The notes under the pieces were generated by a model. The model did not search any database. It was given only the letters and a program-made list of their open reading frames with translations, and was not told the origin of the DNA. From Cyanophora paradoxa CCMP329 (taxonomy: Eukaryota > Plantae > Glaucophyta): DNA of 64,000 nucleotides. This document shows, piece after piece, positions 1-64,000 of this stretch. Where the stretch lies: the NCBI GenBank assembly GCA_004431415.1, contig QPMI01000439.1, positions 437,289 through 501,288 of the forward strand, read 5' to 3'. The position numbers and the translations under genes were made by a program. Every line of letters begins with the position of its first letter. Position 1 is the first letter of the stretch.

Positions 1-453
1 GTACCCGGCCCGGTGACCCGGGCCACCCGGCGCCGCGCACGGTGGCGGTGATTCGCCGGTGAATTCGAATCGCGGGTGAATCGCCAGTGATTCCTGTGAA
101 GCGACTCTTCACAGTGTTTTTAGTGTTGATCGGCGGACCGACGTCGACGCCGGTTTCTCGAGTTTTTTTCCCTTCGAGGTTTCGAATCGCGTAGCGAAAA
201 AAACGAGGATTCGGCTCCGACTCCTCCGAGCCACCGACGTCCGACGGTCAACTCCGGAGGCTCGGTTCCCGGCGGGGCCCGATCGCGAACAATGACGAAC
301 ATTGGTCGGATCATGATCATCGGATGTGCCACCACTGCGCATGCCACGTGCACGGTGCACGGTGCCCAGTGCCCACTGCCCAGTGCCCAATACCGTGTAA
401 CGGTGTAAGTACGGTGTAAGTTAACCGTGTAATTAAGTACACTTATTTACGTA

Positions 454-724
454 CCGTAAAACACTTAAGTAATGCGCCGGTAAGTAATGCGTTTTTGGAC
501 CCGAACCCCCAGTACGGTTCATTATGCGCCCCCGAATTAATGCGTTTTGAAGCCTTCTGGCTGCATGAGGGGGGTACATACCGCAGTTTTCTTAGCGCCG
601 GCTTAGCGCTTGGATATTAATGCGCCCCCAAATTAATGCGTTTTGCCAGCGGAAAACGCATTATTTCGGGACCGCATTACTTAAGTCACAAGTTAAGTGC
701 CCGCATTACTTAAGTGTTTTACGG
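454..724. mobile_element. MITE, Tc1/mariner-like (TA target duplication)
   Basis: Perfect inverted repeat taccgtaaaacacttaagtaatgcg (452-476) / cgcattacttaagtgttttacggta (702-726). The outer TA dinucleotides fit a TA TSD. Internal taatgcg sub-repeats; no credible ORF. Confidence 0.7.
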
Positions 725-926
725 TATACTGCGCCACAGCACCTTGGGGGCCGCAGCATCGCGATCGGCCTCGAAAATATATTATTTGTTAGCAAAGGGG
801 GTAATATTTAATACTGCGCTACCAAATTACTGCGTTCTAAAATTTTTGAGCGCAGTGCCACGGTGATATGGTAGCGCACGGCGCAGTACAGTGTACGTAT
901 ACGTAGTAGTTACACGAACTGCCCAT

Positions 927-1337
927 CAGTGTTGCTGAAATTTTATTATCCCAAAATGCCCTGTAAATTTTCAGTAAACTTTCGAAAACTTTCAGCAAAT
1001 GTATCTTTGCCGTTCTTTCAGTAAATGAGGTGCAGATGTATCTTTGCCGTTCTTTTCACGTTGGGGAGGGGGGTACGGTTCCTGAAAAATGCATACTCTG
1101 GTCTCTTGACACCAGCAGAGACCGCCAGAATGTGTGGCCCTCGTTTATGGCCCTCGTTTCGACGGATTTGACCCTCGTTTATGGCGTGAAACGCCCCCAG
1201 AATGGCCTCTTCAACGGTACCCCCCTTACAAATTTATTGAAAGTTTTCATTGCTCATTTTGGAGGTGAAAATTTACTGAAAATTTACATGAAAATTTTCA
1301 AGTTGAAAGTTTGGAAAGTGAAAGTTTAGCATCACTG
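927..1337. mobile_element. Non-autonomous hAT-type MITE
   Basis: Exact 8-bp TSD ctgcccat at 919-926 and 1338-1345. Imperfect TIRs cagtgttgctgaaa / tttagcatcactg. AT-rich interior. Confidence 0.8.
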
Positions 1338-1508
1338 CTGCCCATGGCCACGTGCTTTGCACTGCCGCAGTGCATGCGCGCAGGCTGCAGCCTGTATGCG
1401 CAGCTGCCCACTGCACGCGCGGCAGTGCCCGCTGCCCACTGCCCACTACATAGCGATACCGGTACGTACACATACCAAATGTGATAAGCAGGCTATAAAT
1501 AGCTATAG

Positions 1509-4500
1509 CTAGCGGGGGCCGGCGCCGACGAGGAGGGCCGCCGCCTCTAGATCTTCGATCTCGAGCTGGTCCTCCCCCACGGCCACGACGGGTACCGCGG
1601 CCGCGAGCTCGGGGGCCCGCCTCTCCAGCTCCTTGAGCTTCACCTGCGTAAGATTCGAGTCAGCCTGGCAGTAACTATGTGTATATATACTGCTCTAATT
1701 CTAGTTACTGTATAGTCTATACCGTAACTACTAGGCTATACCGTAGTACGTCAGTTCGAGAGCGTGAAGCTTAAGTCTAAGTGCGGCGGTTCGGGTTCGA
1801 ACCGGGGTGGGGCCCTCCGCCTTCATGATCAGGTCGTCGCCCGAGAGCGAGGGCGCCACGCGGCAGGCCCCAGCGCGGGAGGGCCCGAGGGCGGCGCCGG
1901 CATCGGGGAGGCGTATGTCGATGTCGAGTTGGTCGTCGGGAGAGGCGACGGGCTCGTCCTGCGGACGCCGCCGTCAGCGGACTCCCGGGAGTTCCCCGCC
2001 CGATCCAGATCCAGACTCCAGAGCGAGGCTGACTCCCGGCAGGGAAAGCGACCTCGCAGCGGGAAGCTAAGCATGGCTCTCAAAGACAGCGAAACCGCTC
2101 ATCGGTTCCCTTGAAACCGCTCATTGGTTCCCTTATAATTATAAAAAGGCAGGCGCCGGCTTGCGCCCTGGGCTCTTTCTCGTCCTTATCTCGGTCCCGG
2201 CCAATCTAGATCTCAACGGCGCGCCGGTCGCCGCCGGAGGCAAGGCGGGGCGGGGGAGGAGCGCGAGGTCGATATATGTCGGGTCCGCGCCCTATATATA
2301 GCTATATATAGCTCGGCCCATCTAGATCTCAACGTTAACGGCGCGCCGGTCGCCGCCGGAGGCGAGGCGGGGGAGGAGCGCGAGGTCGCCGCTTTTTAGG
2401 TGAGAAAGGCAGTGGATAGGATCGAGAGCACTGACCGCGCCAGCGGAGGCGGGCGGCGGTACCGGTGTCCCCTCTAATATAATAGGCGCCCCGGACCGGA
2501 GATCTAATAGAGCGCGCATGCGCATGCGCAGCGCCGGTGCCGGAGGCGATCTAGACTAGATCTAGATCTAGACTAGACGCGAGCCCGAGCTCCAGGCGCG
2601 GTCGACGGCGCACCGGCCGCCGCCGCCGGTGCCGGAGGCGATCTAGACTAGATCTAGATCTGGACTCAGCCGTTCTAGATCTAGACTAGACGCGAGCCGG
2701 AGCTCCAGGCGTCTAGACGAGGACCGCTCAGCGGCTCTGGATCCCGGACTAAACTCGAGCTCGCCCTCCATAATATATGTCGGGCGCCCGGCCGGCGCCC
2801 TATAGCTATAGCTATATATATATATAGCGCCCTAGTACGGTTTTGGGCCCGGCGAAACGGCACCGGCGCACCGGTCGCCGGTGCCGGAGGCGAGGCGAGC
2901 GAGGAGGTCTGCCGAGGCCAGCAGCATGCTCCCCTTCCTCTGCGCGCGGGGCGGCCGACGTCGTCGACGTCAGCGTCGCTCGAGCACAAAACGTTCTACA
3001 TCTCGCGATCGGTTCGCTGCTTGTCTAAGCCTTCGAGTTCATGATAAGGTTCGACGCTTGTTGAAGCCTTAATTAACGGTAATGACAATGATATCGATCT
3101 TGTTTGCCAAGTTGGGCAAGAAGCTTAAGGGGGCCCAAGGAGGAAGCTCAAGCTCGCTCGCCTGCAGAACGCCGCGGGCGCGCTCGGCGGGCTTCAGAGC
3201 CGCCGGGTTCGCCTTCTTCAGCGCCTCCGCCTGCGGCCCGTGCCCGTCCGTCATTGGCATCGAACTCGAGGCCCCGAACTATGGGGCAGCCCCAAAGCTT
3301 TAAGCTTGTGTAGCGATATCGATACATATATAGAGATAATAACTCAAAAGTATGATCCGTAATGTTAGGTCCGGATCCGGGTAGCGCTAGCTTAGCGCTC
3401 GCTTAGCGCTCGCTCGCCTGCTCGGTCGCGGCGACGATGCGCCCGACCGCCTCGTTCAGCTTGCCGAGCGTCGCCCCGACAGAATCTGAGGGGGACAAGC
3501 TAAAGGTGAGCGGAGTCGAAGACCGAACTTTCGATCCAAGCTTGAAGCATCTTCCGAGTTTAATTATAATTTCAAGCATCTCCAAGCTTAAACATCTTCT
3601 AATCTATAATTATATAAGGTTCGAGCATCTCGTCATCTCGTACGATTATGGCGGTGACGGCGATCATGAGCGGAGATTAGATCAAAGACCGAACTTCGGA
3701 TCCAAGCTTAAATTAAACATCCTCTTCTAATTATATAAGTCTCAAGCATCCCATCATCTCGAACGGATATAAATAGATGTATGCGTGCCTGCTTCTCGGT
3801 GCTGCGGGCCCACAGGTCCAGCGTCGTGTGCCGCGCGTCCGCGAAGCTGTCCATCCCTGTACCCCCGGCCCCGGACCCGGTCCGCGCGCGAGTTGGGTAC
3901 AGGGGGATACAAGGATAGGAAAGGCGGGTACAACGCCGACGTCGACGGCGCCGCTGGCGCATGCGCACCGTCCGGCAGCATGGGAGAGAATCGGTAGAAC
4001 TGGGGGGGGGGGGGGGGGGGGTAGCGTCAGATAGCGCCCCGTACCCCCGGCTTCCAGAGGAGGGGTACGGGTGTGGTGCGCACGTTGTCCCTCAGGATCG
4101 AATCCATCATCTGGTTGGTCATGTCGCTGCTGCCGTCCATGATGCAGCTGCGCGCCGGTGCGGGGGGGGGGGGGGGTACGCGGGCGTGAGCTTGAGATCG
4201 GGTCGGGGGTTACGCAGCCGGGGCCGTTACTCGAGCATGGGGTGGATCCACCTGCGGAGGAACGGTCAGCAGCGACTTGGCCAATTGGGCTGCTGGTACA
4301 TAGGGAAGGGGGGGGGGGGGGGCGGGGGGGGGAGGGGGGGAGGGGGTGGAGGGGGTGCCGAGGGGGCTGCGCTCACTTGAGCAGACTCCACTTGGATACC
4401 GCGTCGTGGTGGTAGGGGGTATCGCAGCTGCGCGGCGGTACGCGTCAGCCCGGACCGACTACGGGGTGGGTCGATTCCGAAGCGCACTTTCCAGTACCCA

Positions 4501-5986
4501 ACGACACAACCACGATCTCGCGCCCTGCGCAGCCCAAAGGCCGATGTAAGCTCGGGGAGATGGGTACCGGTGGAGGGGTTTCAAGCATCGACGGGCTTAC
4601 CGGGGTACAGCTTCGACGCCTCGAACCAGCCGACTGGGGGGGTACGCGCATGCGTATGCACGGTCAGAGGAGGAGAGGCGCGGGGGTACGCGCCGCTCAC
4701 GGAGGGCAGGGTTGTTCGCCTGCAAGATGCGGGCTACAGCATCAAACATCGATGTACCCCAAATGCGGGCAATACCGCGCGCACCACCATGCCCCCGTCC
4801 ACAAAAGTCGAGTACCCCCTCTGCCGGTAGACCAGCGGCATCTTGATCTTGTGGGGGGGAAGGAACCCGGGCGCCGCGGTTGTCGCCTGCGCGGGCACAC
4901 CTCGGGTTCGAATCCAGGCAGGTCTGTTCAAGACGACTTTGAAGCATTCCGCGTACCCTCCCGACGTCGTAGAGGGTATGATCGTGCGTGTCGGGAAACT
5001 CCTTTGCGCGCCTGCACCGAAAGGAAGGGCCGGCGCCCCGCGATAAGATATCCGTACCCCATCGAGCGTTCCCCCCTGCCCTGCCCCGGTACCCCCACCT
5101 GCTCTTGAAGTAGTGTGGTTCGCGCTGCTCGAGGTTGTAGGAAACGACCTGCGGGGGTACAGGCACCTGAGCCGCCTGGGATCGGGGGTACGCTGTTCCC
5201 GCGCACCAGCACATCCGTGACGCAGTCCGAGAGCTTCAGGTCGGTTCCGAAGAGGCCCTTCATGAATCCGTGTACCCCCTTCTCGCCTGCGCGGGGCGGC
5301 CGGGGCTGAGGGTGTGTGTGAAGACACGGGGGTATCGCTGCGCACCGTACACAGAGCCGCCGCGAAGCTGCCGAAGCAGCCGCTGGGCACGACTTCGCGG
5401 GCGCGGGAAGACTTTGTGGCCCCTGCACGACCCATCTTGAGCACGGCGGCAGAGCCGCTGGCCTAGAACACCTAACAGCGGCGCAGCGCACACCGATCAT
5501 AGAGCATCTGGATCTGCGGGGCGCGGGGGACGCTCGGCTCAGTGGTTTTGAAGCGATAGTTAGCTAGCCAAGGGTGCGCACGTGTTTCTCGACGTCGCCC
5601 ACGTACTTGCCGTCCTTGTCCTGCGCACGCGAGGCGGGGCCGCGGGCTCAAGACTCGATGACGCAGCGAGCTCGCTGCGAGGGAGCAGCGCGCCTTGCAC
5701 GTCAGGCCCAGCGCGGTGATTCCGCCGGCGCTCGTGCCCACAATCAGATCGAAGAGCTCCGCTATTGGCTGCGCTCGGGCGCCGGATCGGAGTCGGCCAC
5801 CGGCTGATCTGGTGGAAGGCAATGGAAGCGAAGCGCGTCGCGCACCTTTTTGGCGCGTTTCTCGATGTACGAAAGCATCTTCAGGAGGCAGATGCCCCGG
5901 AGCCCGCCGCCGTCCAACGAGAGGACCCGGACGGGCGGGAGCGCGCCAGCGTCCGCGGCCGGGCCGGAGGCGGTCGCTTTATCCAT
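1509..5986 (-). CDS. Host patatin-like phospholipase, multi-exon (3' exons below ~3.0 kb tentative)
   Basis: Exons give VRVLSLDGGGLRG, FDLIVGTSAGG (GxSxG), ATTAAPGFLPP, FVDGG, ANNP, VVVSLGTG and FYRFSP. A putative last exon VKLKELE...GPR* ends at 1509. Confidence 0.85.
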
Positions 5987-6532
5987 CGGGAATCAACGAA
6001 TGCCGAACGATTCCGTGGCCGATCGCTGGCGCCTGCAGATACAGCCGAAAGGCGAGCTGCGCCGACAGCTCCGAGTCGGGCTCTACGCGATCCGCGGAGG
6101 CTCGATCTTTCTCCCCATGCCCACGCGCACTCTCTTTAGCGTTTCAAGGACACAAAGGCCCCACGGCAGGCGACTGGCGCTTGTCGGTTTTCGCCCGTCG
6201 AAGAGACAGTCGGATTCAATGGCTGGAGAAGGCGGTGAGGCCCTTAGCTCTACTATTAGAACGGGACTAGCTCCGCGCGTCGCTGCGTGCGCTCCGGGGA
6301 CGCGCTTCTTTAGGTCGCACGCTCGCGTACCCCGTCAGTCGCGACCAACGCCGACCATCGACCTGCGATCCTGGCGTTCTCGGCTGGCGCCCGGGCGTTC
6401 TTCGGACGTCGCCCCGTCCCAGCGACCTTTACAGGCCACCGGCAAGCGCTCCGGTGCCCAGTCGGCGCGGCGAGGGCGCAGAGCACGGCATCGGCGCCCA
6501 GCGAGCGCACGCTGTCGGCCGGGCATCGGAAG

Positions 6533-9370
6533 ATGGTAGCCAAGCTAAGACTCGGGTACGCGTGCATCAACGAGCTCCTGAAAGAGCAGGGTGAGCGCTT
6601 CGCCATTTTCTAGAAAGCTCGATCGCAAGGACCAAGCGCAAAGCGAGCTAGGCGCGCTCTAGAAGTTCGCACTTCGCGCGTATGCGGGCGCCTCGGCCCC
6701 GCGCGATCGTTCCACCGCGCGCGTGCCTCCCCACGCGTACGCTGACCCTGGGATTGCCACGCGCGTGCAGATATCCGAGCGAACCGCACGCTGGTTCTAA
6801 AGACAATACATAAGGAGGGAGTCCAAGAGGCGAAGCGGCGGGCCCTTGCAAACGCGCGCCCGCCCCCGCCCGAGCTCAGTTTCCTTCCCGCGTTATCCTG
6901 ACGCCCCGCATTGCAGGTGGCGGACCTGAAGCCCATCCTGGAGTGGAATGAAAGGCACGAGATTCGCTTCTTCCGTCTCGTGCGCCCAGCGCCGCCCAGC
7001 GCGAAGCTCCGGATTTCATAGCCACCCGCGCTCACGTGCGCCACGTGCGCTCTCCTCGCAGGGCAGCGACCTCTTTCCCTTCGCTTCCCGTGCGCGCTCG
7101 CGCTGCGCCGCGTTTCCGCTGGAATCGAGGCTTGGCTTACGTTCGCGGCGCTCGCAGACAAGGAGGTCGGGTACGACGTCTCGTTCGCGGCCGCGGAGCT
7201 GCGGGAGGTCGGCGACCTTGCGAAGCGGCTCGGGCACCGCCTCACATCGCACCCGGTGTGCCACGCGCCGCCCGCATGCAGCTCGCGCAATTTGATCCCG
7301 GATTCGAATTCGATCTCAGGGCCAGTACAACAACCTGACATCGCCCGAGTCGTGCGTTGATTGTACCCCGCTGCTGCAAGCAGAACTCTCGCCGCGGCGC
7401 GCCTGCTCACGCCCCCCACAGGAAGATCGTCGAGAATTCGATCCGCGAGCTGCAGTACCACGCCGACGTTTTCGACCTCATGGGCCTCGACGCGGTGCGG
7501 TACCCCCCCCCGCCGCTCCGTAAATCGCGTACCCTTACGTGCCGGGTACCTCTCAGGACTCTGTAATGGTCCTGCACGGCGGAGGGGCGTACGGGGATAA
7601 GAAGTCGGCCCTCGAGCGGTTCGAGCGCAACTTCCAGGCTCTACCCCCCTCCGTCGCCCGGCGGCTCGTCCTCGAGAACGACGAGTGCGGCGTCGTACCC
7701 CCCCCCCGGAACCCGTCTTCGGCCGTACCCCACCGACCCCGTCCGCAGCAAAGTCTACAACGTCGAGGACCTCCTACCCCTCTGCGACCGGCTTGAGATC
7801 CCTTTGGGTCCGCCCCCCCCCCCCCCCCCACCCCCTTCCCCGTCCCCCTTCGAGTCCCATACCCCGGCACTGATCCTCCCCCCAGTGCTCGACTGGCACC
7901 ACGACAAGTGCCTCCCCTCCTCGCAGCCCATAGCTGCCTACCTCGACGTGCGTACCCCCATCCCTTCCACCCCCCTCCCCCGCCATTCCTTTTCGCGGCA
8001 CCTCCCTCCCCCTTGCTCGACCCATTGGTGATTGTACCCCCGCAGGACATCGCGCGGACGTGGACGCGGCGCGGGATCCGGCAGGTCGGCGCCCGTACCC
8101 CCCTCCCCCCCCCCCCGGGCCCGGAGGAAGTCTCACTCCGATCCCCCGCAGAAGCAACACCAGAGCGAGAGCGCGCCGGGCGCGAACCCCTGCGCCCACT
8201 CCGACTACGTCGAGGTATCCCCTACCCCTCCCCCCCCTCCCCCGCCGCTCTCATCGCCCGCCTGTTCGCTCGCCCGCGCAGGAGCTGCCGGCGCTCTGCC
8301 TGGGTACAGACGTCGACCTCATGATCGAGGCCAAGATGAAGGAGCAGGCGAGCGCTCCCCTATCTCGTACCCCCCTCCCCGTTTAGATCTCTGATCGCCG
8401 CGAGCAGGCGGTGCTGCACCTGTACCGGAAGAACCCCTGGCTGATCGACGGGGGGCTCTGGGCCCGCCTCGACGCCGAGCGAGCCTGGCCTGAGGTCCGA
8501 CGCCCCGCCCCGCCCCGCCCCGCCTCGCCTTGCTCTAGTCCTGCGAGCGCTTTTCCTCGCTCGGCACTTCTTCTTTTTCTGAGGAGCGTTCGCCCGCCCG
8601 GTTCGCCCGCAGGTGAACGGGTTCCGGTACGGGGAGGTGCCCGAAGGCGAGGAGGGCGACGAGGATGAGTGCGAGCGAGCCGAGCGCTACGTCGAGAAGG
8701 TCTTCGTTTCCCTTTTCCTTTCGTTTTTGTTTTGTTTCCGTTTCTTATTTGTCGGGCAGGACGAGGAAGAGTACGCAGAGCGACGAAGGGCGAAGGGGCG
8801 AGGCGCCGGCGCCGGCGCGGGGCGACCGAAGCGGGGGAAGAAGGCGGAGGAGGTGGAGGCGGCGCCTGCAGAGAATTGCGGGAAGGAGGAGGAGGAGGAG
8901 GAGGCGGGGCGGGGCCGGAGGCGGACCCGTGCCAGGAGAACGCCGGCGGCCTCGAGCTCGAAGCCCGCCAAGCTCAAGCGGCGGGCGGCGGCCGAGGAGA
9001 TGGAGGAGGGGCTGGGGGAGGGGGCGGGGGCCCCCGCGCGGCGGACGCGGGCCCGGACGGTGTCAGCGGCGGCGGCCCCGGCGGCGAGCCGGCGGAGGGG
9101 CAAGCGGGCGGCGGGCGAGGAGGAGGAGGAGGGGGTACGGCGACGGCGGCCGCGGAGGGGGCTGGTACCCCGGCGCGGGCGAAGCGGGCACGCTCGGCGG
9201 CGCCGGCCGTGCCGCAGACCGCGGCGCCGGCGCGGGGGCGGAAGCGGGGCCGAGGGGGGGCCGAGGCCGAGGGGGGGGAGGCCGGGGGGCTCGAGGGCCC
9301 GGAGGGGGGTACAGCCGGCGGGCGGGCGGCGCTCTCCTCCTCGGCGCCGAGCTCGTCCGGCGAAGAGTAG
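6533..9370 (+). CDS. uvdE: UV-damage endonuclease (UVDE/Uve1 family) with low-complexity acidic/basic C-terminal tail, multi-exon
   Basis: Spliced exons give LGYACIN, LEWNERHEIRFFRL.SDLFPFAS, HRLTSHPGQY, LQYHADVFDLMGL, MVLHGGGAYGDK, RLVLENDE, VLDWHH, AHSDYV and DLMIEAKMKEQAV. Divergent from the patatin gene across ~550 bp. Confidence 0.93.
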
Positions 9371-9745
9371 TCTAGCTCCCGATCGAGGCCCTCGGGTAAC
9401 TCGAATAATTAATATCCGTTTTAATCTCTTTGTCCTTCATCTTTTCACGCGCGGAAGATCGCCGCCGCTGCACCGGATCCCGTAAAAGCTTGTACATCGC
9501 ATGTATCATTATGGCAGTTGGAGCTTGCTGTTTCAGCCTGCCAGGCTGTATGTGCGGACAGTGCGGTGTGGCCCAAGAGGCTATCGCTAGCCTGCGCCTG
9601 CGCATGCGCATGCGCGTGGCAGCGAAGCGGAAGGGCCCAGCTGCAGCGCTAACGCAAGCATGCCAAGTTGTGCAAGCGCTATAGCTACAAGCTACAGGCG
9701 CGCTCATGCGGCGAGTCGACGTCATGCCATGATGATCAGCGGCTA

Positions 9746-9872
9746 ATTTTTTAATGGTCCGGCCGAGCCGCTGGAAAAGCCTGGAAACAGCGGCGCGTGG
9801 GGACTCACTGGGGAGGGGGGCAACCCCCTCCCTGCCTGGCCGGACCTATAGCTATCCGAGCAAATTTTTTTT
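9746..9872. other. 127-bp highly self-complementary insert between 17-bp direct repeats
   Basis: atgatgatcagcggcta at 9729-9745 and 9873-9889. Internal stems ggtccggcc/ggccggacc, gccgctg/cagcggc and gggaggggg/ccccctccc. T-tracts at both ends. Confidence 0.45.
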
Positions 9873-10515
9873 ATGATGATCAGCGGCTACTACGTATACG
9901 CCGGCTAGCGCCGAGCGCCGCAAATCGATACCGGTATACGTACCGGCGGGTATCGATGTCGATCGCCAGCCTGGGCAGCTAGAGTCGCCGAGTCGACGCA
10001 GACTCGTCGCAGAGTCGACGTCGACGTCGACGTCGAGGCTCGGTCGAGCTCGAGCTCGATCCACGAGCTCGAGCTGCGGCCCTGCGAGCGCTAGCCTAGC
10101 CCGGCCGCTGAGCCTAGCGGCGAGTCGCGATCGCGACAGCTCCGCCGGCGCCGGACCGCCGCGGGCCCGCGGCCCGCGGCCGATCGCGAGCGCCGCTGCT
10201 CCAGCCCTCCGAGTCTCCAACAGCAAACCGGCATCAGGGGGGTACACGGAAAGCAACCTATACAGGCAATGGAAAGCTCGGCTAGCTAAGCGCTCACGAT
10301 CGGAATCATGTGTATGCCCCGCGCCGGCACCAGCGCCATCAGCAGCAGCAACGCAAGATAGTTTTTACACATAGCTGCGGGCCTGCGGCAGCGCTCTGGA
10401 AGGCTGAACGCGATCCGGCGCGGCGCAGCGGTTGCATGACCAGCAGCTCGACCCGAGGGTCAGCAGTTGATCTCAGCTAGCGTTGTTCGGCATTAGCAGC
10501 TGAGCGTTGACCACT

Positions 10516-13500
10516 ATGCCGAGCTGGCGGCCCCCGGAGGCGGGAGCGGGCTCGCCCGCCGCGGTCAGTCAGAAAGCGCGACCGGAGCTGATGCGCTTCT
10601 TGCCGCGGTGAGCATGGATCGCGCAAAGCATGCAGAATGCGCCGTGCGACCTCTGACCTCCGCCGCAGCGCGGTTCTCTCGCAGCGACGCGCCCGGGAAG
10701 GCTTCGGCGTCGTCGTCTTGTTCGGTGCGCGCGCGCTGCCTTCTTGGCGTGCGGAAATCGCCTGAAACGTGTTCTCGCAGATGTGGCCGGCTTCTCCAGT
10801 GCGCCCCCGCGCGAGCGGGGCGATCCCGGACCCCGAGCGCGAGCTTACCCAAGCGCGCGCGCCCAGCGCTCTGCGAGCGGATGGGCGGCTCTGATGAGGA
10901 GATCGAGGGACTGTCCGCGGTGATTAACGATGTGTTCGGCGTCGAGATCGGTCTGGTGGAAGGTGCTCCGCTTCCGCACGGGCCGCTGCTCTCTTTCCCG
11001 CCCCGCTTGACAGCAGCGCCTTCGAATTCGCTGGGCAGAGTTCGACGGCGACGTCATCTCGTTCCTCGGGGACGGCCTTCTGGCCGCGTGGATGGTCGCC
11101 GGCGGCGAGGGCGAGTCCGAGCGCTCCGCCGCCGCCGCCTCGAAGGCCGTCCAGGCCCGTACCCCCCTCCCCTTCCCCCCCCGGCGCCGTGCTCACGTGA
11201 CCTCATCCCGCAGTGCGCGCTCCGGGTACAGAACATCTTCGAATCGCGGCCCAGGTGCGTGACCTCCTTCCCCCCCCCTCCCCCCCTCCACTCTCTCTCT
11301 CGCTTACCGCTGCGCTTGGTCAGGTCCAGCGGCCGAGTGGAGATGCGGCTAAGGGCGGCGGTGGCCGCGGGCACTGTGCGCGAGTACCGCTGCGGGTCAG
11401 ACGGCAGCGAATTCCGGTCCGCGCGCCCGCTCGAATCCGGCCGGGTCCCTTTCATGTGCCCGCGTGCCCCAGGGACATTCGCGTCACGAGCCCGCAACAC
11501 TCCTCGGTCCCCGGTTCGACTCCCGTCGCGGCCCTTTCGCCGCGGCCCCCGACTCCTTCGTTCCCAGGGCGATACGTTTACTTCATACGGAGCCCCGCGA
11601 TTGGCGAGGCTGGGGCGGCCCTCTCGCAGCTCCACAGGGGCGAGACCGCACTGTACGCCCCCTGCCTTCGCCCCCCCCCCCCCCCGGGTACAGCCCTGGG
11701 GACAGGGCCGACTGACTCCTTTTTTCCTTCTCGCCGGCAGCTGCGCCTCGGTGCTGCCCCATCTACCCCCCTCCTGCGTCTCCGTATCCCGGCGCCTCTC
11801 CCACATCGATTCCACTTCGTTCTCCGACACCAACACTTCGACGTCGCTGTCCACCGTCCGGCTCCCCACGCTCCAGCCGCCCAGCCCCGCCCGCGCGGCA
11901 CCCCCCTCGCCCTCCCTCCCCCCCATTCGAAGCGCCCGATCCAGCCCTGCCCCGGGGCCCGTTGTGGCCCGGCCTGAAACCGCCGATCTCCTTGACTCTC
12001 ACTCCGTCGGCGTCTTCATACCCCGCCAGCGTGCGCTGTACCCCCCTCCTTTTTCTCCCTTCGATTGATCTGGCCCCTGTACCCCCCCCCCCCTACAGAG
12101 CCCTCCCCGTCCAGGGGTGCCTCGTCCGATTCGCCCCTCCCCTGGACCGAGCTCGAGCTCTTCGGTGAACGGTACCCCCCCTTCGCGCCGCTCTGCCCTG
12201 ACCTGTCTTTTCCGCCCCAGTGCCCTGCACCGTTCGGGACCGGTGGGAGGAGGACCCCATGGCGGGGGGTAGCCCCCTCACCACCCGCGCCAACGTTGAC
12301 CTATCCCGCTTCAACTCTGAGGCGCGTACTCCTTTGGATTGGATTGGATCCCACTCCTGTCCCCCCGCACCACCATTCGGATTCATGTACCCCTTCCGAC
12401 CCGCCACCGCAGTTCCGATCCGCGGCGGTCCTTTTTGCGGAGCTTCGCGGCCTCTCGCACGACCCCCCCGCCGTCCAGGTCCCGTACCCCTTCCTCGGAT
12501 GTGGAAATGGGGCCCGGCCCGATTCGAACCGCAGGCGGCGGTCCTCGCGATGCAGCGCGCGCTGTACACGTGGAGCGGGTCCCTGCGGCAGATCACCTTC
12601 GACGACAAGGTTCGAACCCGCGCGGCGCCACTTTGCGCTCTGCCCGGGATTTGATCTCGTGTTCCCCCCAGGGGCTCGTTTTCATTGGCGTCTGGGGTCT
12701 CTGGCCCCTGTCCCACGAGGACGACCCCGCCCGCGCCGTCCTTTGCGGTGATTCCAGTACCCCCTTCTTCCCCCCCCCCTAAAGTAGCGTACGCCTCACC
12801 GTCTTTCGGCCGCAGCCGTCGAGCTGAAGAGGGCTCTGGCCGGGCTCGGCGTATCCGTCAGTATCGGGTGCGGGCGTACCCCGGCAAAGCTTTCTCCCCC
12901 CTCCCCCTCCGCTGACTCCGCCCCCGCGTCGCCGACAGGGCCGCCGCGGGTCTCGTCTTCTGCACCTACGGTACCCCTGTCCATCCCTTTCGAATTCGCC
13001 GAACCCCCGTTCCGACCCTATGGCCAGTCGGCAACGCATCGCGATGCGAGTTCTCCGTCTTCGGATCGGTCGTCAACAAAGCAGGCGAGCGGCACACGTA
13101 CCCCCCTCGAGGCCGAGGGGGCGACCGCAGAGTACCGATTCGCCGTACCCCGCAGCGCGCCTGATGGCGAAGGCGGCTTCTGTGGAGGGACAGATCCTCG
13201 CCGACACGCGCTGCGCCGAGCTGGCGGGGTACGCCGCGATTCTCCTTCGAACCCCGTACCCCCTCGCCGATTCGAGGTTCCTATTTTTAGCCTCCGCGTG
13301 CCGATGGAGCTCGCCGGCAACTACACACTCAAGGGCTTCAAGGACTCGGTACCCCTCTCGAATTGATTCCACCCCGCATCCGAATTGATCTTCTCCCCCC
13401 CCCCCCCCCCCCCCCCACAGATCCCGGCGTTCCGTCTGCAGGCGGCGTCGAGCGGGCCGCCCCTGGGGCGGGCCGTGTCGGAGCGGAAGGGCAGCCTGTC

Positions 13501-16500
13501 GCGCCTCAGCTCCGCTGGGGACGGGACGGACGGGGAAGGGCCCCCGTCCCCGATCTCCCCGCTCAGCCTAAGCAATATCAACGGGCGCGGCTCGCCTATG
13601 GCTCTCGCGACGGGCGGCCGCGGCTCGCCCCCGCCGCTGCTCCGCCGCCCCTCCTCCGCCGGTGTCGGCGCCGGGGCCCGCGGCGCCGGCGCGCGCCCCG
13701 CGCGCCTGGCGGGGCGGGCGCTGGAGGCCGAGGCGGTGGGCGCCCTTGTGGCCTCCCTCTCTGACCCGACCGCGAAGCCCCGTGCGCCTCAATTGCAAGT
13801 TAAAGCTGGGCCTCTATGATTAAGCTTAAGCTTTATAGTTAGGCCTTTATATATAAATAATCTAGGCCTTTATAAGCTCCCCTTAGAGATAGGCCTCTAT
13901 AATATAATCAAGCTTAAGCTTAGCAAGCTTGAGCCCCGACCCGACCCGACCCCGAAGCCGACCTCAAGCCGACCCGACCCCGAAGCCCCGTGCGCCCCGA
14001 GATAGCGCCGCCCTAAGCTTGAGCCTAAGCTTCGCAACCAAAGCGAAACAAGCAAACTTTTCGCAATAGCAGAAGCTCCGAAACTACCCATCCTCCTCGA
14101 CCCTATCGCGAGCATTGGCTCTAAGTCCAGCTGCGAGCTCCTCTAACAAACAAACTCAACGGACGCAGAGGTGGCAAGGCAGGCGTCCATCTAGGCATAA
14201 GCGCCGCCTCGATATATCGCATCGCATCGAGCTTAAGCTTATGCATCCAAATAACTAACTAACTAACTAACTAACGAACCCTCTCCTACTCCTAACGAAC
14301 GAAGCCCATGCATCCAACTGACTGACAAACGAACGGGCCGCCCCTCCGCAGAGGTGGCGGGACAGATGGGATCCCTGCTGGCGCGGCGCAACTCGGGGGC
14401 CTCCCCCCTCCTGCCGGGTCTCCGCTCTGTCTCCGTCGGCACCGCCGCCGGCACCGCCTCCGTGCGCGACGATCCTGAGAAGCATACATAGAATCCTAAG
14501 AGCTAAGAGAATCCCAAGGCATAGAATCTCTTTAGAGGCGTACATAGAATCCCAAGAGAAGAGAATTACGTTCGATCTCGAAGGGCCACTGCCGCCCGCT
14601 CTCCTTCTCTTTCTTCGCCAATTCCTCATCTGAGATGTAATACCGTACCCCCGCTCGCTCGCTCGCTCGCTCGCCCAGATGCGCTCCGGGTCGACATCCG
14701 GAATGGCCAGTGCCGCCCGCTCCCCCTCTTCTTCTTCTTCTTCTTCGCCGTTATCTCATCTTCGCTCGCTCGCGCAGATGCGCTCCGGGTCGATATCCTC
14801 AGATGGCGGCGCCGGCGGCCTCATGAGCCTGGCCGCGGAGCGCGCCGTCGGCGGCCGCGGCTCTCCGTCCACTGAGCGAGGCGGCTCTCCGACGGGAGCG
14901 GCTGCGGCTGCGGCGGCGGCGCGGGCGGAGCGCGGCGACTCGCCGGCGGGGGACGCGCCCCTGATCGTTTTCGTGCAGGGCGGCGCCGGCTACGGTGCGC
15001 CCCCGCGGCCGCCTTTGCTGTCGGATCCGGATAGACAGATTCTATGCCATCTAGATCTACAAGCAGATTCTATGCCATCTAGATCTAGATGCATCCATGG
15101 ATACTACAGATTCCACGTCTAGATCTACGAGCAGCCGAGTATCTACTGTGCCGTAGAACAACGGCCGCTCGCCTCGCCCTCCTAACAACGGCCGCCCGCC
15201 CCGCCCTAGATCCGCATGAAGCAGCCGTCTATCTAGTTATTTATACCAAGCGCCGTGGACCGCTTCATAGGACGCCTCGATGTTATTAAATATCGTTAAC
15301 GTCTAGCAGCCGTCTATCAAGTTATTTACAAGCGCCGCTAACGGACGCCGGCGCCTCGATATCGCTGACGGCCGCGGCCGCCCGCCCGCCTCGCCTTGCA
15401 GGCAAGACCGCCCTGGCGACGCTGGCGGTGCGGCTCGCGCGGTCGGTGCGGGGCGGCCCCGTGGCGGCCGTCTCGCGGGCGAGCGAGACCAGCCGTGCCG
15501 CCCCCTTCCACGCCTTCCGCGGGCTGTTCGCCTCCCTCTTCCCCAACGGCGTCATCGACGTGCGCCCTAAAATAGAAATGTTAAGAGCAGAGAGTTTATT
15601 AATCACTAAGAGCTTAAGATAAAGACTTTGGCCGCGCCGCGCCCTTCCTCGCCTTCTAGAGGCGTCTTTAATTTGACGTGCGCCCCGAACGAGCTCTTGA
15701 GAGGCTCGGCGGAGCTTGAGAAGACCCCCCCCCCCCCCCCCCCTCTTTCCTGTTCCCCCCGCGCCCCCTCCGCTCACCGCACCGCCCACACGCGCAGATG
15801 AGCCCCTACGTGGAGCCGCGGGAGCTGCACCTCCTCCCCATCTTCGCCCGGGTGCGCACTATCGTTCTGGAGTGGCACCTGCGGCGGCTGGCTGCGCCGG
15901 GGTCGCGGCGCGCCTCTTGGAGGGGGCGGGTAGGGTACCGATTTGGTTCTCCGCCGCGGCTTCTTCGACTGCTTCTAGATCTCCCGCTAGATCTGCTTCT
16001 TCCAGGGGCGCTCGAGCCCTAGCCGACCCGATCGGGCCTGCTTCTAATTTGATCTGCCTCCAGGGGCGCTCGAGCCTAAGCCGTCATCCGGCTGACCTTC
16101 GGCCTCCGGCTCCCCGTTCGCAGCTCTTCAAGCTCCCCGGGGTACCCCACCACGACGGCCCGCGCCTCTCCATCGTCGGCGGCCCGGGGGACAACATTAA
16201 TCCCCGCATGTCTCAGGTCCGTCCTTTCCGCCCCCGCGCGCGGCGTGAGCCGAGCCGCCTGCCTAGAATGGCCTCGTCATCTAACGTCGTAAAAGACAGG
16301 TCTTAGATCTTAGATATCTTAGATGGGCTTGAACCGACTAACAGGTCTTAGATCTTAGATACCACAACCTTCCATCCTGCCTTCCTCCCCCGGGTCCCAC
16401 CTTACTACTAAGTTAGCCTCAGCCTCAGAGCACCCTGCCTAGATCTCCTCGCCCACTTTCTCCCGCTGGCCTAATTATATCAAACGAACCTCAGATCTTC

Positions 16501-19500
16501 TCCGGGACGCCCCTGGGCCTTGCGGACAACCGGCGCCTGTCCCAGGTCCTCGGCCTGGGCCCCCCGGCGGGCCCCGATACGGGGGGTACGCCGCCTATGT
16601 CGCCCGCCGCGCCGCTCTCGCCGTCGGCCGTGCTTCCCTTCTCGGGCGGGAGCCCGCCCTCCCTCCTCAACACGCCCCGAAACGACGCCCACGGCGCCCC
16701 GCGGTAACCCCCTCCTTTCCCCCCCCTTTCCCCGTTCCTTTCCTTTCTTGGCTGAGGGGTGCCCGTTGCAGGGGCGGGTGGGTCGGCGAGGCCGGCGGCC
16801 CCTCTCAGAGCGTCGCCGGCGGACCCGCGCTCCAGGTCCGCGTCACTCGCTTTCGGTGCAGCGGTTCCTCGAACCCGCTTTCGGCGCAGGGGTTCCTGGT
16901 GCGCATCCTCCTGCGCCGCGCCAAGGCCGGCGCGCTCCTCCTTGTCATCGAGGGTTCGAACCCGCCCCGCCCCGCCCCGCCCCGTACGACCGGTGCTGAT
17001 CGCGCCCCGCTTCGATTCGTTCGCCGCAGACATGCACCAAGGCGACAGCCAGTCCTGGTGAGCGTGGGCGGCGCCGGCGCACCCTTCTGCCCCATCCCCC
17101 GTCCTTCTGACGCGCCCCGCCTCAGGTCTGCGCTGACGTCGCTGGCGGCGGCGCTGCCGTCGTCTCTCTCCGAGGGCGTGCGGCTGGGGCTGCTCGTGAC
17201 CGCCCGCGGGGCCGACGACGACGTGGCCGCCCCGGGCTCCATCCGCGGTGCGATGGACCAACTCTCAGTCTCTATCTAGAGACCGCCTCGTACTAGAGCC
17301 GAGATGTCTCGATCTTTGAGCCGGGGCGCTCGCGCTCGGGCGCTGACAGACGGGCTCGAGCTCCATGCGCGGTCTAGATCAAATCTAGATCTAATCTAAT
17401 CAAATCTAGATCTGATCTAGCCAAGCCGATAGATCGATAGTCGATGAACCAGCTCTCCAAGATCTAGAGCCCGCCTCGGGCTGGCGCTCGGCCGCTGACC
17501 GCACGCGCGCAGGGACGCTGCTGCTGGCGTCGGCGTCCTCCGCCGAGCGGCTGGCGGGCCTGCCGCGCGCGCGGCGCATCGCCCTCGCGCCCCTCGCCGA
17601 GCCCGACACCGGCGCCCTCGTGCGCCCCCGCCCGCCCGCCCGCCCGCCCGCCCGTCCCATCCTTTCTCTCTTTCTATCTTTCTTTGCTTTCTTAGGCTAA
17701 TTATCTATCTATCTAAGCCAATTCAGGCTGCTCTAAGCCAATGAAGCAGTCTCTAAACGCACGGCTGGCCGCTCTGAACGAACGAACGAACGAACGAACG
17801 AACGTTGACGCAGATCCGGGCGGCGATCGGGGCGGGGGGCGTGGTGCCGAGCGCGCTGCGCGCCTTCGTCCACCAGCAGAGCGGCGGCGTCCCCGGCATC
17901 GCCGTCGACCTCACCCGGTCCGCCCTTGTAATTTTTAGTTAAGCTAAGCTAAGCTAAGATGTGCGAAACGATAAAAGGAAATTATTAAGGCACGCAAACT
18001 AGAAGCGCCGGGCTCATGATCATTAGAACTCAAATAAAACCTCACCCGGTCCGCGGCTCATTACTCAAATCGAATCGAATTACTCAAACTAGAAGCGGCT
18101 CATTAGAATTCATCCCGGCACCTTGCAAAGCTTAAGTTGCTACAAGCTGCTCTAAAGCTGCTCTAAGCCCTCCCCGGCATCGCCGCCGACCTCACCCGGT
18201 CCGCCATATATATACGAACGAAATCGAATTACTCAAACTAGAAGCGGCTCATTAGAATTCATCCCGGCACCTTGCAAAGCTTAAGTTGCTACAAGCTGCT
18301 CTAAAGCTGCTCTAAGCCCTCCCCGGCATCGCCGTCGACCTCACCCGGTCCGCCCTTGTAATCTAGCTAAGCTAAGCTAAGCTAAGCTAAGCTAAGCTAA
18401 GCTAAGCTTTGCGAAACGATAAGTGGAAATTAATATATAAAAGGCACGCAAACTAGAAGCGGTCCATTAGAATTCAGGAGAGATGAGTAAAGAATTCCAC
18501 CTCCCCCCGGTCCGGATCCGCCTTTTCGAGCGGCGGGGTCCCCGGCATCGCTGAGGACCTTATCGTGTAAGATAGATGGAAGAATGGGAATCAGTTAAAC
18601 TCGTAATAGTTTGCACGTCGGTGTCGTTTCGTTCGACTTATGCCTTCGATTTTCGCCTCGCAGGGCGCTGCTGGAGCGGGGCGACATCGCCGTGGACGCC
18701 GGCGGCCGCTGCCTCCTCGTCCGCAGGCGCGCTTAACTAAGAGCTAGAAGCTAGCTAGGAGCTCCTAAGCTTTTATCCAAGCCTCTAAGCCCCATGAGCT
18801 CGAAGCTTGATCTACACGAGGCCGAGCCGGCGCTCTTACCGGCGGACCGCCCCCGCGATCGCTCGCAGCCTGCGGGAGGGGACGCGCAACGTGAGCGACG
18901 CCGTCCGCGCGGCCCTCTGCGAGCGCCTCGACCGCCTCTCCACCGCCCAGGCGCGCGCTTGTTGTTATGCATCATTCCCTGTAATAACTTTTCGTGTTTC
19001 CTCTTCTGTGAATCTCCGTGGCACATCTTCTATGATCTATATGATTTCGAAATTCCCTGCTCTCTAGATCTCGATGCCCTTCTAAGACGTCTCACCTTAG
19101 TCCTCGACCGCCTCTCCACCGCCCAGGCCCGGTCTCTTTCGCTGACTGCTCCCCCCGCCCCCGCCGCCGCCGCCGCCGCAGATGCTGCTGCTGAAGCTCG
19201 CGAGCGTCGTCGGGTCCCACTTCACCGTTGTGCGCTCACTCAACCTGCCGCCTCTTTTATTAGAATCCGATTAGGATCTACTGGGAATCTATATATATAT
19301 CTGGGAATCTACTAAACTTTACTAAACCTACCGCCGTTTCACTAAATCTACCGCCGCGGAGCGCGCGGGGCGCGGCCGGCCGACGGCGCCGGCAGGGGGA
19401 GGTTGCGGCGATTCACCCGGCCTGCGCGGGGGAGGGCGGCGGGGCCGAGGAGTGCGCACGGGACCTTGCCGCCGCGATCTACGCCGACCTCTCCGCGTGC

Positions 19501-22500
19501 GCGAGAATCTATTGGAATCTATCTATTGGAATCTATTAGAATCTATTAGGCATCGGTCATTAGAATCTATTAGGAGGCGATCTCGCCGCCGCGATCTACG
19601 CCGACCTCTCCGCGTGCGCGTGCGCACCTCTGGAATTCGTCTCCCGCTCAGAATCCTGTAATTGTATTAGGGGCCCACCGGTCTCCTAATAAACGAATCG
19701 GTCTACTAATGAACGAATGACGCGTCGCGCTCATCTCCGCCCCGCCCGCCCGCTGCGCAGGCTGGTGCCCCAAGGCATCCTCGCGGTGCCCGCGCCCCGC
19801 CCCGCCCCGCCCCGCCCCGCCCTTCGTTGCTTCCGTCTCAAAGGCGCCTGGCGACACCTTTGAGTGCCTTTTAGAGCCCGCCCCTCTCTGCCCTTCTCCC
19901 CCGCCTCCTCTGGGACCCTCGACCGGGTGGTGCGGGGCGGGCGCCTCTAAGATGCTAAGCTATACGCACCTTTAAGATGGACGCTGTGGAGCGGTTTTGC
20001 AAGGCCTGACCTGACGGGCGCCTGGCGGCGGCAGCGGGTGGTGCGGGGCGGGCGGCGGGTCTCCTTCTCGGACCGCGAGCGCGACCGGGACGAGGGCGTA
20101 AACTCGTCCAAGGGACCCGGAGGCTTCGGGGGGGAGGAGGAGGACGCGGAGGGGGAGGAGAAGGTGCGGGGGCCCGGGGCCGGGGCGGGGCCCAGGCCGG
20201 GACCTAGTCCGGGCGGGGGATGGAGCCTGGCGACGACGATATAGCTCTTTATAGTTAGACTTTTACCGCGCGTCGGCGTGACTTTATAGTTGAGGTTTAC
20301 AGTTGGACGTGCTGCGCATCGCCGTCTTGCTTGCTCACCGGGCGACCCCGCATTTCGCAGGAGGAAGAGGAGACTGCCCGGGCGGCCGGCGCCGTGCGCA
20401 CCGACCCCCGCCCCAGCCACCCGCCCACCCACCGCCGCTGGGTCTCGCGCCTCTAGCCAGCCAGCCCACTAGCGCCCGCCCGCCAGCGCCGTGCCGGACC
20501 TCCAGCTGAGCCTTACTGCGCTTAAGCCCAACTTGATTCCCGGGTCCCACCTCACGCGGCCTCGCTCGCGATCGTTCGAATTCGGCCCCGCAAGAGGCGG
20601 CGTTCCGCTTGGGCACAAGCCTAAGCCTAAGCCTAACTAACTAAGCCTAAGCCTAACTAACTGCTACTAGCGCCTACTAAGCCTAACTGCGCTGAAGCCT
20701 GGCTTGGCCCCGGGGTCCCACTGGTAACACTGCGCTCAAGCTTGACCGCCCTGCAGGAGGCTGCCTTCCGCTTCGGGCACAAGATGATGCGGGAGGTGAC
20801 GTACGGCCTCCTCCCCGTGCCCCAGGCGCGCGCGTACCCCCCACCCCGCTTGCCGCGCCTCGCCCCGCCCGAGATCAAGCTTCCGACCCGCGTCCCTCTT
20901 GGCTGACCGTGCCCGCCCCTCCCCGCAGCGGCGGTCGCTGCACCGGGCCCTGGCGCACCTCTACGAGGTTCGCCAGCCCCTCGCAGCTCGCCGCGCCGCG
21001 CCGCGCCACGCCACGCCTTGCGGCTCACCCTGGCGCCCGCTCTCCCGCCCGCCTTCAGACGCGGCTGAAGGATGCGGCGCGGGCCGGCGAGGGCGAGGGC
21101 GAGGGCCAGGGCGAGGGCGAGGGGGACGGGGAGGAGGACCTGGAATCCCTCTCCTGCATATCCCACCACCTCCTCCTCGGTGCCCGCCCGCCCGCCCGCC
21201 CGCCCGCCCGCCCCTTGCAGATTCCTAGAACACTTCTCGCGTTGTTCGCTTCTTTTAGACGTTAATCCGACCCCGGACGTCTCCGCGTGCGGTCCTGACC
21301 GGGCCCCCGTCCCTGCCTGTGCCCGGGCGGCCGCTCTTCAAGCCGAAAGCTCTTTAAGCTCTCTTTCCTATATATCCTGGTCCTGTTCTTGACCCGATCC
21401 TGGTCCTGACGCCTCCGTCGGCGATCGCGCGCAGCCGGGGAGAGCGAGCGGGCGGCGCCGTACCTCGAGCGCTCGGCGCGCCTCGCCGTCAAGTCCGGCG
21501 CCCACGTCGAGGTCCGCGCCGCATTAGACTGAGTTAAACTCTTGTTCTTTACGAGAGTCTCGTTCTTGGATAAGAACCTAATAATAAAGAGCTCGATTCC
21601 TATAAAAACTGAATTCGAACCCGCTCGCTCACGCACGCCTCCGGCGGCGCCTCAGGCGCTGAGGCTGTACGAGGACCTGTGCGGGACGGGGGCGGCCCCC
21701 GCGGCGCGGCGGGCCGAGTGGACGCGCCGCCGCGCCCAGTCCCTCCACCTCATGGGGTGCGCCCACGCGCCGCCGACGCCGGCTTGCCGGCTAGCTAGAG
21801 AATCTAGCCAGAATGCATAGCTACATCGCGGCCTCCCGCGAAGTCTCGATCCCGCGAAGTCAGACTCTGAGACGCGCCGCCCCGCGCCCCGCCCCGGCCC
21901 CGATCCCCTCTATCCCCTCTAGATCCCCTCTAGATCTCGCCCTCAGACTCTGAGACGCTCCGCCCCGCCGCGGCCCGCAGGCTGTACCGGGAGGCGATGG
22001 CGGCGTGCCGCGCCGGCCTGCTCCTCCTCGACCGCCCCGTCCCCGCGTGCGCACGCCCCGCCAGCTCCCCCGCTAGATCTAGATCTAGACTAGGCGTCCA
22101 TGGCACGCTCTAGATCCAAACTGGCGCGGTCTAGATCGCCCCGTCCCCGCGTGCGCACTCCCGCCCAGAAGGCACAGAACCTGTTGCACTCAGAAGCTAG
22201 CTAGCTTTACAAGCGCTCCAACTAACAAGCATCTAACTAACTAAAGAGCATCTGACTAACGAGCATCTTCCCCTGCCCTCCTCCTCTGCCCCGTAGCTCG
22301 AGGGCGGCGTCGATGGCGCGGTTCGCGGTGCTGGCGGCGCGCCTCGCGGCGGCCACCACGCCCGACCCCTACCAGCTCGACAGGCCCGCCCCCGGCGACG
22401 ACTCCCCGGTGCGCCCCGCGCCGTCTTCCGTAGCCATCGCGCCAATCTACCATCCTCGAGACGCCGCCCAGCGCCGCCCGCCCGAGAGCTTACGCTTTGT

Positions 22501-25500
22501 GTCCTGGCTAGCTGGCCTAGCTAAATATCATAGCATAGAAAGCAGCAGGTTATATCTATCTACCTACCGTCTTGAATACCGCCGCGACGGCTTCTTCTGA
22601 TCTCTGACCTTCCTCCTCCTCGGGCGCAGGAGAAAGTGGCGTCGGAGGCGTCGCTGCTCTACGCGACCCTCGCCGCCTGCGGCGACCGGTGCGCCCCGCC
22701 CCGCCCGCCCAGGCGCGGGCGAAGGCGAAGGCGTGGCGGACGAAACATAGAGGCGAACCGGCATACAGAGGGGAGAGAAAAAGAGAGAGAGCGGCGCCCG
22801 CCCCGCCCCGCCCCGCACCGCCGCCGCGCAGAATAGAGCATAGTCCGAATGAGGGGAGAGAGTCGGACGTGAGCCATAGAGGGAAAGGGACACAGCCTGC
22901 TAAGCCCGGCAAAGGGAACCAGAGAGAGAACCCGCCCCGCCCCGCCGCTCACGCCCACGCCCCCGGCTGCTGACGCCGCCCGCGTGCTCTGCGCCGGCGC
23001 AGGACGAACGAGGACCGCTCCCTGATGGCCCTCTGCGCCGCCTCCGCCGTCCGCCCCGCCCCGCCCCGCCCCGCCCCGCCCCGCCCCGCCCTGACTTGCA
23101 GCACACTCTCTCTTAAAAATCCTGCCATGCGATATTCTAAAACTCTGCCATGCGATATTCTAAACTCAATATTCGCCCCGCCCCACCGCAACCGCCTTTC
23201 CCCGTCTCACACCGGTTCGATGTGCAGGCGTGGGAGGCGCTGCGGGCGCCGACGCTGGGGCCCGCCCTCGCGTACGGCTCCGCCGTCTGGGTGCGCCGCT
23301 TCGACCGCGATTCTTCTGCCGCCCGATCTCGAATCTTGGATCGAATCTTGGATCGAATCTTGGACGCTGATTCCTTCCTCCCGCGCCACATCGATATCGC
23401 AGGCGGCGCTGTGCGCGATCATGCGCTGGGGCAAGCAGTCGGCGCGCTTCGCACAGGTCCCCCCCCCTCCCCCCCCCCCCCCCCCCATCCTCTTTCCCTT
23501 TGCATCTGATCCTCGCCCCTTCCCCTCGCCCCGCCCCGCCCCTCGGCCCGGCCCGCAGCTGTCGAAGAACTGCCTGACGCAGGTTGACCCCACCCCCCCA
23601 CCCCCGCGCCAAGATAAGATAGGGGGCCCTTAGATAGGAGGCCGCCGCTCCGCCTAGGAGACCCGCCCCGTCCCCCGCACAGCGCTGCGTCTGGCCTCAG
23701 CGGCCGCCACTAGTACTCCCCCTGGGGCCTAAACCTACCTCCCTCCGCAGGTGGATCGCATCGACACGTACCTCGAGACTCTCCCGCACCTCGCCCAGGT
23801 CCACACTCCAGACTCCAGACTCCGGACTCCAGACGATTAGAGCCAGTGATCATATCTCTAGATCTTATAGATCTTATAAGTCCCGCATCTAGATCTTATA
23901 TAAGGATCTATATAAGGGACTAGACCCCCCCGCACCTCGCCCAGGCCCGCCCCGCCTTCGATCCCGAATGTTCTTCGATCCCGAATGTTCTTCGATCCCG
24001 AATGTGTCTTCGATCCCGAACGCGCAGGCGGAGCTCGCGGTGCAGGATTTCGCCCTGGTCCGCCCGTCTTGGCCCGGGCCCCTCCTCCGGCCCCGCCGCT
24101 TCCGATCTAATCTTCTCCTTCTCCTTCGTTCGCAGGCGGAGGTCTCGTGCCGGATGTGGCTCGAGATCGCCGAGCGCGCCGGCTCCCTCTCCGCACAGGC
24201 AACCTCCCCCCCCCCCCCCCCCCCCCCTCCCCGCCCCATAGCGAGGATAAAGAGCGGGCCCCTTAGCGCTCAGCGGCCCAAGTTTCTTGAACGGGCCCTA
24301 GGCCTAGAGATTCTTTGAGCTGAGAGGTCTTCGAGCGTCCGTCCCGACGCGCGCACGTAACCTCGCTCCCCCGGCTCGGCTAGTAGCCCAGAGAATTCTG
24401 GTAGAAACCTCTTAGGCGGACCGAAGCGTCGTTCTCTATATACCTATCTATCTATCCATCTACCTATCTATCTATCTATCTATCCATCTATTTATCTCCC
24501 TCGGTTCGTTTCGTAACCTAACACCGCCCCCTCTCTCCCCCGCCCCCGCCCCCACCCCTCTTGAACGGGCCCTTGTTCTTTCCTAGAGCTTCTTTTGAGC
24601 GCGTAACCAGAATTTTAGAGCGCTCTCTATCTATCTATAGCTATCTACCTCCCTCAAGAGTCGTAACTTACGGTCGCCCTCTCCCCCCCCGCAGGTGGAG
24701 TGCGTGCACGCGCTGGTGCTGCTGCAGCGGCGGGGCGCCTGCGCCCGCGCCAGCGTCTGGCCGGGGGGGCCCGCCAAGATCGCCGCCCTCCTCCTCGTGC
24801 GCGCTCGCTCGCCGGCGCCGCATTACACACTTAAGTTTGACACGTAACGATATATAACAACAATAATGACATATTAGATGGCTTAAAATAAGAAAGGCTC
24901 CGGACGCCCTCCTTCCAGCCTCTGATATCAACTAACCGCGGCCCTCGCCATCCCCCCTCGCCCCTCGCCCCGTGCAGGGGGTCGGGGACGCGGCGTGGCG
25001 GACGGCGCGGCCGCTGCCGGAGCTGCACGCGACGCTCGCCGCCTCCCTCCTCGCCGACCTCCTCCTCCAGCAGGTACGATGCGAACCGAGGCTAATACCA
25101 TGAGGCTAATACCATACGTTGTGAGCCAAGCTAAAGTCTTATAAGCTAAGGAGGGCTCTAATTATAACCCGGCGATGCGAAGGGCAAGGGCAAAGGCCAT
25201 ACATGATAAGGAGGCCCAGGGCTCTAATTATGGGCCGAGGCCGAGGAGGACCTAGGCAACCAGAAAGAGAACCATAAAGTTCCGGACGCCGGAACTTCTA
25301 CGGAACTTCTGGTTGCCTAGGTCCTCCTCGGCCTATGGGCGGAGGGCGAGGGCTCTGAGCCAAGGGCAAGGGCCACACATGCTAAGGGGCCTAGGCCTTA
25401 AGAACAACTAGAGAGAGAACCTATACGTTACAAAGGGCTCTGGGGGTGTTGCACGGCGCCCGCCCACTTCGGCCCCGCTCGCCTCTGCCCCTCTCTCCCC

Positions 25501-27577
25501 TCCCCCCCCTCCTCCTCCTCCCCCCCCCTTCTCTCCCCTCACCCCCACCGTCCCGGCGCAGGACGAGACGGAGCGGGCGCTGGGGGCGCTGGAGGCGCAC
25601 GCCCGCGGCTGCGACCTCGCCGCCCTCGCCCGCGACTCCGACTCCGCGGTCCGCGCTCTCCGCCCCGCCCCTTCGCGCCCGCGCCCTGTTTATATACGAG
25701 CTTGATCCCTTTCTAATTTCCCGCGCTTGCCCTCTAGATCTAATTTCCGAGAGTATTTTATTATCCGAGAGTATTTTATTCGATCGCCCGAGAGTCGGAG
25801 TCGCCCGCGACTCCGACTCCGCGGTCCGCGCTCTCCGGGCTCTACCCCGGTAGATCTAGCGCTTTAAAATTATCATCCGTCCTAGGCCATTCGAGGTTTC
25901 TTCGACGTGGCTTGAAAGACGCGCGCGCCTGACCCCCGGCCCTCCTCCCCCTCCTCCTCCTTCGTCTTCTGCATCATGGCATTGTTTTATATATAGCGCC
26001 TGACCGCCCCCGCCCCGCCCGGCTCGGCAGGTGTGCGGCTTCTTCTGCGTGTACGCGCAGGCGCTGCTGCGCGGGGCCGGCGCCGACGCGGCGCGGCGGG
26101 CCGCCTCGGGGGTCGCCCACGTTCCCGCCGTAGAGGACGAGTCCGACCTCGACGGCGCGGTGAGTCAGAGCGAGAGCTCGAGCGGGCGAGCGCGTGATAG
26201 CTATAGAAGACAGGGGTACGCCGTAGCGCGCGATAGCATCGGCACGCGATAGCACCGGCGGTGCTAAGATTCACTTACGTATACGAAGCGGTGAGAGGGA
26301 GAGTGGGGGGAGACATTGATATACAGACGTCGATGTCAAAAAGTCTGGGAAATAATATGCGTGTGCGCCGCCTCCGGATCCGCCGCGCGCCCCGCTGACC
26401 CTACCCGCCGCCCCGCCACAGGTGCTGGCTGGGCGGGCGCCGCGCACGCTGCGGGCCGCCTGCGCCGCCGCCGAGCGCGGCATCTCCCTCCTCCTCGTGC
26501 GTCCTCGAAACAAAACGAAACCCCGCTATAAGCCTTAGGGGCGCTTTATAGCTTTATAGCGTCCGCTAAGATGCTTGGAAGATGCTCACGCTCATATAAG
26601 CGCCTGAAGAGCACATTGTTTTATAGAGCTCCGAGCACGCCTCTCTGCCCTCTCTCCGTGGCGCGCTAACGGTGCCGCCCCTGCGCAGGCCCCGGAGCAC
26701 CCGCGCGGCCGCTTCCTCTCCGCCCGCCACGACGTCGCCATCCAGGTCCGCTAAGATGCTTAGAAGATGTAATAATATGATTCGATAAAGATACAGGCTT
26801 GATAGCTTAGCTTGTAGTCCTGGCTTTACAGCTTAAGAGCGCCTGGGGTCGTCTTGATTCGGCGCTGAGACCTCGGCCCGGCGCCCCGGCCCTCTGCGCG
26901 CGCCTAAGATTAGATTATACTGCTACAAGATGAGTAGATGATTAGGAGATTAGATTAAACTACTACTACAAGTTTGATAGCTTATTTCGAAGCTGAGCCC
27001 GGGCGCTAACGGCGCGCACGCCCCGCCCCCCACCCAGGCGCTCTACGCGTGCCTTGCCCTCTTCGTCGCATGGCTGGCGGCCGACGCGGGATCCCGCCCG
27101 CCCTCCGCCGAGCCGCACCCGGCCCTGGCCCTGGCCGCCCACTACGGCGCCCCGCCGGCCTCGGAGCTCCCGCCGGCGCGCCACGTCGCCGGCCTCGGCG
27201 CCGCCGCCTGCGACCGCCTCGCCGAGCTGGCCCCGCACGACGCGCTGCGGCCGCTGGCGCTCGCCGCCCGCGGCCTCGCCCGCGCCTTCCGGGGGCGCAA
27301 CGGCGCCGCCTCTTCGGACTTTAGGGAGGCAGCGGGCCTGTCGCCCGACTGGCGCGCCCACGGCGAGATCCGCTCGCCCATCCTGGGCCGCAACCGCGCC
27401 CTCGCGGTGCTCCTCAAGGCCCTCCTCTGCTCCCGCGCCGACGGCGGCTCCCGCGCCCGCCTCCTCTCCGCCGCCGAGGCCGCGTTCCGGCGGGCCTCGG
27501 ACGACCACTTCGCGGCCACGGCGGCCGCCCTGCTGCAGGCCCCGCCCGCCTCCGCGGCCAACGGCACGCGCATCTAA
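10516..27577 (+). CDS. ADCY10/soluble adenylyl cyclase-like protein: two class III cyclase domains + STAND P-loop NTPase + helical/TPR-like tail, many exons
   Basis: C1: VVVLFDVAGFSTLCE and GDVISFLGDGLLAAW. C2: ITFDDKGLVFIGVWGL..SHEDDPARA, GSVVNKAARLM and LKGFK. Walker A QGGAGY|GKT (split by an intron), Walker B LLLVIE|DMH, SGGVP, RLDRLS, FRFGHKMMREVTYGLL. Ends NGTRI* at 27577. Confidence 0.88.
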
Positions 27578-28229
27578 ATTTAGACCCGATTCCAGAGCCT
27601 GTGATCGTGATCAGGAGCGTGATAAGATAGGAGCGTGATCTTGTACTTTCAGGTGTATTCGTGCAGTGGATTGCAGTTGTATTTCTAGTTTGATTTCAGT
27701 GTGCCGTAGTGGCTTTCAAGAGCCTGGCGCCGGCCCGGCTGCCAGCCGCCGTCCGGCTCCATTAATATTGCTGCAGTATCCTTCCGATCACGTAGAGATC
27801 TAGAGTACATTGATTTCGTTCGTATTTGTATATTTATTGCAATAATTGTGGAGGCTGTGTCGATTTCGATTTCAGATTGATCTCGAAGTTGGTTTTTGCT
27901 AGGCAGGATGATCGAGCAGTTTGAACTAGTGCAGATGTGTTCGAAGTCTGATTAGAAGTGACAGCTGCAGATCTAGATGATAGGGATTTTTGAGCCGAGT
28001 ACGTGATCATGAGTAGTAAGAAAAGCGCACTGTAAGAAGAGAGTGCAAGCTTCAGATTAAGAATTTCGTACAATTAAAGCAGACAATTTTCGCAAGCGCA
28101 AAAACCGTAGAGCAGCGAACAGAGAAAGCGACGTCGACAATGTAACAGCTGCACTGCAGCTGGACATGATTTTAGATCTATTCATAATTATTGATTTCCG
28201 ATCCGCGGCCGGTCGATCCGTGATCGATA

Positions 28230-29376
28230 TCAGACACACTGCGGCTCCGGGGGGTACGAGAGGAGCCGGACGCTCCAGGAGTCGAAGGGGGCCGAGGCCG
28301 GGGGCGCCTCGAGGGCCGCCAGGGCGCCCAGCATCTCGGCCACGGGGCGGATGAGAAAGACGGCGTTGGCGCGGGCGTCGAAGCCGAAGGAGCGCTGCGT
28401 GTGGAGGAGCGCGCGCAGCGTGCCCCGCGTCGGCGCCGCCAGCCGCAGCGAGCAGCGGCCGGCCTCGATGAGGGGGCTGCCGCCGAGAAAGAAGCCGCCC
28501 TCCAGCTTGAGCGTCGAAATCCGCGCGAGGGTCGAGCGGATCGCCGCGAGCGGGCCCTCGATCGACCAGCCGCGCCCGTCGTTGGAGCCGGAGAGGTAGA
28601 ATCCGAGGCTGCTGCCCTTCGCCGGATGCAACGAAACGCCGAATTCGCGGCCAGCAGTGCGCAGAACGTTGCCGCCGAGCTCTCCGGCGAGCATACTGTT
28701 GCTCATAACAACGCGCACAGAAGAAGACGGCCTCGAGAATCGAGTTTCGCCGCGCTGAAGTTGCGCCGTGCTCGAGAGGAAAACGTCCGCGAAAATTCCT
28801 TCGAGAGCCGCAGCAGCGCAATTCTTCGGCACAAGCAAGTCCACAGGCTTTGTGCCGACAGTTGGAGAGAGGGCGCCAAGCCCAACGGTAATCCACTCGG
28901 GCCACACGCTCATAAAGTCGTCGCGCTTTGGAGCCTCCGCCTTTTTGACGACGAGTTTCCCGCTGCCAACTGCCAGAGACGTCAACTAGCAGTGATCTTA
29001 AACTTCAATATGTTTTTTAAAATATCAATTCGGAGTTCGAATTCGATATCGGACTTTGTGATCACGAGATCAGAGATTAATCGCGCGAACCCGTACAACC
29101 GCGCTCCTCAGCGGCTGAGACGATAAAGAGGTCCTCCCCGGTTGAGAGCGTGAGCACGCCCCCCTTGGATTTATCTGTTGGCCATTCGCTGAACTTGAAA
29201 GCGGCGACGCCCCCCGAACTCGAGAAGATGCGACGCATTTGCTGAAGGGTCGAGCGATCGGAGACTACGCCGCACTCTTCGGCGAAGCGCTCGTACGCCG
29301 CAAGCTCGTCGGGCGTGCGGATCCGGAGCTGAAAAAGGAGGCCCGGCGAGCGGAGCGCCCCCAGGAGATCGCCCAC
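28230..29376 (-). CDS. Host hypothetical protein (at least two exons; 5' exon not resolved)
   Basis: Two long coding-like ORF blocks (29077-29376 and 28230-28985) separated by an AT-rich intron-like gap. A gcag acceptor lies just upstream of 29376. Confidence 0.5.
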
Positions 29377-29648
29377 CTGCGCGACGAATATTAATGTTCA
29401 TGATTAGAGAAAGCGAGCGGGTGAGATGTTAATTCAGAAGACAGCGTCGGTGCGCCGGCCGGCGGGTTCCAAAATTCTCTTAAGCCTGATCATGAGCGCT
29501 CCCCCCCCCCCGATCCGGGCGATGCAGCGGTGTTTGCATAATTCGAAATTCCCCTTTTTCTTCGTAATCATGATCTCTCATTTTCCCTCTAGATCTCATT
29601 TCAATTCCCTTCAAATTTCGCGAAACGAAAAAATTGAGAGAAGAATAG

Positions 29649-29743
29649 ACACATATTGAAAAACGAATTTAAATCCCTCGTTCATCTCGATCGCTTCGCG
29701 ATCTCGATTCACTCTGGATTTAAATTCGTTTTTCAATATGTGT
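29649..29743. repeat. Perfect 28-bp inverted repeat with 39-nt loop near the left edge of the element
   Basis: acacatattgaaaaacgaatttaaatcc (29649-29676) / ggatttaaattcgtttttcaatatgtgt (29716-29743). Confidence 0.85.
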
Positions 29744-30054
29744 TAATTTAATACTAAAATACATATTTTTCGATTAATTTCTTAAACTTTTTATGCAAAC
29801 TTTGTATAAAATAATGCAAACTTTGTATTAAAAATGAAAACGCGTTTACCAAAATGCATATTTTCGATTAAACTTCGATAGATTCAATTGATCTTATATC
29901 GATTGATTATGTACTTTGTTGTTTACATACAAATCTGCGATAGATTAACATTAAACTGCTTAAAGATCGATATAATTGCGATTAAATTGCATAAATTCGC
30001 ATAAACTCGATATATCTCTCATGTATTGAAGTAGACCACCGCCCATTCTGTATC

Positions 30055-30321
30055 GAAAAACGCAAAAAGTGTCACAGAGTTGCATTGTGTCCAATTGAAC
30101 AATCGATGAGATTGCTGATGTACATTTTTGCACCGAAAAAGTGTCACAGAGTTGCATTATCTCCCATTAAACAATCGATTAGATTGCGGGATTTTCTATT
30201 GGAATATATCGGAACTGCATTATGTCCAATTAAACAATCGATGAGATTGCGGATTTATATTTTAGATCGAAAAAGTGTCACAGAGTTGCATGGTCTCCAA
30301 TTGAACAATCGATTAGATTGC
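30055..30321 (+). repeat. Degenerate tandem repeat, ~4 units of ~60-75 bp
   Basis: Recurrent aaaaagtgtcacagagttgcat...ccaatt(g/a)aacaatcgat(g/t)agattgc. Confidence 0.8.
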
Positions 30322-30429
30322 ATATGTTCTATAAAACAGAATAATTGAATTCAAGTGTGACAGGTAGTATTCAAATGATATTCAGTAATAGATATATTTG
30401 TTTTTGAGAAAGTCAGTAAGAGGGGTAGA

Positions 30430-30850
30430 ATGTCTGTGACAGGTGTGACAGGTGTGACAGGTGTTTTCAGAAGTCTGTCATTTTTGAAAAATTTAGAAAG
30501 TTTGAAAATAGGTGTCACACCTGTCACACCTGTCACACTCAATTAAACTACCTGTCACACCTGGTCTCCTTACCATTTTCAGTAAGACAGAAAGGTATTC
30601 ATGAAATCGACTATTGTTGGGTGGATTTTGAAGGTGTCACACCTGTCACATAGACTGTTTTCAGTAAGACAACAATAAATTCTTGAATATCTCAGTAAGA
30701 AATAGAGTCTTTTGTTAATTGGGTGTGACGGGTGTGACAGGTGTGACAGGTGTTTTCAGAAGTCTGTAATTTGTGAGAATTTTAAAAAGTTTGAAAATAG
30801 GTGTCACACCTGTCACAGGCGTCACAGTCAATTAAATAGGTGTCACACCC
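30430..30850. repeat. Two iteron-like modules: (GGTGTGACA)x3 - AT-rich spacer - (TGTCACACC)x3
   Basis: Modules at ~30430-30565 and ~30721-30850 share the spacer tail aaagtttgaaaataggtgtcacacc. Confidence 0.8.
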
Positions 30851-31008
30851 GATTATCTGACCATTTTCAGTAAGACCATCTGAAATTCTGAATTTCTCAG
30901 TGTCAACTAACTCGGAAATCGCAATACTCTATGTTTCTCCGATTTCTCCAACCCTGAAAACACACCTGTTATTCTCTCATCTATCTCATGAGATACTCTC
31001 GTTTCGCC

Positions 31009-31029
31009 AAAAATTGACAAACGATTTCC
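31009..31029 (+). promoter_or_regulatory. Candidate early promoter AAAAATTGAC-N4-GATTT; related copies at 36667, 37112, 39838 (+) and 45266-45273 (-)
   Basis: Five copies, each ~30-80 bp upstream of a non-structural gene on the same strand. Confidence 0.6.
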
Positions 31030-31049
31030 CATCATGCTGTAAAGGAAAC

Positions 31050-31304
31050 ATGCCGATTAACCAGCAGTATTACAATTACTATGGGCATTACTTCTTGATT
31101 GTCAAGAAACTCCCAGAGCATTATGAGATCTTCCAAGAGATGGGATTGCGAATTACAAGGAGATCAACCCTTTGTAGATTCTTGAAAAAGAATGGTGCTA
31201 AATGGGATAAGACAATTCGCCAATGGTATACAGAAGATCCCAAGAGTCCCTTACTTGATATTTTCGAAACAGTGAATTTGGATCAGTTTAATCATTTCCG
31301 ATAG
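31050..31304 (+). CDS. Small viral protein with DUF5710-like GAKWD...WY motif
   Basis: KKNGAKWDKTIRQWY. ATG at 31050 lies ~32 bp after AAAATTGA. Confidence 0.55.
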   Translation: MPINQQYYNYYGHYFLIVKKLPEHYEIFQEMGLRITRRSTLCRFLKKNGAKWDKTIRQWYTEDPKSPLLDIFETVNLDQFNHFR

Positions 31305-32220
31305 CCAGAAACTCCAACTGGAATGAGTTGTCAATCCCATTCATATCTACAAGATCACCATAATAATCGCGAAACTCAACTGTTAACTCTCTAATCACCA
31401 GGTTTCGATCGGTTATTTTTATGTATTCACTGTGCTCTCCACTGTGATATACATACTGCCCAATATCTTTACTTAACTGCAATCTGAGAATTGCCCCTTG
31501 ATTCTGTGGTTGTGATCTTGGGACAATATTGTGGTTTGTAGCAAATGGGGAGAGTTCTTTAATGTGCATGTATAAATACTGTTCTGCATTCATGTCTGTC
31601 ATCTTGGCTGCTTCTAACTTGTAGTTTAAGCGAGATGCCTCGAATTCATATCCTGTAAATGTTATTCCCCATTGGGGATGGTTTGGGGTGATTGGTATTC
31701 CTGCAAAATAGAGGAAATTCTCGGGAGCATATAAAGACCTTGCAGACTCTGGGAAATCGTAGTTCTGCTCTAATGAAGCGACCCAGTCAACAGAACTCAC
31801 CCCAAGAAGTTTACCCAATCTCTGTGTAGATGCTACCATCTCGAATTGAACATTACTGTAAAACTCTAATTTGTAGGAGGTAGGATTGTAGTAGACCTTG
31901 AATGCATATGTGAGATTGTTGCTCCCAGTAAATGTGAAATTCAGACCATAATTATATGGACTGGTGACCCCGAAATGCCCTTGATTAATATAACCACTTG
32001 GGAGAAGGAAGACCTGCTTGGTTTCAGAGATGCCTTGGTAGTAGAATCTGACAAGAAGGTGATCTGTTCCAATGGAGTTATAGATGCTGTTGGGGATTTC
32101 TGCATACAAAACTCGACATTCTCTTGGTTTGGTCACTGGGGTTGTGAGTGCAACTTTGTAGGAGTTTTCTATTTGTCCATCTGATCGGTCTCTGCTATCT
32201 ATATTGACCAGCCGAATCAT
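31288..32220 (-). CDS. Minor capsid (penton-like) protein 1
   Basis: N-terminal IDSRDR and AEIPNSIYN, YLYMHIKEL, and C-terminal LTVEFRDYYGDLVDMNGIDNSFQLEF, typical of PLV/NCLDV mCPs. Next to the MCP. Confidence 0.8.
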   Translation of the reverse strand: MIRLVNIDSRDRSDGQIENSYKVALTTPVTKPRECRVLYAEIPNSIYNSIGTDHLLVRFYYQGISETKQVFLLPSGYINQGHFGVTSPYNYGLNFTFTGSNNLTYAFKVYYNPTSYKLEFYSNVQFEMVASTQRLGKLLGVSSVDWVASLEQNYDFPESARSLYAPENFLYFAGIPITPNHPQWGITFTGYEFEASRLNYKLEAAKMTDMNAEQYLYMHIKELSPFATNHNIVPRSQPQNQGAILRLQLSKDIGQYVYHSGEHSEYIKITDRNLVIRELTVEFRDYYGDLVDMNGIDNSFQLEFLAIGND

Positions 32221-32248
32221 TTTAATATATGTTTATAGATAAAAGAAG

Positions 32249-33258
32249 ATGCCTGTGGATTACATCGAAGTGAGCTCTTTCAATACAATTTCGGGAGATG
32301 GACCAACTTCGAGTTTTATTGCTCGCCTCCCAAGCACCTATGAATTTGTGAGAGCAGTAAGACTGGTTTCAGCAGAATTCTATAACAGCATTCCCATGGT
32401 GAGTGGTGAAACCAAAGTAGGAGATGTGACAATAGATAATGCAATCTACCTTTATTGGTCTGAATATTATTCTGGTGCAGGAAGCACTGGTATTCCAACT
32501 GATCGACCTGCTGCCGATTATGAGCAATGGAAGCACATTGTGATAAGTCGCAGCACACCCATTCAAAACCACCAACAACTGGTGAATGTAATTAACTCCA
32601 AACTTGCATTGAGAGAGCCACCAGTAGCAATTCGCTGTAAATGGGATGATACACTGAAACGAGTAATATTCCATTCCACCATACCGTTTTACCTGGCTTT
32701 CTCAACTGCAATAAACCCAACCCAGGCGCAGATTCAGAGGTTTTTGAGTTCTGCTCGACTGCTTGGTCTTGATCCTGGGAGATATGGTAACACCCCAATC
32801 CAATCACAAGTTTATAATACTCTGACTGATGGTATCTTTACTGGGTCGATGGTGCATGGTATCATATCTTCATTTGAACCTGAAAAGACCAGGGATAGTG
32901 TTCTGTTTGTGAGAGTAAAGGAGTTGGGTGATCTGGTTCAATGTGGTGATGGTCTCCTCACGGATATTTCCACAAAATCGTTGTTCCAGATAAAGATTAT
33001 GGTGAGCATGTCGTTTATAATTCGACAGAAGCCCATCCGATTTATAAATACTATAACAAGAATCTGGGACTTTCCACATTTTCGGTTGATATTGTGAATG
33101 CAGTTAATGAACCAATTGATTTCGAGGGTCAACCTGTCCACCTCACCTTCGAAATTCGATATGGTGATGAACCTGCTGGTGATCCTGTGTACGAATACTT
33201 CAAGAGGAGAATGGCGGAAACACATCCATCTTATCCGGTTATTGCGAATTTTGCGTAA
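32249..33258 (+). CDS. Minor capsid (penton-like) protein 2, one frameshift near 32990
   Basis: RLVSAEFYNSIP and LFVRVKEL. The shifted frame continues DYGEHVVYNS...FSVDIVNAVNEPIDFEGQPVHLTFEI...NFA*, which aligns with the mCP1 C-terminus. Confidence 0.72.
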
Positions 33259-33312
33259 AATCAAGGATCATTGGTGAATTTTTTATGTTGCAGTATAATA
33301 AAAGAGATAATC

Positions 33313-34686
33313 ATGGATATTACTTCGACCCTCCAACGTCTTTCTCTGAAAGAAGCTCTAACAACCCCGGAAGAAGCCAAGGCGTTCTTCTTGGACAACT
33401 CTCTCATGCTTGGTCTTGAATCCAAGTCGAAGCCAGTTCTTGTTGTTGTGAACCCAAGCAACACTTTCGAGAATAATGCTGGAAATCGCATTTCTTTCAA
33501 GCTCCCTCGCTACAATTTCTGTGGAAAACTCGAACTTGCGTTTGACCTTCCAGCTGTCACTTTTGCTGGTGATACCGACCTTGTTCGCAATGGATACGTT
33601 CGCCCAGTTGGTGCTCTTGTCTCTCGACTTGAAATTACCTATGGATCTTACACCTTCCATGTGCCTTCTGATTTCCTTGCTCATTTCCCTCTTATCTATT
33701 ACAGTGAGGATCAACTCGCCAAGAAGAAGCGTTCAATGGGAATGGTTCATGGTATCCCTGCCCATGGAACCAACCGACTTGGTGGGTCATTTTTCACTGA
33801 AATCCCAGTCCCATGGCTAAACCACTACCTACCTCTTGGTGCTCTCTCAGGAGAAATGGTGGTAACTGTCTGGTTCAAGGATGCTGGAAAGGGTTATGTT
33901 GAGACTTCTTATGGTGGTCGTGCTCTTCCTGTTGTTGGTGGAACAGCTGCTGATAAGACAGAGGATGATGGACTTGGTGCTACTGCTAATGCTACTCTTG
34001 CCCATGTTGGTCAACAAATCACCACTTTTGGAATTGGTGCAACAACAACCCCCGAAATTAAAGTCACTTCTCCTCGTCTTTACATGCATGCTATTAATGT
34101 TTCTGATGAACTGTTTGCTACTGTCATTGAGAAGGTGAAGACCACTGGTATGGCTATTCCTGCTCTGGATATTGGTTTTGTTGACAGTGTCAATTTTGCT
34201 GCAAAAGGCAATGCTCAACCAAATCGTATTAACCTGTCACAGATCTCTGGTCTTGTCTATGGTCTTCTTGTTTCAGTTCGTGATGCCGCAGGTATTGATG
34301 GTTTCAATGGTTCCCACAGTGTCCTAAAAACGCATGCTAACTCAAAAGACATTACTTTCACTGTTGAAATTAATGGTCAACGTCTCTATGCTACTGAGCC
34401 CATCCCTCTCCTCAAAGGTGCCGAATTAATTGCGGATGCCTTCAAGTGCTCAAATATGGACAAGGTTGCAGACAAATATGTCCTCAGTGGTCTACCATTC
34501 TGTGTTGATGGAGAGAAAGCGATTCGCAACATTGCCCAGTCTGGCTATGTTGATCTCACGAACTCCTCCTCTTCTTTCCTTACTCTATACATGCCTTCTG
34601 ACCAGACAATCACAGTTAATGTTCGTGCTCTCATGCACAGTTTCATTATTGTTGACAAAGATGGTCTTCGTCGCATTAATCTGTAA
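33313..34686 (+). CDS. Double-jelly-roll major capsid protein
   Basis: Intact ~457-aa beta-rich ORF with N-terminal GNRISFKLPR and GALVSRLEITYG. Lies between the mCPs and the packaging ATPase. Confidence 0.78.
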   Translation: MDITSTLQRLSLKEALTTPEEAKAFFLDNSLMLGLESKSKPVLVVVNPSNTFENNAGNRISFKLPRYNFCGKLELAFDLPAVTFAGDTDLVRNGYVRPVGALVSRLEITYGSYTFHVPSDFLAHFPLIYYSEDQLAKKKRSMGMVHGIPAHGTNRLGGSFFTEIPVPWLNHYLPLGALSGEMVVTVWFKDAGKGYVETSYGGRALPVVGGTAADKTEDDGLGATANATLAHVGQQITTFGIGATTTPEIKVTSPRLYMHAINVSDELFATVIEKVKTTGMAIPALDIGFVDSVNFAAKGNAQPNRINLSQISGLVYGLLVSVRDAAGIDGFNGSHSVLKTHANSKDITFTVEINGQRLYATEPIPLLKGAELIADAFKCSNMDKVADKYVLSGLPFCVDGEKAIRNIAQSGYVDLTNSSSSFLTLYMPSDQTITVNVRALMHSFIIVDKDGLRRINL

Positions 34687-34748
34687 AACCATTATCAGTA
34701 ACGTTTCGTTATTTTTATCTATCTTTAATAAGAAAGATCTACAAAGCC

Positions 34749-35531
34749 ATGTCTGACGTTCCCGAATTTAATGCTGCTGAGATGATTAAACCCCCTTTTC
34801 GCGTATTAGCAATCGGAAAAAGCGCGACGGGCAAGTCAGAAGCCGTAAAATATTGGCTAAAACAACTTCACGATGCGAAAAAGTTAGATGTTGTTCTTGT
34901 TATAAGTGGGACATCATTCAATCATTTTTGGGATGATGTCGCAACATTACAGCTCGGTAAATGGGATGCGCCTTACATCGCTAAACTTCTCGATGAAAGA
35001 CAAGAGAAAATTGAGAAAGGAGAACCCGTTAATCAATTATGTGTTGTTCTCGATGATCTTATAGACAATGAGATTGTAGACCTTACCCGTGATAAAATTA
35101 TTGGATCTCTGTATTCGCGCGGCCGCCACTCGGCGATTACAATTTTCTGCATAACTCAGAAACTGCGTAAGGTTTCTTCAACCATTCGCGTCAATTCGGA
35201 TTATGCAATGTTCCTCAGTGCCGCCAATCGCAAAGAACTGGAAGCCATTGAAGAAGAATACAATATCATGCGGGATAAAGACGCTTTCTATAAGATGTTT
35301 GAGGAATACGTTCACTCCTATCAGTTTCTCATTTGGAGTTCTGCGAATTATTCGGTGGAATACTACGTTGATAAAGCGGAACTCGTTAAAGACTTTAAGT
35401 TTCCTCGGTTCCACAGGAAGCCCAAAAAGAAAGAGGACGAATTACCACCTCCACAGAAAGAGGAAGCCCCCAAAGAGGTCAAGAGTGGTGTTCATTCGAA
35501 TAAACTGATGCGATATAAGAGAGGTTTATAA
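34749..35531 (+). CDS. A32-like (FtsK-HerA) genome packaging ATPase
   Basis: Walker A GKSATGKS, Walker B VVLDD, SRGRH..ITIFCITQ and IRVNSDY. Confidence 0.95.
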   Translation: MSDVPEFNAAEMIKPPFRVLAIGKSATGKSEAVKYWLKQLHDAKKLDVVLVISGTSFNHFWDDVATLQLGKWDAPYIAKLLDERQEKIEKGEPVNQLCVVLDDLIDNEIVDLTRDKIIGSLYSRGRHSAITIFCITQKLRKVSSTIRVNSDYAMFLSAANRKELEAIEEEYNIMRDKDAFYKMFEEYVHSYQFLIWSSANYSVEYYVDKAELVKDFKFPRFHRKPKKKEDELPPPQKEEAPKEVKSGVHSNKLMRYKRGL

Positions 35532-35559
35532 AATAATCTCTGCTTCTAATAAATATACA

Positions 35560-36294
35560 ATGCCTTCCAAACGCAAAGTTGGTGTTGCTGCTGGTGCTAT
35601 GTCATATTCTGCATCCTCTGGAACCGGTTCTATTAACACAGAGCCCATGAAATTCAATGGTGTCAATGAAGTTAAAGCATCACAGCAACAAGAAGATCCC
35701 CTCAATGCTGCTTACGAAGAATCACCAGATGATAAAGCTCCCCAAGCTTCCACAAGTGACCAGTTGAATATTTCGCCCGAAACCTCTAAGATGAAGGCAG
35801 TTGGTGAAGGTGCTCGTCGAATTATTGGTGCTGCTGATGACAAAGGACTGGGTCTCCAAGATCTGTCCCTTGCTCGCAAAGGTGAAGGTGTATCCAAAGA
35901 ATCAGACAAGGTAATTCAATCCATGGCTGGTGAGGTAACCTACAAGGTCGCACCTACACAGAATATCCATCGAATTCCCAAAGCCCAATGGGACGAAATG
36001 ACTGCGAAACTTAAAGATCTGGAAGCGAAATCCAGTGCTCTTGAACAGTATGTCTCTGAGAAGAAAGAGAGAGCGAAATTAAAGGAGATGCTGCGAAAGG
36101 AGGTGTATAGAATGGGAATCACTGGTCTCCCAGATAAGCAGTTCATTGGTAAGAAAGAGACTCAAATTGATGAGCAGGCAGTTGATGAGATGAAGACCAA
36201 AACCCAGAAGGGCACCATTGAACCTGGTGCTACCAAATCAGAGGTCGATAAAGGTGTTGCCCCAACAGTATATAAACGACGAGTTTGGCTTTAA
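35560..36294 (+). CDS. Viral hypothetical protein, Lys/Glu-rich with a coiled coil
   Basis: Intact 244-aa ORF in the structural block; heptad-like segment EMTAKLKDLEAKSSALEQYV. Confidence 0.7.
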   Translation: MPSKRKVGVAAGAMSYSASSGTGSINTEPMKFNGVNEVKASQQQEDPLNAAYEESPDDKAPQASTSDQLNISPETSKMKAVGEGARRIIGAADDKGLGLQDLSLARKGEGVSKESDKVIQSMAGEVTYKVAPTQNIHRIPKAQWDEMTAKLKDLEAKSSALEQYVSEKKERAKLKEMLRKEVYRMGITGLPDKQFIGKKETQIDEQAVDEMKTKTQKGTIEPGATKSEVDKGVAPTVYKRRVWL

Positions 36295-36321
36295 TTATCT
36301 CGCATTAAGAGAGAGAGCATC

Positions 36322-36555
36322 ATGGATTTCTTGCGAAAACTCATAGAGATGTTCAATCTCCACATTGTGAGCAATTGTCACAGTGGCTGCTGTGAAACCA
36401 AAGTCGAAATCGAATTCTCTGACACTGAGAGTCATGGATCTGGTGGTAGGCGATTATCCACAGATTCGGTGGATTTCGAAGAGCATATTAAAACAGAGAC
36501 AGTGAGGCGCAGGTCTGTATCTTTCACAGATCCGAAATTAAATCTCGGTAATTAA
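36322..36555 (+). CDS. Small viral hypothetical protein
   Basis: 77-aa ORF tightly packed between neighbours. Confidence 0.5.
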   Translation: MDFLRKLIEMFNLHIVSNCHSGCCETKVEIEFSDTESHGSGGRRLSTDSVDFEEHIKTETVRRRSVSFTDPKLNLGN

Positions 36556-36755
36556 TATCGAATGCTCAGTCTCTCTGAGATCTATGCTATCCTTGAAAGG
36601 AAATCCGCTGAATATGCAACAGAAGCCGCAATAAAAAAGCGTAGACAGGAACTGGTCTCGATCTGCAAAAAATGACAAGGGATTTAAGGGTAAGGTGTGT
36701 TTGATTGGTGAACCGGACAAATTATTTTCTCGTCCCATTATAAGGAACATATCAA

Positions 36756-36983
36756 ATGGAAACTGAATCTGTGGTCGAATTCGAACTTGCAATGAGCGAG
36801 GTGGATCCCAATGAGAGGAAAAGGTTGTATGACCGCTTGTATTTCCAGAAACGCTATCAAGATGAGGAATTTCGAGAATTATATCGTAAAAAGGCACTGG
36901 AACGATATTATCGCAGGAAAGCTGCTGAGATGGATCCCAATAATCCAGTGAAACGCCCAGTAGGTCGTCCCAGAAAATACTGA
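36756..36983 (+). CDS. Small basic protein with C-terminal AT-hook
   Basis: Ends KRPVGRPRKY; basic helix ERYYRRK. Confidence 0.65.
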   Translation: METESVVEFELAMSEVDPNERKRLYDRLYFQKRYQDEEFRELYRKKALERYYRRKAAEMDPNNPVKRPVGRPRKY

Positions 36984-37177
36984 ACCGCCCCCAAAGTCCC
37001 AGATATCCGCTGAATCCTTTTTGTTACCATGATCAATCGACTTTTCGATGGATCATTACCATACATCGAGCGCCAATCGGAGAACCCAAAGGTATTTAAA
37101 GGTTAGGCGCCAAAAAATGACAAGCGACCGGAGAAATTAATTTCTCCATTAAGGATAAGAAGCCCCCGATTGTTGAA

Positions 37178-39540
37178 ATGAACGCTGCCGCCAAGAAATC
37201 CCTGAAACGCCTTGTTGAATGGCTTCGTGAAGACGATGTCCTGTCTGAGAATATCGTTATTCCTGTTGATCCTGATACCAAAAAGCCACTTTTCGCTCAT
37301 AAAGACGGAACCTGGTCTTGGGATAAATTCGATGAAGCCCTGAAATCCGGTAAATATACTGCTTGGGGCATTCTCGCTCGTAATATCCTGGTAATTGACT
37401 TCGACCAAGAGGAGGATTTCGCCAAATTCGAGGAGCAATTCCCTGATGATTTCGGTGGTGTTAATCCTCTTGCTAAAACCAAAAAAGGATATCATGCATT
37501 CTTCGCTCGACCTGCTGAATTCGACACCATTAAGATCTGGGATAAAGCGGGTGCATTCAAAGGAAACCCCAAGATCGACTGCAAAACGATTGCATCCACT
37601 GGGACTGCTGGGGTGATTAATGTTTGCCCAGTCCCAACAAAACATGGATCAGAGAGCCATGGGCATCTGAGTGTGAGTTAAATGAACCCACTGCTGAGTT
37701 GCAAAAGTGGATTGTTGAAAACTACGAATTCCCCAAAGGTGCACATTCTTATTATGCAAGGTGCGCTGAGGAGAATTTGCAGAAACATATTCTTTCTAAA
37801 CTCGAAGAATTCGGTTTCATCTTGCCCACAATCATCAATGAGACCAAGATGGGATACAATTTCACTGCTGAGAACAAAGGTCTGGTCTGTCCCTGCTGCA
37901 AGGGAAGCCATGACTCAAACAATTGGTATATTATTCAAGGGAAGGAGAAAGACAAGTACATTGTTTCGAGTTACAGTGCAAACTGCAAGAAGCGAAGCAT
38001 CACTGTTCGTGTGAAGGAAGAGACAGATGTGAAGATCGAAAATCTGATTGATCGGTCTGCTGGATCTGATGGTGCCCATTATGATGTTGCACAGGTTGCC
38101 TATCTTGTTCTGCAAGACAAATACAAGTATTCCAACAAGACCTGGTTCAAGTTCAATGATATATGTGGGATTTGGGAGTTGGATGAAACTGGGAAGCGAA
38201 TCTTTCTCTGTTTGAGCTGCAAGGTCTGTCCAGTTTATCTTCAACGTTCTGTTCAACTCGCACAGAGAGCTCTTCGTGATGAAGAGAACCGCAATTCCTT
38301 GGAGGAAAGGTCAAAGATTCTGCTGGGAATTGCTAAGAGCCTCAAACAGACTACATACAGAACTGCACTTATGTCTGATCTTTCAGTTCTGTTCAGTGAC
38401 AAGACCTTTTTCGAGAGACTTGATACTGTTCCCAACATCATAGGATTCACAAATGGTGTATTTGACTTGAACTCCATGACTTTTCGACAGGGACTCCCAG
38501 ATGATATGGTGAGCAAGACTGTTGGCTACGATTATACCACAGAAATCGACCAAGAGAAGGTTGCAAAGATTAAGTCCATCTATGCAGATATTATTGAATC
38601 GGATACAGACCGCGAATTTATGTTGGGATTAATCGCCTATGCCCTGAGTGGTTTGACAGAAAATCAGAGATACACTTGTTGGACTGGAATTGGAGCAAAT
38701 GGGAAATCTCTGCTCCAAGAGTTGGTGAAAGACACATTTGGTGAATACTATGGGTCACTGGATATGACCTATTGGACGAAACCCAAGAAGAGTTCATCAG
38801 AGGCTTCCCCAGAACTCGCTTGCATCCTTGGTAAACGAATTGTTTTCAGTAATGAAGCAGAAGATGGTGATATGCTTCAACTGAACAAAATCAAACAAGT
38901 TACTGGTGGGAATGAGATGAAGGTTCGAACTCTATTCAAAGATCTTGTAACATTCATTCCCATGTTCCAGTTGTTCTTGTCTACAAATGACAATCTGGGA
39001 ATCAGTAAACCAGATGCAGCAATCCAAAGGCGAATTATCTACTACCGATTCGAAAATGTCTTCAAGGTGGAACCTCAACCTGGTGAGAAGAAGGCAGACA
39101 CCACTCTCATGCGCCTCATGAAGAATGATGATGATTATAAAATGGCGCATATGTCCATTCTCCTGGAAATGTGGAGAACCCATTCTCTCAATACATTCGT
39201 CACCAAACCTCCCCAGTCCATTGTTGATCAAGGTATGGAGTATTTCAATGAGAATGACAAGATTGGAGAGTGGATTCGAGAGAATTATGAACTCACCAAG
39301 AGTCAAGGCGATTTCACTACAAGTGAGTCCATCATGAGTGACTTCAAGAGAGACCACATGGGCAAATCTGATGAGAAAATCTCAGATTGCACCATTATGA
39401 AGAGACTTCGCGAAGTCTTTAATGTGAAGTCTGACAGAAAACGAGTGAATGGTGTACTTTGCCGTGGTTACTTTGGGATCATAAAGAAGCATGGTCGCAG
39501 ATTGATGGATGACAGTGATGAGGAGGTTGGGGATGAGTAA
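37178..39540 (+). CDS. Bifunctional primase-polymerase (Prim-Pol/AEP) + Zn module + D5-like SF3 helicase; frameshift near 37628
   Basis: AEP motifs LVIDFD, TKKGYHAFF and IDCKT; CPCCKGSH; IGFTNGVFDL; Walker A GIGANGKS; VFSNE; IKQVTGG; LSTND; AIQRR. Confidence 0.92.
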
Positions 39541-39605
39541 ATAAAACGGAATCAATACTTATACTGTGAATTTCTAATTTTTTAAAACCCTTACTGTAAA
39601 TGGTT

Positions 39606-51311: not shown

Positions 51312-52355
51312 ATGACCTCTCTATTAGAAATCCCAAACTATGAACTTGCAGCCAAATCACTGCACAGCACCTCTCATGGAGTAGTTGATTCAACCCCTGG
51401 GTATATTTGTACTGAAACTTCAAGTAATACCTCTTTCACAGAGAATAATATACTCAGAGTCAAAGAAATTCGATGTGATAGGAATGGAGGCAAGATAAGA
51501 ACCACAGGAATTATTATCTCGAATAAAAATCAGGTTCAAGCAGGTCAAGTAGTCCCAGATTCAGCAATATATGATAATGTAGGTGGATTTACCACAGCAC
51601 AGATAGTTTCTTTTGGTAACACAAGTAATACTTCCGCTCTTGTAGTCAAGAGTGGAGGAGCATACTTTGGAGAGGCATTAAAGGTGAATGGAACAGTAAC
51701 AGCATCCATACTAAATGCTGGAAGTGGAATGTTTGAGAGTCCAATAAATTTTGAGGGTGGATATAATGCGAGTAGTTTTTCAGTTGGTGTTGGTGTCTTT
51801 TCCACAATGTTAAACACACCTGAAATTGAATCATCGAATGCACTCAATATCAAGAGAAATGCAGTGGTTACAGCAACCATAAACAATGTTTCCCCTTCAA
51901 TAAATCTAATTAAATATCTGAAAGCTCCTCACCCTCGGTTTTGTATTGTAAATTATTCAACATCAGCAGTTACTGTGGGAACCACATCAACAGCAAGAAG
52001 ATTCGCTTTTAACAGAACTCTTGTGGATGCAAGCAATAATATCACATTATCCACAGGCACCTTTACAGCACCTGTGTCCGGAATTTATAGATTCTTCTTC
52101 ATTGTTCAAATGTCAACAGCTTCATCAACAGGGGAGTGTAGAGTTGCATTTAGAAAGAATGATTTGGCTCTTTCCCTCAATCGGTTCAAGAATTTTCAAC
52201 TTACAATGGAAGGCGAAGTGTTCATATGGAGGCTTCTTTTGCTGTATATGCGAACGAATTTGTGAATGTTATACAAACCTGGACATCGTCCATGCAATAT
52301 GATGCTACAATACAAGGTATTACCTGTTTGGGGGCATCTCATCAGTAGATTATAA
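51312..52355 (+). CDS. Fibre/spike protein A: shared N-terminal domain + C1q-like tip (3' frameshifts)
   Basis: SFTENNILRVKEIRCDRNGGKIRTT, LVVKSGGAYFG and FNRTLVD...STGTFTAPVSGIYRFFF. Confidence 0.75.
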
Positions 52356-52377
52356 ACTTTTTGTTGGGAATTTATAG

Positions 52378-53398
52378 ATGGCTACCCAAATTGCAGTTCC
52401 TGTTTTCTGTTATGCAGCACCTAAATTGCATCAACTGAACCACACAGTTACAGATGCTATTCCCGGGTTTATTTGCACAGAAACCACAGGAGCAGATTCG
52501 TTTACTCAAAATTCGATTATCAGATGCAAGGAGATTCGATGTGATAGAAATGCTGGAAAAATAAGAACCACACAATTAATCGTAAGTAACAAGAATCAGG
52601 TGTTAACAGGTGGTGTAGTTGCTGATGCAGCTATTTATGATGATGCAGGTGGGGTGACCACACCACAGATTGTTACTTTTGATGGGACAGAAAATAATGC
52701 AGCACTTGTAGTTAAATCAGGTGGAGCATGGATAGGTTCGGGAGCTTTTGTGAATGGAACACTCTCAGCTGCAAACGTCTCAATTTCAGGCCAAACGACA
52801 TTTACAGGTGTTGTGAATGCAAATGGTGGTCTTTTTGTTCCTACTTATACAGTCCCTGTGATGACCACAACCACAAAGATTCAAACACTGAAATAGATAC
52901 AGGAGCAAATGTAGATCTCATTCTGAAACGCAATAGCACAGAAGTCGCACGAATTGATGCAGGGGGTCTTACAATCGCAGCAACTTTTATTTGAAGCAAG
53001 AAACCCAACCTCGATTTTGTGTTGGGTTTGGTGTAGCAACAAGAAGTGGAGTATATGGGCGTCTTACTAATTGGTTGCATGAATTCTTTGATAATACCAA
53101 CTCATTTGATGTAGTAGAAGGGAAATTCACAGCGCCTATAAGTGGAGATTATAGATTCTCTCTTAATTCTTATAGTATTGTTACCTCATCTGTGAGTGTA
53201 GATCTGAAAGTAAATGATCAGAATGTTTCAACAGAATTCAATTTCAGGGTAAACAACTCACAAACAGTAACCAACAAAACAATCATTTTGAGCGCAATAC
53301 TCAGACTTGGAGCCGGGGATAATGTCTCTATTTATGCTGTTGATACTTCCATTTCAGAATTCACAACGTTTAGTGGCGAATTGCTGAGCATAATTTAA
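52378..53398 (+). CDS. Fibre/spike protein B: paralogue of A with C1q tip (frameshifts near 52890 and 52990)
   Basis: SFTQNSIIRCKEIRCDRNAGKIRTT, FDNTNSFD..EGKFTAPISGDYRFS, ILRLGAGDNVSIY and FSGELL. Confidence 0.8.
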
Positions 53399-53417
53399 TT
53401 TCTACAAGTAGTTTAGA

Positions 53418-53681
53418 ATGTCGAATATATACCAAGTAGTTCTGACTGATACCGAAAAGTTGGGAATGGAATATTGCGCTGCTTCTGTTCAGGACTGGAT
53501 TGATAATGCTGCCCACAACAGGGCAAGAATCGCAATTGATGAGATTGTTCAGAAAGAGATCCAATCTTGCATCTCATCAGGAGTTCAGATACCAACCTCA
53601 AAGGAAGCGATTGTATTACAGGCATTCCAAAGGGGAACTGTAAAGAAAGGCATCGAGTATAACAATGTCACAGAAGAGTAG
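53418..53681 (+). CDS. Small helical protein, putative fibre-assembly chaperone of phage type
   Basis: Intact 87-aa ORF LTDTEKLGMEY.AASVQDWIDNAAHNRARIAIDEIV, immediately after a C1q fibre gene. Confidence 0.55.
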   Translation: MSNIYQVVLTDTEKLGMEYCAASVQDWIDNAAHNRARIAIDEIVQKEIQSCISSGVQIPTSKEAIVLQAFQRGTVKKGIEYNNVTEE

Positions 53682-53719
53682 TGTACATTATTTTTCTTTC
53701 CTTCTTAGTAAAAGAAGCA

Positions 53720-54563
53720 ATGGGTGAATATAATCGAGTTCAACTTCCAATATATTCCTTGGATCCCCTGCTATGCACTTTCGCCAGCATGAAGTTAATG
53801 ATGAGGTTCGTGGTTTAGAATCCACAGAGAGACCCAATTCCAATGGTAACTCTTTTGATAAGAATTCGATTATTCGAGTTAAAGAACTGAGAGCAGACAA
53901 GAATTCGGGTGTGGTTAAAACAACTCGACTCCTTGTCTCAAATGCGAACTTCTTCCAACCCACTAATGGAGGTCTGATGCTTACAGTGTAGACCTGAAAG
54001 CCCTCGATTTTGACAAGAATTCTGCTGCTGTAACTGTGAGATCAGGTGGAGCATTTATTGGTGGTGGTTGCAGAGTTTCAGGTCAACTCTCCTCATCAAT
54101 TGCATACAATGATGTCCCAGATACTCTTGAACAGAATGTTGAAGACCCACAACGAATTCGATTATATATACCAGTTGCACAACAGCCAATTATTCAATTT
54201 TACCAAGGTTATACTGTCACACTTGAAAACTCTGAATTGATTGAAGGAACCAAAAGAGTAATGAGAGGGCTGGTCATTCCTTCTGCAATGCTTTCTTTAT
54301 GTAGAGCCAACAATAACCAGCCAGGTCACAGATACAATTTCAGTGTTCAAGGATATGATCATTTCGGCACAGGGTTCTGTGTTTATAATAACAATTTCAC
54401 CTATGATCTGTTTGTTACAGATATTGGAAAATATACAATTACAGTTATGGGTATCAGAACAGATATAGCTGCTGTCTCAGCTCTAAGAGGTGTTACTCCT
54501 GATACTCTTTCTCAAACAGGGTTTTACCAGGAACCAGATGTGATTGATAACCCAACCCCATAA
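53720..54563 (+). CDS. Fibre/spike protein C: same N-terminal domain, unrelated C-terminal domain (frameshifts)
   Basis: SFDKNSIIRVKELRADKNSGVVKTT and VRSGGAFIG. Confidence 0.7.
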
Positions 54564-54586
54564 ATTATATATTACTTTAATGTAAA

Positions 54587-54617
54587 ATGGCTGCCCCAGT
54601 AGAGCGAATTATTACAC
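54587..54617 (+). pseudogene. 5' stub of a viral ORF interrupted by the LINE
   Basis: gtaaaATG GCT GCC CCA GTA GAG CGA ATT ATT ACA runs directly into T13. Confidence 0.55.
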
Positions 54618-56239
54618 TTTTTTTTTTTTTCAGTAATCCCTAGTGTATTAGGGGACTGGTGCCCCAAGTTGACAAACAGCTAATGCTATCTGCCTACCCT
54701 AGGCCTAAGCCTACAAACACACGACAAGTCTAGCTTACCTCCCCCCTATTGGGTCTCCAGCTAGACTAACCCCGAGGGAATCTCCCTACTGCGAGCCCTA
54801 CCCCCTAAGGCCACTCTTGCGGCCCTCGGTGGGGCCTCCCCCAGCGGCCGCGCGAGCGCGGCCATTGGGGGGGTGGGGTTGGGGGTGGGGAGCTGGGGCC
54901 GGAGAGTTTATTGGGGCAGGGCCCCGGAGGATTTATTGCGCACCGCCTCTGCGGTGCGAGCGCCGCCGGGCGCGGGGCCCCCGGGGGAGGGGTTGGGGCC
55001 CCCCATCCGGCGGCGGGTCCCGCCCTGCAGGCTGCCAGCGGCGTGGCAGCCTGCACCTGCGCGGGCGGGACCGGACCTGGCGCAGGCAGGCAGGCCACGC
55101 CCGAGGGGCCTGCTCTCCTCCAGGAGTGGGCCTCTCAAGCGCGAGCGTGGCGTCAGCCCGGCGCGCGCGGGCAGGGAGTGCACACTTTGGGCTCAGGGTC
55201 TGTAGCCCAGCGGGGAGAGGCCGAAGATGAGGAGGGACTGGATGAGGTCGCCGCGGTGGAGCAGGGGGTGGTACCTTGGGGGGCAGAGAAGGGGGTACGG
55301 GGCTCGGTGGAGGCGGCGGTGACGGCCCAGGGGGTGTAGGCAGAGGGGACATCGGTCTGGGGGCGGGAGTGCCTCGGGGTGGAGCTGGCGCGCGCGGGCG
55401 GAAAACTCGAATGGGGGCGGTGGTGCGGGGACCGAGGGCGGTGCCGGCGGTGGTGGGGGGGCCCGGCGGCGGGGGGCGCGGGCTGGCGGGGCGGGGCCGG
55501 TCTTGCGGTTCGACGGGTGACGGCGGTGTGGGGGGGTCAGAGAGGCTCGCCGAGGCGGGGGGTCCGGGGGGGGCGGTCCTGTGGATCAGGGGCTGGGACA
55601 GCCGGACCTGCACGTCGGGCTCCGCGGTCTCCACGTGCAAGAAGATTGTTGCGGGCGGAGGTGAAGCCGGCCGAGTCACGGAGGGCGGCCAGCTCACGCT
55701 CGCGGCGCGTGAGGCGGCGGGGTAGCGGGGCTGGCTGCGGGGAGGGGAGGAGGCTGGGGGGTGTGGGGGGGAGGGGGCTGGGGGGAAGGGGGGGGAGACG
55801 GGGCCGGGGACGGTGGAGGGGCCGGTCGGGCGGGCGAGGGGAGGGGGCCGGGGGTGGCGGAGGTCCGCTGGGGGCGGGGGCGGCGGGGAGTCCGGAGGGG
55901 GAGGGGGCAGTTGCGAGTCGGGGCCGGGAGAACGGGGGAGAGACCGACCGCGGACCGGAAGTAGGATTGGAGGGGCGCATCGCCACGGTCGTCCTCTGCC
56001 GCGGCCTTTGCCGCGGCCCTTACCGGGTCGAGCTGTGCCGGCACCTAGTCGGGAGGAAGGGCCTGTCGCCTCCGGTCGGCCTGTCGGAGGTGGGCGAGGC
56101 GAGGCGGGGGGCGGGGCGGGGCGTGGGGGGGGCGGGGGGTCCGGGGCTCGCGGCGGCGGGGGTGGAGCCGGAGCCGGAGGGGGCTGGGGCGGACCTCTGG
56201 GGCCGGGTCCGGGTGCTGGGGGCCGTTGGCTTGTGGCTA

Positions 56240-56860
56240 GGATTCGGGTGAGGATGAGGCTGCGCCAGTGGGCGCAGCACCGGCTGCTGCCATCGAAGGG
56301 CGAGTTGGGGTCCGTGAGCGCGTCTTCTTGGCCCCGGACCAGGGCGTCTGCCAGGGCACAGACAATTACACCGCAGCTGAAGCGGTCCCGTTGTTCGGGG
56401 ATGGGGTACCTGGTGGCCGATGCAAGCGGCCAGGCGGTGGGGTCGTCTGAGGGGAGGTTGCGTTCCCGGCGCTCGAGCTGGAGCCAGCGGAGAATCGGGG
56501 CCAGCTTCTCTCGAGCCGACTCTGCGTTTGGCAGGTTGTAGGCATCATAGAGTTCGGCTCGACGGTCACGTACGTGGATCGCAGCGAAGGTCCAGTGGCC
56601 CGGTGAGTGGATCGGGAAGAGCAGAACATCGAAGTCGAACGGGCTGACCCGCGGGCTACCAGCTTGTTGTGAAGGCGCTGGGGGCCTCGGCCTGGCGCGG
56701 AGAGGTTAGGGTACTCAAGCGAGTCAAAGATTAGTGGACGGCGGGCCAGGGCAGGGAGTTGGGCGAGGAGGGCGAGGTAGAAGACAACGGTCTCGTCGTC
56801 TAACCAGGTCTCACCATTGAGCCGACTGAGAGATCTCCTCGTGACGTTGATGCTGCCCGA
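56240..56860 (-). CDS. Ulp1/SENP (C48) cysteine protease domain in the LINE; one frameshift near 56650
   Basis: LSRLNGETWLDDETVVFYLALL; the shifted frame gives FDVLLFPIHSPGHWTFAAI, ELYDAY and IPEQRDRFSCGVIVC (His, Asp, Gln and Cys all present). Confidence 0.88.
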
Positions 56861-58899
56861 GGTACCGAGCAGCGGCGAGGAGATCTGTCGGAGTACTTCC
56901 TGCGCAGGCTTTAGCGGGCCGGGTCGGGTCTGTGCCCACGCTAGGCGGACCTCTTCGGACGGCGGCAGGGGGGGCCACGGGCTGGGCTGCGGGCGGGTCG
57001 GGGCCGCGGGCAAGGGTGAGTGCCGGGGCTCCGGCGGGTGAGGCGCTGGGGGGCTCAGGGGGGGTGGAGGGTTAAGCTGGGGGGCTGAGCTCACGGGAGG
57101 GGCGTCCGATCGCGAGGTTGCTTTGAGGTTCGTGGGCGGGCTGTGCGGGCTGTCTGCGGCGACATTCATCAGGTCATGGGCGTCGGGCGGGGAGGGCGGG
57201 CAAGCTGGACGGTCTGTGCTCGACCGGCCTACTGCTGAGTGCGCATCGCGCGCTGGCGCTGCGTCGGCTGGAGACGGGCGCGTTCCGGTACGCTTGGGGG
57301 TACCGGAATACTACTGACCGGCACTACGGGTGCGGGCTGCGGGTTCGGGTCCGGCTGGGGGCGTGTCTCCCGGCGCGGCGGCTTCTTCGGCGGGCCGCGG
57401 GGTCTGTTGCTGGCGGGGTCGAGGCGCCGTCAGAGTCCGACGCGTGAGGCCACAGCGGCGCTGCCAGGCTTGGACGTCCGAGTTTCGCGCCTGCCAAATC
57501 TCCTGGAGCCCAGTCACAAGTACATCAAAGATCCCGTTCGCGCATTTCCGAGCAGCGGGGCGCGGACATGAAGGTACTCGAGGGCCGGGACCAGACTGCG
57601 GGGAGGAGCAGCCGGACGGACAGGCGGGGCGAGTCGTGCGAGAGGTCGGTGAAAAGGGCCTGTCCGTGAGTCAGCCAGCGGGAGGGGAGCCGTAGAGACA
57701 GGCACGGAGGTGGGGGGTACAGGCCGGGTCGCGAGCGTTCGTGCACGTCTGACGCCAGCGGCGTTCGTCAGCGAGGGCGAAGGCGGGAAATAGGTCGCGG
57801 AGGAACAGGCCGTCCGACTTCAGGCCGTCCGGGAGCTCGTACCTCGTTGCGGCGACTTTAGTCTCTGCGTGGTGATCGTTGTGTGGAGGAGGTTGTAAAT
57901 CTTGGATTGCATAGCGAGCCGGGCCGCTTGCGATGCCAAACAAAGGCCGAAGGCGTGGTCGTGGGTCTCGGGTTGACTCGCGCTGTGGAGCGCCGGCGGG
58001 GGTCGCGGTCTGCGGTTGCGGCGGCTCCTGGGTCGCGCCTCGGTGCCCAGGGGGTGCCGGGATGGGCCGCCGGAGGCGTCGGCGACGCGAGCGCACCCAG
58101 GGCGTACGCACAGGCCTTGCGGGTTGATGTTGCCGTAGAGGTGTGGGGCATCGCGGGCACGGACAGGTAGGAGGGCGCGAGTTCCATGCTGAATTTGGTG
58201 AGCTGCGCAAGCGGGCATTGAACGGGCTGACGCGTCGCGGGAGGCGCCTGCTTACGGAATTCGCGCGCGAGCCGTGCCGTCGGCCGGGGCGCCGAGCCAC
58301 GAGGATTCAAGCGACGTCAGCCGCACGAAGTTACGCATTCGCAGACGGCGCGGACGTGGGCCGGGGGTCGGACTCGACGCGGTACGCTCTGCTGGAGTCG
58401 TACCCTCCAGGCTCCTGCGGGGGGGTGAGAAGAGGAGACGAACTCGAACCCGCCGGGGGAAAGAGGGGCTCACGCCGTGCTAGCCATGCACGTTTGCGGC
58501 AGCCGAGACGGCGGGTCGGATGCGACTGCGGGATCTGCCTGCCAGGTGGCGCTCTCGACGTCAGCCCAGGCATTGAGGCCGTGGCCATCGCTGCAGACCT
58601 TGGAGAACGGGGCGCAGGGGTGCAGGGCGAGTGCCGCTGCGGCGAGGCGGTCGGCTCGGTGGTTATCCGGTCGTACGCATCATTCAGTACCCTCTCCATG
58701 CGTTGGGCGATCGGGAGGCCGGCGAGGGCGGGAACGTGGGGCCGAGAGCCGCGAGCGCGTCTCGACGGCGCTGGCGTTCCTCCCGGCGCGCCGTGCGGTC
58801 TGACGTTCGATCTGGTGGAGAATGCGTCGAGTCTCGCGGCGGCGGAGGTGAGCAGTGCGCGCACGGATGTGCTCGACAGGTAGTTATAGCGCCCGAAAG

Positions 58900-59650
58900 C
58901 GGGTTCGGGCGCCCGCGTACACCCTTGTCCCTCGCCGAATTTGGCGATAAGCTCGCGTCAGAGGGCTCGGGGGGAGGTCGTCCGGGGCGGAGAGGTAGGA
59001 CACGTACGATCCGGAGTCGTCCGCATCGCTGTCCGTCTCGGGCTCTGCGGGGCGACAGGCGCAGGCCGGTCAGTGTACTCTTTCTGATGCGCCTTCACTT
59101 CTGTACGCGGACCTCGGCGGGTGGCCTTCCGGCGGCGGCGGCGAGGGCTCTGCGGTGCTGATGGACTTCTGCAGCCGCTCGCAGATGGTGCGAGAAGTTG
59201 GTGCGAAGCCGCTGCGGACCGTCGAGTCAGCGCGGTGCAGGACAGAGCGGCGGATGAGTGACATCGCCGTCGAGCTGTCTGTCTTAACTGTGCAGCCCTC
59301 GGCGACTTTAAGAAGGCCGTGAGGACGGCGAGGAGCTCGCCTTTGTTGTTGTTGACAGTGCCGGGCACGGGGCGACAAAGAAGTCGCTGCCGTCCGTGGG
59401 ATGGCTTCGGCGAGCTCCCGCAGGGCCGCCGCCTGTGGGCGTCATCTTCTGCGCATGCATCGGCTTCACGCAGCAGCTGGTTTTTCAGCTGTATACCTTC
59501 GCTGCGGCGCTGGGCTTCCCGCTGCGATCCGCTGGGGAGTGCGCCGCGTTTGCTCGTGGTCCCGGGTCCAGACACCGCGTAAGCCGTTAGCGCCGCCTCG
59601 GATCCGAACCCCGTTGTGCTGGCATCGGTCGCCGCACTCTCGGGGCCGGG
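58900..59650 (-). CDS. RNase H domain of LINE ORF2 (frameshifted)
   Basis: ATDAS, NNNKGELLAV, VKTDSSTAM and EVKAH. Confidence 0.72.
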
Positions 59651-61149
59651 CAGCGGGAGCTCCTCGCGGCGAAGCTCCTGGGCTACGAGGTTCCAGAACG
59701 GGTCGGCTAGGGCTCCGGGTCGATGAGAAAGTGCTCGAGAGGCTGGCGATCCGGTATACAGGCGGTGCGGTGCGCGGTGGCACTGTACCGGGCGGCGTTG
59801 CTTGTAGCCGACGGCGGCTGGGCTGCGCGGAGGGATCCGCTTCGTAATCCAATCGCGTTCCACGGAGGAAGGAAGAGCGTCGTGCGGAACTCGGTCCACC
59901 ACTCCTGACTCTCTAGCTTCACAACCGCGTACGGTTCGTGCTTCCGCGTGCGGGTCGCCGGGTGATTAGCTCGAGGAGGCGGCCGGTGAATGTGGATAGA
60001 GTCCTCGGTCCACTGGCAGGCGCCTGACTCCGGCTCAGAGTGGTCGCAGCGCTGGCGCGCCGCCTTGGCTGTCGCATCGTCCGTCGTGTACCGCGCATCG
60101 CACTCATCTTTGAGCATCGTGCACTTGTAGAATCGGGCGGCGCCCTCCCGTCGCCGTCGCGGATCGTGCGGTCGCGCCAGATCCAATGTTCCAGGCGGAC
60201 TACACGCGAGCGCCCATCGTCTTCATCGCGCTTCTCCATTTGCTAACGATGCGCGTCAGGTAGCCCTGCGGGTGCCAGCGAACTGTCCCTCACGTACGGC
60301 GGGCTCATCAGGTTCGCTTCGAAAGCGTCTGCTGGCGCCGCGCCCCTGCTTGAGCACGTGCATGGGAAGCGCAGGGAGCGTGGGAGCTTCCTCGCGGGAC
60401 GGGCTCGCAGATTGCGCGGAGGAAGTCTGGAACCACGACGGCGCCCGGCTGAGACGCTGGCGACGCGGCCGCTGCCCAGAGGCTCGCCCAGTCCAGAACG
60501 GTGCGCCGTCCGGCCCGTGATGTCCGCCGCGTCAGCAGATCGTGTTCCCACAGAACGCGCGGCGCTGCGAGGAGGCTGCGGTAGAAGCGTAGTGAGGACG
60601 AATCTTCGTTCGAGTCGAGGATGCGGGAGGCCGAGTCAGGTGCGACCTTCCCGAGTCGAGGATGTAGCCTCCGCATTCATATTTCGGGCTATAGCGAGGG
60701 CTAGATGATCGCGCGGAGGCCGGGCCTGGATCTAGTTCGGATAGCAGTACGGGGGAGAGAAGCATAGCTTTTCCTGCGCCGCGAACACCGGTGGAGGAGA
60801 TACGGGCGAAGCGTCGGGTGGTTCGCGCGGATTGTTTCGTCTAGGACGTGTATGGGAGCTGCTCGTCTGCCAGGCGCTTCAGCCATAGAATCGCGGCTCC
60901 ATATTAGGGCGTTGGGCGCCGAGCGGCGGAGGCGCGCCTGATGCTGACTAGCGTCATCCACAGGGTATCTATCTGGGCGCACTGGCGCTCGGTGTACGCG
61001 ACACCTTGCAGGCGTACGTGATGCGCGGATGAGTCGCTGTTCACGATGTACACTGCTTCCTTTGCGTGAGCTTCTTTTCTTGAGATCGCGCAGCGGTCTG
61101 CGCCATCGTGTAGACCGCTTCGAACTGATGCCTCCATTTAGGTCCGCGG

Positions 61150-61950
61150 TAAACCAGACCCCAGGAACTTGAAGGCTTCGTCGGAGGCAGGACGTGGTGC
61201 GCACGCTCCTTAGCCCCGGCGGCCAAGAGGGCGGTTTGGGCTCGGAGATACGTTGTTATAAGTGAACTCAGTCTCTTCGCGTTCAGGGCGATATCGTGGA
61301 TCCAGAGATTCCATACCAGTCCGCATGCAGTTGTACCCCCGCGGACGAGCTGATGAGCACGGTGTCGTCCGCGTAGGCCTGCCTGGCAGTCAACGTCGGG
61401 AGGTGAGCCCGGAGGCGTGAGCTGGCGGGGGCCGGCAGGTGCGATCCCGGGCCCATGCGTATGTTGTACCCTCGCCGCGCTGACTTCGCGCAGGGCCGTA
61501 AGGAAGACATCGTAAAAGATAGCCAGTGGATAGGCGATTCCGTACCCCCTGGGGAACCCGCACCGACATCAACGGTTCGGTGGGCGTACCCGGTGAGGAC
61601 CGATCCTTGCGCCGCGTCGTGAGCTGTTCGTACAGCTGAATGTACTTCTCAGGATGCGGAGGCGCGGAGGGCCATCGCCTGCTGGCCAGCTCACGCTGTC
61701 GTAGCTCGACGGATGTCAAGGAGACAGTAGATCGTTTAGAGAATGTTCGCATCTTCAAGTAATGCGCGCATCATGTAGAGCGCTCGTCGTCGATTACCAC
61801 GTGTAAGGCGTAGTTTGCGCCTTCGTAGTTTTCTTCGGATGATCTGGAGAGTCTATCCGTGAGAAGAGCTTTACCAGTTCAGGGCGATTCTTGCAGTGTT
61901 ATCGGTCTGACGTTGTCAGGGTGCCGTCCCATTCCCCGCTCTCGGGATCA
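61150..61950 (-). CDS. Reverse transcriptase domain of LINE ORF2 (heavily frameshifted)
   Basis: NVRPITL, DIRRA(Y)DSVSW, VPQG, AYADDTVL (YADD at 61364-61375) and GVWF. Confidence 0.88.
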
Positions 61951-63199
61951 GCAGATATTTCGTAGAGCAGAGGTTCAGGAACAGCTCCGAGCTCTAGAAT
62001 CAGGTTGACCGTCACAAGTAGAGCCGCCTGCAGGTTGGCGTTCTGTTTTCGGACTGGAGGGCCGAGGTGTCAGGCCGCTTTCTTCAGCTCTTCGAGCGTT
62101 TTCTTGGGGAGGACAGGTCACTCCCAGCATCTTAATCATTTCATCGAGAGCCCGAGGCCCTGCGCCCGTTTCTCAGGAGCCAATGATTCTGCCCAGTCCG
62201 TGTCCTCCGTGCGATTCATAGGCTATCGAATAGGGCTGCATCTATGTCGTCCCGCGGCGCGTGCGTCGCTGCCAGAGGCGGGGGTCCCGGCGCATTCGCT
62301 TAGCGGGAGACCTAGCGGGTCGGGGCAGGCCGTTAGGGTGCTCTGCGCTTGGTCCAGGCGTGCATGTGCTGGCGGGCAAAGGGACAGACTTGCTCTTCGA
62401 GTCATACACTTTGTATTCGAGCCATCGAAGAACGAGAAAGATGTGATACCTCGGCGAGCCGGCGCCTCCAGGACCAGTCGGAGGTGCTGCGCGGGTCAAC
62501 TTTGACATGCGGCGCGTGCGTTCGCGGCTCGCAGGATGCGCTTGGTCTCGAAGCCGCGGATGTGCAGGTCGACCTTCTTGTCGAGCGCCGAGACCCATGC
62601 CAGGAAACACATCGTAGTGCTCGAGCCAGCGGGCTGCGGCGCTGAGAAAGGAGGAGAGGGGGGTGGAGCCGGGAGGAGACTATAGCCGGACCGTTTCTCC
62701 ACGGGAGCTGCGAGATGCGACGGTTTATGGTTTCGAGATGGCGAGGCGGAGGTCCGATAGCGCGTGTCTCACTCGGCAAGGCGTGGAGTCGGGTCCGTGT
62801 CGCGCCGCCGCCCAGGTGCGCCGGAGTTCGCTGCGCGCGCGTGAGCAGCGCCGACTCTGGCCGGCCCTGCGGGAGAACTTTTGGGTCTTGCGTGCGGGCG
62901 TGTACATGCCGAAGTCCGCGGACTGGCCGATCTCCTTGACTCGATCGAGCGCCCCGTCGAGCGCGGCGCTGAGGCGGGTCAGGCGCTGCTGCGGCGGCGC
63001 GGCGGCGTCCCGCTCGATTTCGTCGAGGATTGCTGCCACGCATTCGGCGCCGGGGCTGGTCCGGCTCAGGCTGGCCTCCAGGAGCTCCTTGAACCGAACT
63101 TTCGTCAGAGCGGCTTGCTTTCCGTACTGGAACCTAGGCGGGCGCTGGGGGGCGGGCGGCGGGCCGGACGAGAACTGGAGGCCGAGTCCGCGCCTGTCG

Positions 63200-63830
63200 T
63201 ACTCGGCGAGTACCGGGAAGTGGTCGGACTCGTAGGGCGCGTGGCGGGGGGATACCTGAACTGCCCGGAGTCCCGGCCCCGGCTGCCGTGGACTGGAGAA
63301 TGTAGTCGAGCCGAGCAGCTGTCCGCAGGTGGCCCGTCGCAGTGATCCCTCGCGGCTCAGGCCCGCGCTGTTTGTCGGGGAAGATGAAGGTGATCTGATC
63401 GTCCGTGCCCGCCAGCTTCGCAGCGTCGCGCAGGTTCCAGGCGCTCTCGCTGAGAAGCTCTCTCCACCAGCGATGCTCCGGTTCGTGTGAGCTGGCGTAG
63501 CGCGCGTTGCGGATCCGGCCGGTCGCCGGGCAGACACAGCTGTTTGAAGTCACCGAGCAGGAACAGGTGCGCCTTGTGTCGGGCCGCCCAGTCGGCGAGG
63601 ATGTTTTTTCGCATGTACTCGATGATCCGGGCGCTCTCCGTGTTTCGCTGAGGTGCGGCTTTCTCCCGGCGGCAGGTACACGCTCGCTACGAAGACCTGC
63701 ACGTTGTCCGCGAAGCGCAGCTCGCACCGACGACTCGCCCCGGCATTGAGTAGGTGCGGAAGCAGTGCTTCGCCATGTCCGCGACAGCAGCAGCGCAACG
63801 CCTGACCCGCGCGCAGACGGCTCCTTGGGG
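63200..63830 (-). CDS. APE-like endonuclease domain of LINE ORF2 (frameshifted)
   Basis: GSGVALLL, VASVYLP, LLGDF(N), RLDYIL and SDHFPV. Confidence 0.9.
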
Positions 63831-64000
63831 TCGTTCTTCTTCTTCTTCTTCTTTTTCTTCATCGGCTCGGCGCGGCGGGGCGCGCTAGGGTGGACCGAGG
63901 TCAGCATGACGCCGGCGTCGATGGCCTGCCTCATCGCTCGGGCTGCCGCGGCGGTACAGTTAAGTGATTGGACGCCATGACGCTGATCCCCAGTCCTTCA

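What the first reader, a model, noticed from the sequence alone, without database searches (positions are those of the whole stretch)
29600..54617. Endogenous Polinton-like virus combining two replication systems, an integrase, a lipase and phage-type fibres
Seen: one AT-rich insert encodes MCP, two mCPs, A32 ATPase, PrimPol-SF3 helicase, Maverick-type pPolB, rve integrase, patatin-discoidin and at least four fibre genes; no adenain-type protease is visible in the window. Known: classical Mavericks have pPolB + rve + protease but usually no primase-helicase, and many PLVs have a primase-helicase but no rve. Inference: a hybrid, possibly undescribed lineage of integrating DJR virus with an unusually elaborate attachment/entry module.
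Basis: partly seen in the sequence, partly recalled or inferred. Interest (0 to 1): 0.88.

Follow-up and report, generated by a model that had tools for sequence, protein, structure and literature searches.

The report
Algal provirus with proofreading-less polymerase, helicase
A 25-kb Polinton-like virus of an already catalogued family, inserted in what is likely a glaucophyte alga's genome, carries a DNA polymerase whose proofreading domain has lost its catalytic motifs and about 90 residues, next to a primase-helicase gene, so the two likely work as one copying machine, as proposed for the unrelated virophage mavirus, rather than as two separate systems.

Summary
The gene inventory is largely confirmed. 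One insert (29649-54617, GC about 0.41 against 0.65) holds a double-jelly-roll capsid gene, two likely pentons, A32, Prim-Pol/SF3, pPolB, rve, patatin-discoidin and four fibre-type genes. No protease was found, and a poly(A)-tailed retroelement cuts off the right end. Short-read contigs cover all core modules at a similar 15-22 times the host-flank depth, so this is likely a multi-copy family, not a chimera. The lineage is not undescribed: its capsid family is in Bellas 2023 (Cyanophora paradoxa), its accessory genes are in Bulzu 2025, and pPolB + rve + SF3 helicase is the mavirus set. New here: this Maverick-type pPolB keeps its vOTU and polymerase motifs but has lost the exonuclease motifs and about 93 residues, unlike every relative measured. 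None of 88 loci with related polymerases carries an SF3 helicase. It is likely an independent case of the published 'exonuclease loss with helicase gain' pattern; a transient two-replicase state remains possible. This scan earlier noted hairpin ends, iterons and replicase swaps on sister elements elsewhere in this genome, but no note on exonuclease loss was found.

The parts
29649..29743 (.). 95-nt terminal palindrome marking the left end
   Evidence: self-BLAST 82%; folds at z -9.3/-9.7 against 200 shuffles; left junction bridged by host-depth contigs in 2 of 4 runs, and a contig of another run leaves the element at 29648 into other GC-rich DNA
30054..30321 (.). four ~62-nt direct repeats in the left end region
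   Evidence: family D15
30424..30876 (.). two palindromic blocks of a 9-nt repeat (iteron-like) in the left end region
   Evidence: 88-91% identical to 39590-39761; 18 copies of the word in the insert, 0 outside it, shuffled mean 0.13
31050..31304 (+). small ORF, weak DUF5710 hit
   Evidence: E 0.004, below cut-off
31288..32220 (-). minor capsid protein 1 (likely penton)
   Evidence: Atlas 0.97-0.98 to viral clusters incl. Sputnik V18/19
32249..33258 (+). minor capsid protein 2 (probable; two pieces in the window)
   Evidence: weak; Foldseek found nothing
33313..34686 (+). double-jelly-roll major capsid protein, Cyanophora-type family
34749..35531 (+). A32-like packaging ATPase
   Evidence: Pfam E 5e-9; motifs
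35560..36555 (+). two ORFans (244 and about 77 aa)
   Evidence: no significant family
36560..36983 (+). small basic protein ending in an AT-hook-like GRPRK motif (motif name recalled), in two pieces
37121..39540 (+). Prim-Pol / SF3 (D5-like) primase-helicase, two overlapping pieces in the window
   Evidence: DxD, GxH and Walker A/B/C motifs present
39590..39761 (.). palindromic 9-nt iteron-like block directly after the helicase gene; candidate origin
39895..40086 (+). 63-aa ORF ahead of the polymerase
   Evidence: no Pfam hit
40143..43412 (+). protein-primed DNA polymerase B: TP-like region, vOTU with Cys and His, degenerate exonuclease with EndoVII-like insert and ~93-aa deletion, palm motifs A/B/C kept; in pieces in the window
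43585..45087 (+). rve (DDE) integrase
45422..46074 (.). cassette with 35-bp inverted arms, 29-nt repeats and an inner palindrome; rare among copies
   Evidence: contig 45474-45784 at 2x host-flank depth
46382..47940 (-). patatin phospholipase followed by a discoidin (F5/8 C) domain, four pieces
   Evidence: GxSxG and DGA motifs visible
47968..51292 (+). long fibre-type gene (acidic and His-x-His repeats, PTR repeats, H-type lectin); contiguity inferred across pieces
51312..52345 (+). fibre-type gene 2: shared N-domain + C1q
52378..53398 (+). fibre-type gene 3: shared N-domain + C1q
53418..53681 (+). 87-aa ORF in the fibre block
   Evidence: no convincing family
53719..54563 (+). fibre-type gene 4: shared N-domain + unknown C-domain
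54618..64000 (-). not part of the virus: GC-rich element with a 14-nt poly(A) tail and a Ulp1/C48 domain, likely a non-LTR retrotransposon, that interrupts the right arm
   Evidence: C48 E 1e-9; endonuclease/RT-like motifs seen by eye only, Pfam negative on 42 fragments

Best explanation
This is one integrated copy of a Polinton-like virus, likely of the glaucophyte Cyanophora and likely multi-copy, whose protein-primed polymerase has lost its exonuclease motifs and about 93 residues while keeping its polymerase motifs, and which likely replicates with that polymerase and the neighbouring primase-helicase acting as one machine. Shown: the gene set, the exonuclease decay, the kept catalytic motifs of palm, vOTU, primase, helicase and integrase, the hairpin left end, and the repeat block placed after the helicase gene and again in the left end. 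Inferred: after excision the SF3 helicase loads at the repeat blocks and unwinds the DNA; the exonuclease-less pPolB does the bulk synthesis, primed by its terminal-protein domain, the hairpin end or the Prim-Pol domain; rve inserts progeny into the host genome. A32 would package the DNA into an MCP/penton capsid without a maturation protease. The lectin- and C1q-tipped fibres would bind a cell surface, and patatin-discoidin would help cross a membrane.
For: Exo II HNxxx[YF]D is in 117 of 120 homologues and absent here; Exo I Y-A-D-F-E aligns to Y-V-K-M-D; the FxDS-to-YGLD spacing is 32 aa against 115-175 in 98 of 120 measurable homologues. In 57 of 88 measurable loci, FxDS-to-motif A is 170-252 aa against 99 here. 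A contig of a divergent copy (17 differences) crosses the deletion point without a gap (run X20 record 20). Palm motifs and vOTU Cys/His are kept. Listed differences between copies are mostly synonymous: 12 of 17 in pPolB and 7 of 13 in SF3, against about 0.21 expected. Single-contig depth in run X1 is 15-22x the host flank from mCP1 to patatin. 0 of 88 loci with related polymerases (20 of them 9 kb or longer) have an SF3 hit; the profile finds its positive controls. Published: exonuclease loss accompanies helicase gain in mavirus and pPolB-S1H fusions (PMC11071308).
Against: No biochemical or expression evidence. The helicase carries an apparently intact primase and a matching repeat block, so it could replicate the genome alone; terminal palindromes are reported to go preferentially with non-pPolB replicases. 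Two-replicase genomes are read as transient by Barth 2026 and by the Halocafeteria preprint. No listed contig bridges helicase, repeat block and polymerase, so their linkage in sister copies rests on equal depth and on the lack of strong loose ends in cut tables. The substitution rows are a best-supported subset (72 of more than 600) and are not independent. Most control loci are short. OmPLV has a helicase with an intact exonuclease, so the rule is not two-way. The polymerase is a very long branch (2.13 against a median of 0.11), and motif C reads H-D-T-D.
Confidence: 0.55

Rival explanations
1. Replicase turnover in progress: the Prim-Pol/SF3 gene with its repeat block and the hairpin ends copy the genome by themselves, while the pPolB-rve pair is a co-inherited, transpoviron-like module kept mainly for integration, end repair or occasional use, and is slowly decaying.
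For: The repeat block is tied to the helicase and echoed in the end; hairpin terminus; papers describe such double states as transient. 15 of 88 loci with related polymerases also carry an rve similar to this one, so pPolB-rve travels as a unit. Capsid and fibre modules are swapped among siblings (loose ends at 33258 and 36301).
Against: Decay is confined to the exonuclease, while TP-like, vOTU and palm regions show mostly synonymous differences. No repeats bracket the pPolB-rve pair as a separate unit. All core modules sit at similar depth.
Confidence: 0.3
2. The pPolB no longer polymerises and is kept for its terminal-protein and vOTU domains or as a structural partner; the Prim-Pol domain or a host or giant-virus polymerase does the synthesis.
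For: Long branch; atypical residue before DTD in motif C; the clearest synonymous excess (8 of 8) is in the N-terminal piece.
Against: Catalytic aspartates of motifs A and C, motif B and the KxY motif are all kept; 4 of the 5 listed differences in the first third of the C-terminal piece are synonymous.
Confidence: 0.1
3. Chimera of two adjacent or nested elements, or an assembly artefact: a helicase-type PLV on the left and a Maverick-like element on the right.
For: Nested and tandem elements are reported, including one contig from this host's assembly (EVE_QPMI01_83); no contig spans the whole stretch.
Against: One capsid module and one integrase; no internal hairpin end; flat GC across modules, 0.38-0.45; similar depth on both sides of the supposed joint in X1, and the same picture in the other DNA runs.
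Confidence: 0.05

Closest known systems
Cyanophora paradoxa endogenous PLVs (Bellas 2023, PMC10120064; Bulzu 2025, PMC12220804)
   Same: MCP family: P0001 (59-60% identical) is itself in Table S2, and another listed MCP matches 41 of the first 44 residues (read by eye). A32, rve, pPolB, D5 helicase, lipase and no protease match Table S6; patatin-discoidin and PTR/H-lectin fibre are named in the text.
   Different: In the parts read, the family is unnamed and unclassified; the tables give counts per gene, not co-occurrence per element, and the exonuclease state is not mentioned.
Mavirus and low-GC EMALEs (PMC11071308, PMC8547959, PMC3671162)
   Same: rve + pPolB lacking most of its exonuclease + separately encoded SF3 helicase + a lipase; AT-rich inserts in a GC-rich protist genome, often hit by retrotransposons.
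   Different: Mavirus has a virophage capsid and a protease, and its SF3 protein is described as having no other recognisable domain. Here the polymerase belongs with EndoVII-insert Maverick-type enzymes, keeps a recognisable exonuclease remnant, and the helicase has a Prim-Pol domain.
Maverick-Polintons / adintoviruses with EndoVII-insert pPolB
   Same: TP-like region, vOTU, EndoVII-like insert and palm; 34-41% identity in the palm; similar rve neighbours.
   Different: Relatives keep the exonuclease and show no SF3 within the fetched flanks; unrelated MCP; no adenain seen here.
Multi-replicase polisuviruses (Barth 2026, 10.64898/2026.10.13.758929; Halocafeteria, 10.64898/2026.07.28.741278; Tyrannomonas PLVs, PMC12747079)
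   Same: pPolB together with a D5/AEP primase-helicase or a mavirus-like helicase in one genome; terminal palindromes (Halocafeteria).
   Different: The first two read them as transient or tandem states; no exonuclease analysis in the passages seen. Here the layout looks multi-copy and under selection.
Monoraphidium neglectum PLV (Yutin 2015, PMC4642659)
   Same: [quoted passage not shown]
   Different: No exonuclease loss or primase-helicase pairing mentioned in the passages read.

Membership tests
Polinton-like viruses (operational: DJR MCP + mCP + A32, 15-45 kb) | double-jelly-roll MCP | tested here: met
   published HHpred 98.5% for P0001
Polinton-like viruses | minor capsid protein | tested here: met
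   mCP1 by Atlas features; the second mCP remains weak
Polinton-like viruses | A32-like ATPase | tested here: met
Polinton-like viruses | terminal inverted repeats | not testable with these tools
   right end lies beyond the retroelement; no genome held; no copy of the left end in 54001-64000
Cyanophora EVE family of Bellas 2023 | MCP in the Cyanophora-specific clusters | tested here: met
   which of the two clusters (272 or 94 copies) was not determined
Maverick-Polintons (Polintoviricetes) | pPolB and rve | tested here: met
Maverick-Polintons (Polintoviricetes) | Maverick-type MCP | tested here: not met
   only 2 homologues in 1.84 billion representatives, both of the Cyanophora type; Bellas Table S4 counts this host's MCPs only under the iterative-HMM columns
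Maverick-Polintons (Polintoviricetes) | adenain-like maturation protease | tested here: inconclusive
   none in the visible part and 0 in nine protease columns for 156 glaucophyte EVEs, but the right arm is missing
Maverick-Polintons (Polintoviricetes) | 5-6 bp target-site duplication | not testable with these tools
   right junction not in the window
Mavirus-like virophages | exonuclease-less pPolB + separate SF3 helicase + rve | tested here: met
   (works-like test only)
Mavirus-like virophages | virophage-type MCP and cysteine protease | tested here: inconclusive
   low-confidence model ranks iridovirus and PBCV-1 above mavirus; no virophage MCP among sequence hits; MCP-VIR 0 of 156 in Bulzu Table S6; no protease seen. 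Not filed here.
Mavirus-like virophages | dependence on a giant virus | not testable with these tools
   needs experiments
Aquintoviricetes or the Nucleocytoviricota-related PLV groups of Bellas and Sommaruga 2026 | MCP HMM cluster and A32 phylogeny | not tested
   their HMMs are not available here; no close A32 relative was found in IMG/VR

The most novel reading that the evidence does not exclude
A third, independent conversion of a protein-primed polymerase into a proofreading-less partner of a helicase, caught half-way in a Maverick-type enzyme. Because the helicase brings its own primase and an iteron origin and the genome ends in hairpins, the polymerase would have left end-priming for a primase-driven, origin-fired fork, a small-scale model of the step from Polinton-type to giant-virus-type (PolB + D5) replication.
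Probability: 0.25. Interest if true: 0.72.

Novelty: new variant of a known kind. Interest (0 to 1): 0.45.

Why it matters
The virus family and the gene set are known, so the inventory is ordinary. What may matter is the polymerase. Krupovic 2024 proposed from two lineages that exonuclease loss and helicase gain compensate for each other. This element would be an independent case in a different polymerase clade, with exonuclease-intact relatives at 34-41% identity as natural controls and the remnant still alignable. That makes the proposal directly testable by enzyme assay and by a census of sister elements in one culturable alga. It also gives a simple criterion (exonuclease state) for telling stable from transient 'two-replicase' genomes.

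Tried and rejected
No host genome is held, so no census of sister copies. MCP relatives: none in IMG/VR or JGI metagenomes. A32, SF3 and rve: none in IMG/VR by pattern scan. PDB sequence searches for A32 and Prim-Pol were uninformative. AlphaFold models were poor (pLDDT 37 and 32), and Foldseek found nothing for mCP2. BLASTP of mCP1 against the first mCP2 piece was not significant. The D5_N search of relatives' whole records reached only 1 of 5 handles, without a match. The pPolB tree is a quick tree of 38 rows (window, 30 of the first 40 homologues, 7 of 8 loci; the rest dropped as the palm could not be cut out), has no outgroup and does not place the window's long branch. No RNA holder was listed; the one guessed-RNA run laid gave only sparse pieces, so nothing is claimed on expression. 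No listed contig bridges the virus-retroelement junction (table cut). Pfam did not confirm reverse transcriptase or endonuclease in the right neighbour. Rejected: the neighbouring Ulp1 domain as the virus's missing protease, because it lies in GC-rich DNA beyond the poly(A) tail. No complex prediction was run, since no direct binding is claimed. Earlier-findings look-ups by sequence and by nearby place returned nothing.


Full report
Boundaries and host. GC drops from 0.55-0.71 to 0.36-0.44 between about 29.6 and 54.6 kb. The left end is a 95-nt imperfect palindrome at 29649-29743 that folds far better than all 200 shuffles (z about -9.5). Contigs at host-like depth bridge the left junction in runs X3 and X14, and a contig in X20 leaves the element at 29648 into different GC-rich DNA, which fits a second insertion site. 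On the right the AT-rich DNA stops at 54617, at a 14-nt T run followed by GC-rich DNA with a Ulp1/C48 domain on the minus strand. This is likely a non-LTR retrotransposon; endonuclease- and RT-like motifs were seen by eye only, and Pfam found neither in 42 fragments. No copy of the left end lies in the rest of the window, so TIR, TSD and the right arm cannot be tested. The closest MCP is a Cyanophora paradoxa gene model (59-60%), so the host is likely that glaucophyte; no genome is held.

Gene inventory. A32, Prim-Pol, D5/SF3, pPolB with an EndoVII-like insert, rve, patatin, F5/8 C, PTR, H-lectin and C1q are all detected, with catalytic motifs visible. The MCP has only two homologues among 1.84 billion representatives, but ESM Atlas features and Foldseek on a poor model point to double-jelly-roll capsids. 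mCP1 is supported by Atlas; mCP2 only weakly. The fibre block holds one long repeat-plus-lectin gene (contiguity inferred across pieces) and three paralogues with a shared N-terminal domain. No protease family was found in 33 large and 53 smaller frames. Many genes are in pieces in the window; where the cut tables show it, the multi-copy short-read contigs do not share those breaks, so they are likely assembly errors or private to this copy.

One element or a chimera? In run X1, single contigs from mCP1 through MCP, helicase, polymerase, integrase and patatin have 15-22 times the depth of the host-flank contig (17 sampled places). Depth is not a true copy number and the flank is assumed single-copy, but the evenness argues for a family of about twenty similar copies sharing all core modules. 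There is one capsid module, one integrase, no internal hairpin end and flat GC. No listed contig bridges helicase and polymerase, because a repeat block lies between them, so linkage in sister copies is inferred. Mosaicism is visible elsewhere: loose ends at 33258 and 36301 show the MCP-A32 block in other contexts, two fibre genes sit at about 11x, and a cassette at 45422-46074 has an inner contig at only 2x.

Is the lineage undescribed? No. Bellas 2023 (PMC10120064; main-text parts 2-3 and supplementary rows read) counts 366 MCPs in C. paradoxa in two clusters. Its Table S2 lists P0001 itself and an MCP matching 41 of our first 44 residues (by eye). Bulzu 2025 (PMC12220804; passages, section 11 and Table S6 read) covers 156 glaucophyte elements: pPolB 49, D5_N 40, Prim-Pol 8, PIF1 34, rve 85, tyrosine recombinase 0, lipase 89, all nine protease columns 0. 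It names patatin-discoidin fusions and a PTR/H-lectin fibre from this host, and treats phage-like fibres as common in PLVs. The table gives no per-element co-occurrence. The replication set is also published: mavirus and low-GC EMALEs have rve, pPolB and an SF3 helicase (PMC8547959 and PMC3671162, passages); Halocafeteria virophages have pPolB plus a D5 primase-helicase and terminal palindromes (10.64898/2026.07.28.741278, passages); five Tyrannomonas PLVs have mavirus-like helicases (PMC12747079, passages). Barth 2026 shows multi-replicase genomes, one from the QPMI01 assembly (10.64898/2026.10.13.758929, parts 1-4 of 5, figures not seen). Yutin 2013 calls pPolB with a primase-helicase uncommon. 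Bellas and Sommaruga 2026 (10.64898/2026.06.19.733378, parts 1-3 of 5) gives the current groups; I could not place this family in them. Starrett 2021 (PMC8502044, passages) already noted adintovirus-like genes in this host's contigs.

The polymerase's closest relatives are Maverick-type enzymes with the EndoVII-like insert, 34-41% identical over the palm. It aligns with them over the TP-like region and keeps the invariant vOTU Cys and His (domain names from PMC11071308, passages and section 11) and palm motifs A, B, C and KxY. The exonuclease is gone. Exo I Y-A-D-F-E aligns to Y-V-K-M-D. Exo II HNxxx[YF]D, present in 117 of 120 homologues, is absent. The FxDS-to-YGLD spacing is 32 residues against 115-175 (median 125) in the 98 of 120 that could be measured. 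In 57 of 88 fetched loci that could be measured, FxDS-to-motif A is 170-252 residues against 99 here; 52 of the 57 matched Exo II, and the other five have normal spacing. The deletion is in frame, and a contig of a divergent copy crosses it without a gap (X20 record 20). An SF3 profile that finds its controls hits none of the 88 loci, only 20 of which reach 9 kb. Among 72 best-supported differences between the window and the contigs (of more than 600; not independent), 12 of 17 in the polymerase and 7 of 13 in the helicase are synonymous, against about 0.21 expected, so both genes look maintained. A quick tree puts the polymerase on a very long branch and cannot place it.

Mechanism. Krupovic 2024 states that exonuclease loss in pPolB is accompanied by helicase gain, S3H as a separate gene in mavirus and S1H fused in PLVs, and treats these as independent losses. 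This element fits that pattern in a third polymerase lineage; independence is inferred from its nearest relatives being exonuclease-intact, not from a rooted tree. I therefore read the pair as one replisome (0.55). The helicase would load at the palindromic 9-nt repeat blocks that follow its gene and recur in the left end (88-91% identical; 18 copies against 0.13 expected; the origin reading is taken from earlier notes of this scan and is untested). The polymerase would elongate from a terminal-protein, hairpin or primase-made primer, and rve would integrate the product. The main rival (0.3) is turnover in progress, with the primase-helicase self-sufficient. It is favoured by the intact primase motifs, the hairpin end and the published reading of double states. 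It is disfavoured by decay confined to the exonuclease and by the absence of repeats bracketing pPolB-rve. OmPLV, with helicase and intact exonuclease (PMC12721341, passages), shows that the rule is not two-way. The entry role of lipase and fibres is the standard inference (PMC4642659, passages).

Novelty. Searches turned up no paper describing an exonuclease-deleted EndoVII-type pPolB or the exonuclease state of Cyanophora elements. The pMVRE survey (PMC13215967, passages) covers palm-only pPolBs related to mavirus and does not mention Cyanophora in its main text. Figures and supplements of the preprints, Zenodo files and subscription papers were not visible and may contain it. Verdict: a new variant of a known kind; the inventory is ordinary, the polymerase state is the part worth following. 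Interest 0.45.

Noticed in passing
window 45422-46074: Cassette with 35-bp inverted arms, 29-nt repeats and an inner palindrome (45811-45930); a contig inside it has about 2x host-flank depth against 15-22x for the rest, so it is a rare allele or a small inserted element. No clear target-site duplication.
   Followed up: partly
window 33258 and 36301: Loose ends in three runs mark the edges of the MCP-A32-ORFan block, which sits among different neighbours in sibling families.
   Followed up: partly
window 51632-54309: The fibre block is mosaic: genes 2-3 at about half the family depth, 53176-54309 at much higher summed depth, so probably shared with other families.
   Followed up: partly
window 47061-47925 (-): The patatin pieces score against the CBASS cGAMP-activated phospholipase model (E 3e-11 and 9e-13, far below its cut-off); probably just patatin kinship.
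   Followed up: no
window 54618-64000 (-): Poly(A)-tailed GC-rich element with a Ulp1/C48 protease domain at its 3' end and a second Ulp1-like stretch near 56400-56700; about 5x host-flank depth in X1. A retroelement carrying a SUMO-protease domain.
   Followed up: partly
window 30054-30321: A second repeat type in the left end region, sharing the core GTGTCACA with the 9-nt blocks; very high summed depth, so shared by many siblings.
   Followed up: no
window 36560-36983 and 39895-40086: Two small ORFans flank the helicase cassette: a basic protein with an AT-hook-like end, and a 63-aa protein ahead of the polymerase; candidates for origin-binding or loader roles.
   Followed up: no
window 18073-18408 and 17373-24497: Host flank has a 149-nt near-perfect tandem duplication, an (AGCTA)n run and many TCTAGATC-type short repeats.
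   Followed up: no
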